Origin: a virus | Direction: 5' to 3' (one strand) | Virus genome (UHGV): UHGV-0139776 | DNA length: 64,000 nucleotides | Shown here: positions 1-64,000 of the stretch, piece after piece | Numbering within the stretch: the first letter of the stretch is position 1 | Layout: each line of letters starts with the position of its first letter | Translations under genes and position numbers: made by a program | The notes under the pieces: model-generated | Database searches by the model: none | Seen by the model: the letters and a program-made list of their open reading frames with translations, nothing else | What the model was told of the DNA's origin: nothing

Positions 1-12190: not shown

Positions 12191-12820
12191 ATGAACATAC
12201 CACGCAGGGCGACTAGGACTGTTTTTTGTGTCGGTAGCGGTCCGTCACTCACTCGTGAGGACTGTGCTGCTATAGAAAAAACTGGCTGTTCAATCATCGC
12301 GGTTAACAATTCCTGGCAGATGTTCGATGACATTTATGCCTTATACGCCGGTGATTTGTCATGGTGGAAGCAATACGGATCCACCATACCGGGAGGGAGA
12401 TTCCGCAAAGTGACAGCCAACCTGGCGGCGGCGAAATCATTTTCGTTGGAGTACAGGCGATATTGTGGACCGGCGGAAGGGGTAAATAGCGGCGCGCAGG
12501 CTATCAGTCTGGCTGCTGAATCAGGGGCTGAAGTAGTGGTATTAGTCGGCTATGACTGTTCTCTGCAAAACGGCCTTCATTGGCATGGCGCGCACCCTCA
12601 AGCCCTACGGAATCCAACGCAGGTTTCTATTTCAAAATGGCAACAGCAGTTCCTGGATACCCGCAAAAAACACGCAGATTTACATATTTTGAATGCAAGT
12701 AGGAGCAGTGCAATTCAATGTTTCCCAAGAATAAATTTAGAGGCAGTGATCGCGTTATTATCGTCGGCAGTGGCCCAAGCGCCGCAAACTTTGTTGCGCC
12801 GCGCGGAGTGCCGATTATAG
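12191..12820 (+). CDS. GxGPS-motif protein (DUF115/MptE-like fold), paralogue 1
   Basis: VFCVGSGPSL...IIAVNN motif; ATG at 12191 (track start 12158). Confidence 0.45.
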   Translation: MNIPRRATRTVFCVGSGPSLTREDCAAIEKTGCSIIAVNNSWQMFDDIYALYAGDLSWWKQYGSTIPGGRFRKVTANLAAAKSFSLEYRRYCGPAEGVNSGAQAISLAAESGAEVVVLVGYDCSLQNGLHWHGAHPQALRNPTQVSISKWQQQFLDTRKKHADLHILNASRSSAIQCFPRINLEAVIALLSSAVAQAPQTLLRRAECRL

Positions 12821-13344
12821 CGGTCAATGGGGCCATCGACTGGCTGAACCGCGCTTCTTATTTTTTCACACTTGATCCATCGCCAGACAATATGCGGCGC
12901 GTTGGTCGTGGCCGCCGTCGCCGTGGTGTTTGTTATTGCATGGCACTACGCGATGTTAAAGAACGTGAAGTCAGAGACGGCGTTCTGTGCTTCCGTCGTG
13001 TGGCTGAACGTGGCATGGAGCCAAAAAATACGAATTCTCCCGAGTGGTGGGCGTGGCGCTGGTCCGCACATTTCGGACTTTGCGAAGATGAGAATGAAAT
13101 TGCCAGCGGCAATAGTGCATATGGCGCTCTGAACCTGGCTTTCCATATCGGATTCAAACATGTCGCCCTGGTGGGCGTTGACGCTACACAAGAACCACGC
13201 GTTCACTCCGGCGGCACGCCAAAAAATCTAAGTCACCTGCCTTTGTTATTCCAGTCTGCGCGTGAACGGATTGACGTTGTTTCATGCGGGAAAATGGGAG
13301 GTATTCCGCAGATGACTCTTAAAGAATGGCTGAAGAATACATGA
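12718..13344 (+). CDS. GxGPS-motif protein, paralogue 2
   Basis: [10 protein letters not shown]...IIAVNG; overlaps paralogue 1 by about 100 nt. Confidence 0.45.
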
Positions 13345-14018
13345 TGGCACCCACAATTTATCACCGTATCGACGGTACCAAATACAGGAATGTCTGGGTT
13401 GTTGGTGATCTGCATGGTTGCTACACCAGACTGATGTCCGAACTCCATCGTGTGGATTTTGACCCGGCGCAGGATTTACTGATATCGGTCGGCGACCTTA
13501 TCGATCGCGGTACTGAAAATGTCGAATGTCTGGAACTATTGCAGATGCCCTGGTTCAGGGCAGTGATGGGGAACCATGAGCGGCTGATGATTGATGCGTT
13601 AAGTCCAGATGGCAACGTGAATAACTGGCTAATGAATGGCGGACAATGGTTCTTCATGCTGGACACTGATCAGGAAATATTAGCCTGGGCGCTGGTGGAG
13701 CTGGTAAAGCGTCTGCCCTATATCATTGAGTTGAACACCGGGCAAGAAACTATCGTTATAGCCCATGCCGACTATCCGGATAATGAATACCAATTCGGTA
13801 AGGAGGTGCCGCTTTTCAACGTTGTCTGGGCGCGCGAGCGTATCAGTGATTCGATGGATGATATTGGTGGCGAAATTTCGGGCGCAGATCGTTTTATCTT
13901 TGGTCACACTCCGGTGAAAAGCCCGAAGACATTCTGGAATCAGCAGTATATCGACACTGGTGCCGTATTTTGCGGAAACCTGACATTGATGAAAGTGAAA
14001 GGTGATGGTGCAGCATGA
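13326..14018 (+). CDS. ppp: Ser/Thr protein phosphatase (lambda PPase-like)
   Basis: metallophosphoesterase motifs GDLHG, GDLIDRG, GNHE. Confidence 0.85.
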
Positions 14019-14716
14019 AGATTGCTTTAGTTTTTCGCTCTGGTGGTGACTATAACGCTTCCGATGTGCAGTGGCTGGTTAATCAACTGCCAAAAGGCTA
14101 TGAAATTATTTGCCTGACAGACCTGAAGCGTTTACATGTACCTGGCGTCAAAGTTGTCCCATTGATCAACCAGTGGCAAAAGTGCCGTGGCTGGTGGGCG
14201 AAAATAGAGTTGTTCCGACCGGATATAACCGATGATCTGTTCTATCTGGATTTGGACACGGTTATTGCCGGTGATATACGCCCAATCCTAGAGCATCCAC
14301 CAACCAGCTTCACCATGCTTAGGGATTTTTACCATCCACAATATCGTGGCAGCGGTGCCCTGTGGATACCAAATAGTGTAAAAGCGCATATCTGGAGTGC
14401 ATTCTGGCAAGATCCGGAAGGTTGGATTGCTCGTTGTGTTACTACTGAATGCTGGGGTGATCAGGGGTTTTTGCGGAAGGTTATGGGTGATGATACACCA
14501 GCATTTCAGGATCTGTATCCAGGATGGTTTGTAAGTTACAAGGCCGATGTTGTGGAACCTGGTTCAAAATATGCGAGCGCGCGTTACTCCAGGGGGAATG
14601 GGACATTACCAAAGGACTGCCGAATAATCTTTTTCCACGGCAAACCGCGGCCTCGCGAAGTGTCAGAGGATTGGCTTCCCCTCATTAGCTCGTTTTTTGA
14701 GCGAGAATCAGAATAA
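14015..14716 (+). CDS. nucleotide-sugar transferase-like protein (DxD motif)
   Basis: MKIALVF N-terminus and [12 protein letters not shown] motif. Confidence 0.4.
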
Positions 14717-14717
14717 T

Positions 14718-14734
14718 ATTGCTCTAATAATTCC
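14718..14734 (+). promoter_or_regulatory. C1 operator-like site
   Basis: ATTGCTCTAATAATTCC immediately after the stop codon. Confidence 0.65.
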
Positions 14735-14742
14735 ATATTTTT

Positions 14743-14770
14743 AAAACGTGATGTACACTCATCACGTTTT
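14743..14770. terminator. bidirectional terminator
   Basis: perfect 11-bp stem AAAACGTGATG/CATCACGTTTT, 6-nt loop, A-run 5' and T-run 3'. Confidence 0.75.
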
Positions 14771-14783
14771 TTATTAGAGCAAT
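14767..14783 (-). promoter_or_regulatory. C1 operator-like site (inverted)
   Basis: reverse complement ATTGCTCTAATAAAAAA. Confidence 0.6.
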
Positions 14784-14797
14784 CCATAAGGTGCACT

Positions 14798-15016
14798 ATG
14801 TGGCCATTCCGACGGAAATATCACTACTGGCTGATCGCCTTTGTTACGCCGACCGGCGGTATCAGGCATGTCATCACCAGGTATCGCAACAAGAGACTCA
14901 CCTTAGCCAGAATTTTACAGGCTGCCATAGGTGAGGGACTGGATACAAATTGCGTAGTCCTTCCACCTTCATACTTAGGAAAAATGACCGAAGCACAAGC
15001 TAATACGGAACTTTGA
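14798..15016 (+). CDS. hypothetical small protein
   Basis: 72-aa ORF, weak support. Confidence 0.25.
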   Translation: MWPFRRKYHYWLIAFVTPTGGIRHVITRYRNKRLTLARILQAAIGEGLDTNCVVLPPSYLGKMTEAQANTEL

Positions 15017-15017
15017 A

Positions 15018-16280
15018 ATGAGCACTTCAGCACAAAACCAATCAATCGAAAATGTATCTATCCCTGACGTCCTGAATGCCGGTATCCCGGCCATTATCCA
15101 GAACATCCGGGCCGCGCAACGCCGCGTTAGTTGTGATGACCTCACAGCACGTTTTTTTGATAATGCGGTTCAGTCAGCGGAGATGCTTCACGCACAGCTT
15201 ATTGATGTTTATAACGCAGAAGCTGATAGCCATAACTCCCTGGTAGATGCAGCTGAAAATATGCAGTTGGATCTCGGTCTGAAGGGTAAAGAAATTGAAG
15301 AGCTTCAGCTGCAAATTGAACATTTGAAACGCCAGCAACAGGACGCGATCGACGATGCGACGCATGACGCCAACCAGCGTGCTGATAATGCCGAACGTAT
15401 AAGCATTGAGCTGGAAACAAAACTCAATGAAATGACCGCGATGGTTGAACTGCGGAACTCACAGATTTCAACTCTAAAATCTCAATATAAAGAGATCATG
15501 AAACTTGATCCTTTTAACCTTGAGAAACGCTATAACAAAGCTAAAAGCGAGCGACAGGAACTGCGTAAGCAGGTCGCCGACCTTAACCAACAGCTCAAAA
15601 AAACTATTAAAGATGCAAGCGAAGCGCGCGTGGCATTTGCTAATAAAAAAGCAGAGGTTACCGCGCTGGTTAATGAGAATGCCAAATTTGCGACGCTCAA
15701 GAAGGAAATGTATGGCATTACTGAGCGCCGTTTCCCTGCAAGCAAACTTCATCCGACGTTAGGGCAAATCTCCTTCTTCCCGCGCCTCCTGGCTTATGGG
15801 ATCTCATCGCCTAAAGAGTTCAATAACGAGCGTCCTTATATCGTTTCTAAGCTGGACTTTGCTTATCAGTTCTGCTGCGACATGGGCTATGCCATTGATA
15901 TCCGGATCAACGAATGGTTGATGCCAAACTTCCAGCCGTTGGCCATTTTCCGCGAGTTCCAGCCGGAAGGTTGGGTAGAGTTCTTCCATGAATTGATCTG
16001 TAAAGAGATGGAAAGCCGCCGCCCGGAACTGGTCCGTCGAGTTGAGTGGGCGCAAGAGGTTATGTTGGCAGAGGCAGAGCTGCCGTTCGAACCGGAATTT
16101 ATTGATGATCTGGCAGCTAAAGGGCTGCATACCCTGTTTGATGTGGTTACCCGCCGTCATGAGCAGTTGGTTGTCGAATTGGGTTTAGAGGAAACAGCGG
16201 CAAGAAGACTTCTCGATGTTTGCTATGCACGTAGCGATGCATGGGAAAAAGAGAACGGCGGCACTATTTACGTTCGCTGA
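15018..16280 (+). CDS. coiled-coil protein
   Basis: 420-aa ORF; long heptad-rich region 100-220 and a globular C-terminal domain. Confidence 0.55.
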   Translation: MSTSAQNQSIENVSIPDVLNAGIPAIIQNIRAAQRRVSCDDLTARFFDNAVQSAEMLHAQLIDVYNAEADSHNSLVDAAENMQLDLGLKGKEIEELQLQIEHLKRQQQDAIDDATHDANQRADNAERISIELETKLNEMTAMVELRNSQISTLKSQYKEIMKLDPFNLEKRYNKAKSERQELRKQVADLNQQLKKTIKDASEARVAFANKKAEVTALVNENAKFATLKKEMYGITERRFPASKLHPTLGQISFFPRLLAYGISSPKEFNNERPYIVSKLDFAYQFCCDMGYAIDIRINEWLMPNFQPLAIFREFQPEGWVEFFHELICKEMESRRPELVRRVEWAQEVMLAEAELPFEPEFIDDLAAKGLHTLFDVVTRRHEQLVVELGLEETAARRLLDVCYARSDAWEKENGGTIYVR

Positions 16281-16352
16281 CAGTTACAGTGTCACTTTTA
16301 ATGCTGGTGGAGTGCGCCCACCAGCATTTTTTTCGTCCAATGAGGAGGGCAT

Positions 16353-16859
16353 TTGAGTATTTTCAATAAACACGCACACCAGGAACGTCCGTATATCGTC
16401 ATAGTTGATATTGATGGAACAATATCAGAGGCAACTGAAGACAGACTGCATTTGCTTCCGCCACCAGGTAAAGGTGCATTAACAAAGGACTGGAACGAGT
16501 TTAATCTCGCCTGTGACACTGATACTCCCATAACTCCAGTTATTGATATTGTGCGCCAGTTATTTAACGTTTACACGGTCTGGTTTGTAACCGGGCGCTG
16601 TGAGATCGCAAGGGATAAAACACGAGCCTGGCTGCGGAAGTACGTAACAAACGGGGCTGAGCCTTTGCTATCTATGCGTCCTGCCACCGATGACAGAAAT
16701 GACGGCCCAGCAAAGATTGATCTCCTTAAGAAAATTGGTCTAAGTAAAATCGCGTTCGCGCTGGAAGATAAGATTGAAGTGGCGCGTGTTTTCAGGAGTC
16801 ACGGCGTACTTACGTTAATGGTCAGGGAGTATGAAAACGCGCTTCTCCATCAACAATAA
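16353..16859 (+). CDS. pap: HAD-superfamily phosphatase-like protein
   Basis: VDIDGTIS (DxDGT) catalytic motif. Confidence 0.65.
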   Translation: MSIFNKHAHQERPYIVIVDIDGTISEATEDRLHLLPPPGKGALTKDWNEFNLACDTDTPITPVIDIVRQLFNVYTVWFVTGRCEIARDKTRAWLRKYVTNGAEPLLSMRPATDDRNDGPAKIDLLKKIGLSKIAFALEDKIEVARVFRSHGVLTLMVREYENALLHQQ

Positions 16860-16875
16860 TTGCTCTAATAAATCT
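16859..16875 (+). promoter_or_regulatory. C1 operator-like site
   Basis: ATTGCTCTAATAAATCT overlapping the stop codon. Confidence 0.65.
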
Positions 16876-16957
16876 TGATTTTTAAAACAGAGAAAGTGAA
16901 AATAAAAACATGCCGCAAGGCGCGGCATGTATCCAATCAATCACAGGAGCTGAAAAT

Positions 16958-17044
16958 ATGAACACGGCATTCAAAATCATTATGGCCGCGATCTATTTCT
17001 GGCTGTTCTCTATCACTTTTGGCGGCATCGTCGCACATGGGTAA
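16958..17044 (+). CDS. 28-aa hydrophobic peptide
   Basis: RBS AGGAG 7 nt upstream; MNTAFKIIMAAIYFWLFSITFGGIVAHG; leads the downstream operon. Confidence 0.3.
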   Translation: MNTAFKIIMAAIYFWLFSITFGGIVAHG

Positions 17045-17053
17045 GGGGGATGC

Positions 17054-17458
17054 ATGAAAGGCGAAGTGAAAGAGCGCGGCATGATTTTCAACGATGAGAT
17101 GGTCCGGGCCATCATCGAAGGAAGGAAAACGCAGACGCGGCGGATAATGAAAAATCAGCCTGCGGAAGTTGGTCCAGAAGCACCAGTGATGGTTAGAAAA
17201 ATTGGTGCAGGTTTTCAGTGGTACGGGGCTGATGGTGTAAGCAGTGTCTTCAATTGCCCCTTTGGTATCGTCGGCGATCGAATTTGGGTTCGTGAAACAT
17301 GGGCGATATTAGGCAATGAGGATGGTTGTAGTGTGGACTGGAACGACAACCTTTGTCGTGGTGATGAGAAGAACGCAGCAAGGATTTATCGGGCCAGTTG
17401 TGAGCAAAAGCCTGGTGATTACGGCTTATGGTCGATACCGGCTGTGAACATCCTCTGA
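17054..17458 (+). CDS. ASCH-domain protein
   Basis: IIEGRKTQTRR ... GDRIWVRETW matches the ASCH GxKxxExR / GDxhxhxE pattern. Confidence 0.55.
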   Translation: MKGEVKERGMIFNDEMVRAIIEGRKTQTRRIMKNQPAEVGPEAPVMVRKIGAGFQWYGADGVSSVFNCPFGIVGDRIWVRETWAILGNEDGCSVDWNDNLCRGDEKNAARIYRASCEQKPGDYGLWSIPAVNIL

Positions 17459-18201
17459 CGTATCGCTTTATTCGTGAGGTTGTGAAGTTCTGGAACGTAC
17501 CGCTAACGGTGTTGCAGGTCGATATAAATCCAGAACTTGGGCAGCCAAATGGTTATACGGAATGGGGACCAAAGGATATTCAGACGCGAACGCCGGTGCT
17601 TAAACCGTTTATGGACATGGTTAAAAAGTACGGTACGCCATACATCGGCGGCGCGTTCTGTACTGACAGGCTAAAACTCACCCCTTTCACGAAATATTGC
17701 GATGACCATTTTGGGCGAGGGAATTACATCACATGGCTCGGTATTCGTGCGGACGAACCCCGTAGGCTGAAACCGAAACCGGGCGTCCGGTATCTTGCCG
17801 AGCTGTCAGATTTTGATAAGTCGGATGTTATCCGGTGGTGGCGAAAACAACCTTTTGATTTGCAAATCCCGGAGCACCTCGGGAACTGTGTTTTTTGCAT
17901 CAAAAAGTCAACGCAAAAGCTGGGGCTTGCATGTAAAGACGAACCAGGTCTGATGCGGGTTTTTAACGAACTGGTTACAGGCAAACACGTCAGGGATGGT
18001 CATCGCAGAACAGGTAAAGACGTTATGTACCGTGGTCACCTGACGCTTGACGGGATTGCCAGAATGTATGCCGACAGCGACTACAGAAATTTGTATCAGG
18101 CGATGGTGCAGGCCAAGCGGTTTGATACTGGTTCGTGTTCCGAATCATGTGAAATCTGGGGTGACCAATTGGAGTTGAAATTCGAAGAGGTAGTGGCATG
18201 A
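17428..18201 (+). CDS. PAPS-reductase-like protein lacking the N-terminal PP-loop
   Basis: begins at the DTG..P.TY motif that in CysH follows the PP-loop; LGIRADEPRR core present. Confidence 0.55.
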   Translation: MVDTGCEHPLTYRFIREVVKFWNVPLTVLQVDINPELGQPNGYTEWGPKDIQTRTPVLKPFMDMVKKYGTPYIGGAFCTDRLKLTPFTKYCDDHFGRGNYITWLGIRADEPRRLKPKPGVRYLAELSDFDKSDVIRWWRKQPFDLQIPEHLGNCVFCIKKSTQKLGLACKDEPGLMRVFNELVTGKHVRDGHRRTGKDVMYRGHLTLDGIARMYADSDYRNLYQAMVQAKRFDTGSCSESCEIWGDQLELKFEEVVA

Positions 18202-18401
18202 CAATCGTAAAAACCCATACCGGTACCGTGATCACCAAAGATGGCCCGCAGGTAAAAAAACTGCACCAAACAGAGCGGATGTGGGTCGTTGGCAAAAACG
18301 AGTTTTACCACAAAGAAACTGGACGCCGCCATTTTGCAGAAAATACGCGCCGCCGACTGCTGTTAGACACCATCAAGCCTATCGAGGTGAAGCATGTTTA
18401 A
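18198..18401 (+). CDS. hypothetical protein
   Basis: 67-aa ORF, start overlaps upstream stop. Confidence 0.4.
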   Translation: MTIVKTHTGTVITKDGPQVKKLHQTERMWVVGKNEFYHKETGRRHFAENTRRRLLLDTIKPIEVKHV

Positions 18402-18633
18402 ACAGAACGAAAAAGCTATCGCTCAAATTGCTGATTATATCCCGCGTGCGTGCCGGGGTATGCAGTTGCAGGAAGCCAAAGCGCGCCTGGAGAAAAAAAT
18501 TGCGCTCTATATTGATGACGGCTGTGATGCCGCCGTTCTTAACGAGGCGTTCGCACCAGCTCTTAACAGTCATACTCGGGAGTCTTTTTTTTCGTGCATC
18601 GCAGCGCAACTTCACCAAGGAGGCATCCAGTGA
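18394..18633 (+). CDS. hypothetical protein
   Basis: 79-aa ORF, coupled. Confidence 0.4.
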   Translation: MFKQNEKAIAQIADYIPRACRGMQLQEAKARLEKKIALYIDDGCDAAVLNEAFAPALNSHTRESFFSCIAAQLHQGGIQ

Positions 18634-19274
18634 GTAACCGTTTTTACATGATGTGCTTGCGTGAAACTGTGGGTAATAACGCCTCATTCCATTGCCATAA
18701 CGGCAATGGTTACAGTTCTGATATCGATCGCGCTCATGTTTACACGCTGGAAGAAGCCCAAAAAGCCTGGAATTGTGGGCGAGATATCGATCAGCCTGTT
18801 TGTGCCGATAGTGTGGATGCAATGGCTGTGTGGCACGTTGATTGCCAGTACATCCCTACAGAAAGCCTGATTGAGTCAGATTGCACTGCGTATGTGGCCT
18901 ACAAAAAAGGTAGCTGGAACGGCAACGATGTTTACTGGCTTCAACACGGTGGATTGCCAACAGATGACTTCAGTAAAGCGACCATCTTTAGCGTCGCCAA
19001 CAAAAACGAACCAGGAATAGTTTGGTTGCCATTTTCCATTGCTGATGCAGCAAAGCGCCGGACGTTCAATATCAATAAATTTAACCGCAGAACAATGGTT
19101 CAGGGCGCAGGTTTGGTCATGCCTGACTGGTTGAAAAAGCAGAACAGAAGAAAGAAGTCGCGAAGCGGGAAGGTGCGTTGGAATTGTCCGCATTGCGGAA
19201 AAATCACCTGGCAGTACAGCCCATATGATTTTGAAGGCTGTCGTGATTACAACTGTGAAGGATGGCGAGAATGA
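18630..19274 (+). CDS. zinc-ribbon protein
   Basis: GTG start 6 nt after AAGGAGG; C-terminal CPHCGK...CRDYNC cysteine cluster. Confidence 0.5.
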   Translation: MSNRFYMMCLRETVGNNASFHCHNGNGYSSDIDRAHVYTLEEAQKAWNCGRDIDQPVCADSVDAMAVWHVDCQYIPTESLIESDCTAYVAYKKGSWNGNDVYWLQHGGLPTDDFSKATIFSVANKNEPGIVWLPFSIADAAKRRTFNINKFNRRTMVQGAGLVMPDWLKKQNRRKKSRSGKVRWNCPHCGKITWQYSPYDFEGCRDYNCEGWRE

Positions 19275-19993
19275 CAATTGACTATCAGGTACTGCGTGAG
19301 GCGGCAGAAAAGGCAACACCAGACGAATGGGTCGCATTTATTTCGCCGGGTACTGGTACATATGCGGTGCATACACCCGGTGATAAACGATGTGGAGACG
19401 TTATCAAATGGCCCGGCTTTGATGGACAGGAAAACGCAGAGAATAACGCTCGTTATGTTGCCGCGTTCAACCCAAAGGTTGCACTGGAGCTGCTTGGTGA
19501 AATTAAGCGCCTGGAGGACACAAATATTGATGCTATGTGTCGAATTGCAGAGCTTGAGACTAATCTCGCGGCGCTGGTGGCGGAGAATGCGGGGCTTAAG
19601 GCCTTCAAAACCGCCGTTTATCAGCAGATGGGCGTCGGATGTGATGCTCCTGAATTCTCCATTACGGTAGGTTTGAGTAACTTACGTCGTTTTGCTGACA
19701 CACTCCACGCCATTGAGCGTGAGTTCTTTACCAAAGAGCTACCTGATGAAGAGCACGAAGGCGAAACATTCAATGAATGTCCACTTAGCTGGGGAATGAG
19801 CGTCGAACAGTACGTTTCCGAGTTTCGCAAATGCCTGGCTGAAGTGCGGGCGCAGGGATTGGAGATGTTTGCACAGAAATGTAACTCAAAATCCGAACAG
19901 TCATTTGCATCTGATATACGCGATAACTGGAAACTACTCGGTGAACATGCCACTGACTTTGCCGCAGAGCTTCGAAAAGGAGGCAACCAGTGA
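19262..19993 (+). CDS. Ea22-like coiled-coil protein, paralogue 1
   Basis: N-terminus TIDYQVLREAAEKAT shared with next gene. Confidence 0.5.
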   Translation: MARMTIDYQVLREAAEKATPDEWVAFISPGTGTYAVHTPGDKRCGDVIKWPGFDGQENAENNARYVAAFNPKVALELLGEIKRLEDTNIDAMCRIAELETNLAALVAENAGLKAFKTAVYQQMGVGCDAPEFSITVGLSNLRRFADTLHAIEREFFTKELPDEEHEGETFNECPLSWGMSVEQYVSEFRKCLAEVRAQGLEMFAQKCNSKSEQSFASDIRDNWKLLGEHATDFAAELRKGGNQ

Positions 19994-20742
19994 GCAAGAT
20001 TGACTATCAGGCACTGCGTGAGGCGGCAGAGCGTGCAATTCCGGCAATGGAACGCCTGTTAATGTTGCCAGTTGATGATGATCTGATAAGCGAACAGGAA
20101 CTTAAAGATTACGGCGTGGATATTGATGCGCTCAACGCCTTCAAATTTCTGACCGGACCAGAAACCGTGCTGGCGCTGCTGGATGAACGGGAAAGAAACC
20201 AGCAATACATAAAACGCCGCGATCAGGAGAACGAGGATATTGCGCTAACGGTAGGGAAGCTGAGAGTTGAGCTTGAGGAAGTAAAACAACACGCTGAAGA
20301 ATTATCCGAAACCAAGGCTGTTCGTAACCAATGGCGGCCAGATATTTGCCCAATAACCGGACGTGCATTTTTCATGTGGATTGAGCATCCAACATTGGGA
20401 AATGTGCCGACATATGGTGGCCCATTAGATAGTTACACCATTCCAACAAAGGACGGTGACGGTGAGTTTTCATGTGAGCGTTACGATCATGATTTTGGCG
20501 GTTGGGTAGAAAGCGAATGTCTTGGGGTATATCTGATTGATGATAGAGAACAATGCAGGGTCTACGAACTGGAGGAACGCGTTAAGGAACTGGATGCTCG
20601 GGAAATATCGCTCCCGGAACGTAGCAGCATGCTTCATCGAACAGATTTTCACGATGATTACCAAACGGTAATGGCATACAAAGTTTCTGAAGTCATCGCT
20701 GCAATCCGCGCCGCAGGCATTCGCATCAAAGGAGGTGAGTAA
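19990..20742 (+). CDS. Ea22-like coiled-coil protein, paralogue 2
   Basis: N-terminus KIDYQALREAAERAI. Confidence 0.5.
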   Translation: MSKIDYQALREAAERAIPAMERLLMLPVDDDLISEQELKDYGVDIDALNAFKFLTGPETVLALLDERERNQQYIKRRDQENEDIALTVGKLRVELEEVKQHAEELSETKAVRNQWRPDICPITGRAFFMWIEHPTLGNVPTYGGPLDSYTIPTKDGDGEFSCERYDHDFGGWVESECLGVYLIDDREQCRVYELEERVKELDAREISLPERSSMLHRTDFHDDYQTVMAYKVSEVIAAIRAAGIRIKGGE

Positions 20743-20915
20743 TGCGTGTGGCATGTATCGGCTTGTTACCGTACCCGACTCGTTTTTGGGCTTCTGCGCT
20801 AATTGCAAAGCCGTATGTCCTGATGGCTGACAACATCATCCCGGCACCAAAGCGCCGCCATACCGGTATTGCAGCGGCACGACGAGCAGCAAAGAGACGC
20901 AGGAGAGCAAAGCGA

Positions 20916-21092
20916 TGAAAAACCGTAAGGCAAAACGACTTTTTTTACAGCGACCTGTGCGTGTGGTGGAGCTGGTTATTAGCAACCATAAGATAGCGGT
21001 ACTCCATCCATTTGGTCAGGTGGCTTTTGCCGCAAAGCGTAAGCCTACTGCGTCACAGAACAGGCGGAAGAAAGGGTACGCTGTAAGATGAA
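20916..21092 (+). CDS. small basic protein (58 aa)
   Basis: MKNRKAK N-terminus paralogous to next ORF; below track cutoff; frame hand-read. Confidence 0.3.
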
Positions 21093-21276
21093 AAACCGTA
21101 AAGCAAAGATTCTGTTAGTTCGTAGAAACGCTCCTGGCGTCTGGCAGTGGGTGAGACTCAGCAACCGACGGATGGGGTTGATGAAATATTACGGGATGAT
21201 GGATTGTGGTTTTTGCAAAAAGCCCAGCGCGGCGCAAAACCGCTGGAAAAACCACTTGCGCACTAAAGGAGAGTGA
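21088..21276 (+). CDS. small basic protein (62 aa)
   Basis: MKNRKAK N-terminus; ATGA overlap with previous ORF. Confidence 0.4.
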   Translation: MKNRKAKILLVRRNAPGVWQWVRLSNRRMGLMKYYGMMDCGFCKKPSAAQNRWKNHLRTKGE

Positions 21277-21277
21277 T

Positions 21278-21793
21278 ATGGCGTTAACACACCGCGAACT
21301 CTGTCAGATTGCGTATAAGTTCCTTAAGCGCAACGGGTTCAAGGTTTGTTTTCATGACCGCTTTATAGCTGTAACCAGTACCGGAGAACAGCCAGATGCT
21401 ATGGGATTCAGAAATTCAGCATCATGCCTGATAGAGGCGAAGTGTTCTCGTGCTGACTTGTTGGCAGATAGGAAAAAGCGTTTTCGTAAAAATCCATCTC
21501 TTGGAATGGGCGACTGGCGATTCTTTATTAGTGAGCCGGGAATTATTTCAGTTGAGGATTTACCACCTGGCTGGGGATTACTTCACGTTGTTAACGGAAG
21601 AGTACGGAAAGTACATGGGTGGCCCAAGGGTAATTGCTGTTGGGGTAATCCTGACGATAAGCCATTTACTGGAAATAAGCAGGTTGAATGCGATTACATG
21701 TTATCTGCATTAAGGCGCATGGAGTTGAGAGGGCACCTTAATGAAATATATGACGGTGTAATTGTTAATAAGAAAGAAGGAAACGCGGCATGA
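21278..21793 (+). CDS. PD-(D/E)xK-like hypothetical protein
   Basis: PDAMGF...LIEAKCS resembles D...ExK nuclease core; ATG at 21278 after AGGAG. Confidence 0.4.
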   Translation: MALTHRELCQIAYKFLKRNGFKVCFHDRFIAVTSTGEQPDAMGFRNSASCLIEAKCSRADLLADRKKRFRKNPSLGMGDWRFFISEPGIISVEDLPPGWGLLHVVNGRVRKVHGWPKGNCCWGNPDDKPFTGNKQVECDYMLSALRRMELRGHLNEIYDGVIVNKKEGNAA

Positions 21794-22593
21794 TCACTAT
21801 TACCAAAGAGCGACTGCTGACAATCAAGCAGTGGCGCGAAACATACGGACCTGGTAGCAACGTTGTACTGCCAGCAGAAGAAGCGGAAGAACTGGCACGA
21901 ATTGCTCTGGCATCGCTGGAAGCAGAACCGGTTGCAGTAAACGACGACATGGCTTACGCATTCCATCACGCATTGTCAGATTCATCGCTAGGCGCTGATG
22001 AAGTAGAGGAAATTAAGGCCGGTTTGCGTGCTGCCTTTGCCAACGTCACTATCCAACCAGAGCCGGTAGTGCCGGATGAAATCGAGTTAGCAATTGAAAA
22101 CCTCAAGCAGAAATTAGTGGAATGCAATCGCTATAACTACTGCGCAGATGCAGTGAAGAACGTTGAGGATGCCTGCCACGCTGCCATGCTTCAGGGTAGC
22201 CAACCTGTAAGCCAAACTTACAAGTTGCCAGTTAATACACCTTGCCAAGATGCGCCAGCCCATATCTGGCTGCAAACAGCTGGAGTATGGCCAGAAGATG
22301 GCGAGTTAAGCGAATTAACGTGGTGCAGCCACAATCAGCACCATGATGACACGCTATATGTTCGAGCTGACCTTGTGAATGGCAACTATCCGGTAACTCC
22401 GGATGGTTGGATAAGCTGTAGTGAGCGAATGCCCGCTCAAGATGATTGGATTTTAATTTATTCAAAGCACGGCGAGTATATGGCAGGACAGGTACAAGGG
22501 GAATACGTGGAGTTGAGCGACGGCACTTTATCGTGGTTAGGGAACGCCTTGTACTGGATGCCGCTACCAGAACCGCCGCAGGAGGCGAAATGA
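21790..22593 (+). CDS. DUF551-like phage protein
   Basis: C-terminal W...ERMP...YWMPLPEPP signature. Confidence 0.5.
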   Translation: MITITKERLLTIKQWRETYGPGSNVVLPAEEAEELARIALASLEAEPVAVNDDMAYAFHHALSDSSLGADEVEEIKAGLRAAFANVTIQPEPVVPDEIELAIENLKQKLVECNRYNYCADAVKNVEDACHAAMLQGSQPVSQTYKLPVNTPCQDAPAHIWLQTAGVWPEDGELSELTWCSHNQHHDDTLYVRADLVNGNYPVTPDGWISCSERMPAQDDWILIYSKHGEYMAGQVQGEYVELSDGTLSWLGNALYWMPLPEPPQEAK

Positions 22594-22850
22594 TGGATGT
22601 AAAAGAGAAGGTTTTGCAGGTGATGCGTTCCCGGGCTGCCCTGCAAGATAAAGCTCTCGGCGGGGAATATCCATTCAGGATGGCAACCTGGAATCTGCGG
22701 TTGGCAATGGAGAAGGAATTTCCTGATGAAGAATGGCGTTCGGCAGATTTGCGCAAAATTCTTATGGAGATGGCTAAAGATGGAACAGTATCCAAAGATA
22801 CCCATGCCAGCCGGATTGGTCAGGCGGTATGGAGACTGGAGGTGAGATAA
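22590..22850 (+). CDS. hypothetical protein
   Basis: 86-aa ORF, ATG overlaps previous stop. Confidence 0.4.
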   Translation: MMDVKEKVLQVMRSRAALQDKALGGEYPFRMATWNLRLAMEKEFPDEEWRSADLRKILMEMAKDGTVSKDTHASRIGQAVWRLEVR

Positions 22851-22935
22851 TGAGCTGGCCTGAAGCATTCGCAACGGTAGGAATTGTGATGGCGGCAGCA
22901 CTGGGTTTGTATTCAATTTGTCGCTGGTGGTAACG

Positions 22936-23169
22936 ATGGGAAAATTAACTTTTGTAGTCGAATTTGAGGATGGTAAAGAGCCACCTGTTAGCGCCAATCT
23001 TGATGTTGCTGGTGGCAGGCTTGTTTCGGTTCTATTTGGTGACTACCGAGATGATTTCTTCCAACCAGAAGAAGTTGATGTGGTGCGAGAGGCATTAAAC
23101 GAGTTAAGTGTTGATAACGATGATGCTCATGCGGAAATCATCCAAAAAATGGAGCTGCTAACTCACTAA
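22936..23169 (+). CDS. hypothetical protein
   Basis: 77-aa acidic ORF. Confidence 0.35.
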   Translation: MGKLTFVVEFEDGKEPPVSANLDVAGGRLVSVLFGDYRDDFFQPEEVDVVREALNELSVDNDDAHAEIIQKMELLTH

Positions 23170-23347
23170 ATTATCAATTATGGTGCTATCACCTACGACA
23201 CCGAGAGAAAATTTATAATGTCAAAAGTAAATGTTTTGATTTTTTCAGCAATTGTTGGCTTTGGTTTTACTGCCGGAGTGCAGATTTATATTACGTGGGA
23301 AAAAATCATCAACTACGCATGGAGTTGTTTTATTAAGTGAGGTAAGT

Positions 23348-23641
23348 ATGTGGAGAGGTAATAGTCATGGCAAAAGCCAGATGATACTTACCGGATATCA
23401 GCTCGACCACAAAACCAATAAATCACGTTCAGTATATTTGCTTCGCCACAATAGCCGCGTAAGGAATACCGTACTGGAGCAAAATCTGACCGTTGAAATG
23501 GATAATTACGGGGGCTTCAAGCCAACAATATCGCTTGATGATTTTCCTCGTGGTTTAAGCGAAAGAGAAGCAATGCTGAAATTAGCAGAATGGCTACAAA
23601 GATTAAGCATTGCTATTGAAGATAACTGGTCTGAACCTTAA
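23348..23641 (+). CDS. hypothetical protein
   Basis: 97-aa ORF. Confidence 0.35.
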   Translation: MWRGNSHGKSQMILTGYQLDHKTNKSRSVYLLRHNSRVRNTVLEQNLTVEMDNYGGFKPTISLDDFPRGLSEREAMLKLAEWLQRLSIAIEDNWSEP

Positions 23642-23647
23642 ATTTAT

Positions 23648-24022
23648 ATGATGACACTAAAACATTTTCTTGACCGCCCATTATGGGCGGCAGCCGCAGG
23701 CTATGACTTTAATTATATGGATTGCATGTCTTATACTGCCAATGCATACGACCATTCGTTCAGCCTGCTGTTTAATTCTTTAAGAATATTGCCGGAAACA
23801 GAAGTTGGAGAGCTTCATTTATGGCTATTGGGCTTTATCGCGGCTGTCGTTGGTATTGCTGTATGGCCTTTTATTTTCTGGCTGGTGGCTGTTGTAGTGT
23901 GGTTTAAGTGCAAGACATACCGGAAAAAGTATTTCTTAGGTGATGGAATGACTGATATTGCCAAAATGAACATTGAAAAATGGATTAAGGAATGTGAAAA
24001 GAAATGGCGCAAAAAGAAATGA
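23648..24022 (+). CDS. membrane protein
   Basis: two predicted TM helices (LWLLGFIAAVVGIAVWPFIFWLVAVVVWF), lysine-rich tail. Confidence 0.45.
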   Translation: MMTLKHFLDRPLWAAAAGYDFNYMDCMSYTANAYDHSFSLLFNSLRILPETEVGELHLWLLGFIAAVVGIAVWPFIFWLVAVVVWFKCKTYRKKYFLGDGMTDIAKMNIEKWIKECEKKWRKKK

Positions 24023-24654
24023 CCAGAATCACTGAAGAGCGTATATCAGAGATTATTTCCCGTATCGAAATGTATGGTCACGGTGCTGGATATACGGCAG
24101 ATGAAGTATTGGAAATAGCCCAGCAGATGCTGGCCTTGAGACAAAAAGAGCAACATGAAAGTAATACGTGTAGATTGAATTTTGAGCAGTGGCTGGAACA
24201 GCAACGCGGAAAAATCGATGTGGACTGTGGTTGTGTGTCCACTGAAACATTCATGCACTGGCTGCGGGTAGCTTACGAGGCTGGCAACTATCCGGATATT
24301 CCGGATAGTTCGGTGCCAGCGCCAGGAAAGGGCGTCACCGGTGAACGTATCCGCATTAAGCCGCATGTTTATCGCGAACTGGTTAACCGTCTCCACGATA
24401 CAGCGATCAAGTGTGCTGGCACCCAGCAATTACGAGAAAGAATTAGCCGAGTTTTGGGCGACGTTATTACGCCAGATCATCATAAACAAGCCGAGAAAAG
24501 TGGCTTGGAAAGGTGTCACCTTGAGGCGGCATTAAACATTAAGCCGGGGCATACGCTTGGCATTATTGATGCACTATTGGTTCATAAGATGGCCAGGGCT
24601 TTATTGCCGCTGGTGGCTGAAAAGCATGAGGCGGACCATGCCAACGAAAGCTGA
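24004..24654 (+). CDS. hypothetical protein
   Basis: 216-aa ORF. Confidence 0.45.
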   Translation: MAQKEMTRITEERISEIISRIEMYGHGAGYTADEVLEIAQQMLALRQKEQHESNTCRLNFEQWLEQQRGKIDVDCGCVSTETFMHWLRVAYEAGNYPDIPDSSVPAPGKGVTGERIRIKPHVYRELVNRLHDTAIKCAGTQQLRERISRVLGDVITPDHHKQAEKSGLERCHLEAALNIKPGHTLGIIDALLVHKMARALLPLVAEKHEADHANES

Positions 24655-24922
24655 GTTACAGGCGCGCATAGAGATTCTTGAAAAAGAGAATGCGAGTCTA
24701 AAAGGAATGCTGGCGCGGGCGGAAAGGGAATTATCAGGAAAATTATTGCCAGAAGAGCTGCCACCAGCAGATATACCTGATCGAGTGTCCTGGTGGATGA
24801 AGTATTTCCGTGCACCGTGGGAGGCGTTTTGGTGCTACGACCATCGCAGATGGTGTGATGAGCTTGATAGCAGTTTCCCCTATTTTGCGGAAGGGAACTC
24901 TTGCCCTGAATGTAGGAGTTAA
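24638..24922 (+). CDS. coiled-coil/Cys-rich protein, paralogue A
   Basis: C-terminus WEAFWCYDHRRWCDELDSSFPYFAEGNSCPEC. Confidence 0.4.
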   Translation: MPTKAELQARIEILEKENASLKGMLARAERELSGKLLPEELPPADIPDRVSWWMKYFRAPWEAFWCYDHRRWCDELDSSFPYFAEGNSCPECRS

Positions 24923-25230
24923 TGATGACCGGCGAGCTTTATTTTAAAATGGCACGGGAGCGGCGTGTGCATCTGGATCGGATATTTCATCTCCAGAAGA
25001 GAGTAGAAGAACTGGAACGTCGTCTGAACTGTTATCCTGTTGATATGGTGTCTGCAATACCGCCGATTCCAATAGAAATGCAGATCCGCCTATGGATGGA
25101 AGAATATGGAATGCCGTGGGAGATATTTTTCTGCTTCGACCATAAACAGTGGGTAGATGAGCTGGATAATAGTTTCCCATATTTCACAGAGAACACATGC
25201 CCAGTATGCAGGAAGAGAAAGGAATCATGA
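24922..25230 (+). CDS. coiled-coil/Cys-rich protein, paralogue B
   Basis: C-terminus WEIFFCFDHKQWVDELDNSFPYFTENTCPVC. Confidence 0.45.
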   Translation: MMTGELYFKMARERRVHLDRIFHLQKRVEELERRLNCYPVDMVSAIPPIPIEMQIRLWMEEYGMPWEIFFCFDHKQWVDELDNSFPYFTENTCPVCRKRKES

Positions 25231-25484
25231 TTCTCCCGCGTCCGCGCCCACCGAAAATGGAGAAAAAAAGGATGATTAATGGCTATCAGCCGCATACCCC
25301 AGAAATACAAGGGAGCGAGGGGCTTAAACCACCACTAGCACCACGGAACGCATCATTACGGCGAGAGTTAATATTAACTTTGTCGCCCGTTCTGGCTGCC
25401 CGCCAGGATTGGGTAAGTAATGATGACCTGGCAGAAAAAATCACATCGCTGGTGGATAAAATTCTGCATAAAGCTGATCTCTGA
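25197..25484 (+). CDS. hypothetical protein
   Basis: 95-aa ORF upstream of the lipoprotein gene. Confidence 0.4.
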   Translation: MPSMQEEKGIMILPRPRPPKMEKKRMINGYQPHTPEIQGSEGLKPPLAPRNASLRRELILTLSPVLAARQDWVSNDDLAEKITSLVDKILHKADL

Positions 25485-25497
25485 TCACCATGCTAAA

Positions 25498-25525
25498 ATC
25501 CCCTCAATTCACAGAGGGGATTTTT
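25498..25525 (+). terminator. rho-independent terminator
   Basis: ATCCCCTC-loop-GAGGGGAT followed by TTTT. Confidence 0.6.
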
Positions 25526-25529
25526 GTCT

Positions 25530-25796
25530 ATGTTGTATAGAGTTTTATGGAAAAGCGTTATTGTCGGCGCGATACTGGCTATATCTGGGTGTGCAATGGT
25601 GCAATACAACGACGGTGAAAAGGTAAGCATACAGTCAGATGGTTGGTATGGCCTTGATAGCTTGCAAAAAACCGCAGATAAAGCCTGTCAGCAATATGGG
25701 AAGTCTAAAGCCGTATATCAGCATAGCGCGAACGCTAATCCCCATCTCGCTCCCGGTTCGGGTGTTCAGAATACCATCTGGAAATGTGAGCTTTAA
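25530..25796 (+). CDS. lipoprotein
   Basis: signal peptide with lipobox AISGC. Confidence 0.6.
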
Positions 25797-25798
25797 AC

Positions 25799-26038
25799 AT
25801 GAGCAACTGCAATATTGCAGCTAAAAGCCAGGAAGAGCGAGACAAGGTGAACGTAGACCTTGCCGCCAGCGGCGTTGCTTACAAAGAACGACTGAATATA
25901 CCGGTGATTGCAGAGCAGGTGGCCCGTGAGCAACCGGAAAACCTGCGCGCCTATTTCATGGAACGGCTACGGCACTACAGGCAGTTAAGCCTCCAGTTGC
26001 CAAAAGGGAGCGATCCGGCATATCAGAAAACAGAATAG
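25799..26038 (+). CDS. hot: DNA polymerase III theta-subunit homologue
   Basis: [39 protein letters not shown] closely parallels E. coli HolE. Confidence 0.85.
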
Positions 26039-26049
26039 TTGTTAGGCTA

Positions 26050-26412
26050 TTACGCAATGCCCGCGCCATTCTTAGCGGGTTTTAAGCCATATTCACCGTT
26101 GTAGAAATTACTCATGTTCCATTCATTGGGAAGCTCTTTTCTGTCCAATGTATAGTGGCGCACGATATAACGATCTTCATCTTCTTCGATGGACAGGCGG
26201 ACATAGCCAATGTGAATTACCGATACGGGCGGCGTCCGTATTGCATAGATGTCGCGGAGATATACCGGTAGCTCGACAAATGCATCAGGTGTATCTGTGA
26301 TGCTCATTTTTTCACAGTATTCATATAACGCATCGTTGATATCGTTAAGAGATTCATGATCGTATATTTCCAGGTAATTACCGCGATCGCGATGGTACTC
26401 GATTTTAGCCAT
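26050..26412 (-). CDS. hypothetical protein
   Basis: 120-aa ORF coupled to upstream gene. Confidence 0.45.
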   Translation of the reverse strand: MAKIEYHRDRGNYLEIYDHESLNDINDALYEYCEKMSITDTPDAFVELPVYLRDIYAIRTPPVSVIHIGYVRLSIEEDEDRYIVRHYTLDRKELPNEWNMSNFYNGEYGLKPAKNGAGIA

Positions 26413-26997
26413 TCAAAATCCCCTGTTATCGTTTTGCATTTCTCTAATCCGGTTCAGAACTACTTCGTGCTGGGCTTGGATAGCGGCTTTTTCGTTTTCA
26501 AGCCGGGCAATAGACATCTCTAATTCTTTGCTGTACCAGGCGAGTTGGGCCAGGTTCATCTGGTTGTGGTCGAGAGTTGGAGACACTTCGACGCGATCCC
26601 TTTCTTCTTGCTTTAATGAGAAGAGATTCATCTCATCCCTTGAGGAAAATTCAGCAACAATTTCTTGTTGATGATCCGGTCGCTGCGGCATCCTCGCCAG
26701 TATAAATGGCGGTTCTTTTGAAAACATAAATGTCGGTTCAGAACGTGTTTTCACCCATCTAGCCTGCTGTCTTTCGGCAAGTTCACAGGCTTCATCATAG
26801 TTATTTGCCAAACCAAGCACGGATGGACGGTCCCACGCGCCACCATTCAGACAATAAACAACAATTTTCCCGTCAGGTTGTGTAACCCCATAGGGATGGT
26901 CCCACCAGGCGTCCAGCTGAGCTTTAGAGCGTTTCTCGTTAGGAGTGCAGTCAAAATTTTTGGGCAATACAGGATCGAGAGGAATGCGATTAGGCAT
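26413..26997 (-). CDS. hypothetical protein, divergent from humD
   Basis: 194-aa ORF; promoter region shared with the LexA box. Confidence 0.45.
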   Translation of the reverse strand: MPNRIPLDPVLPKNFDCTPNEKRSKAQLDAWWDHPYGVTQPDGKIVVYCLNGGAWDRPSVLGLANNYDEACELAERQQARWVKTRSEPTFMFSKEPPFILARMPQRPDHQQEIVAEFSSRDEMNLFSLKQEERDRVEVSPTLDHNQMNLAQLAWYSKELEMSIARLENEKAAIQAQHEVVLNRIREMQNDNRGF

Positions 26998-27134
26998 AGC
27001 TAATTCCTTATTAACTGATTGGCAACGAGGTTACGCTGATCCGTTGGTGATGAATAGTAGCAAAGAGCACAAAATCATCAGCGGTGGTTGATGTACGTAA
27101 CGCGTTTGCACCAAAGGTGTCTCTTTAATGTATA

Positions 27135-27150
27135 CTGTATAAATGAACAG
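27135..27150. promoter_or_regulatory. LexA box CTGT-N8-ACAG
   Basis: TACTGTATAAATGAACAGTA, 22 bp upstream of humD. Confidence 0.8.
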
Positions 27151-27171
27151 TATTGTTGAGGTAAAAACGCT

Positions 27172-27561
27172 ATGGGCTTCCCTTCTCCTGCGGCGGATTA
27201 TGTTGAAAGCCGAATTTCTCTTGATCAGCAACTAATCAGGCATCCATCAGCAACCTACTTCATGCGGGCAGCTGATAGCCATCACCGTGAGGGAATATTG
27301 CAGGGTGCTTTGCTGGTGGTTGATTCCTCGCTTACTCCGGTTGATGGTTCTCTGCTTGTGTGCGCTATGGAGGGTGAATATCGCATAAAGAGATACCGAA
27401 AGTATCCGCGCCAGCACCTGGAGGATTTAAGCACCGGGAAGAAAGAGGCGTTACCAGTAGATGACGATGGTTACACGGGTAGTAATGCTGTTTTTGGTGT
27501 GATCACTCATGTCATCAATGATGCCCGAAGTGGGGAATTTGATGATTGTCCGGTGATTTAA
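27172..27561 (+). CDS. humD: UmuD-like SOS mutagenesis protein
   Basis: S24 peptidase/UmuD' fold ending ...VFGVITHVIN. Confidence 0.85.
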   Translation: MGFPSPAADYVESRISLDQQLIRHPSATYFMRAADSHHREGILQGALLVVDSSLTPVDGSLLVCAMEGEYRIKRYRKYPRQHLEDLSTGKKEALPVDDDGYTGSNAVFGVITHVINDARSGEFDDCPVI

Positions 27562-27633
27562 GCTGCAAAGTGCTGGTGCTTTATGCCTGTGAAGTTTATA
27601 ATTGTGTACACATAACGAGTACACGAGGTGTTT

Positions 27634-27855
27634 ATGCAATCCATTAACTTCCGTACCGCGCGCGGCAACCTTTCTGAAGTGCTCAACAATGTTGAAGCCG
27701 GGGAAGAGGTTGAAATCACCCGCAGAGGCCGTGAGCCAGCAGTAATTGTCAGCAAGGCTACTTTCGAAGCCTACAAAAAAGCGGCGCTGGATGCTGAATT
27801 TGCATCCCTGTTTGACACCCTGGACTCCACCAACAAGGAACTGGTTAACCGATAA
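27634..27855 (+). CDS. phd: Phd antitoxin
   Basis: 73-aa [39 protein letters not shown]. Confidence 0.9.
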
Positions 27856-28235
27856 TGAGGCATATATCACCGGAAGAACTTATTGCGCTTCATGATGCGA
27901 ATATAAACCGCTACGGCGGCCTGCCGGGAATGTCAGATCCGGGTAGGGCAGAGGCCATTATCGGGAGAGTTCAGGCCAGAGTTGCCTACGAAGAGATCAC
28001 CGACCTTTTCGAAGTCTCCGCCACCTACCTGGTGGCTACAGCGAGAGGGCATATATTCAATGATGCCAATAAGCGTACCGCGCTAAACAGTGCGCTGTTA
28101 TTTCTACGCCGTAACGGGGTGCAAGTATTTGATTCACCTGAACTGGCAGACCTTACCGTAGGGGCTGCGACCGGAGAGATATCTGTATCTTCTGTCGCCG
28201 ACACGTTACGTAGATTGTATGGTTCCGCGGAGTAG
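27855..28235 (+). CDS. doc: Doc toxin (Fic-fold kinase)
   Basis: 126 aa; ATGA overlap with phd; Fic-like motif [11 protein letters not shown]. Confidence 0.9.
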
Positions 28236-28239
28236 ATTA

Positions 28240-28419
28240 ATGGCACGTAAATACAACAAATTGTCCCGTGAAGCGTTAAAGATGCTTCTTGATGGCGTGA
28301 GTCGCCGCAAGGTAAAGCAATACCTGGTTGGTAAGCAAATTGGTGCCAGGACCGCTATTGCTGTGTTATGCCGTCAGGAAATGGTTGTGCTTAAACAGAG
28401 AATGCCGGGCAGCAGATAA
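28240..28419 (+). CDS. small basic protein downstream of doc
   Basis: ATG 5 nt after doc stop. Confidence 0.4.
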   Translation: MARKYNKLSREALKMLLDGVSRRKVKQYLVGKQIGARTAIAVLCRQEMVVLKQRMPGSR

Positions 28420-28446
28420 AGCCCAATCAGTGATGAAAGGTGTGAT

Positions 28447-29490
28447 GTGAAAGCCGTAATTACTCCCTTTGTACAGAAAGAGCTTGGCCTCGCCACGTTC
28501 AAAGTGGATCAGGAGGTCAGAAAGCTGGTGGAGGCTGGCCGTAAATTTATTATGGAGCCGGTGCCGCGTGAGTTAATCGAGCACATGGAAGACGGCCTCG
28601 TTGTTACCGAGCAAACCATGGCAACAAATGAGGCGTTGCAGCCGTTTTTTAACAGCGATGAACTGTTTCGCCGTATTGGTGGAATTGACGCGCTGGTGGC
28701 GTGGTTGCGCAGGAAAGAGGGACAATGCCAGGCCGCAGATCGTAGCTGGTGTGACAACCATATTGTCCACGCAGAACGAGACAATAGCGCGGTGTTGTTG
28801 TGCTGGCATCACGATAACCATTACCGGATGCGTGGTTTTAATGAGCTGAAAGAAACGCTGCATAATAATCGCGTTAACTGGATACTGGATGTCGCCCGTC
28901 AGGAAATGGGGCTTTCAGATGGCCATGATTTAAGTATTCAGGAACTGTGCTGGTGGGCTTTCATGCGCAACATGATGCACCTGATGCCGGAAGAAGTTTG
29001 CCGTATATCAATAAATAAGATGAAAGCCGCAACGCAGGATAGCGGACCTCTGAAAGAGGCGGATATTCGCCCGTATGACGATCGCGCTACAGCATATGTT
29101 CAGATGATGGAAGAACGCGCCGCGCCGATGCGTGCAAAAGTATGCCCTGTGGATGTTGACTCCGACCCTGGCATGGCGCATTTCAAAATACCAAAACTGC
29201 AATCGCTAAAATTACCTGAGTACATGGACTTTGTTGCTTCCCGTCCATGCTGTGGGTGTGGAGCTGCGGGAGCTGGCGCTCACATTACGCCTTATATCGT
29301 TCGTCATAGTCGATTATGCGCGCATGACATTTATGCGATTCCTCTGTGCCAGTCATGCCAGCGTGATATTGAGCGTGACCGCGATAATTGGGAGAAAACA
29401 CACGGCAGGCTGGCGATGCATCAACGATTGTTCTTTGATTACGCGCTTGGAGTCGGCGCTATCACAAGTCATTCGTCGAGTGTTAGATAA
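28447..29490 (+). CDS. hypothetical Cys/His-rich protein
   Basis: 347-aa ORF; [13 protein letters not shown] and CQSC motifs. Confidence 0.5.
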
Positions 29491-29491
29491 A

Positions 29492-29508
29492 ATTGCTCTA
29501 ATGTGTTG
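29492..29508 (+). promoter_or_regulatory. C1 operator-like site
   Basis: ATTGCTCTAATGTGTTG directly after the stop, upstream of lpa. Confidence 0.6.
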
Positions 29509-29578
29509 CTATTTCTTTAATCGAGGGTATTATATTCCACGTTGATTAGTTGACATGGGCTAATCAGTAGGTGACAGG

Positions 29579-30031
29579 ATGTTACTTAACTGGCAGGGAC
29601 GCCACTTCATGGAAATAAATCACTCACGAATAACATCGTATGAGATTGCGGATTACATGATCCGCACTAAATCTCTTCTATCAGCGAAAGAACTCGCAGC
29701 AATCCTTGAAAAGGAATACCCGCATCTGGATGTCGATAAGCGCGACGTTTATCTGCGCTTAAAGGCTATCGCTGTGTCTAAGTATTCGTCTGTTTTGATT
29801 GATGACAGTACACGCCCACGTAGATTTCAGATCCACTCTCTGAACCCTGAATTCTTTCGCCGCAGCCGCGCACCGCGCCGGTTTGATGAAAAACTCCAGA
29901 ACGAACTCTATATGACGCAGGACGAAAAGGAACGCCGGGAGCACCAGCCTTGGGTAATGGCGCGTCAACTTTTCAATAAGGTGGCCCGTCAGCACCGTAA
30001 TTACGGTAATGCCACATCCGCACGTATCTGA
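29579..30031 (+). CDS. lpa: late promoter activator-like protein
   Basis: 150-aa basic protein at the P1 lpa position (operator upstream, pacA downstream). Confidence 0.6.
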   Translation: MLLNWQGRHFMEINHSRITSYEIADYMIRTKSLLSAKELAAILEKEYPHLDVDKRDVYLRLKAIAVSKYSSVLIDDSTRPRRFQIHSLNPEFFRRSRAPRRFDEKLQNELYMTQDEKERREHQPWVMARQLFNKVARQHRNYGNATSARI

Positions 30032-30116
30032 TTGATTGCTTGCCCGTTCCGGGCCTTTTGACATGTGACTTTCGTTACCCTCGCGTCAAAAAGAGTTTTT
30101 ACGAAAGGAAGCATAA

Positions 30117-31310
30117 GTGACCTGGGACGATCACAAGAAGAATTTTGCTCGCCTGGCGCGAGATGGTGGTTACACCATCGCACAGTATGCCGCCGAGTTT
30201 AATCTTAACCCTAATACCGCACGTCGTTATCTCCGTGCCTTCAAAGAAGACACCAGGACAGCGGACAGCCGCAAGCCAAATAAGCCAGTCAGGAAGCCAC
30301 TAAAAAGCATGATCATTGATCACTCTAATGATCAACATTCAGGTGATCACATTGCGGCGGAAATAGCGGAAAAACAAAGAGTTAATGCCGTTGTCAGTGC
30401 CGCAGTAGAGAATGCGAAGCGCCAAAATAAGCGCATAAATGATCGTTCAGATGATCATGACGTGATCACCCGCGCCCACCGGACCTTACGTGATCGCCTG
30501 GAACGCGACACCCTGGATGATGATGGTGAACGCTTTGAATTCGAAGCTGGCGATTACCTGATAGATAACGTTGAAGCGCGGAAGGCCGCGCGCGCTATGT
30601 TGCGTCGGTCCGGGGCCGATGTTCTGGAAACCACTCTTCTTGAAAAGTCTCTTTCTCATCTCCTTATGCTGGAGAACGCCAGGGATACGTGTATTCGCTT
30701 GGTGCAGGAAATGCGCGATCAGCAAAAAGCCGATGATGAAGGTACTCCGCCTGAATACCGTATCGCGAGCATGCTAAACAGCTGTTCCGCGCAGATAAGC
30801 AGCCTGATCAACACCATTTACAGCATCCGGAATAACTATCGAAAAGAAAGCCGGGAGGCGGAAAAGCACGCTTTATCTATGGGGCAAGCTGGCATTGTTA
30901 AGCTGGCATACGAACGAAAGCGTGAAAATAACTGGTCAGTGCTGGAAGCGGCTGAATTCATCGAGGCGCATGGAGGGAAAGTGCCGCCCCTGATGCTGGA
31001 ACAAATCAAAGCCGATCTGCGTGCTCCTAAGACAAATACCGATGATGAGGAAAGGCAAACTGCCGTCGGTGGCCCTTCTCTTGAAGATCTGGACAAAGTT
31101 GCGCGAGAACGGGCCGCCAACCGCCGCGCCGATGCTGCATTGTGGATTGAGCAACGTAGGGAAGAAATCGCCGATATCGTTGATACAGGCGGTTATGGAG
31201 ATGTTGATACTGAAGGTGTATCAAACGAACCATGGCTGGAACAAGACCTGGACGAAGACGAGGAGGAAGACGAAGAAGTTACCCGCAAGCTATACGGGGA
31301 TGATGATTAA
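30117..31310 (+). CDS. pacA: terminase small subunit PacA
   Basis: 397 aa, contains the pac site in its 5' part, acidic C-terminus. Confidence 0.85.
30310..30468. other. pac packaging site
   Basis: four TGATCA hexamers (30310-30349) and three TGATCR hexamers (30440-30468) as in P1 pac. Confidence 0.85.
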
Positions 31311-32794
31311 TGGCCAGAAGTTGCGTAACGGATCCACGTTGGCGCGAGCTGGTGGCGCTATATCGTTATGACTGGATTGCGGCCGCTGATGTTTTGTTCG
31401 GCAAAACACCTACCTGGCAGCAGGATCTGATTATTGAGTCTGTGCAGGAACAGGGTAGCAAGACATCTGTTTCGTCTGGTCACGGTACCGGGAAATCAGA
31501 CATGACTTCTATCATGATCATGTTGTTCATAATCATGTATCCCGGTGCCCGTGCCATTATCGTTGCGAACAAAATTCAGCAGGTAATGACCGGTATATTC
31601 AAGTACATCAAGATAAACTGGGCTACGGCCACCAGCCGTTTTCCATGGCTTGCTGATTATTTTGTTCTGACAGAAACCGCTTTTTATGAAGTTACTGGTA
31701 AAGGTGTATGGACTGTAGTACCGAAGGGCTTTCGTCTGGGAAGTGAAGAAGCTCTCGCAGGTGAACACGCAGATCATCTTCTGTATATTATCGATGAAGC
31801 CTCCGGTGTCAGTGATAGAGCTTTCGGTATCATCACCGGTGCTCTTACCGGACAGGATAACCGCATCTTATTGCTGTCACAGCCTACACGCCCAAGCGGC
31901 TATTTCTACGATACTCACCATAAACTGGCCAAGCGTCCTGGTAACCCTGATGGCGTTTATACGGCGATCACGCTTAACAGTGAGGAATCACCGCTGGTAA
32001 CGCCAGCATTTATCAAAATGAAGCTGGCGGAGTACGGCGGGCGTGATAACCCTATGTACATGATTAAGGTACGCGGCCTATTCCCTAAATCACAGGATGG
32101 CTTCCTTCTTGGACGTGATGAGGTTGAACGTGCAACGCGGCGGAAAGTCAAGATTGCCAAAGGATGGGGCTGGCTTGCATGTGTGGACGTTGCTGGTGGT
32201 ACGGGACGGGATAAGTCCGTTATCAATATCATGATGGTGTCCGGCCAGCGAAATAAACGCCGTGTAATCAACTATCGAATGCTGGAATACACAGACGTTA
32301 CAGAAACGCAGCTTGCCGCCAAAATTTTCGCAGAATGTAATCCTGAGCGATTCCCAAATATCACCATAGCGATAGACGGCGATGGCCTGGGTAAAGCAAC
32401 GGCGGATCTGATGTACGAGTATTATGGTATTACCGTACAGCGTATACGCTGGGGTAAAAAGATGCATAGCCGTGAAGATAAGAGCCTGTACTTTGATAAA
32501 CGTGCTTATGCCAACGTTCAAGCCGCAGAGGCCGTAAAATCTGGTCGTATGAGACTGGATAAGGGTAATGAAACTATTGAGGAAGCGTCGAAAATCCCTG
32601 TAGGGATTAACTCCGCAGGTCAATGGAAAGTGATGAGTAAGGAGGATATGAAGAAAAAACTCAACCTGCACTCACCAGACCATTGGGATACATATTGTTT
32701 CGCTATGCTGGCTGATTATGTTCCCCAGGATGAAGTGCTTAGCGTCGAAGACGAAGCGCAGGTTGATGAAGCTCTGGCATGGCTTAATGAATAA
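31310..32794 (+). CDS. pacB: terminase large subunit PacB
   Basis: 494 aa; Walker A-like SGHGTGKS, Walker [11 protein letters not shown]. Confidence 0.85.
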
Positions 32795-32818
32795 CTCATT
32801 GACCATGCCGGATAGAAA

Positions 32819-33670
32819 CTATTGCGCGCTTTCGGGGTTGTCGTTTACTGGCTGCCCCTTCTTAGTTTTACGGCTGCGCGTAACTGATGCGGCTGATTTG
32901 ACCTTTTTCTCTTCGCGAGTGATGGCAATTTGTTTTTTTACATTTTCAATATCTGCCAGGCGATATATTTTTGCCTGCGGCCAGCGGTCGCAGATGATCG
33001 GTTCTATAGAGTCATAAAGGCTAAATTTTGCTTTCTCGAATTCACCGTTGATGATGATTCCATCACGGAGAGTTTCATCGCAGATAAACACACCACATAG
33101 CGGCACATGGTAACTAACTGATTTACCATCATTGTAGTTAGGGCTACTGGAAATGTAATGGACGCGCAGCATTGTTTCGCTAAAGCCGTGTACGCGCATA
33201 CGGAATTTTTCATCCTCCGGGTACTGCTTCATTAGCTCTTTTGTTGCTTCCAGGTTCTCTATGTATTTCGCACTGTGCTCATTGATCCCCGCGCTTTTTT
33301 GGATGCGAATGTCCTTATCAATCAGATGAATAATGCGGCCAGCGGTCATATTGACGCTGTTCACTGCTTCTGTCTGATAAGTTGTAACCTTACGTACACC
33401 GCGAAGGATGTTAGGCACAGGATATAAAATAGTCTTTGGGATATTGAGGTCTGGGTACTGTTCCAGTTCCCGCGCCATTAAAGTCCATTTATCAATTTCA
33501 GCCTGAATGCTGTCCGTTTCTTTGAACGGTAGAACGACAACCGGGCGTACAGGACGACCGTCGCTGGCGGCATCAACGTGTTGGGCGCGTGCAACAGCTT
33601 TTTTTAGAAAGAGATCCCTGAAGCTGACGAACTCCTGGTACAGTTGTTCGCCGTAGACATAATTTATCAT
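32819..33670 (-). CDS. c1: C1 repressor of lysis
   Basis: 283-aa ORF of the expected size and position; cognate operators throughout the window. Confidence 0.85.
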   Translation of the reverse strand: MINYVYGEQLYQEFVSFRDLFLKKAVARAQHVDAASDGRPVRPVVVLPFKETDSIQAEIDKWTLMARELEQYPDLNIPKTILYPVPNILRGVRKVTTYQTEAVNSVNMTAGRIIHLIDKDIRIQKSAGINEHSAKYIENLEATKELMKQYPEDEKFRMRVHGFSETMLRVHYISSSPNYNDGKSVSYHVPLCGVFICDETLRDGIIINGEFEKAKFSLYDSIEPIICDRWPQAKIYRLADIENVKKQIAITREEKKVKSAASVTRSRKTKKGQPVNDNPESAQ

Positions 33671-33764
33671 TGATCCTCCTCCAGAATTGACATGGCCAAC
33701 AACTCACAGCGGATTACACTGGGAGTTGTTGGCCACCATTATAGAAGGATCCAACGAAAATAAT

Positions 33765-33781
33765 AGATTTATTAGTGCATT
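33765..33781 (-). promoter_or_regulatory. C1 operator-like site (2 mismatches)
   Basis: reverse complement AATGCACTAATAAATCT between coi and c1. Confidence 0.45.
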
Positions 33782-33990
33782 TATTGTGAGTCTGGCTGGT
33801 TAGTGGCCATGAGATATTCGATTGTGTCAGTGAGATCATCCAGGTCGTCTTGGGTGATGCGGTACTCCTGATTGGATATCTTTGAGTAGTGTTCAGCAAT
33901 GGCGCGGGCAGCGTCGGTTTCGGCGGGGTCTACAGATAAAGCGTTAGAGCAATGTCTAACGTCGTCGATGGTTGGTGGAATGAAAGCCAT
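33781..33990 (-). CDS. coi: C1 inactivator Coi
   Basis: 69-aa ORF immediately upstream of c1. Confidence 0.75.
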   Translation of the reverse strand: MAFIPPTIDDVRHCSNALSVDPAETDAARAIAEHYSKISNQEYRITQDDLDDLTDTIEYLMATNQPDSQ

Positions 33991-34228
33991 AATTATGCCT
34001 CACTGTATTGACAACACAGAGCCTGAAGCTCTGACCTACTGTTTCACCCATGATCCATGCTGGGGTAATCTAACAACATTGCGCTGTGTGTAAGATGAGC
34101 AATGCATAGCTGTAATGCCGTTGTATAAGGTTTCCCTGTTTGCTCATTTCCTTCTGAGCCGCTCTACAACGCTGAAGACACATTAAATAGTGAATCCAAA
34201 GTCGTATTACGAAACGGCGGCAAAACTA

Positions 34229-34245
34229 TAATTTATTAGAGCAAT
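34229..34245 (-). promoter_or_regulatory. C1 operator-like site
   Basis: reverse complement ATTGCTCTAATAAATTA. Confidence 0.65.
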
Positions 34246-34311
34246 TGTCAAACAACTATGAAAAACAATCCAGTTTTTGGCTGGTGGAGTGGGATTTTTC
34301 TCTCAAAATTT

Positions 34312-34328
34312 ATTGCTCTAATAATTCT
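34312..34328 (+). promoter_or_regulatory. C1 operator-like site
   Basis: ATTGCTCTAATAATTCT. Confidence 0.65.
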
Positions 34329-34371
34329 TGATTTTTATGCGCAGCTGGACGTAAACTCCTCTTCGGACCTA

Positions 34372-34405
34372 ATAACTTCGTATAGCATACATTATACGAA
34401 GTTAT
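34372..34405. other. loxP site
   Basis: exact ATAACTTCGTATA-GCATACAT-TATACGAAGTTAT. Confidence 0.98.
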
Positions 34406-34823
34406 CTTAAGGGTTATTGAACATGATCAATTTACCTGTAAATCCATACAGTTCAATACCTTATCAGGTCAAATAGTGATCACTTGATCATTTGATCAAG
34501 GTTGCGCTACGTAAAATCTGCGAAATGTTGGCAGTGTTAGTGCTCCAGATTTCGCGTAGCGCACTTAGCACCACCAATCAATCAGAGGTGAAAAATGGGA
34601 TATTCAGCTGCTAAAGTGTCCACTCATCTTGAGCTTGAGAAAAACCGTGGTTACTGGCGGGCAAAAGGGTTTGATCGTGATAGTTGCCAACTGTCATTAT
34701 CGCGCGGTGAAGAGAAAATAGAACGCACGCGCGGTCGCTGGCGTTTCTATGACGAGAACCATAAACAGGTAAAGGCAGAGCCAATCCTGTACACTTTACT
34801 TAAAACTATTATCTGAGTGTTAA

Positions 34824-35855
34824 ATGTCCAATTTACTGACCGTACACCAAAATTTGCCTGCATTACCGGTCGATGCAACGAGTGATGAGGTTCGCAAGAA
34901 CCTGATGGACATGTTCAGGGATCGCCAGGCGTTTTCTGAGCATACCTGGAAAATGCTTCTGTCCGTTTGCCGGTCGTGGGCGGCATGGTGCAAGTTGAAT
35001 AACCGGAAGTGGTTTCCCGCAGAACCTGAAGATGTTCGCGATTATCTTCTATATCTTCAGGCGCGCGGTCTGGCAGTAAAAACTATCCAGCAACATTTGG
35101 GCCAGCTAAACATGCTTCATCGTCGGTCCGGGCTGCCACGACCAAGTGACAGCAATGCTGTTTCACTGGTCATGCGGCGGATTCGAAAAGAAAACGTTGA
35201 TGCCGGTGAACGTGCAAAACAGGCATTGGCGTTCGAACGCACTGATTTCGACCAGGTTCGTTCACTCATGGAAAATAGCGATCGCTGCCAGGATATACGG
35301 AATCTGGCATTTCTGGGGATTGCTTATAACACCCTGTTACGTATAGCCGAAATTGCCAGGATCAGGGTTAAAGATATCTCACGTACTGACGGTGGGAGAA
35401 TGTTAATCCATATTGGCAGAACGAAAACACTGGTTAGCACCGCAGGTGTAGAGAAGGCACTTAGCCTGGGGGTAACTAAACTGGTCGAGCGATGGATTTC
35501 TGTCTCTGGTGTGGCTGATGATCCGAATAACTACCTGTTTTGCCGTGTCAGAAAAAATGGTGTTGCCGCGCCATCTGCCACCAGCCAGCTATCAACTCGC
35601 GCTCTGGAAGGGATTTTTGAAGCAACTCATCGATTGATTTACGGCGCTAAGGATGACTCTGGGCAGAGATACCTGGCCTGGTCTGGACACAGTGCCCGTG
35701 TCGGAGCCGCGCGAGATATGGCCCGCGCCGGAGTTTCAATACCGGAGATCATGCAAGCTGGTGGCTGGACCAATGTAAATATTGTCATGAACTACATTCG
35801 TAACCTGGATAGTGAAACGGGGGCAATGGTGCGCCTGCTGGAAGATGGCGATTAG
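34824..35855 (+). CDS. cre: Cre tyrosine recombinase
   Basis: 343 aa, MSNLLTVHQNLPALPVDATSDEVRKNLMDMF... Confidence 0.97.
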   Translation: MSNLLTVHQNLPALPVDATSDEVRKNLMDMFRDRQAFSEHTWKMLLSVCRSWAAWCKLNNRKWFPAEPEDVRDYLLYLQARGLAVKTIQQHLGQLNMLHRRSGLPRPSDSNAVSLVMRRIRKENVDAGERAKQALAFERTDFDQVRSLMENSDRCQDIRNLAFLGIAYNTLLRIAEIARIRVKDISRTDGGRMLIHIGRTKTLVSTAGVEKALSLGVTKLVERWISVSGVADDPNNYLFCRVRKNGVAAPSATSQLSTRALEGIFEATHRLIYGAKDDSGQRYLAWSGHSARVGAARDMARAGVSIPEIMQAGGWTNVNIVMNYIRNLDSETGAMVRLLEDGD

Positions 35856-35872
35856 CCGTTTATTTGCAACTG

Positions 35873-35889
35873 ATTGCTCTAATTATTTG
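35873..35889 (+). promoter_or_regulatory. C1 operator-like site
   Basis: ATTGCTCTAATTATTTG 18 bp after cre stop. Confidence 0.6.
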
Positions 35890-35905
35890 ATATTTATGGT
35901 GACAC

Positions 35906-36217
35906 ATGCGGAAGGATTTCAAAATAGACGGAAAATATGTGGTGCTGTCTGTAAGCTCTCAAATTCAGTCACCATCTGTCATTGTCACCGTAAAGTTGAG
36001 CGATAGGATGCCTGATATCGACTCGATATCTGTTGCGTTCCCCGTTAAAAGCATGCGGAGTGCTGAACATTTTGTGATGAATGCAACGGAGGAGGAAGCG
36101 CGGCGCGGGCTTACTAGAGTGATGGTGGAATTTGGCGAACTCCTGGGTAAGGTAAACAATGCCCTTTCAATCAGTTCAGCAAGATCCAAAGCGTTAACAG
36201 CTTCCATGATGAAATAA
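35906..36217 (+). CDS. hypothetical protein at the P1 cra position
   Basis: 103-aa ORF between cre and ref. Confidence 0.5.
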   Translation: MRKDFKIDGKYVVLSVSSQIQSPSVIVTVKLSDRMPDIDSISVAFPVKSMRSAEHFVMNATEEEARRGLTRVMVEFGELLGKVNNALSISSARSKALTASMMK

Positions 36218-36221
36218 AAAA

Positions 36222-36242
36222 AGCCTGGCAAGGAGCCAGGCT
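36222..36242. terminator. hairpin, terminator-like for leftward transcription
   Basis: AGCCTGGC-AAGGA-GCCAGGCT preceded by an A7 run (T7 on the minus strand). Confidence 0.45.
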
Positions 36243-36348
36243 GCACAAAAGAGCGGGTTTGTATTCCGCATCCAATCAATCAAGAAGGAGTATAGCACAC
36301 AGGTACTGAAGTGAAAAAATGTGATTCGCGATTAACAAAATACCTACC

Positions 36349-36378
36349 ATTGCTCTAATTGATTGCTATAATTAAGCC
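36349..36378 (+). promoter_or_regulatory. tandem overlapping C1 operator-like sites
   Basis: ATTGCTCTAATTGATTG and ATTGCTATAATTAAGCC upstream of ref. Confidence 0.6.
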
Positions 36379-36463
36379 GCAGTTTTTGTCAACTACGAAG
36401 ACGTTGCCATTACTTCACTCCTTGACATCATTGGCGGCCATTAGGCCGCCTTTTTTTTGCCAT

Positions 36464-37024
36464 ATGAAAACAATCGAACAAAAACTTGAACAGCGCCGCG
36501 AGTGGCAGAAGGCAGCCAGAGAACGAGCGATCGCTCGGCAACGGGAAAAGTTGGCTGACCCCGCCTGGCGAGAATCGCAATATCAGAAAATGCGGGATTC
36601 TATCGACCGCCGTATCGCTAAACAGAAAGAGCGCCCACCAGCCAGCAAAACGCGGAAAAGTGCGGTAAAAATAAAATCTCGTGGCTTGAAGGGGCGAACA
36701 CCGACGGAGGAGGAACAGACTATCGCCAATGCTCTTGGCACTCTCCCCTGCATTGCCTGCTACATGCATGGAGTAATATCTGAAGAGGTGTCTCTGCACC
36801 ATATCTCCGGTCGTACCGCGCCGGGTTGTCACAAAAAGCAATTGCCCCTTTGCAGATGGCACCACCAGCATGCAGCACCGGCTGAAGTAAGAGAAAAATA
36901 CCCCTGGCTGGTCCCTGTTCATGCCGATGGCGTGGTAGGAGGCAAGAAAGAATTCACCTTGTTGAACAAGTCAGAGATGGAGTTGCTGGCTGACGCCTAT
37001 GAAATGGCAAACATCATGCACTAA
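36464..37024 (+). CDS. ref: Ref (HNH-type recombination enhancement nuclease)
   Basis: 186 aa; basic N-terminus, HNH-like LHHISG...CRWHH core. Confidence 0.8.
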   Translation: MKTIEQKLEQRREWQKAARERAIARQREKLADPAWRESQYQKMRDSIDRRIAKQKERPPASKTRKSAVKIKSRGLKGRTPTEEEQTIANALGTLPCIACYMHGVISEEVSLHHISGRTAPGCHKKQLPLCRWHHQHAAPAEVREKYPWLVPVHADGVVGGKKEFTLLNKSEMELLADAYEMANIMH

Positions 37025-37212
37025 TAAATATATTATTTTTAATCTTAAATGATTGACAACTGACAAGTGACTTGAGTCAGAATCATCACACGCCCGGTAC
37101 GGATGGATCCCTTTTCAAATATTCCATGGACGGCACAGTCTGAGTACCGGGCGCTACCTTCAGTTGTATTGCTAAGCCGCCGCTGGTGGCTTTTCTTTTT
37201 TGTAGGGGCGCT

Positions 37213-37854
37213 ATGGATAAGAAAATATGCGTTGTTTCGATGAGCGTCGGCAAACCGGCGTCAATGACTGCTGCATGGATCAACAACGAGCTGATAATGG
37301 CTGAGCGGACCAGCTACCCTGAACGCCGCCGCGACATGGAACTCCAGCTGCTGCGCGAATTGCGAGAAAAAGAGGAAAAGGGTTTTATCGTGCTGGTGGA
37401 AGAGGAAAACAGCTTTATTACTGGTCGAGTTGGCCAGCGTGTAAGGTTGCGCGATCCCTTCATGAACGGCAGGCCGGTACTGATTGAAGCAATGCAGATT
37501 TACAAGGAGCTGGAACGCCAGAAAGCGATCAAGTTACCGCGCAAGGAATCCGGCAAATACATCCTCCACCAAAGCATCTTCGATTCCGAACACGATAAAA
37601 AAGGCGATGAATTTTTCAACATCAACTGGAGCGAAATAACGACAGAGCATGTTCTGACGTTACTATGTTGCTTTGCGACGGAATACAACAACGTTGCCAG
37701 CGCCGACTACATCAGGGCAATGGCTGGAGAAGTTGAAGCCCGCCAGGAACCATCGTTACTAAGTCCACTTATTAACATAATTCTGGGTACCCAGACACTG
37801 GAACAAAAAAAAGTGCCGAAAGGGGTATTAACAGGCAAGCATAATTATTTCTAA
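37213..37854 (+). CDS. mat: particle maturation protein-like
   Basis: 213-aa ORF from ATG 37213 at the P1 mat position. Confidence 0.6.
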   Translation: MDKKICVVSMSVGKPASMTAAWINNELIMAERTSYPERRRDMELQLLRELREKEEKGFIVLVEEENSFITGRVGQRVRLRDPFMNGRPVLIEAMQIYKELERQKAIKLPRKESGKYILHQSIFDSEHDKKGDEFFNINWSEITTEHVLTLLCCFATEYNNVASADYIRAMAGEVEARQEPSLLSPLINIILGTQTLEQKKVPKGVLTGKHNYF

Positions 37855-38052
37855 TAATTTATAGTGGGGACTTTTGATGGTGTAAAACCCCATGAATTAT
37901 TATTTTTTAGTTTTTTGATTCTATTTTTTTTGCATTACCCGTCATAAAAATGAGCTTGCTTACATAATAGAAAATTATTTTATCAACACTATTACAACAA
38001 ACGATTATCACTGATAACATGAGTCCTTTGAAAACAAAGGACTCACCATACT

Positions 38053-38661
38053 ATGTCTAATACCTCGGCAAATGAAATTGTACCGCACTTACCGCTAATT
38101 TTCGAAAATGAAGCTAATGGGATTCTTCAGGATCTGGCCTATACTCCATCGCTTATGGGGTTGATGATGTTCCCGACAGAAGAGGAGCTGAAAGCAGCGA
38201 GAAGCTACATAATTAACGTTTTTGAAGAGTGTTACCGAGCCGGTCATTTGCGCATTATGGGCTTTACTAATGAAGAAAACTTGTTCGGATACGCCTTAAT
38301 CTTCGGACATCCATCGGGAAATTTTCCGTTGTACTGTCATAAAATATATGTATATGAGCAATATCGTGGTAATGGACTTGGAAGTAATATACTGGCAGAA
38401 ATACTTGCATTTCCAAATGAGGTCGCTTTGATTTGCCAGTCTGATTTGGTTCCTTTTTATGAATCAGCCGGAATGCACTTTAAAGGAAATTACACCACTC
38501 CATCAGTCGCCAATTTCAAAAAAACTCGCGGCATGTATGAGGGGCTTTGTTTGATGAGCACTGAAAAAAATGCAAACTCTAATGGTGTACCTATATTCAT
38601 GCTGAACGATAACGATATTGATAACATCATACAGGCTATCGCATCATCGGCACCACGATAA
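38053..38661 (+). CDS. GNAT-family N-acetyltransferase
   Basis: YVYEQYRGNGLGSNIL acetyl-CoA-binding motif; AT-rich gene with 195-bp AT-rich leader. Confidence 0.7.
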   Translation: MSNTSANEIVPHLPLIFENEANGILQDLAYTPSLMGLMMFPTEEELKAARSYIINVFEECYRAGHLRIMGFTNEENLFGYALIFGHPSGNFPLYCHKIYVYEQYRGNGLGSNILAEILAFPNEVALICQSDLVPFYESAGMHFKGNYTTPSVANFKKTRGMYEGLCLMSTEKNANSNGVPIFMLNDNDIDNIIQAIASSAPR

Positions 38662-38743
38662 TATTAATAATTCATCTCGCCGCAGGAACTACAAACCAGT
38701 TGATTGTTTGTGAAACGCCCGGTGCAAACCGGGCCAACAAAAC

Positions 38744-38992
38744 TCAATCAGCATTGAGAAGCAATGCATTATCTATGATGATCTGCTCCCATTCTTCGAA
38801 TGCCCGGTCGCGGACGCCCTGGGGAACACTGTTTGTTTTGAAATCGACGACTGTACGCCATTTCCCGTCCGGACGGTACATGCGCAGAGCTTTACTTCCC
38901 CCTTCCCTGCGCACCTCAACGTTATGCTTGTCAGCAAACTCTTGTAATGCTCGTAGCGTCCCATGCTTTACTGTGTAGTATCGCTTTTTCAA
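38744..38992 (-). CDS. hypothetical protein (P1 lxc position)
   Basis: 82-aa ORF, last gene of the darB operon. Confidence 0.5.
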   Translation of the reverse strand: MKKRYYTVKHGTLRALQEFADKHNVEVRREGGSKALRMYRPDGKWRTVVDFKTNSVPQGVRDRAFEEWEQIIIDNALLLNAD

Positions 38993-39429
38993 GTTTTCTC
39001 TCCAGCCTGTGCCAAGGCTTCAACTTCCAAATCGTAAGACTCAAACTCATAGTCCTGGTCGTCAACTTCTTCAGGCACTGGCAGTAAATGCCAGGCTGAG
39101 TATATCTGACCATTATCAAAACGCTCCTGGCTGTAGAGCGTCGCGGCTATGAGTGTTAGCGCCGGGCGGTCATAACGGTAAATTTTGCGAACGTCACGGT
39201 CAACGAGACGACCGAAATTACCATAACCGCGCTCCAGTAATAATTTTTTAATTTCCGGCCAGTATGGACCATAGCTGCGGTACAGGCGGGGATTTTTCAG
39301 TAATCGCCCGCGTAGCCCTGACAGGAAGAAATCAACGTATTCGTCTTCTGTCTTTCCTAACAACGCTGTACGGAGTACCGCCTCAAGATATGTTTTATTC
39401 GGTTTTATTGTATCAGATAGTGTGGCCAT
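38989..39429 (-). CDS. hypothetical protein (P1 ulx position)
   Basis: 146-aa ORF coupled to neighbours. Confidence 0.5.
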   Translation of the reverse strand: MATLSDTIKPNKTYLEAVLRTALLGKTEDEYVDFFLSGLRGRLLKNPRLYRSYGPYWPEIKKLLLERGYGNFGRLVDRDVRKIYRYDRPALTLIAATLYSQERFDNGQIYSAWHLLPVPEEVDDQDYEFESYDLEVEALAQAGEKT

Positions 39430-39462
39430 ATTATGCGACGCCCGGCGAACCGGGCGCTCCTG

Positions 39463-42400
39463 TTATGCGTATTGTTGGATGACGGCCAGAACGTCCGCCA
39501 CGTTGTGTTTTGTCTCGATAATCCACCAGTTACCTGGGAAGTCGCTGTTCTTCGCCTTCGCTGGCAACCAGCGAGCGCCGAATTTCGCCTTGATTGCGTC
39601 TTTCGCACGGAAAAGAACCCCTTTCATGCCGGAGGCTTCCTGAAGCCCAAATACCTCGCCAGCGGCGAATTTTGGTGCGTACATCATCTTCAGGTCGGCG
39701 GTGGATACGCGATAATTCAGACCAAGAGACTGAGCTATGCTGGTGGCATCACCCTGTATTGATGATAACTCTTCTTGTTTCTCGTTTCTGGCAGCAATTT
39801 CTTCCTCCGTGATGTTGCCAAGGGCCAGGTTTATCCGATCAGCGTCTGCCTGTTTCTCTTCATCGGTGCGCCCGGCAAGTACCATGTTAATTCTGTGCAA
39901 TATCTCCACATGATTCTTGCGCATGCTGAGCAATTCCGGCGTAACCTCGTTAAGGTCCACCAGCCCAAGGATGGCAAGGTCGGTAAACATTGATACCAGG
40001 TTGTAGGTCATGCGATAGCTGAGTTGCCCATAGGCTGATGGCAACTGCACCGCATCCATTTTATAGGCATCCATAAATTTAGAGCCGTCGTTTACGACAT
40101 CCGCAATTGCCGGTGTGATTTTTCCTGTGGTGGCGGCCTCCCTGATTGCTGTTACCCACGATTGAGTCAGCGCGGCGACTGCATGATTCAGATTGACTTT
40201 CCGTTCTGCTGCAATGCGCGCGCTTGCTGCGTCCATTGCCTGCTTGATCTCGTCTTTATTGCTGTAAATGCCAATGGTGCCAAACTGTGCTGTGGTGATC
40301 TCATAATCTGACGCCCGGAACTCATTGGTACCGAAAATGGCATTGGTGACTTCAAGTTCAGAATCCCCGTTACGAGTAGCCCCCTGGCTTGTTTTCTCCG
40401 GCATTCTGGCGATCGCATCCGCTATTTTCTCCTGAATTGCTTCAGGGGATAGCGTATCTCCGTATGACGCGATTACATCGCCATAATTGGAGCCAAACAG
40501 TTCAACCAGGAATGCTTCTGCCGAACGGATCTGGCGGTTATTCCCTTCCGACATCATACCAAGCACCCATTTTGCAATTGACGACTTCAGCGCGCCGTCA
40601 CGGCGATCCGGGTAAACCGCATGCTTCAGTGGGTCCGTATAGGTACCAACAAAATCAATGCTATAGCCTGACTCTGTAGTCTGAACGCCGTATGAGTCAG
40701 TGATTTTGATCATGCCGCGCTGCTGGAAACGGTAGAAATCGTCACAGGAAACGATGTCGTTAATCCCGGCGATGGAGACGCCACCACTGATTTTCTGCAT
40801 AACAGCATCTTCATCGGGAGTTACATCAACCTGTTTATCCAGCGTCTTCACATCCCAGTTACCAGATTTGGTGCCTTTGAAGGTGAAGATGATCTCCACG
40901 TCTGCGCGCTGGCTGTCGAAGTCCAGCGACTTAATGCGAACGATATCACCGGCACAATCGTAGTATTGGCCTACACGCCATGAGCGATCGCCGATAACAA
41001 GGAACTCACTCGCATGGTTAACCAGGTCAGGATCAACATCCAGAATGCCTTTATTTAATGCATCCTCCACCAGCGGGCGCAGGCGTTTGATATCCGTCGC
41101 GGCCTTCTGAGTACGGTTCAATAATTTCTCATAGCGGGAGATGGCTTGAGAGATATTAGCCTTGCGCTGAATGGCGCTTTTCAACGACGCGCGATACTGT
41201 GCTAACAACATACGGTCTGTGTGATGGACACTCCCCCAGCGTGCCTTCCAGTCTGCGTTATCCGCTGCCTTGGCCATTGCCGCCTGTTTGAATTTAGCTA
41301 CCTCGGCGGTGGTCTTTTCAAGTTCCGCTTTGCTTCGCTCTAATTCAGCGGTAAGCACCTCCACATCCTCACCAGCTGCGTGCTGCGCCTTGATGTAGTT
41401 CTGAAGGTCGATAGTAGCCTGTTCTTTCTGGCGAGCGCGTTGCGCGGCTTTCGCCTTATCCATTTGAACCTGCATCATTGCCAGACGTTCGCCATCATCC
41501 TTAGCGGTATACATCTGCATTTCGATCATATCGTTGGCGTCGGCGTTCTCCATTTCTGACTTATCTGAACGGAGGATATCGGAGATCCAGCCTGCTTTAC
41601 GCTTCAGCGTCTTCAGTCGGTATTCATCGAAAGAACCCTTGCCGCAGTAGTAGTGAACGCGAACGCTTGCACGGTTGGAGCCAACTCGGGCACCGCGACC
41701 GTTTCGTTGCGCAATACTGGCTGGAGTCCATGGCAACGTCAGATGATGGATGTCAGTCGTTCCTCGATGCAGGTTGATACCCACCTCTGCCTTTTTGTTG
41801 CAGATGATGATCGGAGTCCGGCCCTCCTGGAAGTCGGCTGCAATCTTTTCCAGACCGCCCAACGACATTTCATTTTGCTGCGCGATATAGGCGTCATACA
41901 GAGCCATTTGCTCGTTGTATTTCGCTATCTGTGCATCTGTTGGTTCATCCGGTAACTCTTTCGGCGGTTTAACCGCTTTCAGTTTCTTACCGGTTTTACC
42001 TGCCTCGGCAACCGTCTGAGCATTCAGTATCCCCACCTTTGAAGGTTCAAGGTTAAGAGCATTGCAGATAATGCGCTTGAGCTTCTGGTGCTGCGTTTTT
42101 TCATCGGTGAAGATGATTTGCTTACCTTCCGGGAAAAACTCCTTCAGCGTGGCAATCAGCTTCGCGTATTTGGGCGTAACGGGGTGAGTTACGGTCTGTT
42201 CGTCAATGCCAAACCTGGCCAGGCGCTTATTCACTTCCTGCTCGAACGCTTCCGGAACCTGCAACTGAATAAACTCGCCCTTATCTATCAGGGAGTATTG
42301 CGATTGCTGCGTGATTAAATCATCACTGTCGTCGTCTTCGCTGGTGGCTTGTTTAGGCAAACTGTCCGCCAGCTGCTGCACCGCATCGGCGTACTCCGGC

Positions 42401-45400
42401 AGGAAACGATAGGTGATCCGGCGATAGTACAGGTCCATGTCAGTACATACGCGGTCCATATCCCTGATTATTGAGAAGATCGGACGGGCTTTCTCGTGCT
42501 CAATCACGCCGTCTTCATTGACCGAGGTCGTTACGCCATTGTTGGCTTTGGCCGCCGCTTCCGCCTGCTGACGCAATTCTTCATACGCCGCCAGTTGTTC
42601 TTCAGTAAGTGGTGCATCCTGCTGGTGTTCGTCCAGCTCCGGGATCTCCACGGTATCCTTAACGTCTTCCGCCGTTTTAAGCGTTACCCAGCGATGGAAT
42701 ATACCGCGCAGCGCATCAAGGTTTTCAAAGCCCACCAGCGCCATTTTTTCTTCAACTTCACCGCTGATTTTCTGTACCGTTTCCAGCCTGGTCTTGCCGA
42801 AGAATTTAACGAAGTCATCAGGACCGTAGATCCCCATCTTCTGCCAGTATTCCTTCGGCAGAACATGAGAAAGCATGTTGTATGCATCGATCGGGGTGTT
42901 AACGACTGGCGTTGCAGTCAGGAGAACCGGCCCGCGCCCGCCATTCTTTTTCATCAGGTACGCGTTTTTGATTGCCATATCCCGCGCCGATTGCGCCACC
43001 GCGCTGGTGGGCAGATAGGCCAGTTGTGACGCTTCGCGACCATTTTTATAGCTATTGCGGTAGTTGTGGCCTTCGTCGGCGATCACACTATCGAAGCCCA
43101 TATCCTCAAAGTACGGATATTTCTCTGCTTTTTCGGTACCGGTATCTGAATACTCCGACAATACCCGGCGACGCGCCGCCTCTTTACGATGGGAGTCGGA
43201 ATCCATTGCGCTGGCTACGCGCCCGGCGGCAACGAAGTCATAAAGCATGTCTTGTGCATGCTCATCTACGGTGTCATCACGTAGCGGAATGCGGGCGTAT
43301 TGTTCTTTGGTAAACACGACTGCACGGTAGTTTGAGTGCGGGATCGCGTTCATCCGCGCCGTGATAGTGGCTTCATCTGCCAGCTTAAGAGCATCGCGCA
43401 TAACTGGAGTGCCATCAGTACCAAGAACAGGTTTACCGTTCTCATTGAGCACCGGCACCTGGCGAATCTGATCGCCATCCATCAGCACATCAAGACCGAC
43501 GAACAAGTAGTTACTGAATGCCTCTTCACTCAGGAATTCTTTTGCTTCGTAATACCAATTTTCCAGCACTGATTTAGGCACTACATACGCAGTACGGGTA
43601 GAGCGACCGTTCTCATAGTTGAACGCCTCAAGCGCCAGCGCGGTCGTGGTTTTACCCAGCCCGGTGCCGAAGCCCAGGATGCCGCGCCCATCTTCGGACA
43701 GTCGGCGCACCTCGCTATTCTGGTAATCAAATGGCTGGCGCTTACCGCTTAATCCCTTCAACCCAAGCGGATCGCCAGAGTGTTCATACGGGATATTGCT
43801 ATTGAACACATCGTTGTATTTGGCAACCAGCTCATCGTAGCGATCGTGCGTCTTGATCCACTTATTGAACTGGTCCTCAAGCAGTGCCATCTGCTCGCGG
43901 TAGCCGTTCGCCGTCGCGCTATCTTTGCCACCGATACGCGCACCATTGAGATACTTTTCCAGCTGTGCCGGGAACCCGGTCGCGTTTTCACCCGATTTAC
44001 GGTCCCACTCGTAGCGGATCTCGCCTGTTTCTTTATCCTTGCGCTGGACGACACCGTATCGGTGCCCGACGAACAGACCATCACCACCGTGATAGGTGTC
44101 AGAAACCATTTCGTCGCCTTCCAGCTGCACTGACTGCACATAGCGCAGATCCGGATAGCCGTTTTCCTGCAAAAATTCCAGAATGACGGAGCGGTCGAAC
44201 CAACGGCTATTGAGCTTAAAGCGGATATTCTCTGCTGGCGTCTTGATGCGCTTCTCTTCGATCGCTGCCAGCTGATTAAGGACGTTGTTCTTTACTGGAC
44301 CGTCGGGGAGTGTGGCAAGAAATTCCTGTTTTGGAGCCACTATCTCGTTAATGTCGCCGCTGGTGGCGCGGGCGAACGGAACAATCCCGCCATACGGTGA
44401 AACCGCAATACCAGGGGTGCTGGCCAATAAATTAAGCAACTCTTCATCACTGGCTGGCAGTTCGCCGGTAAACGCAAGGCGGAAATCATCGAGCTGGATT
44501 GGATCGCGGGTAAGATCGCTATAGAGATAACGCAGGGTGTCCTGATAGCTGGTGGAGTCATAACTGGCGCTGGAATCATGCGTAACCAGCTTTCCTGTCA
44601 GCTCGTCAGAAATAGTGCCATCCAGCTTAATCGCACCACGGAAAGCAAACCAGGCGCGCGCACCGCTCCCCGACAATTTCGCTATCGGACCGCGACCGGG
44701 GTTACCAAAACGGTCAATCTCTGCCTGCAAACGGGATACCAGAGAAAGGCGCTGCTGTTCGATTTGTTCAGCACTATGCCCGGCGGCCTTCATGTCCTGA
44801 TATTCAATTAACATCCGGCCAATCATCGCCCCGCGATACAAGCGTTCACGGTATTTTTCAGGCTGGCTGTTAATCCAGTCCACCAGCTGCACCATATCGT
44901 CGCTGATTGATGTGGTGTACTTATCGCGGACATTTGCCATCTGGGTAAATGTCATGCCGAGACGGCCTTCTGTTGTAGTCAGGTTACGCTGAAGAGCCTC
45001 CCAGCTATCCGCGCCATAACTGGCAGCATCGATCTTAAGTTCCTTCCCGGCATCAGCTTCAATCCAGCGACCACCAGCATATTTTTGCCATACGCCACTA
45101 ATCAGGCGCATTTCCCCTTCACCAACAACGTCTGCGGTCGGTGACGGTTCAGCCATATCGAGCAAAGACCAGTCGATACGGCTTTCGAAACGATGAATCA
45201 GCTTCGCTTTAAGAGCCTGGTTATCAATCTGACCGTCGGCACGAACCTCAATACGCCCCTGGAAGCCCTTTTCCTGGGTGCCATGAACAAACCGGCGGCC
45301 GTCCTTTTCAAACCACTTGCCAGAAATAAACGTTGGCCAAAGCACATTTGCCGATTCGAGAGTGCTTTCATCCACCAGGGGGATTTTCTCAGCCATCTCT

Positions 45401-46230
45401 GCCGGATGTTTGCGCATCAGCACCACATCAACGACTGTACTGGTCCCGTTTGCGTCAAAAGTACCGGTAGGCAAGCGGTGAGCGCCAAGAAATTCAGCTT
45501 TCCGTGATAGGCGCAGGCGTAACCGCTTCATGTTTGAACCTGAAACAATGGACGGCGGCACAATCACACACATGAATCCGCCAGGCTTTATCTTGTCCAG
45601 CATGCGGAGCATGAAGTAAGAACCCATGTCCGTTTCTTCTGCGTAAGGCTTATCGATGTTGCGTGTGTTATCACGACCGCCGAACGGAACGTTACCCACA
45701 ACATGGTCGAATGAATCGTTAGGCGTGTTTATAGCCAGCTGTTCGAACGGGGAAATCTGTACGCTGTCTTCCGGGTGTAACAACTGGTTTATACGACCGG
45801 AAACACTGCTGATCTCAGTCGCGGTCATCACCGTACCAACCGGTTTTGTCTCATTAAAAACGCCGGTTCCCGCCGATGGTTCCAGAGTGTTACCTACGTC
45901 CGCGCCGTAGAGCTTCATGATCTCCCAGACACCTTCAGCGATAGGCTTTGGTGTGTAATATTCGGAGACGGACCCGCCAATGCCGCCTTCACCAGTGTAC
46001 CCGGCCAGGATCTGGCGCTGTTCATCTGTCAGTGTCGCGCCGTCCACCAGCGAATTAAGCAAATCTATCGCCTTCTGATTCGCCTCCCGGCGCAGTCGGT
46101 CATAGCTTTTGCCTTCCACCTTTTCCACGCCGTATTTAATCGGCGCTCGGTGAGATGTTATTGCCCTAATGTATTTCAATATTTCGCTGACACTTGAACA
46201 GCGAAACACACCCATAGATAGCTTGTTCAT
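39463..46230 (-). CDS. darB: DarB antirestriction protein (methyltransferase-helicase fusion)
   Basis: 2255 aa; N-terminal MTase motif NVPFGG, SF2 helicase motifs GTGLGKTT and DEGHNY. Confidence 0.9.
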   Translation of the reverse strand: MNKLSMGVFRCSSVSEILKYIRAITSHRAPIKYGVEKVEGKSYDRLRREANQKAIDLLNSLVDGATLTDEQRQILAGYTGEGGIGGSVSEYYTPKPIAEGVWEIMKLYGADVGNTLEPSAGTGVFNETKPVGTVMTATEISSVSGRINQLLHPEDSVQISPFEQLAINTPNDSFDHVVGNVPFGGRDNTRNIDKPYAEETDMGSYFMLRMLDKIKPGGFMCVIVPPSIVSGSNMKRLRLRLSRKAEFLGAHRLPTGTFDANGTSTVVDVVLMRKHPAEMAEKIPLVDESTLESANVLWPTFISGKWFEKDGRRFVHGTQEKGFQGRIEVRADGQIDNQALKAKLIHRFESRIDWSLLDMAEPSPTADVVGEGEMRLISGVWQKYAGGRWIEADAGKELKIDAASYGADSWEALQRNLTTTEGRLGMTFTQMANVRDKYTTSISDDMVQLVDWINSQPEKYRERLYRGAMIGRMLIEYQDMKAAGHSAEQIEQQRLSLVSRLQAEIDRFGNPGRGPIAKLSGSGARAWFAFRGAIKLDGTISDELTGKLVTHDSSASYDSTSYQDTLRYLYSDLTRDPIQLDDFRLAFTGELPASDEELLNLLASTPGIAVSPYGGIVPFARATSGDINEIVAPKQEFLATLPDGPVKNNVLNQLAAIEEKRIKTPAENIRFKLNSRWFDRSVILEFLQENGYPDLRYVQSVQLEGDEMVSDTYHGGDGLFVGHRYGVVQRKDKETGEIRYEWDRKSGENATGFPAQLEKYLNGARIGGKDSATANGYREQMALLEDQFNKWIKTHDRYDELVAKYNDVFNSNIPYEHSGDPLGLKGLSGKRQPFDYQNSEVRRLSEDGRGILGFGTGLGKTTTALALEAFNYENGRSTRTAYVVPKSVLENWYYEAKEFLSEEAFSNYLFVGLDVLMDGDQIRQVPVLNENGKPVLGTDGTPVMRDALKLADEATITARMNAIPHSNYRAVVFTKEQYARIPLRDDTVDEHAQDMLYDFVAAGRVASAMDSDSHRKEAARRRVLSEYSDTGTEKAEKYPYFEDMGFDSVIADEGHNYRNSYKNGREASQLAYLPTSAVAQSARDMAIKNAYLMKKNGGRGPVLLTATPVVNTPIDAYNMLSHVLPKEYWQKMGIYGPDDFVKFFGKTRLETVQKISGEVEEKMALVGFENLDALRGIFHRWVTLKTAEDVKDTVEIPELDEHQQDAPLTEEQLAAYEELRQQAEAAAKANNGVTTSVNEDGVIEHEKARPIFSIIRDMDRVCTDMDLYYRRITYRFLPEYADAVQQLADSLPKQATSEDDDSDDLITQQSQYSLIDKGEFIQLQVPEAFEQEVNKRLARFGIDEQTVTHPVTPKYAKLIATLKEFFPEGKQIIFTDEKTQHQKLKRIICNALNLEPSKVGILNAQTVAEAGKTGKKLKAVKPPKELPDEPTDAQIAKYNEQMALYDAYIAQQNEMSLGGLEKIAADFQEGRTPIIICNKKAEVGINLHRGTTDIHHLTLPWTPASIAQRNGRGARVGSNRASVRVHYYCGKGSFDEYRLKTLKRKAGWISDILRSDKSEMENADANDMIEMQMYTAKDDGERLAMMQVQMDKAKAAQRARQKEQATIDLQNYIKAQHAAGEDVEVLTAELERSKAELEKTTAEVAKFKQAAMAKAADNADWKARWGSVHHTDRMLLAQYRASLKSAIQRKANISQAISRYEKLLNRTQKAATDIKRLRPLVEDALNKGILDVDPDLVNHASEFLVIGDRSWRVGQYYDCAGDIVRIKSLDFDSQRADVEIIFTFKGTKSGNWDVKTLDKQVDVTPDEDAVMQKISGGVSIAGINDIVSCDDFYRFQQRGMIKITDSYGVQTTESGYSIDFVGTYTDPLKHAVYPDRRDGALKSSIAKWVLGMMSEGNNRQIRSAEAFLVELFGSNYGDVIASYGDTLSPEAIQEKIADAIARMPEKTSQGATRNGDSELEVTNAIFGTNEFRASDYEITTAQFGTIGIYSNKDEIKQAMDAASARIAAERKVNLNHAVAALTQSWVTAIREAATTGKITPAIADVVNDGSKFMDAYKMDAVQLPSAYGQLSYRMTYNLVSMFTDLAILGLVDLNEVTPELLSMRKNHVEILHRINMVLAGRTDEEKQADADRINLALGNITEEEIAARNEKQEELSSIQGDATSIAQSLGLNYRVSTADLKMMYAPKFAAGEVFGLQEASGMKGVLFRAKDAIKAKFGARWLPAKAKNSDFPGNWWIIETKHNVADVLAVIQQYA

Positions 46231-46296
46231 TGGTAATCCTTAACAAGTGACTAGTGTTAAATTCCGTTCAAACACGATGCGAATTATTCTAATTAA

Positions 46297-49027
<2,731 letters not shown>

Positions 49028-49071
49028 CCACCAAAAATAACCCCGGCAGCTGCCGGGGTTCTCGTTAACTA

Positions 49072-49326
49072 TTATCGCCTTCGTGCCATATATTTGCGCA
49101 CCGCGCGGCGTGGACAATCTGAAGCGGTTTCTTTCTGCTGCATCAATCTCGCAGCCATGCTCAAAAATGTCAGGCACAGCCGAAGCCCGGCATACAATAG
49201 CGGTTCCAGTGGCCACGTCTCATTGAGCACATATACCGCCATGAAAATCGAGTCAAAAACTATCGCCGCCAGCGATAACTTCATTGTCGAAAGTCGGCGG
49301 AGCTGCCGGAGTTTATTCATTGACAA
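49072..49326 (-). CDS. hypothetical small protein downstream of lyz
   Basis: 84-aa ORF overlapping lyz stop; weak. Confidence 0.25.
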   Translation of the reverse strand: MSMNKLRQLRRLSTMKLSLAAIVFDSIFMAVYVLNETWPLEPLLYAGLRLCLTFLSMAARLMQQKETASDCPRRAVRKYMARRR

Positions 49327-49870
49327 GCCCCGTCAGGCAAAGCTGGCGTTCTTTTTCACGGCGAATCTTTAAACCTCGCAGGGGCACGCCGTTACTGTTC
49401 ACGAAATCAGGGAGATGGTTACACATATTCACCCATTCCCCTTTCTGCGCCCACTTGTGGATGGACGTTTCTACTCGCATGCCTCGCGCTTTGCTGTAGT
49501 AGGTCCGTAAGCTATTGCATCCCATATTGAATGCCGCGCTTGTCATTGCACTGAAGGCATTATCGGGCATGTCTTTGCCCCGGAAGTGCTGATTAATACA
49601 GCGTTCAGCGATCAGGATATTCTTTTCCCAATCAGCGGCGATTTGCTGGTCGGTTTTTCGCACACCCGGCGTTACCCCGTGTGTATTACCGATCCCGTCA
49701 GTCCATACCCCCGCCGGGCACATGTATGGATCACGTCGGCAACCTTCAGCGTTACCAATCAGCTCAAGCCCCGCCTGGTTGGTTCGCACATTGCCATTAC
49801 CCATCACGATGGTAATCATCACCGCGATAGCGCAAATTGCACCGCCTCCTGCGGCTGTTTTTCCCTTCAT
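49313..49870 (-). CDS. lyz: SAR endolysin (T4-lysozyme fold)
   Basis: 185 aa from MKGK; N-terminal Gly/Ala-rich TM-like SAR domain AICAIAVMITIVMG then CRRDPYMCPAGVWTDGIGNTHG. Confidence 0.85.
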   Translation of the reverse strand: MKGKTAAGGGAICAIAVMITIVMGNGNVRTNQAGLELIGNAEGCRRDPYMCPAGVWTDGIGNTHGVTPGVRKTDQQIAADWEKNILIAERCINQHFRGKDMPDNAFSAMTSAAFNMGCNSLRTYYSKARGMRVETSIHKWAQKGEWVNMCNHLPDFVNSNGVPLRGLKIRREKERQLCLTGLVNE

Positions 49871-50003
49871 AAAGACCTCATAAGCGAATTTTTTACGCTC
49901 CAGGACAAACACTCATTCACAGCCAATACCGACTGACTCGATCCCTTTAGAAGGCACAGGATAATGCAAATCACTTGTTAGCCACGTTTCAAAGATATAC
50001 ATT

Positions 50004-50020
50004 ATTGCTCTAATTAATTT
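50004..50020 (+). promoter_or_regulatory. C1 operator-like site
   Basis: ATTGCTCTAATTAATTT 20 bp upstream of ssb. Confidence 0.6.
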
Positions 50021-50039
50021 ATTTTATTAGGTAAGAAAA

Positions 50040-50528
50040 GTGGCACAACGCGGTGTAAACAAAGTCATCCTGATTGGTACCCTGGGGCAAGACCCGGAGA
50101 TCAGGTATATACCAAATGGCGGCGCAGTCGGAAGACTCAGCATCGCAACGAATGAATCATGGCGCGATAAGCAAACGGGCCAACAGAAAGAGCAAACAGA
50201 ATGGCATAAAGTCGTTTTGTTCGGAAAACTTGCTGAAATTGCGAGTGAGTATTTACGAAAAGGTTCTCAGGTCTACATCGAAGGGAAACTTAAAACCCGT
50301 AAGTGGACTGATGACGCCGGTGTAGAACGTTACACGACGGAAATTATCGTCAGCCAGGGCGGCACCATGCAAATGATCGGCACTCGCCGCGACGATTCAC
50401 AGTCCTCAAATGGCTGGGGGCAGTCAAACCAACCTCAAAACCACCAGCAATACAGCGGTGGCGGCAAACCTCAGAGCAGCGCCAATAACGAACCTCCAAT
50501 GGACTTTGAAGACGATATTCCGTTTTAG
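50040..50528 (+). CDS. ssb: single-stranded DNA-binding protein
   Basis: OB-fold N-terminus [15 protein letters not shown]..., Gly/Gln-rich linker, acidic tail DFEDDIPF. Confidence 0.92.
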
Positions 50529-50730
50529 AGTTTATGAGTAAAAAACGACTGAAAGAAAAGCGGTGGTCCAAACGCCAACAAAAGCACGAACTCGCTAAAA
50601 AACGCCAAAGTTGGCAATGGCACGCGTTTTTAACGAACAGAACACCACGAGATATTGCTTTCGCTGGTGGGAAAACATTCCTAACCCACCTGAAGACGCA
50701 ATACATCAGTTTTTAAGCAGAGAAAAGACT

Positions 50731-51519
50731 ATGACAGCACAAAATACTAAAACCATTCAATACTGCCTACGTAATGGCCAGAGTGTCGAAGTGACCATCA
50801 ATAATGATGGAGTACCTGGCGAAAAGGTTTCTATCTCTGATCTGGCTATCGAAAAAACCATCATGTGCCACCTTGGCTTTACTGAAGAAGTGAGCAAAAA
50901 GCATGGTGTAGCAATCTGGAGCGCAATGGATACTGGTATGCGCAAATTCATTACTGCTCGTACCCCAGGGATGACCATGATGGACCTCATGCAGATTGCG
51001 CCGCTGTTTGAATGTGAGCCTTTAGATGTATTCAGCAATCCAGCTATCTGCCAGCAGTTATATGGTGAGATGAAACTCGCGGTTACCCCCATTGTGCTGC
51101 ATGAAGGATCGCTTGCTGGCGTGTGGAAAGTAGAGCGTATTTCAAGCTACATGCCTTTCCATGTCAACGGCGTAATCACTGGTGAAAATCAACCTGTTTC
51201 CGTTATAAAGTCAGACCTCAAGCGCGCAATTCTTGAAGCAAGTTGTCGAGTTGTCGGCCTGGGCAAACAGTCTTATGTTTCCTTCCCGGCTGGCCCTGAA
51301 GGCCCGGCAGAAATTCTGATTATGGATGCCGATCTGCTATGGCAAATACAGTTTCTGATTGGCAAAAGCATCATCCGCGCTGAAGAACTCGATCAGTACA
51401 TTACCTGCACGATGACGGATGAAGTCAAAAGTGTGGCTATAGCCAATGCCCGGAACCTATGTCGTGCTGCATTAACAGAACTGCAAGAAAACACCACGGA
51501 AGAGGTGGAAAGTGATTAA
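50731..51519 (+). CDS. hypothetical protein
   Basis: 263-aa ORF from ATG 50731; stop overlaps next gene. Confidence 0.5.
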   Translation: MTAQNTKTIQYCLRNGQSVEVTINNDGVPGEKVSISDLAIEKTIMCHLGFTEEVSKKHGVAIWSAMDTGMRKFITARTPGMTMMDLMQIAPLFECEPLDVFSNPAICQQLYGEMKLAVTPIVLHEGSLAGVWKVERISSYMPFHVNGVITGENQPVSVIKSDLKRAILEASCRVVGLGKQSYVSFPAGPEGPAEILIMDADLLWQIQFLIGKSIIRAEELDQYITCTMTDEVKSVAIANARNLCRAALTELQENTTEEVESD

Positions 51520-52606
51520 TCGTATACAGAATGAATCTGCCTGGTTAGCACTGATAGAACGGTATAAAGACAATTGGGAACTGGCAGCAAAAGAGTTGCT
51601 TGATATTGAGTTAACACCTCATCAAGCAAAAATTATTAACGCGATAAAGAACACCGGAGCCAAAATCACTGCCACCACACCACATGGTATTGGGGAAACC
51701 TCTATTGTGGCAGTGATTAGCATCCTGCAAACAATACTGTATTCGTGTTCCCGTACAGTGGTTGTTTCTCCTGCGATTAACGATTGTCGAAAAACAATAA
51801 TTGACTATATGTTCCGTTATTGGGAGCGAGTTACCCAAAAACACCCTTTTCTTGGCAATTATTTCAGAATACACCCTGACAAAGGGTTGGTGCATATCAG
51901 TGAAACATGGGGATGCGTCTATATAACCTATTGTCTGAATAACGAAGAGTCTCTGGCTGGTTTTACTGGACCGCACGATCTTTTCATCGTTATTAACTCG
52001 GCGGAAATCAGCGATCGCGCTCATGCAGTGATAACTGGCAATTTAACCAATTATGACTCGCGCCTGCTGTTGCTGTCGAAACCATCGGAACGCGAGAAAG
52101 GGTACTTTTATGATTCGCATCACCGGTTGGCCCATAGTAAAAACAATCCTGCTGGTTTTTTCACGGCGATAACTCTAAACACAGAGGATTCACCTCTCGT
52201 TTCTGAAGCATATCTTGAATTCAAAGCCAAAGAGTTTGGTGGGCGCAATAGCGATGAATATCGCCGATTGATCTTGGGGAAATTCCCCGGGATTCGGGAG
52301 TTGATGGAAAAGTCATCTGTTCCCCGTAATATGCACTTCACAATGACTGACGGTAGTAAATGGGTAGTGCCTACGATCGTGATCGCCAAACACCATGCGA
52401 AACATCACGCTCAAAAACACAACTCCAGCACATTAGACTGGCTGAAGGCCTATACAATACCGTTATTCTCGGCAAACCATAACGCTATAACTGAATGGGC
52501 TAAACAAATCCCCTGGCAGGATGTGGCTGAAGAGGCATTTGTCGAAAAACCACCAAGAGATATGCACGAGCACTGTTGGCTGACATCAGAAAAGAGTTTC
52601 TCGTGA
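51512..52606 (+). CDS. PacB-paralogous terminase-ATPase-like protein, motifs degenerate
   Basis: about 50% identical to PacB residues 1-300 in this window, but Walker A is HGIGETS (K to E) and Walker B is IVINSAE (DE to NS); nuclease domain absent. Confidence 0.7.
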   Translation: MINRIQNESAWLALIERYKDNWELAAKELLDIELTPHQAKIINAIKNTGAKITATTPHGIGETSIVAVISILQTILYSCSRTVVVSPAINDCRKTIIDYMFRYWERVTQKHPFLGNYFRIHPDKGLVHISETWGCVYITYCLNNEESLAGFTGPHDLFIVINSAEISDRAHAVITGNLTNYDSRLLLLSKPSEREKGYFYDSHHRLAHSKNNPAGFFTAITLNTEDSPLVSEAYLEFKAKEFGGRNSDEYRRLILGKFPGIRELMEKSSVPRNMHFTMTDGSKWVVPTIVIAKHHAKHHAQKHNSSTLDWLKAYTIPLFSANHNAITEWAKQIPWQDVAEEAFVEKPPRDMHEHCWLTSEKSFS

Positions 52607-52637
52607 GGTAAAAATCCCGCCAATTGGCGGGATTTCT

Positions 52638-52949
52638 TCAATATACGATCTGGTCTACATGATCACCAAAATCATCGTCGTCGTCGTCCTCATCGCCACC
52701 ATCTACTGCTGGCCAATCAACAAACCAGCCAGCGTAAAGATGCAGCGTTCGGAGAACATCACTTGCGGGAGCATCAAGGGTGTTAACGAATCCCATATAG
52801 CTATTGGGATTTGCCCCAGCTATGGCTTCAGCGATCATGTCCTCGGTAATGTCACCGGAGATAATGCTTAAACGCCCGGAAACTTCTTCATTATCATCAA
52901 ATTCGATAATGGCATCTCCGCCTAATGGCGCTGCGATTTTAATCTGCAT
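52638..52949 (-). CDS. acidic hypothetical protein
   Basis: 103-aa ORF with poly-Asp tail, last gene of the darA operon. Confidence 0.5.
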   Translation of the reverse strand: MQIKIAAPLGGDAIIEFDDNEEVSGRLSIISGDITEDMIAEAIAGANPNSYMGFVNTLDAPASDVLRTLHLYAGWFVDWPAVDGGDEDDDDDDFGDHVDQIVY

Positions 52950-55926
52950 TATTTAGCTCCTTTGCCACACCTAATAACAGTTCCAGCAATCCGTCACCAT
53001 TCATCAGTGATGCGGCAGCGGCCTCTTTGTCATGATACAACTGAAGAGCCATAGAGAATACTTCCGTTGCTGACGTTTTGGAAATAGTCGGTGATTTCTG
53101 CCGAATTTTCCCGGTGTTACTTACTGAGGCTGGCGGGTATACCTTCGCCATATAAATATTACTCAATCGAGATCTGAAGCACCATTCAGGCTTGCCACGC
53201 CCACCGATATTAACGAAAGATGGCTTATCCCCTTCAACATTGGCCTTCAGGAATGACCGGGCTTTCTCTAACAAACCAGGGTTACTGTACTCAAGATGAT
53301 GACCCAGCTCGTGCCACAGTGCACTTGCATTTTCATCGTTCAAATTGACAGCAACAACACCATTAATATTTGCATATGCCCTTCCCTGGTGGTGAACCAC
53401 CTTTGATAAGGTCGAAATTTTACCGCCGGTCAGGCGATAAATATCAGCAAGTTCCTTGCGCAGGTCTATCCCACCATTCTGTCCAGCGCGGGCTTCTTCC
53501 ACTTCTTCCGTGATAAAAGAGTCGGCCCACTCAAGAGCTTTTTCTTCAGATACGGATGAGTTGGCGATCGCACTGTTCATGGCAGATAACACTTTCTCGT
53601 GGACCGAACCCATACTTTGCTGATTCATTTGCCAGCGTGTCTGCGGGTTATATGAGAATCGCTTAAGTAGTTGGTCAAGATGCTCAAGTTCTTCTTCGCT
53701 GACATACTTTTTAGCCTCACCAATAATGCCGGGGAGAATATTGCCGTTAGGATTAAACGCTCGCGAAAGGAAGAGTTTCAGCGCCCCCATGCCCTCCGAT
53801 GCTTCAATATCACCAATAACACGGTTAACAATGGCCGCACTCTTCGGATTAGCATCCGCCAACGCTCTGGCTACGATTTGCAGTGACGATACGACCTCAC
53901 GCTGCATATCAGTCCTGATCTCATCAATAAACTCTGGCGTTATGCCGTGCTCTTTAAGGATATCCCTGCCTTCCGCCGTTACCCCATCGATATCACCGAC
54001 ATGTTTATTAACCTGACTTTGCAATGCCTTAAATGCCCTCAGAATTCCACGGGCATCATCCGCTTTACTAACGGCCTTCCTGAATGCTGGCAAGAAGTCA
54101 GAGTTAACCTCATTTTGTTGATCGGCCCACTGAATGGAGGCTTCTTTCATCTCGTCCAGAGTCAGATCACCCAACGCGGTATGGTCTGTGAATATGAGCG
54201 ACAACCTCTGAACCATTTCTGCCAATGGTGATGCCGAATGCGCCGCGCTAAGGAATGCTTTCACCCTGGTTGGGCGAATGGAAAACCAGTCAATAGCTGG
54301 TGGCATATCTCCGTTTTTTATCGCCTGCGCTATCTCGTCAAAGCCATCGCGCCCAAGGGAGGATGCGTGATTTAACAAGCCGCGAAGTAACGAATTGCTG
54401 ATACCGAATAATCGGCACCATTTTTTCACGTCGGCAACAGGCATTCGAACAAAATGCGCAAGCACTTGTACAAGCTGTTCATCCTGGGGATCTGTACGGG
54501 AAAGCAGCCTGATCAGATGAATAATGTCTTTGATGCCGGATGCCCGATGTAATAGCAAACTGGTATATGGAGCAACACCATTGTAACTACCGCCGGAAAC
54601 GGACTCGAAAAGACCGCCGGATATCCCTTGCATGCCTTCGTTTTCCAGTTCCTGAGACACCTGGCGAAGGATATCCTGTAACGACACATCACCACCGCCA
54701 AACATATCCCCCAGCGCCTGGCCCTGGTGCTGTAACTCATCATTGATACGTTGAGCCATCAACTTAAAGGCGGTGGCCATACGCTTCGCGCTACGGTTAT
54801 TCGCGACGATGAACAACGCGAGTGCTTTCACTTCCGGGGCCGTTTCGCTGAACATATCCCCCTGAGCAATAACATCGGTAATATGCTGGCCTGACTCCTT
54901 CGATTGCCTTACCAGGTCTACCGCATCTTTCAATGCCGCCAGCGCCTTTTTATCGAGGCTATCCGCTGTCTCAATGCCATCAACAATAGTTGTCACAGCC
55001 TGCTTGTGCGCTTCTCCTGATAAAGCCTGCATCTGGACAAAATCATTGGCTGCCGCATTAAGCGCCGTCAGAACATTACGCATATCCGGATCAGGTTCTT
55101 CTGCAACCATCCTTACCAGGCGCGCATCCTTATATGCCTTGGCAAAGATCGCGTTTTGTATACGGTCAACAAGTTGCCGCGTTGGTCGCCCATCTTCCGT
55201 TACAAGGCCAGCCGCCTGTGTGGCACCAACTTGCGTCATAAATCCGCGAATAAACGCGTCATTACTGCGGCTAAGCAGATCTCCGCTTTCTGACGGGTTA
55301 AAAAGCGCCATCATCGCCGGTGTTATGCTGTCGGCATCAACAAAAGCCTTTTCACTGGCTGCCATTTCCTGAAGATCAGAAATATTTGAGTCCTTGGCAA
55401 ACTGAACGCGGTCAACCTTGGTTAACCGGCGGCGCACCAGTACCGGAGCCGTCATTGATTCAACCTTTTCAGGTCGTATGCCGAATTCGGTCGCATGATC
55501 AATCAGGTACTCACGATACCGATCCGCATTGCCGTCCTGATAGGCTTTGATGATCCCCATGGTCCGTCCATTACCTGACTCAACGGCATTGTCCTCACCA
55601 ATTATCGGCGCACCATGGCTGGATAAACCGGAATCAGTAAGCTGAGCTGGCCGCAAATCTTTGGATATCTGGTTAACCTGAAGAAGGCTGGATGCGCGGG
55701 TCCGGTCGCGCGGCTGAAGTTCCTGGGGATAGTCAGGATTAATTTTCCCATCCAGAGTATTGGATACCAAAAGAGCTGAGGCATCGACGATATCAAACGC
55801 TGTTTTTACCTCGTCTCCCTTCGCTGTCACCACATACGAAACCCGCCCATAATCGGGCAGGTTCTTTAGCAGCTCGATCAGCGTTTCTATGCTGGTGGCC
55901 ATTACCACCTGATCGCTTAAGCTCAT
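52939..55926 (-). CDS. ddrB: DdrB-like large virion protein
   Basis: 995-aa ORF downstream of darA. Confidence 0.65.
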   Translation of the reverse strand: MSLSDQVVMATSIETLIELLKNLPDYGRVSYVVTAKGDEVKTAFDIVDASALLVSNTLDGKINPDYPQELQPRDRTRASSLLQVNQISKDLRPAQLTDSGLSSHGAPIIGEDNAVESGNGRTMGIIKAYQDGNADRYREYLIDHATEFGIRPEKVESMTAPVLVRRRLTKVDRVQFAKDSNISDLQEMAASEKAFVDADSITPAMMALFNPSESGDLLSRSNDAFIRGFMTQVGATQAAGLVTEDGRPTRQLVDRIQNAIFAKAYKDARLVRMVAEEPDPDMRNVLTALNAAANDFVQMQALSGEAHKQAVTTIVDGIETADSLDKKALAALKDAVDLVRQSKESGQHITDVIAQGDMFSETAPEVKALALFIVANNRSAKRMATAFKLMAQRINDELQHQGQALGDMFGGGDVSLQDILRQVSQELENEGMQGISGGLFESVSGGSYNGVAPYTSLLLHRASGIKDIIHLIRLLSRTDPQDEQLVQVLAHFVRMPVADVKKWCRLFGISNSLLRGLLNHASSLGRDGFDEIAQAIKNGDMPPAIDWFSIRPTRVKAFLSAAHSASPLAEMVQRLSLIFTDHTALGDLTLDEMKEASIQWADQQNEVNSDFLPAFRKAVSKADDARGILRAFKALQSQVNKHVGDIDGVTAEGRDILKEHGITPEFIDEIRTDMQREVVSSLQIVARALADANPKSAAIVNRVIGDIEASEGMGALKLFLSRAFNPNGNILPGIIGEAKKYVSEEELEHLDQLLKRFSYNPQTRWQMNQQSMGSVHEKVLSAMNSAIANSSVSEEKALEWADSFITEEVEEARAGQNGGIDLRKELADIYRLTGGKISTLSKVVHHQGRAYANINGVVAVNLNDENASALWHELGHHLEYSNPGLLEKARSFLKANVEGDKPSFVNIGGRGKPEWCFRSRLSNIYMAKVYPPASVSNTGKIRQKSPTISKTSATEVFSMALQLYHDKEAAAASLMNGDGLLELLLGVAKELNNAD

Positions 55927-55938
55927 CCCTGTTACGCC

Positions 55939-56304
55939 TTATGCTGCCTCTTTAATGTTGGCGGCTATCCATGCCGCCGTGTGCTGTTTAACCTGGTCCA
56001 GGTCGATGTATGTGCCAACATATTGACTCAAATCCTGCAAGGTACCGATAAATGCATCGGTGCTCTGATCGACGAATTTATCAGCCAGGAAATCAGCAAC
56101 CAGTTTTGGCACACCATCATGTACCGAAGGTTGTTTTTCCTCGCCACTACTGCCGCCGGACACACCGTACCCCATCTGTTGCATGATCTGGTCAATTTCA
56201 TCGCTGATATCCAGCAACTCCATGCCACTCGCGGTAGCCGCTTTGGACATCAGAGCATCCAACTTATCGCTGAGATCCATTAACTCAATAGCTGATAGTG
56301 TCAT
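55939..56304 (-). CDS. ddrA: DdrA-like protein
   Basis: 121-aa acidic ORF coupled to darA. Confidence 0.55.
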   Translation of the reverse strand: MTLSAIELMDLSDKLDALMSKAATASGMELLDISDEIDQIMQQMGYGVSGGSSGEEKQPSVHDGVPKLVADFLADKFVDQSTDAFIGTLQDLSQYVGTYIDLDQVKQHTAAWIAANIKEAA

Positions 56305-58220
56305 GCCGCTACCCCCGCTTTCTGGATTGCTACCAGCAGATCAGCCAGGTGGCGAGCAGCGCCATTAACCAGCTCTTCGTTTTCCTCAAAACGCCCGGCA
56401 GCCTGAAGGGCTGCAATCGCTTCCCGGACATTACCCCGGGCGTTACGGATCTCCGCCATGTCAGTGCTTTGCATATCCATCACGTTATTGAGATATTCAA
56501 TGGCTTTATTAGCCTCTGCATCTGCTTCGCTAACCGTTTCATCAGGCTGTGCCGGGGCAGGTTCTGGCTGAGTAATCTCACCGACTTCGGCCTGCAATGC
56601 ATTGATCATGCTCTGCACCATTTTCTCGGTGCCAGCGCCCCCCGGAAACGCAATATTGGGGAAAGTTTTTTGAAACTGAGTTTTCAGCATTACGCGGAAC
56701 TCGTCTGGTGAGCTGGTGGCCAGCTCCAGAGCTTTTTGTGCATATTTGCCAAACGGACCATTAGTAAGTGTCTTCGCCAGGAAGTCGAAAGAATCCTCGC
56801 GAGGCAATAACTTCAGGTCGTACTCACTCATTTGCTGATCAGAAAGCGGGGTATCGTAAGTAGCAATGCCGTAGCGTGCATATTCATAATACGGGTCACC
56901 TTCATCAGGGCGCGGCAGAATTGCTTTGTTACCTTCAGGTATTGCGCCAGGGGCCGCCGGACGCATTTGCAGGGCATATCGATATGCACCTATAGAGACT
57001 TCTGGTTCAGGCGAAGAGCTACCGGTATCCTCCGCTGGTTCAGGTTCGACGTTTTCCGGTTTATGTTCTTCTGGTTGGACCAGGTATTCCGATACATTAC
57101 CCGCTTTATAGGCTTTAAACAGCTTGCCGATCGCATCTGCCATGTCCACACCCTGTATGGATTTAGCCTTGATCATGTACACGCTGCCATCCGAATCGGT
57201 TAACTGGATATACCCTTCACCGTCCTCAATGAATTGCTTCATTGATGCACCATTACTGAGCGTCACTTCCCCGTTCATATGCATACGATTTTTGATACTT
57301 GCAAGGCGATCCGTCATCGCGCGAGAGTGTCCACCAGTCATCCCCGCAGGAGCAATGGTTTCGCGCCCACCAGTGCGATTGAGCTGATCAATCTCCGTCT
57401 GCAAACGCTCATTCTCTTCATAAAGAGAATCCGCTTCCGATGCAACAGCGTTAATTTTCTGCTCCAGATCTACCTTCTGCCCTTCTACCGCTGCCACCTG
57501 ATCCGCGAGGTCGCTCATGGCATCCTCTTTCTGGTCACTGTCAGCCTGTAGTTGGGTTATTTCATCAACCAGGGCTTTTTTCTTCTTCTGCGCACGCTGG
57601 AATTTTGCCGAGTTTTTCTCTGCAAGGTTGGCAAGTTTCATGGTGACCTGCGCCAGCGTCATATCACGTCCACTCATCGGAGCAACGGTATGAGTAACGT
57701 CTTTTTTATTCAGTAAGAACTGGAAAGCAATCAGCGTATCGCTATTGGTGATCCGGTTTTCCGCTGTCGGGCTATGAAACAGAATGCTGATAGTCTGACC
57801 ATCACTGAGCGGAATAATGGCTGGCAGGACCGGCAGCCCGTTAACGTTACGTGCCCGGCCAATTTCAGCCCCGCCGATCGCGCGTGCACCGTTCTGGGCC
57901 ACATCCCCCGTTTTATCACTCCCCGCAGAGATTCCGGTACCATTCAGCTTCTGGTTTAATGCCCGGACAAATGCCTGCATGGTCCGGTGTAACTGCAAAC
58001 GAGTAGAACTAATCGCCTCCAGTAAATCCGTAGCACACCAGTGGATCGGCGTGTCATAGAAGAACGTAGCCTCGATTTCCTCCAGGGTGTTGGATTCCGT
58101 CATCAGATAGCGGTCCTCACCGGCCATTAATGCGCGATATTCATCATCAGTCACTGGCGGGGGAAGCACGTCAAGCCCAGGCTTGATCGTCACCCCTTTA
58201 TTGATATTGAACTGTTCCAT
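56301..58220 (-). CDS. darA: DarA antirestriction/head protein
   Basis: 639-aa ORF; shares the KNSAKFQ region with the upstream hdf-like gene. Confidence 0.75.
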   Translation of the reverse strand: MEQFNINKGVTIKPGLDVLPPPVTDDEYRALMAGEDRYLMTESNTLEEIEATFFYDTPIHWCATDLLEAISSTRLQLHRTMQAFVRALNQKLNGTGISAGSDKTGDVAQNGARAIGGAEIGRARNVNGLPVLPAIIPLSDGQTISILFHSPTAENRITNSDTLIAFQFLLNKKDVTHTVAPMSGRDMTLAQVTMKLANLAEKNSAKFQRAQKKKKALVDEITQLQADSDQKEDAMSDLADQVAAVEGQKVDLEQKINAVASEADSLYEENERLQTEIDQLNRTGGRETIAPAGMTGGHSRAMTDRLASIKNRMHMNGEVTLSNGASMKQFIEDGEGYIQLTDSDGSVYMIKAKSIQGVDMADAIGKLFKAYKAGNVSEYLVQPEEHKPENVEPEPAEDTGSSSPEPEVSIGAYRYALQMRPAAPGAIPEGNKAILPRPDEGDPYYEYARYGIATYDTPLSDQQMSEYDLKLLPREDSFDFLAKTLTNGPFGKYAQKALELATSSPDEFRVMLKTQFQKTFPNIAFPGGAGTEKMVQSMINALQAEVGEITQPEPAPAQPDETVSEADAEANKAIEYLNNVMDMQSTDMAEIRNARGNVREAIAALQAAGRFEENEELVNGAARHLADLLVAIQKAGVAA

Positions 58221-58221
58221 G

Positions 58222-58833
58222 TTAATTTCCTGCTTTCAGTTGCTTAAGACGGCGTTTGAGTTCGCCATTTCGGGCCTTTTCGTTATTGAGTCGGCCTGTC
58301 TCCTTATCCAGCTTCGCCCGCAAATCAGTGATCTGCTGTTGATTGAAAGACACCGAGTTCTGCGCTGATTTATAAGCGGCAACCACCTGAGCATTCCGCT
58401 GTTTTGCCTCTTGCAGGCGCTGAAAGTTGGATTTTACTGCCGGTTTCTTGTCTACCGGATTGGCAACACGTTTCGCTTTGGCGATCAGTGATTTCTGGAA
58501 TTTTGCGGAGTTTTTGCGGGCCGCTTGCCCCATGACGGTACCAAGCGTCTTGATATCCGGCGACTGAGCGTTAGGAATAGCTTTTCCATTCAGCCTCACA
58601 GACGATATATCGCCAGTATCGTTTACCTGTATGGCAAGAATTTGTCCGTCGTTAAGAACCAGCTTTGCGGTTTTAACTTTAACGCCATCTTTCGTTGTTG
58701 CGCGGTTGCTGGAGTCAACCTCAATTACCGTAACACCGGTTTTATTGATCGCCGCGATAAGGGATTTCAGCCCCTTTTCATTAACCTGGTCAAAATCGAC
58801 CGTTGCATACTTATTTTTCGTCATCTGACACAT
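58222..58833 (-). CDS. hdf: Hdf (homologue of DarA fragment)
   Basis: 203 aa; DGQILAIQ and KNSAKFQKSLIAKAK paralogous to DarA. Confidence 0.65.
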   Translation of the reverse strand: MCQMTKNKYATVDFDQVNEKGLKSLIAAINKTGVTVIEVDSSNRATTKDGVKVKTAKLVLNDGQILAIQVNDTGDISSVRLNGKAIPNAQSPDIKTLGTVMGQAARKNSAKFQKSLIAKAKRVANPVDKKPAVKSNFQRLQEAKQRNAQVVAAYKSAQNSVSFNQQQITDLRAKLDKETGRLNNEKARNGELKRRLKQLKAGN

Positions 58834-59254
58834 CCTGTGCGAGATTTATTACGTAACTTCTGCGGATTTGCTGAGTAACAGGGAAAATCCGATACAACGG
58901 GTTAATGAACGAGTCGCCATGCGTAACCATGACGTTGAAATGCCACAGCCGTTCTCCTTTACCCATATATTCAGTGGGTATGTACAACCATTCACTGTTT
59001 TCGCCCTGTTCAGCCGACGTCAGACAACGTTGTTCGCCTTCAATCACAGTCGTCGGCTTCTGAACATCGCGGATCCAATATCTGACCGTTGCGCCGCGCA
59101 AAAACGGGAATTTAGACCGGTATTTGAACGGCACCCGGATGAAACCCGGTTTAATTTCCACATCACCAAGTTCTAAATGCGTGATGTCCTTGCGTTTTAG
59201 CAAATAGCGATCGGCTAAGGCTAACGCAAGAACGCATACACCCCAGCCAATCAT
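58811..59254 (-). CDS. lydB: LydB-like antiholin
   Basis: 147-aa soluble protein downstream of the holin. Confidence 0.5.
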   Translation of the reverse strand: MIGWGVCVLALALADRYLLKRKDITHLELGDVEIKPGFIRVPFKYRSKFPFLRGATVRYWIRDVQKPTTVIEGEQRCLTSAEQGENSEWLYIPTEYMGKGERLWHFNVMVTHGDSFINPLYRIFPVTQQIRRSYVINLAQDVSDDEK

Positions 59255-59580
59255 TTCCCACCTCCCTTTTTCACCAAACTTGTAAGAACATTCAGAATGC
59301 TATCGATATTCACTCGTTTCATCCCTGAAATCACCTCATGACCGTTATTGCTGGCTATCGTTACCATTAAGTACGTAATTGATAACTCCCAGCCCTCATG
59401 TTGCCCCAATAGGTACGCCACCGCGCCAGCTGTCACTGCAACAAAGATCTCCGTAACCAATCCCAACAAATTGCCAGACTGGCGACCGTCTCGGACATCC
59501 ATCAGGAACGTGCCTATCCCACCAATTACTGAAAGCAGGAGCGCAATAGCAACTGGAGCTAATTCCTGTGTGTCAAGCAC
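59251..59580 (-). CDS. lydA: LydA-like holin
   Basis: 109 aa with three predicted TM segments and charged C-terminus. Confidence 0.55.
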   Translation of the reverse strand: MLDTQELAPVAIALLLSVIGGIGTFLMDVRDGRQSGNLLGLVTEIFVAVTAGAVAYLLGQHEGWELSITYLMVTIASNNGHEVISGMKRVNIDSILNVLTSLVKKGGGK

Positions 59581-59654
59581 AAGTTCCCTCCTACGTTGTC
59601 AGGAGGTAATGGTATGCAAAGTAACTTCTCAACCGGTTATGTTGCATAAGAGAC

Positions 59655-59918
59655 TTACCTATTCAACCGACTTTTGGAACCTTCAATAATAAGCCTGCTA
59701 TTGGCGCTAAAAATAAGAACCATGCAGCTCTGAAGGCTTTCATTCATGTCCTTATATTCCGCGAGATACATGCCAATAAAGCCAGCAAGTACGGCGGAAA
59801 TACATTCGGCCAGCAATTTCTTGCATGAAGACTCGTAACGGTTTTCACATAGCCCACTCAAATACGAATACACCCCACCAAGAAGGGATAACATCACGAT
59901 ATGTACATAAAATGTCAT
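59655..59918 (-). CDS. holin-like small membrane protein
   Basis: 87 aa, two hydrophobic segments, first gene of the operon. Confidence 0.45.
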   Translation of the reverse strand: MTFYVHIVMLSLLGGVYSYLSGLCENRYESSCKKLLAECISAVLAGFIGMYLAEYKDMNESLQSCMVLIFSANSRLIIEGSKSRLNR

Positions 59919-60045
59919 TTTTTACCTATACAACAGTAAGTTGAACAACATTTGAGAACGGTATGCACTTTGTGATTTCCACACACACTGGTTTTGTTAA
60001 TTAAAACCAGTAGCTTGCAATAAATAACGATAGTGGGCAGAAAAT

Positions 60046-60231
60046 ATGCTAATAGGCTATGTACGCATATAGACAAATGAACAAAACACAGCTATGCAGT
60101 GAAAAGCACTTGAAAGCGCAGGATGTGAGCTAATTTTTGCGAATAAGGCGAGCAGCAAAAAGGCTGGGCACCCTGGGTTAAAAAAGGTTCTGCGTATGCT
60201 TTCCAGAGGTGATACCCTAGTCTCGGACTAG
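60046..60231 (+). pseudogene. remnant of a cin/hin-family serine invertase gene
   Basis: reads MLIGYVRI*TNEQNTAMQ*KALESAGCELIF...GLKKVLRMLSRGDTLV then ends; two in-frame stops; about 60% identical to the first 61 codons of the adjacent intact invertase. Confidence 0.7.
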
Positions 60232-60353
60232 GGACAACATTTCGAGGACAGTTTTCATTAGCGGTCAGCAGGCGCTAGATACATCGAATTGATGTGCCGC
60301 GCGATAAATGTACCTATTCTATCAAGATAAATTACACCGACGCGGCATTAGAA

Positions 60354-60926
60354 TTACAGCTCAGATTGAGTTTGGCGCTTCTCTACAGGATGATAACGAT
60401 AAATCGTCGATACACCGATATCGTAAATAATTGCCAACTGTTTCCTGCTGTAGCCATTTTCGATCAACCTCGCTATTTGCTCATGTTGTTCTTTTGTCAA
60501 CTTCGGGCGACGTCCGCCAATGCGTCCCTGTTCGCGTGCAGCTGCCAGTCCGGCCAGTGTTCTCTCAACAATTAATTCACGTTCCATTTCTGCTAAAGCC
60601 CCCATGACGTGAAAAAAGAAACGCCCCATGGGTGTTGATGTGTCAATACTGTCTGTCAGACTACGGAAATTAACACCTTTTTCCCGCAACTCCTCTATAA
60701 GCGTGATAAGGTGTTTCATACTTCTGCCAAGCCTATCCAGCTTCCAGACAACCAGCGTATCTCCTTCTGATAACGTTCTGAGCAGCTTTTTCAAGCCTGG
60801 TCTGGCTGATTTTGTTCCGCTTATTTTATCTTCAAAAATCAGTTCACATCCTGCGCAGTTCAGTGCATTTCTTTGTAAATCTGTGTTTTGGTCATTTGTT
60901 GACACACGAATGTAGCCAATTTGCAT
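60354..60926 (-). CDS. cin: Cin/Min/Hin-family serine DNA invertase
   Basis: MQIGYIRVSTNDQNTDLQRNAL... with catalytic Ser in YIRVS and C-terminal HTH; ATG at 60926 (track start 60935 is TTG). Confidence 0.9.
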   Translation of the reverse strand: MQIGYIRVSTNDQNTDLQRNALNCAGCELIFEDKISGTKSARPGLKKLLRTLSEGDTLVVWKLDRLGRSMKHLITLIEELREKGVNFRSLTDSIDTSTPMGRFFFHVMGALAEMERELIVERTLAGLAAAREQGRIGGRRPKLTKEQHEQIARLIENGYSRKQLAIIYDIGVSTIYRYHPVEKRQTQSEL

Positions 60927-60980
60927 GAAAAACAACCTCTTTGTTTAGTTAAAAATACATCGTTGGTATAGGTAGGGATT

Positions 60981-61006
60981 AAGACTAAAACGTTGGTTTG
61001 GGGGAA
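60981..61006 (+). other. invertase crossover site 1 (cix/mix-like)
   Basis: AAGACTAAAACG-TT-GGTTTGGGGGAA, 12-2-12 hix/gix-like; 55 bp upstream of the invertase start. Confidence 0.75.
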
Positions 61007-61429
61007 GGCTCGGCACTGCCCGTTGGTGTGCCTGTTCCGTGGCCCTCAGCCACACCGCCAGCAGGGTGGCTGAAATGTAACGGCGCAGCATTTTCTTCTG
61101 AAATGTACCCAAATCTGGCAAGGGCTTACCCCACCAATAAATTGCCGGATTTACGCGGTGAGTTTATCCGTGGTTGGGATGATGGGCGTGGAGTGGATAG
61201 TGGGCGCGCGTTATTATCAACTCAAACAGATGAATTTAAATCACATAGTCATTATTTCGAAAGAACATGGGCACAAACTGGATTTGATACAACAGGCGGA
61301 TATTATCTTTTAGCCGCTGATGTTTCTGGCTCAGTAATTCAACAGAGATCGGATAGCACTAACTCGGTGGGGGGGAGAGAATCTCGCCCTCGTAATATTG
61401 CATTTAATTACATCGTAAGAGCGGCATAG
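60998..61429 (+). CDS. tail-fibre C-terminal cassette 1 (no own ATG)
   Basis: conserved N part LPVGVPVPWPSATPP.GWLKCNGAAF and C end RPRNIAFNYIVRAA; tail-collar-domain-like. Confidence 0.7.
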   Translation: MGEGSALPVGVPVPWPSATPPAGWLKCNGAAFSSEMYPNLARAYPTNKLPDLRGEFIRGWDDGRGVDSGRALLSTQTDEFKSHSHYFERTWAQTGFDTTGGYYLLAADVSGSVIQQRSDSTNSVGGRESRPRNIAFNYIVRAA

Positions 61430-61448
61430 AAACGTTGGTTTAGGAGAA
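61423..61448 (+). other. invertase crossover site 2
   Basis: GGCATAGAAACG-TT-GGTTTAGGAGAA; contains the stop codon of cassette 1. Confidence 0.75.
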
Positions 61449-61469
61449 GGCTCGGCGCTTCCCGTTGGT

Positions 61470-61898
61470 GTGCCTGTTCCGTGGCCCTCAGCCACACCAC
61501 CAACGGGGTGGCTGAAATGTAACGGAGCAGCATTTTCTTCTGAAAAGTACCCAAATCTGGCAAAGGTTTACCCCACCAATAAATTGCCGGATCTACGGGG
61601 CGAATTTATTCGAGGTTGGGATGATGGACGAGGTGTGGATGCGGGAAGGGGCATCTTAAGCATACAGGGGTGGTTAACAGGAAGTCATTATCATAATATT
61701 CGGTCATGGGACGCGTGGGATAACACGGTATTGGTGCCAAATGACAGAGGGGGGGATAGTCTGTTGTCGACAGATAACGCCGTCCAAGAAGGAGCGATTA
61801 ATGGTAAATTTACCAGTCAATACAGAACGGAGTTATCTGGGGGGAATGAAACCCGCCCACGTAACATTGCCTTCAATTATATTGTGAGAGCAGCATAA
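61470..61898 (+). CDS. tail-fibre C-terminal cassette 2
   Basis: same conserved ends, different middle; followed directly by tfa. Confidence 0.7.
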   Translation: MPVPWPSATPPTGWLKCNGAAFSSEKYPNLAKVYPTNKLPDLRGEFIRGWDDGRGVDAGRGILSIQGWLTGSHYHNIRSWDAWDNTVLVPNDRGGDSLLSTDNAVQEGAINGKFTSQYRTELSGGNETRPRNIAFNYIVRAA

Positions 61899-62509
61899 TG
61901 GATAATGCGATATTAAATAGCGAACTTATAGCCATACAGGCAGGAAACATTATCGTTTATAACTATGATGGTGGTAATCGGGAATATATTTCTGCATCAA
62001 CTGAATATCTTGCTGTTGGCGTTGGTATTCCAGCAAATTCTTGTTTGGATGCTCCAGGCTCACATAAAGCAGGTTATGCGATTCTCCGTTCAGAGGATTT
62101 AAGTTCATGGGAGTATGTGCCAGATCATCGTGGCGAAACTGTCTATAGCATTGACACTGGGAATCCCGAAGAAATCACGGTGTTGGGTGACTATCCGGAA
62201 AATACAACCACTATCGCCCCGCTAACACCATACGACAAATGGGATGGAGAGAAATGGGTGGTTGATACTGAGGCTCAACATAGTGCAGCTGTAGAGGCAG
62301 CAGAAACAAAACGTCAGTCATTGATTGATACTGCGATGGCTTCCATTAGTCTGATTCAGTTGAAATTACAGGCTGGACGGAAGTTGACGCAGGCAGAAAC
62401 CACACAGCTTAACTCCGTGCTAGATTATATAGACGAGCTGAACGCGATGGATTTAACCACGGCACCAGATCTCAACTGGCCTGAAAAACAACTTTCTGCA
62501 GCCAGTTGA
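61898..62509 (+). CDS. U: tail fibre assembly protein
   Basis: 203-aa Tfa-like ORF, ATG overlaps cassette 2 stop (TAATG). Confidence 0.75.
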   Translation: MDNAILNSELIAIQAGNIIVYNYDGGNREYISASTEYLAVGVGIPANSCLDAPGSHKAGYAILRSEDLSSWEYVPDHRGETVYSIDTGNPEEITVLGDYPENTTTIAPLTPYDKWDGEKWVVDTEAQHSAAVEAAETKRQSLIDTAMASISLIQLKLQAGRKLTQAETTQLNSVLDYIDELNAMDLTTAPDLNWPEKQLSAAS

Positions 62510-62514
62510 TATAA

Positions 62515-62982
62515 TTAAGCCGCCCTCACAATATAATTAAATGCAATATTACGAGGGCGGGTTTCTAAGCCAGCAGTACCTAAATTAGCTACGGACTGTT
62601 TATATGTTTTAAAAGTTCCATAATTAGGGGCTGGCAATCCTGCATCGCTTGTGTTCCCCCATCTGATAACTCCCGTATTACCACTAGTAGCCCATGCCTC
62701 GTCAAAGTAGAAATTAATTGAGCTGTCAGTTGCTACGGTTGATTTTGACGGTAATCCGTGAGCATGATCCTCCGTTGCATATCCTTGCTCGCTTAAAATA
62801 GAGCGACCAGAGTCAATCCCTCGCCCATCATCCCAACCACGGATAAACTCACCGCGTAAATCCGGTAATTTATTGATGGGATAAGCCTTTGCCAGTTTGG
62901 GATACATTTCAGAAGAAAATGCTGCACCATTGCATTTCAGCCAGCCCGTTGGTGGTGTGGCTGAGGGCCACGGAACAGGCAC
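62515..62982 (-). CDS. tail-fibre C-terminal cassette 3
   Basis: conserved ends; convergent with tfa (5 nt between stops). Confidence 0.7.
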   Translation of the reverse strand: MPVPWPSATPPTGWLKCNGAAFSSEMYPKLAKAYPINKLPDLRGEFIRGWDDGRGIDSGRSILSEQGYATEDHAHGLPSKSTVATDSSINFYFDEAWATSGNTGVIRWGNTSDAGLPAPNYGTFKTYKQSVANLGTAGLETRPRNIAFNYIVRAA

Positions 62983-63003
62983 ACCAACGGGCAGCGCCGA
63001 GCC

Positions 63004-63029
63004 TTCCCCTAAACCAACGTTTTCATGCT
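63004..63029 (-). other. invertase crossover site 3
   Basis: TTCCCCTAAACC-AA-CGTTTTCATGCT, inverted relative to sites 1-2; holds the stop of cassette 4. Confidence 0.75.
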
Positions 63030-63490
63030 GCCCTTACGATGTAATTAAACGCAATGTTGCGTGGGCGGGTTTCAGATGCTGTACGAACTGAGCGAGAGGC
63101 GTCGAATGTCCAGTTATAAGCGCCATAACCCTCAATAATTTCCGTTTCCTTTAGGCCTGTAGATAATACTTGACCATGTTGACTAAATGGCCCTGAACTA
63201 AGTACATCTCTAAAAAGCTGAGTACGCCCGAAAGAACCAACAATATTCTGAATTGCATCATTCTGTGCAGATAATAAATTACGGCCAGAGTCAATCCCCC
63301 GCCCATCATCCCAGCCGCGAATAAACTCACCGCGTAAATCCGGCAATTTATTGGTGGGGTAAACCTTTGCCAGATTTGGATACTTTTCAGAAGAAAATGC
63401 TGCACCATTGCATTTCAGCCAGCCCGTTGGTGGTGTTTCTAAGGGCCACGGAACGGGCACGCCAACGGGCAATGCTGAGCCTTCCCCCAA
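63023..63490 (-). CDS. tail-fibre C-terminal cassette 4
   Basis: conserved ends, distinct middle. Confidence 0.7.
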   Translation of the reverse strand: MGEGSALPVGVPVPWPLETPPTGWLKCNGAAFSSEKYPNLAKVYPTNKLPDLRGEFIRGWDDGRGIDSGRNLLSAQNDAIQNIVGSFGRTQLFRDVLSSGPFSQHGQVLSTGLKETEIIEGYGAYNWTFDASRSVRTASETRPRNIAFNYIVRAA

Positions 63491-63507
63491 ACCAACGTTT
63501 TTATGTG
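63482..63507 (-). other. invertase crossover site 4
   Basis: TTCCCCCAAACC-AA-CGTTTTTATGTG; holds the stop of cassette 5. Confidence 0.75.
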
Positions 63508-63974
63508 GCCCTTACAATGTAATTAAAAGCAACGTTGCGGGGGCGCATTGATATCCATGCCCCGGTAAAATTATCCTCTGCCGTCCTTTGAGTGCCTGTT
63601 ATGGAGTTATCTGATGATGCTGGAACATAATCGCTATTATTTCCTGCTTTAGGATTAGCAGGGTTTCCAACAGTTATAACAGAATCAGCAGTAGCATAAG
63701 CGATACCTACTTTGACATTAGTATTCAGATCGTAACCGTAATAATCCTGCAAAGCTGTACGAATAAATGTTGCAGTCTGACCACTTAGCAATGAACGCCC
63801 TGTATCAATCCCTCTCGAATCATCCCAACCACGGATAAATTCACCGCGTAAATCAGGTAATTTTAACGTTGGGTAAGCCTTTGCCAGCTTGGGGTACTTT
63901 TCAGAAGAAAATGCTGCCCCGTTGCATTTTAGCCACCCCGTTGGCGGTGTGGCTGAGGGCCACGGAACAGGCAC
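63501..63974 (-). CDS. tail-fibre C-terminal cassette 5 (currently joined to the constant part beyond the window)
   Basis: conserved N part continues in frame to the window edge; C end RPRNVAFNYIVRAT. Confidence 0.7.
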   Translation of the reverse strand: MPVPWPSATPPTGWLKCNGAAFSSEKYPKLAKAYPTLKLPDLRGEFIRGWDDSRGIDTGRSLLSGQTATFIRTALQDYYGYDLNTNVKVGIAYATADSVITVGNPANPKAGNNSDYVPASSDNSITGTQRTAEDNFTGAWISMRPRNVAFNYIVRAT

Positions 63975-63995
63975 ACCAACGGGCAGCGCCGAGCC

Positions 63996-64000
63996 TTCCC
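63996..64000 (-). other. invertase crossover site 5 (truncated by window end)
   Basis: begins TTCCC after the same GCCGAGCC context that precedes sites 3 and 4. Confidence 0.5.

Follow-up and report, generated by a model that had tools for sequence, protein, structure and literature searches.

The window, i.e., the whole stretch of 64,000 nucleotides analysed here (UHGV virus genome UHGV-0139776), is by its sequence a P1-like phage-plasmid. The segment of interest is 99.9% identical to E. coli plasmids of 95-100 kb, e.g., pE2865-1, with which the window is collinear for more than 30 kb. Such plasmids encode a C1 repressor, Phd/Doc, a Cre-like integrase, Dmt, a Ban-like DnaB and the P1 structural genes. 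The locus displays synteny and near-identity with the P1 (Punavirus) gene order ppp-pmgQ-pmgR-pmgS-pap-OpmgT-pmgT. The metagenome contig OBJQ01000118.1 (locus L078), which is 100% identical over 14,134 nt, is the window's own contig and presumably its source.

The region begins with the C1 repressor operator OpmgT, formerly Op88 (ATTGCTCTAATAAATCT; 16859-16875, plus strand). All 17 of its 17 bases are those of the respective phage P1 feature (NC_005856, 84293-84309). Two predicted sigma-70 promoters, P2pmgT and P1pmgT, overlap the operator at about 16860-16903 in positions homologous to P1. Between promoter and the first small reading frame lies an inverted repeat whose 10 pairs enclose a loop of 3 nt (ACATGCCGCaaGGCGCGGCATGT; 16908-16930, corresponding to 21864-21886 in locus L004). 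It is conserved in P1 and has a terminator-like score on the minus strand only. The small ORF (16958-17044, plus strand) is preceded by AGGAG 8 nt upstream and specifies a hydrophobic peptide of 28 aa, MNTAFKIIMAAIYFWLFSITFGGIVAHG; its stop is located 9 nt ahead of the pmgT start. The peptide is unchanged in 71 of 72 related loci. The distinct substitutions, three synonymous and one non-synonymous, appear too scarce to serve as proof of coding. A PHROG profile search with the 28-aa peptide gave no match.

Two larger ORFs follow on the plus strand. The first (17054-17458) has 134 aa, the second (17428-18201) has 257 aa and begins with MVDTGCEHPLTY. They share 31 nt (17428-17458), which are read in different frames. 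A third frame is open at 17316-17447, which is trivial. Thereafter comes an intact gene of 67 aa (18198-18401, plus strand) whose start overlaps the stop of the second ORF in the sequence ATGA; in Stx phages this gene also comes after ninC. All reading frames described in the original prediction, i.e., the small ORF, the two overlapping ORFs and the third open frame, are present. The arrangement is not fortuitous; it results directly from a deletion of 463 bp which has joined the 5' part of one gene to the 3' part of the next.

This becomes evident when intact relatives are aligned. In pE2865-1 a gene for a PmgT protein of 242 aa is followed, after a spacer of 9 nt, by a gene for a NinC-type protein of 290 aa. 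The annotations of pE2865-1 and pKD0845-2 agree: a gene of 729 nt, the 9-nt spacer and a gene of 873 nt, the latter annotated as 'phosphoadenosine phosphosulfate reductase family'. In the best 30 of 40 E. coli records the whole query is covered as two pieces with identities of up to 99.9%, spanning 1814 bp as opposed to 1351 bp in the window. Similarly, a 141-nt junction probe extends over 604 bp in E. coli relatives and 141 bp in the window. Exact mapping demonstrates homology to L004 up to its position 22395 and again from 22853, with an overlap of 6 nt, GATACC. At the junction this hexanucleotide is present as a single copy, at 17434-17439 (plus strand); intact relatives have two copies at a distance of 463 bp. 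The window sequence across the junction is GGTCGATACCGGCTGTG.

Of the 463 bp lost, 343 nt belonged to pmgT at its 3' end and 111 nt to ninC at its 5' end, the 9-nt spacer making up the remainder. In terms of codons, the last 114 of pmgT and the first 37 of ninC including the PP-loop are gone. What remains are codons 1-128 of pmgT (17054-17437, plus strand) and codons 38-290 plus stop of ninC (17440-18201, plus strand). The two remnants are in different frames because 463 is not a multiple of 3 (463 = 3 x 154 + 1). The first ORF consists of the pmgT remnant and then of ninC sequence read out of frame; after 6 codons in ninC it reaches a stop at 17456-17458. The ATG which opens the second ORF is pmgT sequence (TTATGGTCG) that by chance is in frame with the ninC remnant. 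It is this fortuitous ATG which creates an apparently PP-loop-less ORF.

The missing parts are not encoded elsewhere in the window. A tblastn search with the intact proteins against all six frames of the 64 kb retrieved residues 1-129 of PmgT and 33-290 of NinC and nothing further, and the coverage of Pfam and PHROG profiles is shortened as the deletion predicts. A 46-nt probe specific for the junction had no match in 5,426 complete E. coli genomes or 72,556 plasmids. This negative result is validated by an equivalent probe over the intact site, which detects 268 records. The junction was found in none of 60 viral loci carrying the left flank, and among 25 metagenome loci with this flank it is present only in L078, the window's own contig. 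With about 99% identity, the remnants have hardly diverged from the intact relatives; therefore, the deletion is recent.

The pmgT remnant is 100% identical to residues 1-129 of the intact pE2865-1 protein. PHROG 874 is matched at positions 61-160 by the remnant and at 61-259 by the intact protein. Phage P1 PmgT (gp095, 'putative morphogenetic function') is 98.4% identical at the DNA level over 578 nt, which take in the operator, the small ORF and the first 128 pmgT codons. Unlike in P1, the window gene ends as pmgT at codon 128. P1 pmgT is likewise 3'-chimeric, yet at another place: it diverges after ...AATCCCTGGGT and encodes 309 aa compared to 242.

The original prediction had assigned an ASCH fold to the first ORF. 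Neither the remnant nor intact PmgT has a Pfam or NCBIfam match to ASCH (PF04266), and PmgT has no sequence match in the PDB, profile search included. In newer RefSeq annotation the intact protein is named 'ASCH domain-containing protein'. For an intact PmgT homologue an AlphaFold model was built from 24 sequences. It is of low confidence (mean pLDDT 54); when it was searched against the PDB with Foldseek the best 15 matches were all ASCH proteins, with target-normalised TM scores of 0.43-0.67. These comprise E. coli YqfB (an ac4C amidohydrolase), PH0355, EF3133 and ASCH proteins from Lactobacillus and Zymomonas. In the model (pLDDT 54) the barrel is formed by residues 8-81 and 161-230, between which about 80 poorly modelled residues are inserted. 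Compared with other ASCH proteins the PmgT fold would thus seem to be split. The N-terminal motif G-R-K-T-Q-T-R-R is one which we take to resemble the GxKxxExR region of ASCH proteins. Judging from this low-confidence model, the ASCH label for PmgT appears plausible, not proven. In any case, the window ORF is the N-terminal half of PmgT only, unlike full ASCH proteins; it lacks the residues equal to positions 161-230, the C-terminal barrel strands of the model (pLDDT 54).

The second ORF had been described as a PAPS-reductase-like frame without a PP-loop, and this is correct as far as it goes: it is a homologue of lambda NinC, a PAPS-reductase family protein, with its N-terminus missing. Compared with residues 33-290 of the intact protein, the remnant has 98.4% identity. 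At the DNA level, similarity to ninC of Stx-converting and related phages begins exactly at 17434 and amounts to 94.7-94.9% identity. PHROG 33262 is matched with E = 5e-80, at positions 36-279 by the remnant and at 1-279 by the intact protein. Against lambda and Stx-phage NinC the remnant matches PHROG 424 and PHROG 33262 up to the end, from position 36 or 195 onward; it lacks the first 35-37 residues including the PP-loop SFSGGRTS. The setting also differs: here ninC resides in a P1-like plasmid prophage, lambda ninC in the lambdoid nin region. With PF01507 the second ORF scores 14.9 bits over profile positions 31-65, below the Pfam gathering threshold of 22.5 bits, whereas the intact relative reaches 37.4 bits over positions 3-65. 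The intact relative carries the PP-loop SFSGGRTS at residues 6-13. Neither the window ORF nor any of the six frames of the window contains this ATP-binding PP-loop (SGGxxS).

Taken together, the region is, with high confidence, the scar of one microhomology deletion of 463 bp by which both pmgT and ninC became pseudogenes. Pseudogenisation, one of several readings originally put forward, is thereby confirmed, as both ORFs are remnants from a single event. The ancestral order was promoter/operator, the 28-aa small ORF, pmgT (242 aa), the 9-nt spacer, ninC (290 aa) and small downstream genes, in the pmgT operon which C1 represses; this arrangement persists in close relatives. An illegitimate, microhomology-mediated deletion between the two copies of GATACC has taken out 463 bp. 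Thereupon the pmgT frame enters ninC out of frame and ends 6 codons on, and a chance ATG within pmgT sequence opens the ORF of the ninC remnant. The NinC remnant may be translated from this fortuitous ATG; a GGTGA is located 11 nt ahead of it, which is poor spacing. Both products are probably non-functional, NinC because the ATP-binding loop is gone and PmgT because the C-terminal beta-barrel strands of the model are missing. The loss would be tolerated because both are dispensable accessory genes. In P1, pmgT, pmgU and pmgV are non-essential, as is ninC in lambda (PMC10695390). P1-like phage-plasmids have eight hypervariable regions, and the stretch from pmgT to humD belongs to these (PMC9603915). 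We found no literature on NinC or PmgT function beyond essentiality screens.

Could the short frame be a genuine PP-loop-less enzyme which, together with an ASCH nucleic-acid-binding partner, forms a module for nucleic-acid modification? Adjacent pmgT and ninC genes do occur in some P1-like plasmids. Further, PAPS-reductase-fold proteins include nucleic-acid-modifying enzymes, and weak NCBIfam matches to DndC/TilS were obtained. Against this, the PP-loop S[FL]SGGR[TS]S is retained near the N-terminus in 116 of the 120 closest NinC homologue clusters (median length 282 aa). The remaining four are two chimeras, one fragment and one miscalled start (P0077), in which the gene call began at an internal Met with the PP-loop in frame just upstream. 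Hence, a naturally short NinC does not exist among these 120 clusters, nor do they include diverged homologues which begin at the DTG motif and are kept by purifying selection. The pairing of the genes is not maintained either. Gathered by DNA pattern, 68 P1-like loci were informative: 31 have pmgT without any ninC, 24 have a ninC remnant and only 8 have both genes intact. Two of the ninC-remnant loci which were checked (L017 and L019) share the same internal deletion of 795 bp. Phage P1 has pmgT and no ninC, and in Stx and lambdoid phages ninC is found without pmgT, the gene ahead of ninC in Stx phages being unrelated to PmgT. The pair is not an obligate functional module; in most P1-like loci ninC is independently deleted or absent. 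A natural PP-loop-less NinC variant acting with an ASCH partner is, in our view, highly improbable.

A programmed ribosomal frameshift within the 31-nt overlap, yielding a functional ASCH/PAPS-reductase fusion, is extremely improbable. A -1 shift would indeed connect the overlapping frames, yet the overlap exists only by virtue of a deletion which is private to the window's contig; relatives have two separate genes 9 nt apart, and the overlap is not conserved among them. No slippery heptamer of the type X XXY YYZ is present when the sequence 17428-17458 is read. Any fusion would still be devoid of the PP-loop and the C-terminal half of PmgT. Because none of the six frames of the window contains the 114 pmgT and 37 ninC codons, a frameshift is unable to restore either protein, and recoding is not supported. 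The junction itself is known from one metagenome assembly only, OBJQ01000118.1, and is absent from all other collections searched, as might be expected of an assembly or sequencing artefact. Such an origin is very unlikely. Repeats of 6 nt are far below the length at which a de Bruijn or overlap assembly would collapse, and nine more deletions with the same left end are present in unrelated assemblies, two closed plasmids among them; therefore, real deletions start at this very nucleotide.

The deletion by itself carries little weight: a recent event has inactivated two dispensable accessory genes. It is ordinary gene decay in an already known hypervariable, dispensable region. Neither a new enzyme class under the designation 'PP-loop-less PAPS reductase' nor a recoding site under that of 'possible frameshift' should be propagated. 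The repeated loss of ninC from P1-like elements by several different deletions is of modest interest for phage-plasmid evolution. Only the recurrent endpoint within pmgT is worth following up.

Among close homologues of the PmgT remnant many chimeric forms exist, and all of them break after ...GDYGLWSI. At the DNA level they have an identical left flank ending in ...TTATGGTCGATA, followed by unrelated sequence. With further cases from pattern scans and a search of complete genomes, ten distinct deletions have exactly the same left end, TGGTCGATA^CC (17437/17438 in the window), at least nine independent events besides that of the window. These are the window, P0121, P0122, P0124, P0126, P0127, P0128, L042, L089 and L099/L101, the last pair being two closed plasmids (NZ_CP062896.1 and NZ_CP062884.1). 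Their sources are various P1-like plasmids from E. coli and Salmonella, gut metagenomes and the two closed plasmids. When placed on intact relatives, the right ends fall within ninC, the small genes that follow it, Ea22-like genes and DUF551 genes; those placeable on pE2865-1 are located 0.46 to about 5.3 kb downstream. At eight of the ten junctions there is a microhomology of 2-6 nt, i.e., TA, ATA, GATA or GATACC. The other two, P0124 and L099, have none, and therefore the left break is fixed between A17437 and C17438.

Three of eight scorable right ends are positioned in the loop of a hairpin with 5 bp or more; among TA sites of the background the proportion is 3.5% (binomial test, post hoc, p about 0.002). 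One of them is the only TA in the loop of an 8-bp hairpin within 7 kb. Leftward deletions were absent from 56 viral loci with the right flank, in which the left flank was always the usual one. In an unbiased sample of 85 loci 82 were intact and three had hotspot deletions. Other deletions in this region end elsewhere and are non-recurrent.

Several familiar causes of such an endpoint were considered and rejected. For Cre/lox, the left site aligned by eye on the TA agrees with a loxP arm at 2-5 of 13 positions. Half-sites of Cin/cix and Xer/dif-cer, compared in the form of what we take to be their consensus sequences, have a partial likeness (TTATGGT...), with the known cleavage positions off the junction. 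Terminal inverted repeats, or a second copy of the left flank as expected for an IS or MITE end, did not exceed chance, and no IS element follows the left flank in about 95 loci. A stable hairpin at the left site is disfavored by folding z-scores of only -1.3 and -1.65. No promoter or terminator is predicted at the hotspot, and Rfam reports three tRNAs in the window, none of them nearby. The window has 50 perfect Chi sites, none at the hotspot, the nearest on the plus strand being at 16303; a Chi-like GCTTATGG, which ends 6 nt before the break, agrees at 6 of 8 positions and is considered unlikely to be relevant. Concerning restriction, neither an EcoP1I nor an EcoP15I site (type III) is at the right distance. 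An ACGGC site (BceAI-type, 12/14) would cut exactly at GATA^CC; a fit of this kind is expected by chance among about 100 known type IIS specificities, and to our knowledge no BceAI-type enzyme is known in enterobacteria.

Could TGGTCGATA^CC then be a site-specific DNA break or nick site in pmgT? This is possible, and we advance it tentatively, considering it less than an even chance. The pattern would best fit a site-specific nick or a replication block, with subsequent template switching or microhomology-mediated repair, because the left 3' end is fixed and unresected, microhomology is optional, hairpin loops are preferred and deletions proceed in one direction. A fixed, unresected 3' end would join downstream single-stranded DNA. 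Its origin might be a nick in the bottom strand at which replication runs off, or a strong pause with template switching. If so, hypervariable region 8 would be sculpted by P1-like elements themselves, by way of a nicking activity or replication feature as yet unrecognised, or by a nuclease of the host which targets them. A site-specific nick or break would provide a concrete handle on the remodelling of a hypervariable region in widespread, often resistance-carrying elements.

Illegitimate deletions anchored at site-specific nicks are known from the rolling-circle origins of M13 and pC194 (literature of the 1980s). Unlike at these origins, neither a nickase nor an origin nor a recognisable nick-site motif was found at the pmgT site. 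By way of analogy, and with no claim of membership in this class, the pmgT site may nevertheless be likened to them: in the M13 and pC194 deletions one end is fixed to the nucleotide while the others vary with little or no homology, as is the case here, and the likeness extends to the several right ends which are located in hairpin loops.

Inside the ASCH-like gene pmgT, ten distinct deletions from different P1-like plasmids have exactly the same left end, TGGTCGATA^ (loci L006-L012, L042, L089, L099 and L101). This recurrent end lies at 17437/17438 of the window, which corresponds to 22393/22394 of L004, the intact relative used for mapping. The right ends of these pmgT-anchored deletions differ from one another. 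Microhomology of 2-6 nt is present at eight of the ten junctions and absent from the other two; eight of the right ends could be scored, and three of these are positioned in hairpin loops. No deletions extending leftward from the pmgT endpoint were seen.

The ninC site at which the window's deletion ends may be a recurrent endpoint, too. In a lambdoid prophage, protein P0103 joins a YfdP-like N-terminus to NinC (L103, 3120-3140). In this chimera, which is independent of the deletion in the window, the ninC homology begins at TACCGG inside the DTGCEHP motif, where the window's deletion has its right end. Because both events meet ninC at the same TACCGG, this site is possibly a second recurrent endpoint. 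A further NinC homologue, P0077 (L102, 2444-3280), seemingly has no PP-loop as its public gene call begins at an internal Met; the true start is 57 nt upstream and encodes MKNVVSLSGGRTS.

In P1-like phage-plasmids ninC is decaying. Across loci L013 through L098, the gene (L004 22748-23620) was intact in only 8 of 68 P1-like loci, present as a remnant in 24 and absent from 31. The remnant examples which were checked, L017 and L019, have a 795-bp internal ninC deletion in common (22805-23599). Loci L036 and L051 have other deletions, of 929 bp and 687 bp, respectively.

The 3' end of pmgT is chimeric in the reference phage P1 as well (NC_005856; L096, 4390-4624). After ...AATCCCTGGGT, the P1 gene product of 309 aa departs from the form of 242 aa; beyond this divergence the P1 gene reads into sequence resembling the context upstream of a DUF551 gene.

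Upstream of pmgT, a small ORF preceded by a good Shine-Dalgarno sequence (window 16958-17044) codes for a hydrophobic peptide of 28 aa and ends 9 nt ahead of the pmgT start. Of 72 related loci, 71 have this peptide unchanged, and it may be a genuine small membrane protein. The P1 record carries no annotation for the ORF; in the P7 and SJ46 records a gene 'upf86.8' or 'membrane protein' is annotated under the matched stretch which includes it. An inverted repeat (16908-16930), with 10 pairs around a loop of 3 nt, separates the C1-controlled promoter from the small ORF. Only on the minus strand does a T-run follow; judged by sequence, the repeat therefore looks like a terminator acting on antisense transcripts or a hairpin that stabilises the 5' end.

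Two tandem Ea22-like genes (19262-19993 and 19990-20742) possess a nearly identical 32-nt 5' segment (19277-19308 and 19999-20030), a feature typical of the mosaic and recombination-prone genes that follow pmgT. Three tRNA genes (1434-1506, 1512-1584 and 3224-3296) match the annotated tRNA cluster (Asn, Tyr, Thr, Ile) of the close intact plasmid relative pE2865-1. Perfect Chi sites (GCTGGTGG) number 50 in the whole 64-kb window against an expectation of 1.6, and 35 of the 50 lie on the plus strand; the P1 genome is known for an exceptional density of Chi sites.

Follow-up and report, generated by a model that had tools for sequence, protein, structure and literature searches.

A hypervariable island of a P1-like phage-plasmid as the probable cargo of a repressor-controlled early operon with lambdoid-pool cassettes

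We analysed a window of 64,000 nucleotides from the virus genome UHGV-0139776 and found that a run of small genes within it is the known hypervariable accessory region of P1-like phage-plasmids, real but ordinary. The island is probably carried as the payload of a single long early operon under repressor control in such an element, stocked with cassettes from a lambdoid pool. Specifically, the operon would comprise a C1 operator and promoter (16831–16875), two truncated genes (gA and gB), 20 translationally coupled small genes (g01–g20) and a hairpin (25495–25524; see Table 1). C1 would silence it in the plasmid prophage, and upon infection or induction it would be transcribed as a unit.

A preliminary description of the region had reported about 20 tightly coupled small ORFs between 18198 and 25230. 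We found 19 plus-strand ORFs there, mostly overlapping, and a 20th (g20) that is part of the same run; all the items it listed were located, with coordinates exact or off by a few bases. The gene it had started at 19262 (g04) is present, with a more likely start at 19271. All 20 ORFs are intact and lie on one strand with overlapping stop and start codons: counting from gB to g20 there are 20 junctions, of which 17 overlap or leave no more than 2 nt between the genes, and the single gap above 10 nt measures 48 nt (23169–23218). PHROG families were matched by 19 of the 20 ORFs (g20 alone had no match) and dN/dS is mostly below 0.3, which indicates that these are real genes and not chance ORFs. 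The unit begins upstream of the interval first described, at 16831/17054, and ends at 25524. A lipoprotein gene (g21) lies directly downstream of the island.

The C1 operator (16859–16875) has 1 mismatch to the consensus and occupies the position of Op88 in P1; operator-like sites number 13 in the window, against 0.27 expected. Promoter-like sites, counted as consensus matches only, number 6 against 16.9 ± 4.1 expected. On the plus strand one of them lies at the operon start and one other, a 9/12 consensus match, inside g19; the consensus scan gave no convincing internal promoter in the island and placed a terminator-like hairpin directly 3' of g20. Given the operator upstream, the lack of a convincing internal promoter and the hairpin at the end, we infer that the island forms one repressor-controlled early operon, its single transcription unit and C1 control being predicted from the sequence and the P1 annotation.

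Table 1. Features of the putative operon, with window coordinates.
Feature	Position	Strand	Basis or remark
Promoter-like site 16831-16860, overlapping C1-repressor operator 16859-16875 ATTGCTCTAATAAATCT	16831..16875	+	equivalent of P1 Op88/OpmgT; P1 annotation, co-linearity
gA: N-terminal 128-codon fragment of ASCH-like pmgT-type gene	17054..17458	+	phrog_874; cut by 457-bp deletion
gB: PAPS-reductase-family gene without first 34 codons, including SFSGGRTS PP-loop	17428..18201	+	phrog_33262, phrog_424; weak PF01507
g01: basic, 67 aa	18198..18401	+	phrog_1226, E 1.9e-42
g02: 79 aa	18394..18633	+	phrog_1344
g03: EaA-type, 214 aa, predicted C-terminal four-Cys zinc ribbon	18630..19274	+	phrog_2457; homologue labelled EaA
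g04: Ead/Ea22-like; alternative start 19262	19271..19993	+	PF13935, 72.2 bits
g05: Ead/Ea22-like, C-terminal domain differs from g04	19990..20742	+	PF13935, 102.8 bits
g06: very basic peptide, 58 aa, pI 12	20742..20918	+	phrog_13831
g07: MKNRKAK basic peptide, g08 paralogue	20915..21091	+	phrog_1380
g08: MKNRKAK basic peptide, g07 paralogue	21088..21276	+	phrog_1380
g09: 171 aa, predicted PD-(D/E)xK nuclease fold	21278..21793	+	structure model
g10: acidic, Ea22-type N-terminus and C-terminal DUF551	21790..22593	+	PF04448; phrog_60
g11: 86 aa	22590..22850	+	phrog_2814
g12: hydrophobic peptide, 27 aa; weakest gene call	22850..22933	+	
g13: acidic, 77 aa, pI 4.2	22936..23169	+	phrog_3876; dN/dS 0.02-0.07
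g14: predicted membrane peptide, 40 aa	23218..23340	+	phrog_5525
g15: 97 aa	23348..23641	+	phrog_1258
g16: predicted membrane protein, 124 aa, in low-GC segment	23648..24022	+	phrog_2638
g17: 216 aa; C-terminal half equivalent to P1 PmgU	24004..24654	+	phrog_21459
g18: 94 aa, helix and CxxH...CxxC, g19 paralogue	24638..24922	+	phrog_3797
g19: 102 aa, g18 paralogue	24922..25230	+	phrog_3797
g20: 85 aa, last gene of run, outside interval first described	25227..25484	+	no family match
Terminator-like hairpin, 11 pairs and T run; probable operon end	25495..25524	+	
32-nt joint, 5' end of g04	19277..19308	+	second copy 19999-20030 in g05, 97% identical
Palindromic linker AACTATCCGG-N5-CCGGAT(G/A)GTT in g10	22384..22408	+	second copy 24286-24310 in g17, adjoining P1 deletion junction

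In P1-like phage-plasmids the segment pmgT–humD has been described as 'highly variable region 8', and JL22 carries an ea22-containing cluster in place of pmgT (PMC9603915), as does the element studied here. The island lies in the same slot of a P1-type backbone, bounded upstream by pap and the Op88 C1 operator and downstream by hot (25799–26038), and its content differs among near-identical P1-like elements (presence/absence matrix, six loci). Reference P1 matches the window upstream (8566–17439) at 98.4% and downstream (26430–34388) at 94.5%, and P1-like plasmids match 34000–58000 at about 98%; a feature named 'phage protein DarA' appears under the backbone matches of these plasmids. The preliminary description had compared the island, with reservation, to a pap-to-lipoprotein interval of P1, which needs correcting: P1 pap encodes an acid phosphatase and lies further upstream, and the island abuts a truncated gene of the PAPS-reductase family. 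Its view that the lambdoid-type genes form an accessory island held up, as did its impression that P1 has a smaller interval at this place; the difference in size is large. Alignment against reference P1 showed that the same syntenic gene set is absent from it, because P1 matches only up to 17439, then at 24273–24619 and then at hot. P1 has no island because of a deletion that fused what was left of the genes on either side, giving its PmgT and PmgU. The P1-type deletion junction was found in only 5 PLSDB plasmids, whereas island DNA was found in 782. P1-like phage-plasmids thus normally have the large island, and reference P1 represents a rare form that has lost it by deletion.

The loss in P1 also invites the reading that the island is dispensable, is decaying and will in time be deleted. 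P1 is fully viable after losing all of it; pmgT, pmgU, pmgV, upfN, upfO and hot of P1, like ea22, ea8.5 and orf60a/61/63 of lambda, are non-essential (PMC10695390); one related plasmid carries frameshifted copies; and a private 457-bp deletion has cut short both gA and gB. Because these first two operon genes are truncated, some decay is ongoing here. However, all 20 island ORFs have stayed intact with their start/stop coupling, most genes have a dN/dS far lower than 1, the families are kept over wide taxonomic ranges, and far more plasmids retain island DNA than carry the P1-type deletion (see above), so that decay is an extremely unlikely account of the island as a whole.

The operon's content is best described as a mosaic of non-essential cassettes, which would come from a pool shared with the lambdoid early-left (exo–xis/ea) region. 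Its modules are found again, 95–100% identical, in P7, SJ46, RCS47 and hundreds of P1-like plasmids, as well as in Stx prophages, where they lie between erf and int; different combinations of the cassettes occur at 95–100% amino-acid identity in P7, three P1-like plasmids and one Stx2c phage. P7 shares g03, g05 (82% identity), g09 and part of g17; the Stx2c phage has its shared cassettes between erf and int, adjoining the attachment site; and g19 and g20 derive from other P1-like plasmids. The whole set was found in no single record searched, the best reaching 81% among plasmids and 77% among E. coli genomes. Homology breaks off at joints (19307, 19961–20030, 21935, 22380, 24916 and 25226–25230) that carry near-identical short repeats. 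The earlier label 'fast-evolving' holds only in the sense of cassette shuffling and fails for single genes, which are conserved, with dN/dS against relatives mostly 0.02–0.3 and purifying selection on most of them. The region varies because cassettes are reshuffled at short conserved joints, and not through rapid change at single positions. Cassettes would be swapped by recombination at gene boundaries, at the conserved 5' ends of Ea22-type genes and at the palindromic linker preceding C-terminal domains.

The protein families proposed earlier were recovered on closer comparison. Both Ea22-like paralogues score above the PF13935 cut-off of 27 bits (72.2 for g04 and 102.8 for g05, Pfam HMM), the match covering only residues 5–113 and 2–108, respectively. 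They resemble each other in the N-terminal part only (BLASTP, 80% identity over 15 residues), and BLASTP found no mutual similarity between their C-terminal parts. Judged by sequence, g04 and g05 fit the Ea22 plan of a conserved N-terminal/central segment followed by a variable C-terminal domain. Lambda Ea22 is a pro-lysogenic tetramer whose C-terminal domain has been solved by NMR, and Ea22 proteins are mosaics that combine an N-terminal segment and a coiled coil with a C-terminal domain that varies and is DUF551 in some variants (PMC10834534). The solved lambda domain has no similarity to g04 or g05 (no PDB match). DUF551 itself was found in g10, whose residues 206–264 match PF04448 at 43.2 bits (cut-off 22). 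The two MKNRKAK peptides are 37% identical over 54 aa (BLASTP, E 2.5e-8) and the two Cys-rich paralogues, g18 and g19, 52% identical over 54 aa (E 1.5e-20); the CxxH...CxxC set is kept in nearly all intact members of the latter family, in which a natural g18/g19 hybrid also exists (P0272). A database label of g18 as 'antitoxin PHD' is wrong (P1 Phd against g18, BLASTP E = 19; no Pfam match).

For g03, the proposed zinc-ribbon protein, 30 homologues all keep C186, C189, C204 and C209, which the confidently predicted model places in short beta-hairpins; its fold has no solved relative. The C-terminus of g03 looks like a zinc ribbon, since the family conserves two knuckles of the CxxC type, which would bind metal. 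The core of the g09 model is folded like a restriction endonuclease and bears a D...(D/E)xK motif, in agreement with the PD-(D/E)xK-like protein proposed earlier, and metal-dependent nuclease activity would be expected. The closest solved structure is SPO1766 (3dnx), itself without assigned function; g09 has no Pfam or NCBIfam match and carries an extra C-terminal helical part. Here its domain is free-standing, whereas in Salmonella it is fused behind an Ead/Ea22 N-terminus (P0091, P0093 and P0103). The family of g03 is 48–97% identical from E. coli to Acinetobacter, and across genera the g03 and g09 families are 48–88% identical.

The preliminary description had pointed out that anti-defence or host-takeover genes often hide in such islands. 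Could most of these genes act early to inhibit host restriction, CRISPR or abortive infection and so shield the incoming DNA? Their early, repressor-controlled position would suit such a role, as would the number of small proteins, several of them strongly acidic (g13, g10 with a pI of 4.4, and g04 and g05 with 4.7–4.8), and the variation in gene content among close relatives. However, every PHROG match in the island reads 'unknown function' and NCBIfam matched none of its ORFs, so that no known anti-restriction, anti-CRISPR or other anti-defence family was matched in these two resources, an absence that is weakly established. Moreover, no solved structure is related in sequence to g03, g04, g05 or g09, dN/dS and the identity range of g03 show conservation of the genes and not diversification, and the known anti-restriction functions of P1 are virion proteins (Dar) encoded elsewhere. 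We consider an anti-defence island rather unlikely.

We regard as very unlikely a prophage defence or superinfection-exclusion cluster, in which a nuclease, small membrane proteins and the downstream lipoprotein guard the lysogen. The fold of g09, the predicted membrane peptides g12, g14 and g16 and the position of g21 would supply its parts, but PADLOC matched none of g01–g20 (its single hit, a weak SspD match of 25.7 bits, falls on gB, the truncated PAPS-reductase gene that precedes them). Because the C1 operator lies upstream and the sole internal plus-strand promoter-like site is the 9/12 match within g19, the island genes should be off in a lysogen; the lambdoid cassettes sit in a pL-side early operon that is likewise repressed.

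An early operon of lambdoid-type cargo, our preferred reading, is consistent with the exo–xis/ea region of lambdoid phages (lambda, Stx phages, the P22 ea genes), which shares actual genes with the island (g03, g05–g09 and g11, at 96–100% amino-acid identity in the Stx2c phage). It also has the same character, its genes being small, non-essential, early, repressor-controlled and mosaic, and including Ea22 and DUF551. The two differ in control (CI/pL–N there, C1 on a P1-type plasmid prophage here), in that the window's genes do not adjoin int/xis, and in that lambda orf60a, orf61, orf63, orf73 and ea8.5 are absent from the island's Pfam and PHROG matches. The exo–xis genes are described as expressed early and shifting the outcome between lysis and lysogeny. 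By analogy, drawn from the family membership of only 2–4 of the 20 proteins (Ea22, DUF551), the other 16 or so being without a characterised relative, the island's products would most likely tune host physiology and the choice between lysis and lysogeny at an early stage of development. A few of them may have a part in conflicts with host defences or other mobile elements.

A further reading, which we think quite unlikely, is that the Ea22-type N-terminal module serves as a general oligomerising scaffold for effector domains and that, in addition, at least one of the conserved unknowns is a new anti-defence or host-takeover factor. Candidates for the latter would be g03, by virtue of its predicted fold, and the acidic g13. 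The effectors swapped by P1-like and lambdoid elements would include the g09 PD-(D/E)xK nuclease and DUF551, and, were this so, the palindromic linker AACTATCCGG-N5-CCGGATAGTT would be a dedicated recombination joint for domain shuffling.

We found 19 plus-strand open reading frames (g01–g19) at 18198–25230 and a twentieth, g20 (25227–25484), that extends the run, in keeping with the roughly 20 tightly coupled small ORFs reported in the preliminary description. With start sites picked via Shine-Dalgarno-like sequences and the annotation of near-identical plasmids, 17 of the 20 junctions from the upstream gene gB through to g20 either overlap (ATGA, GTGA or TAATG type) or are no more than 2 nt apart, and a single gap exceeds 10 nt (48 nt; 23169–23218). 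Given that 19 of the 20 island ORFs matched PHROG families (the sole exception being g20) and that their pairwise dN/dS against relatives was mostly 0.02–0.3, these are real genes rather than chance ORFs, the weakest calls being g12 (27 aa) and g14 (40 aa). The notion that the island is junk is contradicted by the intact reading frames and by this purifying selection, and we consider it hardly credible. Computed properties distinguish three very basic peptides (g06–g08; pI 11–12), the acidic proteins g04, g05, g10 and g13, and three predicted membrane peptides (g12, g14 and g16). The GC content is 0.396 at 23001–24000, the segment holding g14, g15 and g16, and about 0.48 in its flanks; this drop suggests that g14–g16 may be a cassette group of separate origin.

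Features of the island and of the sequence around it (window coordinates)
Feature	Position	Description	Basis
Promoter-like site	16831–16860		Overlaps the C1 operator
C1-repressor operator	16859–16875		1 mismatch to consensus; exactly at the P1 Op88/OpmgT position
g03	18630–19274	C-terminal zinc ribbon, predicted	Four invariant cysteines
g04	19271–19993 (alternative start 19262)	Ea22-like	Pfam Ead_Ea22, 72.2 bits (cut-off 27)
g05	19990–20742	Ea22-like	Pfam Ead_Ea22, 102.8 bits (cut-off 27)
32-nt repeat	5′ ends of g04 and g05		97% identical
g07/g08	20915–21091/21088–21276	MKNRKAK peptides	37% identity, E 2.5e-8
21-nt repeat	5′ ends of g07 and g08
g10	21790–22593	DUF551 at C-terminus	DUF551 family match
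25-nt palindromic motif	22384–22408 (g10), 24286–24310 (g17)	AACTATCCGG-N5-CCGGAT(G/A)GTT
g18/g19	24638–24922/24922–25230	Cys-rich pair	52% identity, E 1.5e-20
Hairpin	25495–25524	11 pairs and a T run	Directly after g20

To assign functions, we scanned the 26 ORFs at 17054–26997 against Pfam, PHROGs, NCBIfam and PADLOC. Above threshold, Pfam returned only two Ead_Ea22 matches and one to DUF551; all PHROG matches were to families of unknown function, except that the flanking gB matched PAPS reductase; NCBIfam matched none of the 26 ORFs, and PADLOC gave no defence match within the island. Searching solved structures (PDB) by sequence with g03, g04, g05 and g09 likewise returned nothing significant. 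The families singled out in the preliminary description were nonetheless recovered: both Ea22-like paralogues, the two MKNRKAK basic peptides, the two Cys-rich paralogues, the DUF551-like protein (g10) and the zinc-ribbon protein (g03). A CxxH...CxxC set is kept in nearly all intact members of the g18/g19 family, and the g03 and g09 families maintain 48–88% identity across Enterobacterales, the range of g03 extending to Acinetobacter. None of these three conserved families (g03, g09 and g18/g19) has a characterised member or a Pfam or NCBIfam model. Two existing labels were rejected. The name 'antitoxin PHD', which for the g18 family traces to source names in public databases, is a misnomer, because BLASTP shows no similarity of g18 to Phd (E = 19) and g18 does not match the Pfam Phd/YefM model; the note 'putative tyrosine phosphatase' on the P7 homologue of g03 was supported by neither Pfam nor a fold search. 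As for the earlier proposal that island genes have anti-defence roles, the PHROGs, NCBIfam and PADLOC scans gave it no positive support, nor did the literature, in which we found nothing on such roles for DUF551 or for this P1 region, and we regard an island made up mostly of such genes as unlikely.

The layout of the island points to common control. Promoter-like sites are scarce at 16500–27200 (6 observed vs. 16.9 ± 4.1 in shuffles); one stands at the operon start, and the sole other plus-strand site lies inside g19 (9-of-12 consensus match). No RNA family was matched in an Rfam scan of 16000–27500 (E ≤ 0.1). Considering the operator and promoter at the start, the scarcity of internal promoters and the terminal hairpin, we infer that the natural unit is one C1-controlled operon spanning 16831–25524. 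A reading of the island as prophage-encoded defence fits poorly with repression by C1, and we hold it to be quite improbable. The reading we favour, and consider likely, is that the island forms an early operon, repressed by C1 and made up of accessory cassettes that can be exchanged. Their products would modulate host physiology and the early stages of development, and some may play a part where mobile elements and host defences come into conflict. Published abstracts describe the exo-xis genes as expressed early and as biasing the lysis-lysogeny outcome, and Ea22 acts pro-lysogenically (PMC10834534).

The two genes at the head of this operon, gA (17054–17458) and gB (17428–18201), are damaged. 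Relative to plasmid pW619, the window carries a 457-bp deletion (junction 17434–17439, within 17054–18201) that fuses an ASCH-like pmgT-type gene, cut at about codon 128 (the intact product has 243 aa), to a PAPS-reductase-family gene from its codon 35 on, removing the SFSGGRTS PP-loop of the latter. As both genes are thereby truncated and the PP-loop is gone, gA and gB are probably both inactive here.

We then considered how the island varies. Homology to relatives breaks at 19307, 19961–20030, 21935, 22380, 24916 and 25226–25230, and several of these breakpoints carry short near-identical DNA segments within otherwise diverged genes. The palindromic motif codes for the linker GNYP..PD preceding the C-terminal domains of g10 and g17 and is conserved in DNA where its flanks diverge; the junction of a deletion in P1 (see below) sits just 5′ of the copy in g17. 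The motif may serve as a joint for recombination, or as a binding site. Among homologous proteins, P0272 is a naturally occurring hybrid that joins a g18 N-terminus to a g19 body. In three Salmonella proteins (P0091, P0093 and P0103) the PD-(D/E)xK domain of g09 (21278–21793), free-standing in the window, follows an Ead/Ea22 N-terminal module in a fusion, meaning that the g09 domain belongs to the set of C-terminal domains that can be interchanged in Ea22. These fusions and domain mosaics agree with the published mosaic architecture of Ea22, in which a conserved N-terminal segment and a coiled coil are combined with C-terminal domains that are swapped and in some cases are DUF551 (PMC10834534). 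Since homology breaks at few joints, hybrids and fusions occur, and the g03 and g09 families stay well conserved, the island is, as judged from these comparisons, fast-shuffling and not fast-mutating. Its earlier characterisation as 'fast-evolving' therefore applies to cassette shuffling at joints but not to point mutation.

The window sequence is that of a P1-like phage-plasmid: it matches reference P1 at 98.4% over 8566–17439 and at 94.5% over 26430–34388, and P1-like plasmids at about 98% over 34000–58000. Three tRNA genes (Asn-GTT, Thr-TGT and Met-CAT) are located at 1434–1587 and 3224–3299, as expected for a P1-type genome. Beyond 17439, P1 matches only 24273–24619 and hot, so nearly the whole island is absent, which upholds the claim of a lambdoid-type accessory island larger than in P1. 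After hot, convergent minus-strand genes gD and gC (26050–26997) add a further minor difference in gene content within this variable region: gD shares 95% identity with P1 Lxr, and gC, absent from P1, shares 96% with P7 Upf93.6.

When P1 8489–9558 was compared with 17054–17440 and 24272–24615 of the window, we found that P1 PmgT consists of residues 1–232 of the ASCH-like protein plus 77 residues out of frame from g17 DNA, and that PmgU is g17 residues 104–204 (95% identity). The annotated 'putative morphogenetic' pmgT and pmgU thus look like a deletion scar, and their composition argues that P1 is without the island because of a deletion. We rejected the annotated morphogenetic function as a guide to the locus, given that these ORFs are fusion remnants and non-essential; neither the P1 genes of this locus nor those of lambda exo-xis are essential (PMC10695390). 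Only 5 PLSDB plasmids have the deletion junction, as do the three P1 phage records, whereas 782 plasmids carry island DNA; the large island is therefore the usual state and laboratory P1 the outlier.

In the literature, the locus is already described under the name 'highly variable region 8 (pmgT ... humD)' of P1-like phage-plasmids, and in JL22 a cluster including an ea22 gene stands in place of pmgT (PMC9603915). The whole island was not found in any one record among phages, plasmids or complete E. coli genomes (best coverage 54%, 81% and 77%, respectively). Its cassettes recur in varying combinations, at 95–100% amino-acid identity, in P7, three plasmids and one Stx2c phage (Stx2_5044). In other P1-like plasmids, g19 and g20 are found apart from each other, and homology breaks precisely where the two genes join. 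The Stx2c phage has the shared cassettes in its early-left operon, which corresponds to the lambda exo-xis/ea region; there they stand between the gene for an ERF recombinase and that for the integrase, at the attachment site. That phage also has an IS3-family element (HTH_Tnp_1 and rve ORFs; 8293–9503 of its sequence) between its g06 and g07 homologues. Of the overall picture in the preliminary description, the accessory, lambdoid-type character and the size relative to P1 stand; we found no anti-defence evidence, and the locus is an already known recombination hot spot of which the window is a new mosaic example, typical rather than unusual.

The broadly conserved, purifying-selected g03, g09 (a predicted nuclease) and g18/g19 (putative zinc-binding) are reasonable targets for functional screens. 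Reference P1 serves as the laboratory standard and is atypical here: with pmgT and pmgU apparently the scar of a deletion, it gives a poor indication of the gene content of wild P1-like phage-plasmids at this locus. The locus directly links the gene pool of P1-like plasmids with that of Stx/lambdoid prophages.

Follow-up and report, generated by a model that had tools for sequence, protein, structure and literature searches.

The four copies of the 12-mer TRACAWGTGAYT (T(A/G)ACA(A/T)GTGA(C/T)T) that lie before pacA, mat, prt and lyz are almost certainly the activator-recognition elements of the Lpa-dependent late promoters LPpac, LPmat, LPpro and LPlyz of a P1-like phage-plasmid. The analysed window, which is the whole 64-kb stretch of DNA, was 97.5-98% identical to P1 and SJ46, and the analysis covered the sequences, positions and orientation of the sites, how closely they match the annotated P1 promoters, how far they are conserved in diverged relatives, and lpa itself, together with the modelled fold of its product. 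A preliminary description had proposed an Lpa-dependent promoter element, and this reading is supported because all four sites coincide with late promoters annotated in the P1 GenBank record AF234172, with 0 (LPpac), 1 (LPmat), 0 (LPpro) and 2 (LPlyz) mismatches over 45 nt, and because lpa is present. In that record, LPlyz is described as 'previously identified', while 'predicted' is used for LP23 only. The motif is real, but the finding is an ordinary one as it marks late promoters of P1 that are already known and annotated.

A pattern search of both strands of the window returned exactly four matches to the 12-mer, at the places that had been described (Table 1). The only error that was found concerned the copy before pacA, whose coordinates had been given as 30060-30071 and are one base off. 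The distance of 46 nt between this copy and the pacA GTG at 30117 was correct, as were the 75-bp gap between darB (ATG 46230, minus strand) and prt (TTG 46306) and the contexts of the copies before mat and lyz. In 100 dinucleotide-preserving shuffles of the window, the expected count was 0.02, none of the shuffles reached four matches and the observed number was therefore 200-fold over expectation. A similar frequency inside coding regions, which would have argued against a promoter element, was not observed; none of the four copies falls within an ORF of at least 150 aa, although such ORFs cover 74% of the window.

The layout of the late promoters, as defined by the annotation of AF234172 ('-22 region', spacer and -10), consists of a 9-bp '-22 box' resembling AAGTGACTT, a 4-bp spacer and a -10 hexamer, without a -35. 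The 12-mer is offset from this box: it starts four bases upstream, takes in box bases one to eight and misses the last one. It recovers only four of the seven P1-annotated late promoters in the window. The boxes at the four sites (ATGTGACTT, AAGTGACTT, AAGTGACTA and AAGTGATTT) had 0-1 mismatch to the published consensus, which was taken from the GenBank annotation and a secondary citation. All four -10 hexamers are located exactly 4 bp from the box and have the form TANNNT, except for CAGAAT at mat, which is also the annotated -10 of LPmat in P1. A position weight matrix (PWM) that was built from ten P1 late promoters gave seven matches of at least 20 bits in the window compared to the 0.012 expected, six of which were intergenic, 22-123 nt upstream of the start codons of late genes and in the same orientation. 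When the transcription starts were predicted from the -10 geometry, pacA, mat, prt and lyz lay 29-123 nt downstream of them; the start at LPpac is predicted at about 30088, i.e., 29 nt before the pacA GTG. LPpro, which drives prt-pro from within the darB/prt divergent region, was the top PWM match. We rejected the possibility that its box also serves darB, as the reverse reading, TAGTCACTT gtta AGGATT, has no usable -10 and would place the start inside darB. LPlyz drives lyz-lydD/E (lyz ATG at 49870). Because LPmat overlaps Pmat, an annotated weak sigma-70 promoter (-35 TTGACA at 37053-37058, 19-bp spacer), mat may not be purely Lpa-dependent.

Table 1. Motif copies, late promoters and the activator locus in the 64-kb window, with the P1 coordinates of their counterparts.
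Feature	Position	Strand	Sequence elements	Score (bits)	P1 position (AF234172)	Context
12-mer copy 1	30059-30070	+	TGACATGTGACT			before pacA
12-mer copy 2	37061-37072	+	TGACAAGTGACT			before mat
12-mer copy 3	46241-46252	+	TAACAAGTGACT			darB/prt divergent region
12-mer copy 4	49969-49980	-	TAACAAGTGATT			before lyz, on the lyz strand
LPpac	30061..30081	+	AC 30061-30062, box ATGTGACTT 30063-30071, spacer tcgt, -10 TACCCT 30076-30081	26.2	90475-90493	
LPmat	37063..37083	+	AC 37063-37064, box AAGTGACTT 37065-37073, spacer gagt, -10 CAGAAT 37078-37083	27.5	2678-2696	
LPpro	46243..46263	+	AC 46243-46244, box AAGTGACTA 46245-46253, spacer gtgt, -10 TAAATT 46258-46263	29.0	17251-17269	
LPlyz	49958..49978	-	AC 49978-49977, box AAGTGATTT 49976-49968, spacer gcat, -10 TATCCT 49963-49958	26.2	20969-20987	
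LP26	11051..11071	-	AC, box AAATGACTA 11069-11061, spacer gcgg, -10 TAGAAT 11056-11051	27.7		
LPpmgL counterpart	11061..11079	+	TAGTCATTT gttg ATTATT			LP26 box read on the other strand
LPdar	59609..59629	-	AG instead of AC, box AAGTTACTT 59627-59619, spacer tgca, -10 TACCAT 59614-59609	22.2		
Late-promoter-like candidate, unannotated	9346..9368	-	CAAC AAGTGACTG gtga TAACCT	21.2	76802-76780	inside gene 7
lpa (gene 10)	29579..30031	+				late promoter activator, 150 aa
C1 operator Olpa overlapping sigma-70 promoter Plpa	29492..29533	+			89904-89945	

The activator itself is encoded in the window. The product of lpa differs from P1 Lpa by one residue, belongs to phrog_1704 and matched Pfam PF25716 at E 6.5e-57; its AF2 model (pLDDT 87) has a winged-helix fold with a C-terminal helix, and a PDB sequence search with Lpa gave no match. 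As Olpa (1 mismatch in 42 nt to P1) overlaps Plpa, the expression of lpa is tied to the release from C1 repression. Once this repression is lifted, lpa would be transcribed from Plpa/Olpa, and Lpa, a small winged-helix protein, would bind the box, whose centre is about 22 bp before the start, and turn on the genes for packaging (pacAB), head (prt-pro), maturation (mat) and lysis (lyz). [quoted passage not shown] The results confirm that the classical cascade from C1 through Lpa to the late promoters is retained in this P1-like phage-plasmid, which has little significance beyond correct annotation, for which exact coordinates of seven late promoters and one extra candidate are now available.

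Besides the four sites, the window carries LP26/LPpmgL and LPdar. LP26, with 1 mismatch over 45 nt to its P1 counterpart, drives genes 26-25-7-24-6-5, and LPdar, with 0 mismatches over 45 nt, drives lydA-lydB-hdf-darA-ddrA-ddrB. LPpmgL is doubtful as a late promoter because it has no AC before its box, scores only 11 bits even in P1 and has lost A2 of its -10 in the window (AATATT in P1, ATTATT here); additionally, JK004 has no usable -10 on the LPpmgL strand. The candidate inside gene 7, 45 nt past the gene 7 ATG (9413), lies outside the PWM training set; 0.006 matches of this kind are expected per window, and its sequence is identical in P1. In three divergent relatives, its AC, TGAC and TAnnnT were kept in the same register, but the score was only 6-7 bits.

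These three relatives, whose proteins are 60-85% identical, were found by tblastn of phage and plasmid collections. A search of genome and viral contigs for loci with Lpa and gp7 returned almost only relatives that were at least 99% identical and hence useless for footprinting, apart from the contrast at LPpac between the core and the (GATT)n repeat and leader. The LPpac core was invariant in 78 close relatives and conserved in the three divergent ones. Around this core, the (GATT)n repeat and the leader vary among the close relatives. In the divergent relatives, PWM matches of at least 12 bits were located upstream of the orthologs of mat, R, 23, pacA, prt, 26, lyz, pmgC and lydA, or of ppfA, ssb, upfC and lpa, with a reverse-strand reading in SARZ (21734-21756) as the sole exception. 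Across nine ortholog sets, conservation peaked at positions -2 to +8 and at the T, A and T of the -10 and dropped in the flanks, whereas positions -4 and -3 were variable (invariant in four and three of the nine sets, respectively). In P1 and the three divergent relatives, the AC directly 5' of the annotated box showed the same degree of conservation as the box, from which we infer that it belongs to the recognised site. By conservation, the element would be the asymmetric 11-mer ACAAGTGACTT; a TRAC-N3-TGAC direct repeat is another way to read it. That the Lpa-responsive element is this asymmetric 11-mer (AC plus AAGTGACTT) rather than the symmetric 9-bp inverted repeat, and that the AC is required for activation and sets the direction of the promoter, is a tentative proposal to which we give clearly less than even chances. 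If it is true, LPpmgL, which is the LP26 box read in reverse, is no genuine late promoter, genes 24-6-5 are fed by a twelfth, unannotated one inside gene 7, and Lpa, as a single winged-helix domain, binds asymmetrically. A literature text search for AAGTGACTT, ACAAGTGACT and related strings returned unrelated primer sequences only.

The conservation of the AC could also be explained differently. The left part of the motif (TTGACA/TTAACA-like, ending at box position 0) might be a displaced -35 for sigma-70 region 4 with an abnormally short 12-bp spacing, in which case the upstream TRAC(A) would be a contact of RNA polymerase that is repositioned by SspA and Lpa, and not a contact of Lpa. LPpac does have TTGACA at 30057-30062 and LPpro has TTAACA, both 12 bp from the -10, the A and C at -2 and -1 are conserved as strongly as the box, and SspA is known to bind sigma-70 region 4 (PMC7515715). 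However, 12 bp is far from the needed 16-18 bp and no such promoter was called in our scan; moreover, positions -4 and -3 vary among the orthologs even though TTG matters most in a -35, and the late promoters of D6 have no such element, which together make this explanation unlikely. An ordinary sigma-70 promoter was rejected because a TTGACA-like hexamer is lacking 16-18 bp before the -10; in the sigma-70 scan, none of the four -10 hexamers was paired with a -35 at this distance. A hairpin or another RNA-level element was likewise rejected, since a stem of 4 bp around a 1-nt loop is unable to fold and the transcript starts only downstream of the box.

It is scarcely credible that the four copies reflect chance or merely inherited similarity without a function of their own. 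The bare 9-mer with up to one mismatch is indeed not specific, as it occurred 18 times in the window, mostly in coding sequence, compared to about 14 expected. Chance does not, however, account for the excess of the 12-mer, for four intergenic copies that are each oriented toward a late gene and placed exactly 4 bp from a -10, or for an element that is fixed in relatives while its flanks diverge. Equally implausible is a repressor operator (C1) or another immunity element in place of an activator site. The late-gene regions of P1 often carry C1 operators as well, and in the window 24 bp separate Ossb (50004-50020) from the LPlyz box, with O26 (11094-11110) near LP26. The 17-bp asymmetric operator consensus ATTGCTCTAATAAATTT is nevertheless unrelated to the motif in sequence, its 13 matches in the window all lie clear of the four motif copies, and operators and late promoters are annotated as separate features in the P1 record.

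With P1 (AF234172; 11 late promoters), the window shares the orthologous positions, the 9-bp -22 box, the 4-bp spacer, the -10, the downstream genes and lpa. The differences are one substitution in the LPmat spacer (C to G), two substitutions in the flanks of LPlyz, the altered -10 of LPpmgL and the absence of LPhot. A DNA-bound activator that works via an SspA-family protein on sigma-70 RNA polymerase is also found in Francisella, where PigR acts with MglA-SspA, and the papers on that system cite Lpa/SspA of P1 as a precedent (PMC1891329, PMC4382096). Unlike Lpa, PigR is an unrelated protein with an unrelated DNA element and serves chromosomal virulence regulation, not phage late transcription. 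The middle promoters of T4 are similar in that a phage activator box, the MotA box, takes the place of the -35 in front of an ordinary sigma-70 -10, with an accessory protein, AsiA, engaging sigma region 4; the proteins, the box sequence and its position (-30 compared to -22) are different, and AsiA is encoded by the phage, while SspA is a host protein. In D6 and D6-like plasmid prophages, the gene order follows the same logic, and prt, R, lysin, mat, gene 7, pmgB and ddrB are each preceded by a conserved box with a -10-like hexamer a few bp downstream of it. D6 has a homolog of Lpa, but it is only 31% identical, and its box is AATCACANNCT, unlike the ACAAGTGACTT of the window. The AC extension and this comparison are refinements of a system known from descriptions of 1989-2004 rather than grounds for calling it new, but they could help in promoter models for P1-like phage-plasmids or in the engineering of Lpa-controlled expression. 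While AATCACANNCT has no occurrence in the window, it is found seven times in D6 compared to 0.9 expected, each time before a late gene.

The degenerate 12-mer TRACAWGTGAYT was found exactly four times on both strands of the whole window, while 0.02 copies were expected by shuffling and four copies were reached in none of 100 shuffles. All four were located outside the ORFs of 150 aa or longer, which make up 74% of the window. The preliminary description had reported these copies before pacA, mat, prt and lyz and had proposed that they are a late-promoter element dependent on the activator Lpa. The pattern count and a direct reading of the sequence bore out the copies and their contexts, including the distance of 46 bp to pacA and the 75-bp divergent region between darB and prt, and only the first copy had to be moved, by one base to the left. 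The proposed interpretation was also supported, with the sites mapping exactly onto the LPpac, LPmat, LPpro and LPlyz of P1. This four-site feature is a textbook regulatory element that has already been annotated; only the AC extension of its box, the candidate in gene 7 and the contrast with phage D6 are mildly new.

The P1 record AF234172 lists 11 late promoters (LPmat, LPpro, LPlyz, LPdar, LPs, LPsit, LP23, LP26, LPpmgL, LPhot and LPpac); in ten of them the annotation shows a 9-bp "-22 region" (the box), a 4-bp spacer and a -10 hexamer, unlike LPhot, in which the spacer is 9 bp. The 9-bp repeat was described as the Lpa-binding site of the 11 late promoters (PMC10695390), and the boxes annotated in P1 are AAGTGACTT (mat), AAGTGACTA (pro), AAGTGATTT (lyz) and ATGTGACTT (pac). 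The 12-mer comprises the four bases 5' of the box and bases 1-8 of its nine, and it missed LP26/LPpmgL and LPdar, both of which are present in the window. When the P1 promoters were mapped onto the window as 45-nt segments, no match was obtained for LPs, LPsit or LP23, and LPhot was absent because the sequence 5' of hot had been replaced. The upfM-upfO region is absent as well (window 25531-26036), and hot (25800-26036) is preceded by a different small ORF (25531-25797). The LPpmgL counterpart (11061-11079, +) lacks the conserved AC, scored 11 bits in P1 and has lost the key A of its -10 hexamer (ATTATT vs AATATT in P1); it probably does not function as a late promoter. Upstream of LPpac, a (GATT)2 repeat at 30030-30037 begins within the lpa stop codon; among near-identical relatives (IMG/VR contigs) there are one, two or five GATT copies, and the LPpac core just 3' of the repeat is invariant.

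Positions of lpa, the 12-mer, the late promoters and the related sites (window coordinates, except for phage D6)
Feature	Position	Strand	Evidence
lpa	29579-30031		Pfam PF25716, E 6.5e-57; PHROG 1704 "Lpa-like transcriptional activator"
12-mer copies	30059-30070; 37061-37072; 46241-46252; 49969-49980	+; +; +; -	direct reading
LPpac	30053-30097	+	0 mismatches to P1 over 45 nt
LPmat	37055-37099	+	1 mismatch to P1 over 45 nt
LPpro	46235-46279	+	0 mismatches to P1 over 45 nt
LPlyz	49986-49942	-	2 mismatches to P1 over 45 nt
LP26 and its reverse reading, LPpmgL	11061-11069 (shared box)	opposite strands	45-nt mapping from P1
LPdar	59627-59609	-	45-nt mapping from P1
Unannotated late-promoter-like site	9368-9346	-	CAAC AAGTGACTG gtga TAACCT; 21.2 bits, 0.006 expected per window
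D6 box, examples (D6 locus L010)	19216-19226; 25230-25240; 38124-38134

A position weight matrix that was based on ten P1 late promoters (positions -4 to +18, with box positions numbered from 0) gave seven matches of 21-29 bits in the window, the next best reaching at most 13 bits; according to the exact score distribution, 0.012 matches of at least 20 bits are expected per window. Six of the seven are annotated promoters, which are intergenic and face a late gene whose start codon is 22-123 nt downstream. The bare 9-mer with up to one mismatch was not enriched in the window (18 occurrences vs about 14 expected); the specificity lies in the wider context. No -35 was found 16-18 bp from any of the four -10 hexamers. 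That the motif could be an operator of the repressor C1 was rejected, as the C1 operators are separate elements, none of which overlaps it. A C1-operator-like 17-mer with three mismatches, ATTGCCCTAATGTATTT, is located within the 5' end of darB (46160-46176, +); it has no annotation in P1 and may be due to chance.

In the alignment of the ten P1 promoters, A at -2 and C at -1 each occurred in nine, and their information, 1.5 bits each, equalled that of box positions 0 and 1. In order to avoid circularity, three divergent genomes with a protein identity of 60-85% to P1 (Cronobacter phage JK004, a Salmonella arizonae plasmid, CP053320, and a Salmonella Newport plasmid, CP140745) were scanned with a matrix that was blind to the upstream bases, and AC was directly 5' of the box in all 15 matches of at least 15 bits. 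With the full matrix, all but one of the matches that reached 12 bits or more in the three genomes were upstream of late-gene orthologs (mat, R, 23, pacA, prt, 26, lyz, pmgC and lydA) or of ppfA, ssb, upfC or lpa, the sole exception being a reverse-strand reading at SARZ 21734-21756. A column-by-column comparison of nine ortholog sets revealed that -2, -1, +5, +6 and the T, A and T of the -10 were invariant in all nine, other box positions in five to eight and the flanks in none to five. Because invariance peaks at the AC and the box, the constrained element, as judged from these alignments, is an asymmetric 11-mer, AC+AAGTGACTT; +9 and +10 are not conserved, and so the palindrome ends at the box without extension. 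Of the upstream bases that had been included in the 12-mer, the AC was therefore upheld, while the leading T and the purine proved to be weak preferences only (-4 is T or C and -3 a purine, each in nine of the ten P1 promoters).

The seventh strong match lies 45 nt inside gene 7 (ORF 8685-9413, minus strand) and is identical in P1 (76802-76780), where it is unannotated. In the three divergent relatives, AC, TGAC and TAnnnT are kept in the same register despite amino-acid replacements, with scores of only 6-7 bits. The site is an unproven candidate for an internal late promoter of genes 24-6-5. Other late-promoter-like sites without annotation in P1 are conserved in relatives outside the window (P1 63962-63984, -; loci L175 1742-1764 and L009 36281-36303). 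The site before ppfA scored 12.6 bits in P1 and 18.8 in the Salmonella Newport plasmid, and the one before ssb scored 14.2 bits in JK004 and both Salmonella plasmids.

The Lpa of the window differs from that of P1 in one residue, and upstream of its gene lie the C1 operator Olpa and the promoter Plpa, which differ from P1 at one of 42 nt. The family is tiny (of 1.8 billion cluster representatives, 35 matched with an E of at most 1e-3), and a PDB sequence search with Lpa gave no matching entry. According to the literature, SspA, the host protein that acts with Lpa, does not bind late-promoter DNA; in our interpretation, a box centred at -22 would set Lpa beside the surface described in the SspA literature. 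In phage D6, whose Lpa is only 31% identical, the late genes have their own box, AATCACANNCT, rather than that of P1. There were seven copies in D6 vs 0.9 expected, all before late genes (lysin, prt, ddrB, R, pmgB, gene 7 and mat), and none in the window. This co-variation supports the view that the box determines the specificity of the activator. One isolated P1-type box in D6, TGACAAGTGACTTTCATTAATCT (22.8 bits; locus L011 25092-25114), lies in the interval from gene 26 to mat and may have been left behind by recombination.

Megablast of window 29000-51000 matched P1-like phage-plasmids, with Salmonella phage SJ46 showing 98.1% identity (96% of the query covered) and P1 97.5% across the shared 71%. 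In the mat leader (37084-37213), a terminator-like hairpin (37174-37192, AAGCCGCCGCTGGTGGCTT) followed by the T-run TTCTTTTTTG lies downstream of LPmat and upstream of the likely start of mat. The latter is probably ATG 37213, giving a product of 213 aa, which is also its length in JK004 and the Salmonella plasmids, whereas the longer ORF annotated in P1 begins at ATG 2716, the equivalent of window 37103. In the window, this longer frame is interrupted where a G-run differs by 1 nt (GGGG vs GGGGG in P1), which, together with the hairpin before ATG 37213, suggests that either the leader is regulated or the P1 mat annotation is over-extended. Between mat and ulx/darB, the window has about 1.1 kb (37855-38988; ORFs 38053-38661 and 38700-38978) in place of the 6.5-kb res-mod-lxc block of P1 (EcoP1 type III restriction-modification), a system that is apparently missing from this element.

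Follow-up and report, generated by a model that had tools for sequence, protein, structure and literature searches.

The window, by which we mean the whole 64-kb stretch of DNA that was analysed, is a P1-like phage-plasmid, and its mat-lxc interval contains one ORF of any size (38053-38661, plus strand), which spans 609 bp including the stop codon, starts with ATG and encodes 202 amino acids (Table 1). The leader and the tail around it have no ORF of 40 amino acids or more. The GC content is 28-30% in the leader, 38-43% in the ORF and about 50% in the flanks. The gene converges with the dar-side operon and is not part of it. An earlier sequence-only reading had described a sole 609-bp GNAT gene between mat and the leftward darB operon, and the ORF list and Pfam agree with it. 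Its description of the control region was right in kind and wrong in measure: the leader is AT-rich as stated but has 198 bp (37855-38052) instead of 195 bp, and the hairpin is real but larger than the 9-bp structure placed 9 nt before the ATG at 38022-38043, having arms of 11 bp, ending 7 nt before the ATG and occupying 38020-38045.

Table 1. Features in and around the mat-lxc interval (positions in the window)
Feature	Position	Strand	Remarks
cre	34824-35855		followed by c8, ref and mat; names from annotated relatives
mat	ends 37854	+	left flank of the slot
3' end of mat, divergent, last ~18 codons	37800-37854	+	left recombination junction of the variable segment
AT-rich cassette leader, 198 bp, 28-30% GC	37855-38052	+	
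Candidate own promoter: TTACAA, 17 nt, TAACAT; TG at 38012-38013 (extended -10)	37992-38020	+	read by eye
Perfect 11-bp inverted repeat / RNA hairpin, 4-nt loop	38020-38045	+	3' arm holds the AAGGA Shine-Dalgarno sequence
GNAT-fold N-acetyltransferase gene, 202 aa, pI 4.95	38053-38661	+	Pfam, alignment, model
Cassette 3' untranslated tail	38662-38713	+	not homologous to the empty site of RCS47
Right junction: backbone GC-rich hairpin GCCCGGT/ACCGGGC (38714-38735)	38714-38745	.	common to the empty site; adjoins the lxc stop codon
lxc (bof)	38744-38992	-	conserved right flank of the slot
ulx	38989-39429	-	
darB, 2,255 aa	39463-46230	-	

The limits of the variable segment are given by comparison with related elements. 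By BLAST, positions 1-3413 of P1 (AF234172) correspond to 34389-37799 of the window and P1 9752-11500 to 38746-40494, so that the replaced segment is exactly 37800-38745 here and 3414-9751 in P1. From these junctions it follows that 946 bp replace 6.3 kb of P1 containing res and mod, and, since the P1 match stops at 37799, roughly the last 55 bp of mat are already divergent. Neither a tblastn search with P1 Res nor a tblastx search with the entire P1 res-mod interval detected a res or mod homologue in the 64-kb window; the earlier statement that restriction and modification ORFs are missing is thus borne out over the window as a whole. It had also been stated that P1 carries EcoP1I res-mod and an IS1 in this interval. 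The first is correct, with an IS5 lying inside mod in the sequenced mod749::IS5 strain, and the second is not, the IS1 of P1 being located at 22626-23393, between isaA and isaB. In RCS47 the site is empty, with a mat-to-lxc distance of 39 bp, and alignments with this phage locate the left junction in the final ~18 codons of mat; on the right, the junction lies at the GC-rich backbone hairpin by the lxc stop codon. In other plasmids the homology of the right flank begins at window positions 38717-38746, and that with P1 resumes at 38746. Moreover, the C-termini of Mat vary among plasmids with different cargos. The contents of the slot are swapped by recombination in its flanks.

A 2.25-kb query spanning the slot retrieved 703 plasmid records of P1-like elements, and the GNAT cassette is present in 21 of them (~3%). 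The cargo was typed in an even-step sample of 60 of these records, in which SIR2 genes (~13), RelA/SpoT genes (~6), DUF2971 genes (~6) and PIN-domain genes (2) were recognised; other sampled slots hold small hypothetical genes or are empty, and in ~26 of the 60 the insert was too long for the search to bridge. Three long-insert records that were examined contain a type III R-M system, a YaaC-family gene with a hypothetical gene, and an EAL-domain gene. Type III R-M occupies the slot in both P1 and pRHB20-C18_3. The RelA/SpoT cargo is CapRelSJ46 (PDB 7ZTB, E = 5e-185), an experimentally established anti-phage fused toxin-antitoxin (PMC9712102), and CapRel-type genes are found in this same slot in Salmonella phage SJ46 and in many E. 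coli plasmids. PADLOC assigns the SIR2 cargo to PDC-S25/ThsA, the PIN cargo to PDC-S34, DUF2971 to PDC-S31 and RelA/SpoT to PDC-S33. Occupants that are not obviously defensive also exist, namely EAL-domain, YaaC-family, HTH and small proteins. The GNAT gene is one alternative among these occupants, in a slot that holds one cargo at a time and may also be empty, and it is found there as two alleles, with 100% and ~84% amino-acid identity. The comparison across P1-like plasmids that had been suggested with the sequence-only reading thus reveals a variable slot and upholds its view of a swapped accessory locus: the gene is not a core gene, RCS47 lacks it, and P1 and pRHB20-C18_3 have type III R-M in its place.

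The slot serves as a hotspot for cargo, chiefly defence genes. The res-mod region has already been listed as 'variable region 1' of P1-like phage-plasmids (PMC9603915), and the exchangeability of the locus was therefore known; the defence systems named in the literature for these elements are type III R-M, dGTPase, PrrC and CapRel. No discussion of a GNAT cargo at the slot was found in the literature. The hotspot and its logic are thus already known, and the GNAT cargo is an uncharacterised addition to them. In the P1 res-mod region and the CapRelSJ46 locus the arrangement is the one seen here, with ref-mat on the left, lxc-ulx-darB on the right, a single cargo at a time and a low GC content; the difference lies in the cargo, which is a type III R-M system or a fused toxSAS toxin-antitoxin there and an acetyltransferase here.

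The profile search of the 202-residue protein that had been proposed with the sequence-only reading identifies it as a GNAT, since it passes the Pfam gathering thresholds of Acetyltransf_10 (27.3 bits against 23.6) and Acetyltransf_1 (25.6 against 20.7); Acetyltransf_7, with 25.3 bits, stays under its cut-off of 27. The acetyl-CoA pyrophosphate-binding loop, or motif A, which in GNAT enzymes follows strand beta-4 with the pattern (R/Q)-x-x-G-x-(G/A), corresponds to R105-G106-N107-G108-L109-G110. R105, G106, G108, G110 and S111 are invariant among 18 homologues, and in a 50-sequence alignment that extends to homologues of only 20% identity the conservation of G108 is still 90% or more; the best-kept positions of this alignment are A21, G108, F135, G140, D186 and D188. 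Homologues are conserved over the full length, including the N-terminal helices and the C-terminal P-I-F-M-L-N-D-x-D-I segment. A confident AF2 model (pLDDT 88) predicts the mixed alpha/beta GNAT fold, with helices at residues 4-62 before the core and a helix at 186-199 after it; these N-terminal helices and the C-terminal LND-x-D helix are highly conserved additions to the GNAT core. The protein has a pI of 4.95 and a net charge of -9, figures that describe bulk charge only, and the median pI of the family is 5.3; values of this kind tend to speak against nucleic-acid binding.

Among solved structures the nearest proteins by sequence and profile are arylalkylamine (serotonin) N-acetyltransferase, AANAT (E 7e-5), followed by the spermidine/spermine N1-acetyltransferases SSAT1/2 and by thialysine and ornithine N-acetyltransferases; AANAT, SSAT1/2, SpeG and PaiA, which are among these best matches, also rank among the top Foldseek matches, and 1L0C, from a study of AANAT catalytic residues, is among the latter. 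AANAT and the polyamine acetyltransferases have in common with the GNAT protein the motif-A P-loop and the LVPFY-x-x-x-G-x-H segment. In the AANAT alignment, which is local only (E ~1e-4), H96 corresponds to H122, Y136 to Y168 and Y94 to H120, H120 and H122 forming the catalytic His pair of AANAT and Y168 being its general acid; over the wider family, conservation is 80% or higher for Y136 but only 60-80% for H96. The acidic charge suits cationic amine substrates. No specific function is assigned by the reference collections: PADLOC v2.0 gives no match to the protein even at E <= 10, the best NCBIfam resistance or equivalog models reach 12-13 bits against cut-offs of 86-171, which is noise, and the PHROG family that contains the protein is without assigned function.

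The gene is under purifying selection, with dN/dS values of 0.10-0.35 between alleles, and its ORF is intact in 19 of 19 full-length copies of at least 97% identity. It can be said with high confidence that the GNAT enzyme is real, selected and probably catalytically competent. A small, rare and AT-rich cassette could be looked upon as a decaying remnant left without current function after the loss of res-mod; this explanation deserves next to no credence, since besides the dN/dS values and the intact copies there is no variation in the catalytic motifs, the same slot also houses a second allele (84% amino-acid identity), and the segment has no sequence in common with res-mod. The selection analysis contradicts it and it was rejected.

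Relatives of the protein were collected by a word-indexed search, which yielded 23 clusters, all of ~200 amino acids, from Enterobacterales and Pseudomonas, and by an exhaustive profile search, which yielded 170 representatives at E <= 1e-3 and 57 at E <= 1e-10, most of the top matches having 190-210 amino acids. Among 5,426 complete E. coli genomes the gene occurs in 19 (0.35%), always on plasmids, of 91-110 kb. In Klebsiella IncFII plasmids a homologue follows repA, about 5 kb from McrBC. Serratia phage-plasmids with a P7-type C1 repressor carry one, as does a Raoultella lambdoid prophage, where it lies on the strand opposite to its neighbours. The copy in a Serratia aquatilis ICE adjoins an Mrr-type nuclease and a C5-methylase/DUF4928 pair. 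Of two copies borne by islands, that of Enterobacter mori has two NACHT giants beside it and that of Serratia marcescens an IS3 element. In Pseudomonas the gene is found 60 bp upstream of DSR1 (PADLOC E = 0), and in further contexts 3' of glmS or beside an E1-like/DUF6791 gene. Defence genes lie within ~5 kb in at least 7 of ~14 distinct contexts, a small sample without a formal background rate; those counted are DSR1, the E1-like system, McrBC, NACHT, type II R-M with Mrr, and the P1 slot with its two GNAT alleles.

An all-against-all comparison of neighbours at 20 loci on unrelated elements disclosed no conserved partner gene. The neighbours that did recur are antisense ORFs inside the GNAT gene and were set aside as artefacts of conserved coding sequence, and a 95-aa ORF that overlaps the GNAT start in Serratia was dismissed as part of the element backbone, as it lies far from the GNAT gene in L038. 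The family is thus that of a solitary gene carried by phage-plasmids, F-type plasmids, lambdoid prophages, ICEs and chromosomal islands.

The control region of the cassette has features of its own. The hairpin arms (38020-38030 and 38035-38045) match perfectly over 11 nt around a 4-nt loop, and the AAGGA Shine-Dalgarno sequence (38037-38041) is contained in the 3' arm. This hairpin dominates the fold of its 86-nt context (-17.9 kcal/mol, z = -4.8), none of 200 shuffled sequences being as stable, and the estimated chance expectation is ~0.002 perfect 11-bp short-loop inverted repeats per 891 bp. The 11-bp form is restricted to near-identical copies; the other alleles pair the Shine-Dalgarno sequence with a different, weaker, downstream segment. 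In the enterobacterial members ~70-95 nt of upstream sequence travel with the gene, comprising a conserved element followed by a ~30-nt UTR in which the Shine-Dalgarno sequence is paired in a small hairpin; beyond ~-140 nt the identity between loci is ~50%, no better than that of unrelated flanks. The element TGnTAA(C/T)AT, located at 38012-38020 here, keeps its spacing to the ATG in homologues carried by unrelated elements and by our own reading is a candidate extended -10. A consensus scan called a sigma-70-like site further upstream in the leader (37874-37903) and did not call the TTACAA/TAACAT candidate. A LexA or sigma-54 reading of the conserved leader was ruled out on inspection by spacing and sequence.

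If transcription starts ~7 nt past TGnTAACAT, it would do so within the 5' arm of the hairpin, and the transcripts from the cassette's own promoter would therefore lack most of this arm and keep the Shine-Dalgarno sequence free. Transcripts arriving from mat or from the 37874-37903 site would in turn have it locked in the strong hairpin and be silenced, an arrangement that may insulate the cargo from phage read-through transcription; translation may thus be held low by sequestration of the Shine-Dalgarno sequence. Rfam reports nothing in 37800-38800 at E <= 1, and the leader is therefore not a known riboswitch or leader RNA. The half-site of the palindrome has no further occurrences in the window beyond chance (16 matches, 15.8 expected), so that a regulon is unsupported; alternatively, the 26-bp palindrome could be a private protein operator. 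The window contains 13 C1-operator-like sites and the leader has no P1 C1 operator, because of which expression is expected from the plasmid prophage, that is, in the lysogen.

Solitary GNAT genes on mobile elements bring to mind the toxins of the TacAT, AtaRT, KacAT and ItaRT modules, which likewise have the GNAT fold, ~170-200 amino acids, a location on plasmids and prophages, and apparently low expression. Unlike these modules, the cassette has no RHH antitoxin or conserved partner, and its protein is acidic rather than basic. No adjacent RHH/DUF1778 antitoxin gene was found at the locus or across the 20 loci; the earlier remark that no antitoxin-like ORF is visible is therefore true at this site, and no neighbour is conserved elsewhere. 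In a profile search of all PDB sequences no TacT-, AtaT-, KacT- or ItaT-type toxin appeared at E <= 1, and in the Foldseek ranking AtaT (6ajm) came 45th and the 'bacterial toxin' entry 7byy 37th. tRNA-binding toxins are basic. We conclude with high confidence that the cassette is not a classical GNAT-RHH toxin-antitoxin, and the toxin-like acetyltransferase offered as one option by the sequence-only reading, taken as a tRNA-directed toxin, is disfavoured by the missing partner gene, the pI of 4.95 and the profile search. Its other two options, an anti-defence factor and a metabolic gene, are retained below as less probable alternatives.

A toxin-type GNAT that serves abortive infection or plasmid addiction might nevertheless be neutralised in other ways, by tight translational control, by an intramolecular autoinhibitory N- or C-terminal segment that would make it a CapRel-like fused toxin-antitoxin, or by antisense RNA. 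Such a proposal would agree with the position of the gene in the slot of the fused toxin-antitoxin CapRelSJ46, with the sequestration of the Shine-Dalgarno sequence in all alleles, very strong in the present one, and with the conserved terminal helices that are extra to the GNAT core. In a study of integron cassettes, several BRiC cassettes, the GNAT brc113 among them, could be brought into P. aeruginosa PAO1 only under a weaker promoter, and the authors suspected that some of them are toxic or costly (bioRxiv 10.1101/2024.07.02.601719). We nonetheless regard this proposal as quite unlikely: it is opposed by the lack of an antitoxin gene conserved across the 20 loci, by the absence of known GNAT toxins at E <= 1 and their 37th-45th Foldseek ranks, by the acidity of the protein, and by the expression and crystallisation of the full-length protein (PDB 9S30), which argues against severe toxicity in E. 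coli.

With high confidence, the cassette can be regarded as accessory cargo that was swapped into an already known hotspot, and as a module made up of one gene and its own control region. As to its function, the reading that the context favours most, and which was not among the three options of the sequence-only reading, is that of a defence-hotspot cargo: the cassette may protect the lysogen against other phages, as do most other cargos of the slot and many genes that adjoin the family at other sites, a candidate function to which we give a probability of roughly 45%. The evidence for it is associative. Unlike CapRelSJ46, the GNAT cargo matches no PADLOC model, and the slot also holds cargos that do not look defensive. 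The closest functional precedent appears to be provided by the integron cassettes Brc113 and BrcP, which likewise carry a stand-alone GNAT gene on a mobile element and are likened to the present gene by their description; they are phage-resistance candidates from a functional screen (bioRxiv 10.1101/2024.07.02.601719), and their vehicle, an attC cassette, differs from the P1-slot cassette.

In the proposed mechanism the protein would act alone, against phages or in competition, by N-acetylating a positively charged target at the expense of acetyl-CoA. A small molecule resembling a polyamine would qualify as this target, as would a basic component of the phage or the host, but not an aminoacyl-tRNA; a cationic amine or basic protein is preferred to tRNA as the putative substrate because of the charge of the protein and its nearest relatives. 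Possible targets of such an effector include the polyamines for genome packaging, an amine-bearing modified nucleotide, and an internal or DNA-binding protein. That the family constitutes a new stand-alone immune effector of this kind, which would acetylate a small cationic molecule or else a basic component of the phage, need no partner protein and be controlled mainly at translation, is put forward as a tentative extension, with odds on the low side.

The same enzymology could be of benefit to the host in a manner unrelated to phages. According to this alternative the gene would be a lysogenic-conversion moron whose product modifies or detoxifies an environmental amine and thereby favours the lysogen in the gut, the candidate substrates being a polyamine, a biogenic arylalkylamine, an aminoglycoside-like antibiotic or an aminoacyl-nucleotide microcin. 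The closest relatives N-acetylate small-molecule amines, the protein shares its acidity with enzymes whose substrates are polycations, the slot also receives cargo that is not obviously defensive, such as the EAL-domain protein, and P1-like phage-plasmids carry resistance genes (PMC9603915). We consider it unlikely all the same, as the best NCBIfam resistance or equivalog model gives 13 bits where 170 are required, the cassette lacks the IS or integron that is typical of resistance cargo, the homologues repeatedly adjoin dedicated defence genes in chromosomal islands, and as few as 0.35% of complete E. coli genomes have the gene.

Another role that has to be weighed is in counter-defence or phage fitness, in which acetylation by the enzyme would inactivate an immune protein or signal of the host, or the enzyme would alter components of phage or host during infection, and so complement the neighbouring Dar anti-restriction genes. 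The GNAT anti-CRISPR AcrVA5 acetylates Cas12a, and a GNAT can thus be an anti-defence enzyme; the gene directly adjoins lxc-ulx-darB, with their anti-restriction functions, and its carriers are phages, plasmids and ICEs, which commonly encode anti-defence genes. This role appears quite unlikely given that all characterised cargos at the slot are defence systems, that homologues also neighbour DSR1 and NACHT genes in chromosomal islands with no phage nearby, that neither a C1 operator nor a recognisable lytic-phase control is present, and that transcription is convergent with the dar-side operon.

To return to protection of the lysogen, the mat-lxc slot has already been the source of two important immune systems, the EcoP1I type III restriction system and the capsid-sensing CapRelSJ46, and a solitary GNAT found beside DSR1, McrBC, NACHT and R-M genes is a well-motivated candidate for a single-protein defence. 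Were this reading true, acetylation of a non-tRNA target would join the known chemistries of bacterial immunity, as a mechanism distinct from nucleases, NAD depletion and tRNA attack, and it would account for the frequent occurrence of small solitary GNAT genes in prophages, plasmids and integron cassettes. Should the enzyme instead prove detoxifying or anti-defensive, the slot would be a general cargo site, which would bear on 'guilt by hotspot' predictions.

The protein has been the object of structural work. Residues 31-232 of chain A of PDB 9S30 are 100% identical to it over all 202 residues; the construct has 30 extra N-terminal residues and bears the generic name 'GNAT family N-acetyltransferase'. 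The structure library, which covers entries released through 2026-04-08, does not contain 9S30. Searches with the PDB code, the protein accessions, the PHROG id and P1/phage-plasmid and CapRel/SJ46 terms found no paper on 9S30 or on the GNAT protein, which is unmentioned in the PANGU preprint and in both CapRel papers; as judged from the PDB entry, the protein is evidently under study elsewhere.

The exchange of cargo between mat and lxc extends into mat itself. Where the cargo diverges, so does the 3' end of the gene (window 37800-37854, the last ~18 codons), and plasmids carrying GNAT, DUF2971 or IS1/EAL-type cargos have different Mat C-termini, which therefore places the recombination junction inside mat. 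Four of the other loci that were compared (L055, L056, L016 and L050) carry further cargos in this slot that have no obvious defence annotation; when the proteins of L016 and L050 were scanned, no PADLOC match was obtained for the cargo proteins of these two loci. In phage vB_EcoM-673R5 (L014) the annotation divides both the CapRel-type gene that occupies the slot (ORFs of 183 and 181 aa) and mat into two ORFs each; both splits look like frameshifts or assembly errors.

At the 5' side of the GNAT gene, a conserved block moves together with the gene between unrelated elements. This block includes a near-palindrome, CCT-N3-AGG, followed by TAAATATTTG and then by a TGnTAA(C/T)AT element, and the GNAT alleles of the P1 slot retain only its proximal part. 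In two Pseudomonas loci (L023 and L025) the GNAT homologue is followed, at identical coordinates, by a 270-aa ORF with zero matches in Pfam or PADLOC; in Pseudomonas, this pair could be a variant form of the module made up of two genes. In Pseudomonas sp. ERMR1:02 (L021) the gene directly 3' of the homologue is DSR1, a defence gene, which is broken into two ORFs that jointly span the DSR1 profile, as a result of either a frameshift or a sequencing error.

Coordinates of the features in the window and in the comparison loci (L-numbers)
Feature	Location	Strand	Remark
C1-operator-like sites (examples)	window 751-767, 16859-16875, 34229-34245, 50004-50020		consensus match
364-aa ORF	window 51512-52606	+	replaces P1 IS1/isaB
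Conserved upstream block	about -95 to -1 nt from GNAT start		L002, L006, L009, L020, L038, L041, L043
270-aa ORF	L023 and L025 6584-7396	+	40 nt 3' of GNAT homologue
Split DSR1	L021 6609-10387		907-aa + 352-aa ORFs
CapRel-type gene in two ORFs	L014 2150-3249		mat-lxc slot
YaaC-family protein + 169-aa protein	L055 6420-7969		mat-lxc slot cargo
EAL-domain protein	L056 6321-7010		mat-lxc slot cargo
199-aa protein + HTH protein	L016 1486-3060		mat-lxc slot cargo
132-aa protein	L050 991-1389		mat-lxc slot cargo

Comparison with P1 revealed a second departure at window 51521-52639, where a 364-aa ORF, with zero matches in Pfam or PADLOC, takes the place of the IS1 and isaB that P1 carries between isaA and hxr; this site may be another cargo slot. 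Within the part of P1 that was compared (11.5-40 kb), homology stops at window 60222, corresponding to P1 31836 in the cin/invertible tail-fibre region, and window 60223-64000 holds a set of ORFs unlike that of P1. Regarding immunity, 13 matches to the P1 consensus operator of the C1 repressor (ATTGCTCTAATAAATTT, with at most three mismatches) were found in the window against 0.27 expected by chance, and this excess confirms the presence of a P1-type immunity network in the element.

Follow-up and report, generated by a model that had tools for sequence, protein, structure and literature searches.

Genes and features between ssb and hxr

The window, that is the whole stretch of 64,000 nucleotides analysed here, is a P1-like phage-plasmid, and its segment 50000-53500 displays 96-99% identity to several Punavirus records. 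The local gene order is lyz (minus strand), then ssb, ORF1 and ORF2 (all plus strand), followed by the convergent genes hxr and ddrB (Table 1). An earlier note on this DNA had presented ORF1 as a 263-aa ORF of unknown fold; it encodes 262 aa and is already known as the isaA gene of P1. Homologues of ORF1 with 44-47% identity are found in other P1-like elements (46% for the IsaA protein of locus L012). ORF1 was also considered as a PacA paralogue, which was ruled out (E 1.4). The start of ORF2 overlaps the stop of ORF1 by 8 nt (GTGATTAA), with a GAGGTGG motif just before it. The G+C content of ORF2 is 44.0%, as compared to 48.4% for the window. The pacA-pacB pair lies about 19 kb from ORF2, which is not located beside a small subunit or a portal gene.

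The C1 operator that precedes ssb has the same sequence as the site annotated in P1 and no plus-strand terminator was detected between ssb and ORF1, so that early, repressor-controlled co-transcription of ORF2 with ssb is likely. This organisation implies that repression would keep the ssb-ORF1-ORF2 unit silent in the lysogen and that it would be switched on at an early stage of lytic growth. Downstream, the inverted repeat between ORF2 and hxr is likely a bidirectional terminator for these two convergent genes.

Table 1. Coordinates, in the window, of the genes, motifs and sites discussed in the text
Feature	Position	Strand	Remarks
C1 operator Ossb/Op21, upstream of ssb	50004..50020	+	17-mer ATTGCTCTAATTAATTT, same as the annotated operator of P1 (NC_005856)
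ssb	50040..50528	+	single-stranded-DNA-binding protein; first gene of the operon
ORF1 (IsaA homologue)	50731..51519	+	262 aa; phrog_2326; ~95-98% DNA identity to isaA of P1 and SJ46
ORF2 (ATPase-dead, nuclease-less PacB paralogue)	51512..52606	+	364 aa; GTG start
Degenerate Walker A P-loop of ORF2	51674..51703	+	residues 55-64, TTPHGIGETS; Glu62 in place of the invariant Lys
Degenerate Walker B of ORF2	51980..52000	+	residues 157-163, LFIVINS; Ile161-Asn162 in place of Asp-Glu
Retained C-motif region of ORF2	52064..52087	+	residues 185-192, LLLLSKPS; followed by conserved GYFYDSHH, common to PacB
C-terminal domain of ORF2 (~95 aa)	52313..52603	+	residues ~268-364; beta-hairpin and three helices
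GC-rich inverted repeat	52612..52635	.	AAATCCCGCC-AATT-GGCGGGATTT; between ORF2 and hxr
PacA	30117-31310
PacB	31310..32794	+	functional terminase large subunit; active paralogue

ORF2 is a PacB paralogue with a degenerate ATP site and no nuclease

The paralogy between ORF2 and PacB put forward in the earlier note is confirmed by BLASTP, which aligned residues 11-272 of ORF2 with PacB over 266 positions (94 identities, 35%; 58% positives; E 5e-55); both protein strings quoted in its support are present. The loss of the Walker motifs, which would have been an artefact had the sequences been misaligned, is real. In the pairwise alignment HGIGETS of ORF2 pairs with HGTGKS of PacB (Walker A) and IVINSAE with IIDEASG (Walker B), both gap-free, and the same motif columns are recovered in a MAFFT alignment of 120 sequences. 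The AlphaFold model agrees: the P-loop lies between the strand at residues 51-55 and the helix at 62-76, while Walker B ends the strand at 157-161. This model was built from a 37-row alignment (pLDDT 90.9, pTM 0.86) and used instead of a single-sequence prediction, whose pLDDT was 34.

In ORF2 the LAGEH motif has also lost its conserved His. A profile of the PacB nuclease domain gave no match in ORF2, in agreement with the claim that the C-terminal nuclease is missing; what had been overlooked is that a distinct conserved domain occupies this end of the protein. Foldseek returned the ATPase domains of the Sf6 gp2, P74-26, D6E, HK97 and T4 terminases as top matches of the ORF2 model. ORF2 therefore has a terminase-type ATPase fold and is devoid of what characterises a functional large subunit, namely the Walker A Lys, the Walker B Asp-Glu pair, the nuclease and a small-subunit or portal gene as neighbour. 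Sequence searches of Pfam, NCBIfam, PADLOC and PDB yielded no match for ORF1, ORF2 or the C-terminal domain, and the PADLOC defence-system models in particular gave none for ORF1 or ORF2 at E<=1. Because the gap-free alignment, the MAFFT register, the model and the missing nuclease match coincide, the loss of motifs goes far beyond chance. The data support the prediction that ORF2 is unable to hydrolyse ATP or to cut DNA and, having neither an ATP site nor a nuclease, it would act by binding only.

Relatives of ORF2 form a family of dead PacB proteins

When 1.84 billion representatives were searched exhaustively with HMMER, 749 matches were obtained, whereas a word-index protein search gave just 3 relatives. 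The closest HMMER matches measure 244-268, 362-366 or 438-444 aa, and all of them are without the Walker A Lys and the Walker B Asp-Glu pair; the remaining ones are enzymes of about 450-580 aa whose motifs are intact, or fragments of these. We define the dead-PacB family as proteins with a PacB-like ATPase domain without K62, D162 and E163 (PacB numbering) and without a nuclease. ORF2, 12 representatives of 244-444 aa (P0001, 2, 24, 26, 27, 29, 30, 33, 34, 61, 63 and 82) and the protein of locus L059 all have these properties.

Nine positions conserved in at least 85% of 111 active relatives are lost in the 12 dead proteins (S56, G57, K62, A86, Q91, H153, D162, E163 and S165, PacB numbering). 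The Walker A Lys K62 is present in 111/111 active relatives and in 0/12 members of the dead family; the Walker B Glu E163 falls from 100% to 0%, H153 from 96% to 0% and the Walker B Asp D162 from 92% to 17%. The residues that replace the catalytic ones in the dead family vary. Both sets retain Q38, the P-loop glycines, G150, P191, G197 and F199. A neighbour-joining tree, calculated without bootstrap, groups 11 of the 12 dead proteins in a single clade beside the PacB-like enzymes and places P0061 just outside of it.

Every member with enough flanking sequence resides on a P1-like element that carries its own full-length pacA-pacB. A dead PacB and an intact pacB coexist in this window and at L012, L014-16, L044-L058 and L103; L059 shares a contig with L092, whose PacB is nearly identical to that of the window, and L105 shares a contig with L091, where an intact pacB is present. 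The contigs of L011, L013, L101-102 and L107, too short to give the pacB context, were left out. The genes that precede other members encode DnaB/Ban (L059), a Ref-like RecA-dependent nuclease or a radical-SAM protein. Literature searches retrieved nothing published on PacB paralogues or terminase decoys, and a genome-contig scan for related loci gave no match. The dead-PacB family is previously undescribed, and what is new here is a family of terminase-derived pseudoenzymes with an added domain.

The C-terminal domain is found next to replication and recombination genes

Residues ~268-364 of ORF2 match the C-terminus of phrog_17928. This domain, modelled with a pLDDT of 79-89, is unrelated to the terminase nuclease, and an alignment of its stand-alone and fused homologues displays 12 invariant positions. 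Stand-alone homologues of about 100 aa are P0176, P0145 and gp35 of Cronobacter phage JK004; others are the C-terminus of Xanthomonas phage CP2 ORF36, the N-terminus of which is DUF1351, and gp107 of Bordetella phage PHB04. The JK004 gene adjoins a DnaB helicase gene, the CP2 gene adjoins genes for Erf, an exonuclease and SSB, and the PHB04 gene adjoins those for RecE and an SMC-like ATPase, while the homologue at L017 has SSB, Thy1 and a metallophosphatase as neighbours. In P0045 the same domain sits N-terminal to a dead ATPase domain. The fusion of both domains in either order argues that the two modules work together. Foldseek matches of the ORF2 model were confined to the ATPase domain, with none for the C-terminal domain, and the profile of the latter gave only a weak match in PDB (3ic3, E 0.067), which was not relied on. 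Most members of the family (~260 aa) end a few residues past the GxFP motif that closes the ATPase domain and have no C-terminal domain, hence the link with replication is not essential to the dead-PacB family.

IsaA adjoins ORF2, which is an optional cassette

The IMG/VR collection contains 36 loci with an ORF2-type gene, i.e. a dead ATPase domain plus the small domain, in three groups that are 89-100%, 52-53% and 48-50% identical to ORF2. At every such locus with upstream sequence, an IsaA homologue is encoded directly 5', either overlapping or abutting. In the two diverged groups the pair occupies another genomic address, at the end of an operon that reads cre-like recombinase, two unknown genes, dut, a DUF2829/Tad2-like gene, IsaA and dead PacB. 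Conservation of the adjacency at a different address supports a functional link between IsaA and ORF2. The two-gene module proposed in the earlier note thus stands as far as IsaA adjacency across three lineages is concerned; it does not as a general rule, since IsaA is mostly found without ORF2 and other members of the family follow different genes.

Among PLSDB records, pacB was found in 617, isaA in 336 and ORF2 in 120, which places ORF2 in about 20% of the pacB-bearing P1-like plasmids. In SJ46 a terminator directly follows isaA and the DNA corresponding to window positions 51520-52609 is precisely absent; in elements without ORF2, the GC-rich inverted repeat listed in Table 1 comes directly 3' of the isaA stop. 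RCS47, Ro157c2 and reference P1 have other DNA in place of ORF2, and in reference P1 the similarity breaks off at the stop of isaA and is restored from hxr onwards. In JL22 isaA is absent too and ompD is found in the interval, while D6-like plasmids with IsaA and without a dead PacB are also known. ORF2 is therefore a precise presence/absence cassette and an optional accessory, and IsaA is far commoner alone. The ssb-hxr interval corresponds to the known variable region RD-2 of P1, which contains IsaA, IS1 and IsaB (PMC6906374, PMC9603915). We considered P1 isaB as an ORF2 tail severed by IS1 and rejected this, as the alignment shows the two to be unrelated.

A candidate role in gating the start of packaging

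Very probably, ORF2 originated from the PacB terminase and is a pseudoenzyme: it has kept the ATPase fold, lost the ATP site and the nuclease, and belongs to an old, maintained family specific to P1-like elements. We hold with the same confidence that this identity includes the C-terminal domain of about 95 aa, of a kind that typifies the replication and recombination modules of phages. The description of ORF2 as a dead protein of terminase origin is supported, with the ATP-handling residues and the nuclease gone and the reading frame maintained, being intact in homologues at 48-53% identity.

Our preferred, still tentative reading, to which we give a probability of roughly one in three, is that ORF2 is a binding-only mimic of PacB, made early, that gates the initiation of packaging on replicating DNA. 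The protein would be produced early from the C1-controlled ssb operon, with partner binding as its sole activity. The PacB-like domain would engage a partner of PacB, such as PacA, the pac DNA or PacB itself, and the C-terminal domain would engage the replication and recombination machinery. Together, the two domains could gate or tune when and where PacA-PacB begins to cut and package replicating DNA. What we infer here is that ORF2 binds partners, is co-transcribed early and influences packaging in some way.

This reading is ranked first because dead paralogues usually regulate their active counterpart, because the dead-PacB family is confined to elements whose packaging is of the PacAB type, because its members recur after ssb, ban and ref-like genes, and because the genomic neighbours of the C-terminal domain are replication and recombination genes. 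Several points count against it. Reference P1 packages normally without ORF2, which is thus not a core packaging factor, and presence in one plasmid out of five suits a conflict gene equally well. The position beside replication genes may reflect mere insertion at the ends of early operons, and an early competitor of PacB could harm the phage's own packaging unless finely balanced.

Alternative readings

The main rival, which we regard as less probable, is an anti-defence function. A terminase look-alike made early would blunt the sensors of the ATPase domain (Avs1-3, Upx), by occupying the sensor or by masking PacB, and would not supply the ATP and active-site features required for sensor activation. 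[quoted passage not shown] In the same preprint T4 vs.8, a terminase-ATPase paralogue that stands alone and has intact motifs, binds in the EcAvs2 pocket, and the authors suggest an anti-defence role for it (bioRxiv 10.64898/2026.04.30.721860). The fold matches of ORF2 include the PhiV-1 terminase from the Avs3 complex. The promoter is early and C1-controlled, the presence of ORF2 is variable, and ORF2 lies near the anti-restriction genes ddrA/ddrB in the window. In addition, ORF2 is part of an accessory block, and in two lineages the operon runs from a Tad2-like gene (Thoeris anti-defence 2-like, DUF2829) to IsaA and then dead PacB, and a Tad2-like gene is part of the same operon in the SJ46 and D6-like lineages. 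Yet this support is guilt by association: not all DUF2829 proteins are anti-Thoeris, the same slot elsewhere contains unrelated cargo (ompD, insertion sequences), no anti-Avs terminase mimic is known, and the affinity of the C-terminal domain for replication modules is left unexplained.

Extended to the whole family, the idea becomes a little less likely again. The dead PacB proteins would then be an early pseudo-terminase counter-measure to terminase-sensing immunity (Avs1-3, Upx), a silent competitor or shield for PacB that kept the shape bound by the sensor and shed exactly those ATP and active-site features that activation needs. If this were true, the family would be the first trigger-mimic anti-Avs protein.

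More doubtful is the use of ORF2 as a weapon, in line with the suggestion in the earlier note of interference with competing phages. As a dominant-negative fragment of PacB, ORF2 would poison the packaging enzymes of co-resident or superinfecting P1-like elements and spare its own. Without a working motor, the domain could titrate a small subunit of the PacA type or cap a PacB ring, the family is confined to elements with PacAB-type packaging, ORF2 is accessory and variably present, and two proteins that bind the small subunit of terminases, SaPI Ppi and PICI Rpp, are analogues in principle. On the other hand, the C1-repressed promoter in this window means that no ORF2 should be made in the lysogen, the state in which exclusion would be needed. 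Besides, ORF2 belongs to its own clade, no closer to a rival PacB than to its own, and no discrimination between self and non-self is evident.

Finally, a functionless, decaying duplicate of pacB is very improbable: the varied residues at catalytic positions, a dN/dS of 0.32-0.59 between close ORF2 alleles, just moderately below 1 and resting on just 15-33 differences (pairs with L003 and misregistered ORF1 pairs were indel artefacts and were discarded), and natural disruptions in pEA13_2 (ISEc60 insertion) and 813R1 (indel variant) would suit such a relic, but homologues with 37-53% identity and more than 120 plasmids have an intact reading frame, non-catalytic motifs are strongly conserved in the dead family, the ORF2 model is confident and well packed, an extra conserved domain was gained and kept in both fusion orders, and the ribosome-binding site and the overlapping start are preserved, all of which supports that ORF2 is maintained and not decaying.

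Significance and comparison with known systems

Among the enzymes of tailed phages, terminase large subunits are the best conserved, and bacterial innate immunity has them as one of its main targets. The maintenance of copies predicted to be without motor and nuclease activity beside the real enzyme, in a whole group of phage-plasmids, indicates that the terminase fold has been given a second use in which it only binds. The dead-PacB family offers a handle on the coordination of packaging initiation with replication in P1-type phages, and on the role of stand-alone terminase-like proteins such as T4 vs.8. Some GenBank records label ORF2 "terminase large subunit"; this annotation should be corrected. 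The P1 names "IsaA" and "IsaB" mask a different gene at this site in IS1-free relatives.

The closest known protein is P1 PacB itself, which shares with ORF2 a homologous N-terminal region of about 262 residues, the ATPase fold, the Q-motif, the P-loop glycines, the C-motif region and GYFYDSHH. PacB has the Walker A Lys, the Walker B Asp-Glu pair, the LAGEH His and an RNase-H-like nuclease, all of which ORF2 lacks; PacB is essential, while ORF2 is optional and not encoded beside pacA or a portal gene. The IsaA/IS1/IsaB region of P1 has the same ssb-hxr locus and the same first gene, since ORF1 is isaA, and it differs in isaB, which has no relationship to ORF2. Compared by description, T4 vs.8 resembles ORF2 in being an additional terminase ATPase domain that has no nuclease, in a phage with a real terminase; its Walker A and B motifs are intact and it is specific to the T4 lineage, whereas ORF2 has lost these motifs, derives from PacB and has an extra C-terminal domain. 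SaPI Ppi and PICI Rpp are small, non-catalytic accessory proteins that bind terminase components, and ORF2 may be likened to them on the basis of its predicted binding; they are not terminase homologues and are encoded by satellites, while ORF2 is encoded by the phage itself.

Cargo of the ssb-hxr slot and variants of ORF2

The ssb-hxr slot is confirmed as a cargo hot spot by its content in JL22 and RCS47: in phage JL22 it is occupied by an ompD porin gene, and in RCS47 by a 346-aa gene in reverse orientation whose annotation names DNA binding or a transposon function. A DUF2829/Tad2-like gene lies precisely at the junction of the ssb-proximal spacer with isaA in SJ46 and Ro157c2; no such gene lies ahead of ORF1, the isaA homologue of the window, where the junction falls at the start codon. 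Because the Tad2-like gene is absent and the junction sits there, the N terminus of ORF1 reads MTAQNTK, not MENTK.

ORF2 itself, the PacB paralogue, varies. In pEA13_2 it is broken after about 259 codons by the IS4-like element ISEc60, a natural truncation that loses just the C-terminal domain. The copy of phage 813R1 is annotated as 356 aa; the matched stretch there is a few bases shorter than in the window (3497 vs 3501 bases), which suggests an indel or frameshift variant.

Positions of the loci compared
Feature	Element	Locus	Positions
Junction at ORF1 start	window		50731-50741
Tad2-like gene	SJ46, Ro157c2	L007	2227-2904
ompD	JL22	L010	2263-3375
ORF2 with ISEc60	pEA13_2	L024	2493-4479
ORF2 copy	813R1	L003	4013-5083
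Surroundings of P0030	P1-like contig	L105	13797-16121
isaA-hxr interval	reference P1 (NC_005856)	L001	4022-5735

Relatives of the ORF2 domains

The A4 profile of the C-terminal domain gave a weak PDB match (E 0.067) over the DGS-W...IA..HA..YA segment to 3ic3. This protein of 101 aa, from structural genomics and bearing the label putative pyruvate dehydrogenase, is possibly a remote relative. In the homologue P0045, perhaps cut by a contig end, the ~95-aa domain forms the N-terminal part of a fusion whose other part is a dead terminase ATPase domain with the motif GSGTGTTT, the order opposite to that of ORF2. Near the dead-PacB member P0030 lie genes for Hcp (T6SS), Tlde1-domain proteins and a UmuC-like polymerase. 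Several PacB-like terminases (P0050, P0058, P0071) carry inteins within the Walker A P-loop, after the conserved GHG and before the GK[ST] lysine.

Comparison with reference P1

We considered isaB of P1 as a fragment of the PacB paralogue. Similarity to the window ends at the isaA stop and returns at hxr, and this candidate is therefore ruled out; the P1 interval contains unrelated DNA, IS1 and isaB.

Follow-up and report, generated by a model that had tools for sequence, protein, structure and literature searches.

A truncated cin pseudogene facing a Min-type invertase in a P1-like phage-plasmid

Within the 64,000 nucleotides of the virus genome UHGV-0139776 analysed here (the window), a short cin-like sequence lies beside lydC and faces an intact DNA invertase gene. 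On the basis of sequence and synteny, this stub is a pseudogene descended from a P1-type cin, and it very probably represents the inert promoter region and first 59 codons of a resident cin, left behind when a foreign module replaced the remainder. According to the scenario proposed here, the ancestor would have possessed a resident P1-type cin together with cixL, the C segment and the tail-fibre gene S. A foreign module, in which a Min/Pin-type invertase of opposite orientation accompanies an invertible tail-fibre segment with multiple cassettes, would then have taken the place of cixL, the C segment, the remainder of cin and part of S. Having lost its function, the stub would have drifted neutrally; it makes no recombinase, inversion presumably being carried out by the intact convergent gene, which possesses an enhancer-homologous stretch of its own. 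We infer this order of events; the identity, synteny, truncation point, premature stops, substitution pattern and recurrence on which the account draws are direct observations.

Identity and genomic setting of the stub

The window belongs to a P1-like phage-plasmid in which the darA operon (ddrB, ddrA, darA, hdf, lydB and lydA) and lydC occupy the minus strand up to position 59918. BLAST against phage genomes detected P1 homology, in P1 order and orientation, across lydC, the cin promoter region and the start of cin (59600-60222), and local BLAST placed the P1 block at 59399-60222 with 85.4% identity; the block containing the stub reached E = 2e-137 against P1. The stub holds the position of P1 cin, downstream of lydA-lydC, divergent from lydC and facing the tail-fibre segment. 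A comparison of synteny at the lydA-cin junction, suggested as a check in the original prediction, bore this out, as P1 order and orientation persist through lydC into cin and end at 60222. The lydC region is annotated in related records as LydC or as a phage holin. Matching to the C1-operator consensus returned 13 hits between positions 751 and 50020 of the window, against 0.27 expected by chance; these predicted C1 operators confirm a P1-type immunity network.

The stub aligns with nucleotides 1-177 of P1 cin at 89.3% nucleotide identity without any indel, and 49 of 59 amino acids are shared. Such similarity lies far beyond chance: when P1 cin nt 1-177 was placed at every offset on both strands of the window, 158 of 177 positions matched at the stub and 127 at the intact invertase gene, as opposed to at most 75 elsewhere (median 44). 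Per 177 nt, the stub differs at 18-28 positions from five cin sequences (four intact alleles, those of P1, P7, D6 and pMB4926_2, and the SJ46 stub) and at 59 positions from the intact Min-type gene, and, its own type aside, it finds its best database matches among the cin genes of P1-like elements. A search of Pfam with the stops masked found a Resolvase (PF00239) match at stub residues 3-59, covering profile positions 2-68 of 145 with 37.6 bits, above the gathering cut-off of 23.3 bits for this family. The Resolvase domain is thus incomplete in the stub and HTH_7 is absent, whereas both domains are present in the intact neighbour.

P1 cin, rather than this neighbour, is the informative comparison for the stub. 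Aligned with the intact invertase gene, the stub shows 66.7% nucleotide identity over 177 nt, and an earlier estimate of 61 collinear codons at about 60% identity holds insofar as the alignment is gapless and 37 of 61 amino acids (61%) agree; the homology itself, however, spans 59 codons, and the last 9 nt of the interval first assigned to the remnant (TCG GAC TAG) belong to the junction filler. P1 cin and the intact invertase gene are 71.8% identical over the 177 nt compared. The stub is therefore about as distant from the neighbouring invertase as cin is, which argues that it is not a copy of it.

Table 1. Features of the cin stub and its surroundings in the window
Feature	Position	Strand	Basis or remark
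lydC (holin-like), P1-backbone gene left of the stub	59655..59918	-	87-aa ORF, match to P1 lydC
lydC-cin intergenic region, P1-homologous	59919..60045	+	degraded counterparts of P2cin and P1cin; cin ribosome-binding site
cin pseudogene stub, codons 1-59 of P1-type cin	60046..60222	+	identity to P1 cin, Pfam match
Relic of the cin recombinational enhancer	60064..60135		counterpart of P1 31678-31749, cin nt 19-90, by P1 annotation
In-frame TAG for codon 9	60070..60072	+	TCA (Ser) in comparators
In-frame TGA for codon 19 (Arg)	60100..60102	+	alignment of alleles
12-nt junction filler TCGGACTAGGGA	60223..60234		inverted-repeat search, junction alignments
3' flank of the incoming invertase gene	60235..60353	-	in common with p98222/pSX12-4 type from CAACATT on
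Intact Min/Pin-type DNA invertase, 190 aa from ATG	60354..60926	-	convergent with the stub; Pfam

The intact invertase and the stub lie on opposite strands and converge, as had been claimed (Table 1). The product of the intact gene matches Resolvase with 174 bits in addition to HTH_7 and is named pin or recombinase in related records; by local BLAST, the gene matches cin in reverse orientation only, at 69.6% identity, and its nt 25-95 are identical to the P1 enhancer region at 59 of 71 positions (83%). To its right, tail-fibre C-terminal cassettes are repeated on both strands. Just upstream of the gene, two crossover-site-like sequences (60949-60972 and 60979-61002) are situated 30 bp apart; the inner one is degenerate, being 75% identical to the outer one, and is reminiscent of a pseudo-site in an invertase promoter region.

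The right break, about 0.8 kb past the end of the window, was read in pZ1323CEC0017-3, a plasmid of chicken Escherichia coli that is 99.9% identical to the window at this locus, and in which similarity to P1 picks up again at about P1 37095, within the constant part of S, at 97.4% identity. The intervening gap in P1 homology implies the replacement of approximately P1 31837-37094, an interval that holds cin from its truncation point onwards, cixL, the C segment and part of Sc. Displacement of a resident invertase by an incoming invertase and multi-cassette module, as originally suggested, is supported by the 89.3% identity to cin together with the P1 synteny. The two alternatives then offered, displacement and horizontal acquisition, are one event and not rivals.

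Decay of the gene, its regulatory relics and the junction

Translation of 60046-60240 on the plus strand gives MLIGYVRI*TNEQNTAMQ*KALESAGCELIFANKASSKKAGHPGLKKVLRMLSRGDTLVSD* (asterisks marking stops), which reproduces exactly the reading with two premature stops from which the analysis started; a third stop falls at 60229-60231. Codon 9 is TCA (Ser) in P1, P7, D6, pMB4926_2, SJ46 and the intact neighbour, and TAG in the window; this residue is the catalytic serine of Cin. Codons 60-186 (127 codons) are missing, and with them the remainder of the catalytic domain and the helix-turn-helix that binds DNA. The stub does not provide the reading frame of about 185-195 uninterrupted codons characteristic of a functional invertase. 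With a stop in place of the codon-9 serine, a second stop at codon 19 and the loss of codons 60-186, the stub is dead as a gene. Both stop positions are unchanged in four related records (one phage and three plasmids, from different hosts and countries), and about 147 plasmids in PLSDB contain the whole arrangement at an identity of at least 98.6%.

Fourteen substitutions in the stub are lineage-specific. They are spread over the three codon positions as 5, 4 and 5, ten of them change the amino acid (two nonsense) and four are silent, and none falls within the final 52 nt. Intact cin alleles are 1-18 nt apart, with differences mostly in codons that preserve the amino acid. Read from the alignment, the pattern in the stub indicates neutral decay after inactivation.

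The predicted promoters in the P1-homologous sequence upstream are degraded as well. Window positions 59957-60218 are 90.1% identical, with one gap, to P1 31570-31832, and both of the -10 hexamers predicted in P1 are altered: that of P1cin has changed from TAAAAT to TAAAAC at 60002-60007, losing its final T, and that of P2cin from TATCAT to CAACAT at 59946-59951. Consensus scans found no sigma-70-like promoter site in 59600-61100 and no C1 operator in the interval between lydC and the stub, and the stub region matched no Rfam family. A perfect 9-bp inverted repeat, ACTGGTTTT-N7-AAAACCAGT, covers the predicted P1cin -10 counterpart at 59987-60011; its P1 version is imperfect, and a T at 60009 breaks the repeat in three of four close relatives. 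The 72-nt enhancer counterpart bears 9 of the 14 lineage-specific changes, five of which hit columns that do not vary among six comparators, although the enrichment relative to the remainder of the stub does not reach significance (p = 0.09). One end of the counterpart, GCGCAGGATGTGAGC at 60116-60130, is unchanged, and as a sequence we take it to fit the 15-bp Fis motif. We infer that the promoter and enhancer relics of the stub are probably inactive.

Homology to P1 and cin stops at 60222, directly after CCCTAGTC (60215-60222), and is followed by the 12-nt filler. The last 8 nt of the stub and the filler form a perfect palindrome, CCCTAGTC-tcg-GACTAGGG, at 60215-60233, the core of the filler being an exact inverted copy of the adjacent 8 nt. 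In alignments, the filler was found neither in P1 cin nor in the p98222-type junction. Its palindromic form suggests that folding back or template switching may have occurred where a deletion was joined. An interpretation of 60223-60353 as further decayed cin was rejected, as its local alignment score was no better than that of shuffled controls on either strand. The break at cin nt 177-183 was likewise considered as a quasi-cix crossover site and dismissed; by eye, ATACC-CT-GGTCG bears only a weak resemblance to one, and cin sequence continues past nt 177-183 in both SJ46 and the p98222 type, which speaks against a site-specific joint in these two. The 3' flank of the invertase gene includes a terminator-like hairpin on the minus strand (60348-60334). 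Counted from the alignment, this flank (60235-60353) is about 86% identical to that of p98222, as against 98.8% for the invertase genes, a disparity that points to mosaicism inside the shared module.

Stubs in other lineages and alternative explanations

A 5' cin fragment facing a convergent intact Pin/Min-type invertase, near lydA or lydC, is shared with the window by Salmonella phage SJ46 and by D6-like plasmids. SJ46 has kept cin nt 1-234 as an open frame of 74 codons, of which the first 61 are intact and encode a protein identical to P1 Cin. Its neighbouring gene is a different Pin-type gene, only locally about 75% identical to that of the window, which implies at least two different incoming invertase genes. 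In p98222-contig_6, pSX12-4 and pKFS-D08_2, a D6-like backbone without lydC carries a D6-type cin stub of nt 1-307 with deletions of 2 nt and 9 nt, beside the min gene of the window at 98.8% (p98222, pKFS-D08_2) or 94.8% identity (pSX12-4) and with the same 3' flank. About 17 plasmid records have this p98222-type form, and PGAP annotates the p98222 and pSX12-4 stubs as recombinase pseudogenes that are frameshifted and incomplete. The stub of the window is the shortest and has palindromic filler at its joint. In phage vB_EcoM-673R5 (ON470615.2), the annotation divides the intact invertase between 'Hin1' and 'Hin2', and two single-base deletions in A runs of the stub may be assembly errors. An origin of the distal p98222-type stub from another Din-family gene was also considered and rejected: apart from itself, it matched cin genes of plasmids best, at about 77%, and chromosomal pin genes were nearly absent from the matches, so that this distal part derives from cin.

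In both SJ46 and the p98222 type, decay increases sharply at a step near cin nt 150-183. Unique changes in SJ46 number 1 in 177 nt versus 10 in the 57 nt beyond (p = 3e-6), and those in p98222 number 14 in 177 nt versus 34 in the 130 nt beyond (p = 2e-5). In alignments read by eye, the distal parts of the two have almost no derived states in common.

This gradient bears on whether the stub has been kept for an activity in cis, as a second Fis-dependent enhancer for Min, through control of lydC or by way of an antisense transcript that enters the invertase gene at its 3' end. The stub does extend over the counterpart of the cin enhancer marked in the P1 annotation, one end of this relic and the last 52 nt of the stub are unchanged, and cin 5' stubs have survived beside Pin/Min-type genes in three lineages, in two of which decay is much slighter in the first 150-180 nt than beyond them. 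Moreover, P7 has an operator for lydC, Op(lydC), 5 nt before the cin start codon. Selection for a cis role, whether as an auxiliary Fis-binding enhancer or as a regulator of lydC or of the invertase, might accordingly have maintained the first 150-180 nt of cin stubs, a prospect that the sequences make quite improbable. The enhancer counterpart is in fact the most altered part of the stub in the window, both predicted -10 hexamers are damaged, the interval between lydC and the stub has no counterpart of the P7 operator, and the intact gene has an enhancer-homologous stretch of its own. Nor is the conserved stretch common to the three lineages, as the p98222 type has about six changes where the window has none. 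In view of the altered promoter and enhancer relics and of the scans that returned neither a C1 operator nor an Rfam match, the stub is regarded as inert, with only a slender chance left for a role in cis. As for the gradient, we prefer the explanation that the proximal parts of the stubs have been repeatedly overwritten by homologous recombination with the intact cin of other P1-like elements, whereas the distal end would not be refreshable because homology is lacking beyond it; selection on the proximal part appears less likely than such refreshing.

Two further explanations carry hardly any weight. The collinearity of stub and intact gene over 59 codons, in mutually inverted orientation, would be compatible with a decayed partial inverted duplication of the element's own invertase, yet the stub is much closer to P1 cin than to the intact gene, and the 90 nt upstream of it are also P1 cin promoter sequence, which renders this origin extremely improbable. 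It is just as hard to credit an intact second invertase with stops introduced by sequencing errors, or a chance resemblance, readings for which no supporting observation emerged. The possibility of such errors had been raised in the original prediction and is ruled out by the recurrence of both stops in the four other records and by the absence of the last 127 codons, two thirds of the gene; against chance stand the BLAST E value and the result of the sliding control. A remnant of resident cin left by a module replacement is thus the explanation adopted here, and no observation speaks against it.

Significance and relation to p15B and P1

The stub is of little importance in itself, but, as the scar of a module swap, it allows this exchange in the host-range switch of P1-like phage-plasmids to be dated and located, and it is a handy marker by which P1-like elements of the Min type can be distinguished from those of the Cin type. 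A gap in annotation shows here too: RefSeq (NZ_CP148411.1) has no annotation for the window-type stub, and the SJ46 stub is labelled 'DNA invertase' in its record. The different stub lengths beside at least two incoming invertases provide a modest illustration of mosaic phage-plasmid evolution.

The relic is already on record for p15B, and the module swap has reportedly been published. The p15B swap was reportedly worked out in the early 1990s; Sandmeier et al. (1992) are said to have described Min as the replacement of a Cin-like system in an ancestor of the p15B genome and to have mapped the substitution sites. Our literature search found no paper describing the stub, and papers on P1-like plasmids, on an mcr-1 plasmid and on SJ46 deal with a Min-like segment or with truncated cin of other elements rather than with this relic.

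Relative to cin of P1 and its alleles in P7, D6 and pMB4926_2, the stub is orthologous and is alike in its orientation after lydC and the promoter region. It differs from the intact alleles in retaining only codons 1-59, with two nonsense and eight further amino-acid-changing substitutions, and in being without cixL and the C segment. The closest counterpart is the Min region of p15B from E. coli 15T- (X62121, ECP15BG), which was compared through the notes in the GenBank record of P1. According to that record, P1 31570-31832 is 89% identical, with one gap, to p15B 7147..7408, the enhancer stretch P1 31684-31754 is 83% identical to p15B 6463..6533, in min, and p15B 1..1712 corresponds to P1 37152-38867 at 96% identity. 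The window shows the features of a p15B-type Min substitution, with a left break at about cin nt 173-177, a convergent min and a right break at about P1 37095-37152 in S. The P1 block has the same extent in both elements, at 89% identity in p15B versus 90.1% in the window and with one gap each; in both, 614 nt separate it from the min enhancer block, which is 83% identical to P1. This agreement in block extent, identity and spacing suggests that the stub is the relic present in the p15B Min region. As in p15B, the neighbours are lydA-lydB on the left and, on the right, a tail-fibre segment with multiple cassettes; unlike p15B, the window derives from a modern P1-like phage-plasmid.

What the first reader, a model, noticed from the sequence alone, without database searches (positions are those of the whole stretch)
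60354..64000. Multi-site (Min-like) DNA inversion shufflon of tail-fibre tips instead of the two-site P1 C-segment
Seen in sequence: at least five 26-bp crossover sites of the hix/gix/cix type (TTCYCCYAAACC-AA-CGTTT...), two in one orientation (60981, 61423) and three inverted (63004, 63482, 63996 at the window edge). Each sits at the 5' boundary of a 142-157-aa tail-fibre C-terminal cassette with conserved ends and a divergent middle, and each cassette's stop codon lies inside the next site. There is one tfa gene and one invertase whose start is 55 bp from site 1. Established knowledge: P1 Cin and Mu Gin act on two sites to switch two tips; plasmid p15B carries a Min system with six sites. 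Inference: this element can generate many more than two host-range variants by nested inversions, and only some arrangements place tfa directly downstream of the expressed tip.
Basis: partly seen in the sequence, partly recalled or inferred. Interest (0 to 1): 0.75.

Follow-up and report, generated by a model that had tools for sequence, protein, structure and literature searches.

The report
Known p15B-type Min tail-fibre shufflon
The end of this window carries the multi-site DNA-inversion switch (the "Min" system first described on E. coli plasmid p15B) that lets a P1-like plasmid prophage swap many alternative tail-fibre tips; it is real and probably active, but it was described about 35 years ago and is common in E. 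coli.

Summary
Window 60354-64000 holds an intact 190-aa serine invertase, four complete 26-bp crossover sites and a fifth cut by the window end. Two sites face one way and three the other. There are five silent tail-fibre 3' cassettes and one tail-fibre assembly gene.

Two sites are identical, 26 of 26, to published p15B mix sites: mixMl''L' and mixN''O'. The gene order lydA, lydC, cin remnant, invertase, sites is the order the P1 GenBank record annotates for p15B, with spacing equal to within 1 bp.

Twenty related P1-like plasmid loci carry 6 to at least 11 cassettes from about 13 tip families. Each has one large segment (cassette F, tfa, cassette C) on which all other cassettes converge. 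Two loci hold the same eight cassette alleles in different orders, so inversion isomers occur in nature.

A simple inversion model gives 240 isomers for six sites, the number I recall for p15B. It gives at least 48 isomers and at least 5 tips for what is visible here. The constant tail-fibre gene lies beyond the window.

One point stays open: the single tfa is antisense to the fibre gene in this isomer and in about 60% of relatives.

The parts
59957..60222 (+). Remnant of the P1 cin gene (psi-cin): P1cin promoter region plus the first ~177 nt of cin, with in-frame stops, truncated
   Evidence: About 90% identical to P1 31570-31836. The alignment shows stop codons and truncation. The P1 record annotates the same stretch as 89% identical to p15B X62121 nt 7147-7408. 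The -10 hexamer TAAAAT has become TAAAAC.
60354..60926 (-). Intact serine DNA invertase (Min type), 190 aa, catalytic Ser9, transcribed away from the invertible DNA
   Evidence: PF00239 Resolvase plus PF02796 HTH_7. It is 74% identical to P1 Cin over 186 aa. It matches the Gin structures 4m6f and 3uj3 at E about 1e-92. The exact sequence is in the collection, with UniRef naming Q05517_ECOLX 'DNA-invertase', and was seen on at least 1000 contigs.
60837..60908 (-). Probable Fis-dependent recombinational enhancer inside the 5' part of the invertase gene (codons 7-30)
   Evidence: 58 of 72 nt are identical to the enhancer annotated in P1 cin. The P1 record notes 83% identity of that enhancer to p15B nt 6463-6533. 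Function is inferred.
60981..61006 (-). Crossover site 1, the fixed invertase-side end (L' flank): TTCCCCCAAACC AA CGTTTTAGTCTT
   Evidence: 26 of 26 identical to p15B mixMl''L' in the table of PMC3241671. The L' half CGTTTTAGTCTT lies next to the invertase in 19 of 19 related sites.
60995..61429 (+). Silent tip cassette C1 (family B), 144 codons; stop TAG inside site 2
   Evidence: An identical peptide (T02) is present in 6 loci, at different positions.
61423..61448 (-). Crossover site 2: TTCTCCTAAACC AA CGTTTCTATGCC
   Evidence: It differs at 2 nt from p15B mixO''P'.
61437..63015 (.). Large invertible 'M' segment: cassette F, tfa and inverted cassette C, bounded by sites 2 and 3
   Evidence: The same F>tfa><C unit is the centre of the related loci where that region is assembled cleanly. 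The p15B sites mixR'Ml'' and mixMr''N' both lie within X62121 2743-4447, a comparably large segment.
61437..61898 (+). Tip cassette C2 (family F), 153 codons; its stop overlaps the tfa start codon
61898..62509 (+). Single tail-fibre assembly (chaperone) gene tfa, 203 aa
   Evidence: PF02413 Caudo_TAP at E 3e-30. It is the only copy in the window. The exact protein was seen on about 1000 contigs.
62515..63015 (-). Tip cassette C3 (family C), 166 codons, convergent with tfa
63004..63029 (+). Crossover site 3: TTCCCCTAAACC AA CGTTTTCATGCT
63023..63493 (-). Tip cassette C4 (family I), 156 codons; stop TGA inside site 3
   Evidence: The exact protein occurs in many P1-like contigs at varied positions.
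63482..63507 (+). Crossover site 4: TTCCCCCAAACC AA CGTTTTTATGTG
   Evidence: 26 of 26 identical to p15B mixN''O'.
63501..64000 (-). Tip cassette C5 (family A), about 168 codons, with its first few codons cut by the window end; stop TAA inside site 4
   Evidence: The exact 157-aa called product was found in 8 loci at different positions and orientations.
63996..64000 (+). First 5 nt (TTCCC) of crossover site 5, cut by the window end. Its other half, either the constant-gene R' half GGTAATCAAGAA or another cassette's 3' end, is not visible
   Evidence: for the flank identity. The R' half-site is seen in relatives.

Best explanation
This is a Min-type multiple DNA inversion system of a P1-like plasmid prophage, the system first described on E. 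coli plasmid p15B. The invertase binds as dimers to the 26-bp mix sites. With the host protein Fis bound to an enhancer in the 5' part of its own gene, it pairs two sites that lie in inverted orientation on the same supercoiled molecule. It cuts both at the central AA/TT dinucleotide, rotates the strands and religates, inverting the DNA in between. Each cassette carries the conserved half-site in its first codons (GGT TTG GGG GAA = GLGE). The variable half-site holds the stop codon of the cassette upstream. An inversion that involves the fixed site at the end of the constant tail-fibre gene (beyond base 64000, read on the minus strand) therefore fuses that gene in frame to a different C-terminal, receptor-binding tip, and translation ends after exactly one cassette. 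Only oppositely oriented sites recombine, so every cassette always points toward the central F-tfa-C segment and nothing is deleted. With n small segments there are (n+1)! x 2 arrangements and n+2 possible tips. Shown here: the sites, their orientation and identity to mix sites; the reading frames; the intact invertase; the p15B-like layout; and natural isomers among relatives. Inferred from established knowledge of the Hin/Gin/Cin/Min family: the Fis/enhancer mechanism, the restriction to inversions, the host-range consequence, and activity in this particular element.
For: Sites: four perfect matches against 0.06 expected by chance. Site 1 and site 4 are identical to p15B mixMl''L' and mixN''O', and the other two are within 2 nt of mixO''P'. 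All 146 sites in 21 loci have the core AA. Invertase: intact, Resolvase plus HTH_7, Ser9, 74% identical to Cin, E about 1e-92 to Gin crystal structures. Venturini et al. (PMC6906374) report a reverse-oriented invertase 98.5% identical to p15B Min at this position in another P1-like plasmid. Layout: the order lydA, lydC, psi-cin, invertase with enhancer, sites matches the p15B X62121 coordinates in the P1 record. The enhancer-to-psi-cin distance is 615 bp here and 614 bp in p15B. Frames: in relatives the constant ORF reads through the R' site into a cassette. Half-sites: the variable half travels with the upstream unit (L' flank 19/19, Sc 10/10, family B 9/9, family G 7/7). The half attached to L' or Sc is joined to different cassettes in different loci, so exchange is at the core. 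Isomers: L005 and L009 hold the same 8 cassette peptides in different order, 7 allowed inversions apart. All 21 loci obey the convergence rule that the mechanism predicts. The model yields 240 states for six sites.
Against: No sequencing reads are available, so inversion in this very element is not shown. The constant tail-fibre gene and the last site's second half lie outside the window, so the expressed tip cannot be named. The p15B sequence itself (X62121) could not be fetched; the comparison rests on its published 26-bp sites and on coordinates quoted in the P1 record. No database entry carries the name 'Min' for this protein. The single tfa is antisense to the fibre gene in this isomer, and no promoter reading into the shufflon from the invertase side was found. 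Full function of this isomer is therefore unproven.
Confidence: 0.9

Rival explanations
1. The region is a frozen relic. The cassettes and sites are inherited from a Min-type ancestor, but the system no longer inverts in this element, for example because the invertase is not expressed or the host lacks the needed factors.
For: There is no direct evidence of inversion for this element. Some relatives are clearly damaged: pHNSHP24 has its shufflon cut by IS26, and the P1-like plasmids of PMC6906374 have impaired switches. No good promoter for the invertase was detected by the simple scan.
Against: The invertase ORF is intact with its catalytic serine. All visible sites are perfect and share the AA core. 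Identical cassette alleles sit in many positions among close relatives, including one exact isomer pair.
Confidence: 0.06
2. The different cassette orders among relatives arise from general homologous recombination between the ~200-bp conserved cassette starts, not from site-specific inversion.
For: The conserved 5' parts are 84-91% identical over 200-280 bp in both orientations. That is long enough for RecA-mediated inversion and for allele mosaicism. The conserved half-site variant does not track strictly with cassette family.
Against: The variable half-site tracks the upstream unit almost perfectly, and the junctions always fall at a complete 26-bp site with an AA core. RecA recombination between direct repeats would also delete cassettes, yet the convergent architecture is kept in all 21 loci. 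The same sites were shown experimentally to be the Min crossover points in p15B (Sandmeier et al. 1990, cited in PMC3241671).
Confidence: 0.03
3. It is effectively a two-site, Cin-like switch around the tfa segment, and the outer cassettes are non-functional duplicates.
For: The central segment (cassette, tfa, inverted cassette) resembles the P1 and Mu invertible segments. Only cassette F is directly coupled to tfa.
Against: The outer cassettes have full open frames and a Collar domain, and their own sites are as well conserved as the inner ones. In relatives, outer-type cassettes (B, D, G, K) are the ones fused to the constant gene.
Confidence: 0.01

Closest known systems
Min multiple-inversion system of plasmid p15B (E. 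coli 15T-; Sandmeier, Iida, Arber and co-workers 1990-1992; GenBank X62121)
   Same: Same backbone position: constant S gene, invertible region, invertase, psi-cin, lydC, lydA. The invertase orientation is the same, and the enhancer-to-psi-cin spacing differs by 1 bp. The 26-bp sites are the same (two identical, two within 2 nt). One large two-cassette segment sits among several small one-cassette segments, and the combinatorial rule is the same.
   Different: p15B has six sites. Here five are visible and the total is unknown. Relatives of this element carry 6 to at least 11 sites and about 13 tip families. Which p15B cassettes are shared could not be tested because X62121 was not available.
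Cin / C-segment of phage P1 and P7
   Same: Same phage family and same locus. The serine invertase is 74% identical, with an enhancer inside the gene. The 26-bp sites belong to the same Din family, and the constant 5' S gene is fused to alternative 3' ends.
   Different: P1 has two sites, two ~530-codon variable parts and two tfa genes (U and U'), and cin points toward the segment. Here there are at least 5 sites, ~150-codon cassettes and one tfa; the invertase points away and cin is reduced to a dead remnant. No cix-type site is present in the window.
Gin/G segment of Mu, Pin/P segment of e14, Hin of Salmonella, and two-site prophage tail-fibre switches such as E. coli EC958 Phi1/2/4 (PMC4134206)
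   Same: Din-family serine invertases with a 26-bp site and a 2-bp core. Collar-domain tips are fused to a constant fibre gene. The EC958 Phi2 site ...AAACGTT GGTTTGGGGGAA is nearly the same sequence.
   Different: These are two-site, two-state switches.
R64/IncI shufflon (Rci, pilV), the Rin shufflon of bifidophages (PMC6109161), and the three-tip Gin shufflon of Enterobacter phage FR-phi (PMC13418256)
   Same: One constant 5' gene is fused to several alternative 3' cassettes by multiple inversions. The consequence is a change in receptor specificity.
   Different: Rci and Rin are tyrosine recombinases with unrelated sites. FR-phi uses a Gin-type enzyme but has only three tips.

Membership tests
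Din-family serine DNA invertases (Hin/Gin/Cin/Pin/Min) | Small serine recombinase: N-terminal resolvase catalytic domain with an active-site serine near residue 9-10, and a C-terminal HTH | tested here: met
   PF00239 at E 2e-51 and PF02796 at E 3e-15. Ser9 lies in MQIGYIRVSTNDQ. It is 74% identical to Cin and matches Gin structures at E about 1e-92.
Din-family serine DNA invertases (Hin/Gin/Cin/Pin/Min) | 26-bp crossover sites of the form TTC---AAAC- -A -GTTT---GAA with an identical 2-bp core in all partner sites | tested here: met
   There are four complete sites, all with core AA, and the conserved half TTCYCCYAAACC fits the dix consensus. The core is AA in 146 of 146 sites across loci.
Din-family serine DNA invertases (Hin/Gin/Cin/Pin/Min) | Fis-dependent enhancer in cis, normally within the 5' part of the invertase gene | tested here: inconclusive
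   The stretch is 81% (58 of 72 nt) identical to the annotated P1 cin enhancer, at the same position in the gene. Fis binding cannot be tested with these tools.
Min system of p15B | mix-site sequences | tested here: met
   Site 1 equals mixMl''L' and site 4 equals mixN''O', each 26 of 26. Sites 2 and 3 differ at 2 nt from mixO''P'.
Min system of p15B | More than two sites in both orientations, with a cluster of overlapping invertible segments: one large segment (M) plus small ones | tested here: met
   Two sites face one way and three the other. The M segment spans 61437-63015, and small segments of about 440-515 bp flank it. The relatives show the complete systems.
Min system of p15B | Location in a P1-like backbone between the constant S gene and psi-cin-lydC-lydA, with min transcribed away from the invertible DNA | tested here: met
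   The P1 record's p15B coordinates match window positions. The constant S side is seen only in relatives.
Min system of p15B | Invertase is Min itself (sequence identity to the X62121 min product) | not testable with these tools
   X62121 is not in any collection offered. The exact protein carries the UniRef name 'DNA-invertase ... Q05517_ECOLX', whose origin I could not verify. PMC6906374 reports 98.5% identity to Min for the invertase at this locus in another P1-like plasmid.
Min system of p15B | Demonstrated inversion producing many isomers | tested here: inconclusive
   It cannot be shown for this element without reads. Among relatives, identical cassette alleles occupy different positions, and L005 and L009 are exact isomers 7 inversions apart.
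P1 Cin / C-segment | Two cix sites flanking one 4.2-kb segment with Sv-U and Sv'-U', and an intact cin reading toward cixL | tested here: not met
   cin is a truncated pseudogene. No cix-like site was found at up to 3 mismatches other than the mix sites. There is one tfa only.

The most novel reading that the evidence does not exclude
Two things go beyond the classical p15B description and are not excluded. First, in today's P1-like plasmid prophages the Min shufflon has grown into an exchangeable pool of about 13 or more tip families, with up to at least 11 cassettes per element. That gives millions of isomers, all built around one invariant F-tfa-C core. Second, a single Tfa chaperone may serve all tips through their shared C-terminal RPRNIAFNYIVRA motif. 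That Tfa must then be expressed in both orientations of the core by an unrecognised promoter. Otherwise about half of all isomers, including the one in this window, would yield fibre-defective particles, which would act as a built-in cost or filter on host-range switching.
Probability: 0.3. Interest if true: 0.4.

Novelty: already known. Interest (0 to 1): 0.2.

Why it matters
The finding adds little new biology. It identifies the element as a p15B-type member of the P1-like phage-plasmids, a group that often carries resistance genes such as mcr-1 and ESBL genes. It also shows the element is equipped to present at least five different receptor-binding tips. There are practical consequences. 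Gene callers annotate the silent cassettes as separate 'phage tail proteins'. Assemblies often break, or report an arbitrary isomer, in this region. Host-range predictions from a single assembled arrangement are therefore unreliable. The only open biological point is how the single tfa is expressed when it is antisense to the fibre operon.

Tried and rejected
1. I tried to read the primary p15B papers and the P1 genome paper (PMC53420, PMC206102, PMC523184). None is held. The 240-isomer figure and the published psi-cin description therefore rest on my memory, supported and by the model.
2. The supplement of PMC3241671, which should hold p15B sequence pieces, is not held.
3. I tried to find the source record, to see past base 64000, with exact-protein look-ups of cassettes C5 and C4 and with BLAST against plasmids, phages and E. 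coli genomes. No locus has this exact arrangement. The best hits cover 80-89% of the region in rearranged pieces.
4. A homologue search for the invertase returned no entry named Min.
5. Scans for sigma-70-like promoters and for the P1 late-promoter motif found nothing reading from the invertase side into the cassettes. The retained P1cin promoter has a damaged -10 hexamer, so I dropped the idea that it drives tfa.
6. The record for phage vB_EcoM-673R5 matches, but its genes are fragmented by sequencing errors and it could not be used for cassette analysis.
7. I considered the region to be tandem-duplicated pseudo-cassettes or a two-site switch. I rejected both because the outer cassettes and their sites are intact, and outer-type cassettes are the expressed ones in relatives.

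Full report
**What is in the sequence**

The last 11 kb of the window is a P1-like phage backbone. Reading on the minus strand it holds a 995-aa DdrB-like protein, DdrA, a 639-aa DarA, Hdf, LydB, the LydA holin and LydC. Several features then follow in order.

- Window 59957-60222 is about 90% identical to the promoter region and the first ~177 nt of the P1 cin gene. It contains in-frame stops and is truncated.
- An intact 190-aa serine invertase lies at 60354-60926 on the minus strand, reading away from what follows.
- There are four complete 26-bp crossover sites and the first 5 nt of a fifth.
- There are five tail-fibre 3' cassettes and one tail-fibre assembly gene, tfa.

**Check of the observation**

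About 0.06 matches are expected by chance, and the 64 kb holds no others even when 3 mismatches are allowed. Sites 60981-61006 and 61423-61448 share one orientation. Sites 63004-63029 and 63482-63507 have the other, as does the cut site at 63996.

Each cassette begins in the conserved half-site, where GGT TTG GGG GAA encodes GLGE. Each has about 75 conserved residues with a Phage Tail Collar domain, then a divergent middle of 50-90 residues, then a conserved C-terminal RPRN(I/V)AFNYIVRA(A/T).

The stop codons of C1, C4 and C5 lie in the variable half of the next site. C2 and C3 instead converge on tfa, and the C2 stop overlaps the tfa start. The 142-157 aa lengths are artefacts of internal start codons; from the crossover core the cassettes are 144-168 codons.

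**Identity with the p15B Min system**

A published table of Din-family sites (PMC3241671) lists the six p15B mix sites.

- Window site 1, TTCCCCCAAACC AA CGTTTTAGTCTT, equals mixMl''L' at 26 of 26 positions. This includes the 12 nt of unique flank on the invertase side.
- Site 4 equals mixN''O' at 26 of 26.
- Sites 2 and 3 each differ at two positions from mixO''P'.

The GenBank record of P1 gives p15B (X62121) coordinates for the homologous pieces: enhancer 6463-6533, cin-like stretch 7147-7408, lydC 7483-7638 and lydA 7728-8294. The order is the same in the window. The distance from the enhancer to the cin remnant is 615 bp in the window and 614 bp in p15B. The remnant also has the same boundaries relative to P1.

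The same table places two p15B sites within X62121 2743-4447, so p15B also has one large segment. The other p15B sites are spaced by roughly 0.4-0.6 kb, like the window's 442- to 514-bp small segments.

Venturini et al. (PMC6906374) found a reverse-oriented invertase 98.5% identical to p15B Min at this locus in another P1-like plasmid. I could not fetch X62121, so identity of the invertase to Min is not directly tested. The exact protein is in public data on at least 1000 contigs, with the UniRef name 'DNA-invertase, Q05517_ECOLX'.

**Evidence from relatives**

The region matches 505 plasmid records, mostly ~95-kb non-mobilizable E. coli plasmids, and 1213 of 5426 complete E. coli genomes. The matches usually come as several rearranged pieces. 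I analysed 20 related loci fetched by exact-protein look-up or BLAST with one script.

- Loci that extend to the invertase have a single site with the L' half CGTTTTAGTCTT next to it. Loci that extend to the constant fibre gene have a single site with the R' half GGTAAT(C/T)AAGAA at its end (19 L' and 10 R' sites in all). The constant ORF reads through the R' site into a cassette.
- Complete systems have 6 to 10 sites. An incomplete contig already shows 10 sites and 11 cassette genes.
- The cassettes fall into about 13 families by their middle region.
- Where the centre is assembled cleanly, it is the same unit: cassette F, tfa, inverted cassette C. All other cassettes point toward it.
- The variable half-site stays with the unit upstream of it (L' 19/19, R' 10/10, family B 9/9, family G 7/7). 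The partners across the core vary from locus to locus, which is the pattern expected for exchange at the central dinucleotide. All 146 sites have the core AA.
- L005 and L009 contain the same eight cassette peptides, allele for allele, in different orders.

A model allowing only inversions between oppositely oriented sites connects L005 and L009 in 7 steps. It yields 240 states for a six-site system, the number I recall from the 1990 p15B paper. It gives 48 states for the minimum compatible with the window.

**Mechanism**

The best-supported reading is the classical one. Invertase dimers bind the mix sites, and Fis binds the enhancer in the invertase gene. That stretch is 81% identical to the P1 enhancer. 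Synapsis is restricted to inverted sites on one supercoiled molecule. Both sites are cleaved at the AA core, the strands rotate and are religated.

An inversion that uses the fixed site at the end of the constant S gene changes the C-terminal, receptor-binding part of the fibre. The stop codon in the next half-site limits the product to one cassette. The sites, frames, architecture and natural isomers are shown here. The enzymology and the host-range effect are taken from established knowledge of Hin, Gin, Cin and Min. Activity in this very element is inferred.

**What cannot be seen**

The constant gene lies beyond base 64000. Whether site 5 is the junction with it is unknown. If it is, C5 is the expressed tip and the system has 5 tips and 48 isomers. 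If more cassettes follow, both numbers are larger.

**An unexplained detail**

There is only one tfa, whereas P1 and Mu carry one for each orientation. In the window, tfa points away from the invertase. It is therefore antisense to the constant gene, which must enter from beyond 64000 on the minus strand. Among the loci, tfa is co-oriented with the constant gene in about 7 and antisense in about 12.

I found no sigma-70-like promoter and no P1 late-promoter motif reading into the cassettes from the invertase side. The -10 hexamer of the retained P1cin promoter is damaged.

Mu Tfa binds the distal part of its fibre and stays on the virion (PMC9608196). The C-terminus shared by all the tips could therefore let one Tfa serve them all. 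That is an inference, and it does not solve the expression problem.

**Comparison and verdict**

The system works like, and by every testable criterion is a member of, the p15B Min family. It is not a P1 Cin system: cin is dead, no cix sites are present, and there is one tfa. Multi-cassette tail-fibre shufflons are also known from other phages, such as Rin in bifidophages and a three-tip Gin shufflon in an Enterobacter phage.

The novelty is nil for the system and slight for the extended cassette repertoire seen in relatives. Interest is low.

Noticed in passing
window 59957-60222: This is a dead remnant of the P1 cin gene: the promoter region plus the first ~177 nt, with stop codons, and the -10 hexamer changed from TAAAAT to TAAAAC. 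It sits next to the functional Min-type invertase. Its boundaries match those the P1 record annotates for p15B, which suggests a single ancestral replacement event.
   Followed up: yes
window 61898-62509, and loci L003-L022: The single tfa is antisense to the constant fibre gene in this isomer and in about 12 of 19 informative relatives. No promoter was found that would transcribe it from the invertase side. How it is expressed in those isomers is unexplained.
   Followed up: partly
loci L004-L022 (for example L011 7119-12513, L015 5487-11424): Relatives carry up to 10 sites, and at least 11 cassettes in one incomplete contig, compared with six in p15B. The cassettes are drawn from about 13 tip families. 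The 5' conserved parts are mosaic (PSATPP or PLETPP, KYPNLAKV or MYPKLAKA) independently of the variable middle, which suggests gene conversion between cassettes.
   Followed up: partly
L008-L011, L015-L022 and L023 (NZ_JBQJRM010000005.1, 2595 bp): Many draft contigs of ~95-kb P1-like plasmids begin or end inside the shufflon. One 'complete' assembly has the shufflon as a separate 2.6-kb unlocalized contig. This is probably an assembly effect of the inverted repeats and of mixed isomers in the culture.
   Followed up: no
L002 (pHNSHP24, NZ_CP065023.1) 6455-9642: This is an mcr-1-carrying 175-kb cointegrate. Its P1-like part is 98% identical to the window over 20 kb, but its shufflon is cut by IS26 right after the F-tfa-C segment. 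The constant fibre gene is lost there, so that switch is dead.
   Followed up: no
window 60334-60348 (minus strand): A terminator-like hairpin followed by a T-run lies a few bases after the invertase stop codon. It is probably the invertase terminator.
   Followed up: no
window 60354-60935: The mechanical ORF list starts the invertase at TTG 60935, giving 193 aa. Alignment to Cin and the database proteins (190 aa) support ATG 60926, which is preceded by AAAGAGG.
   Followed up: yes
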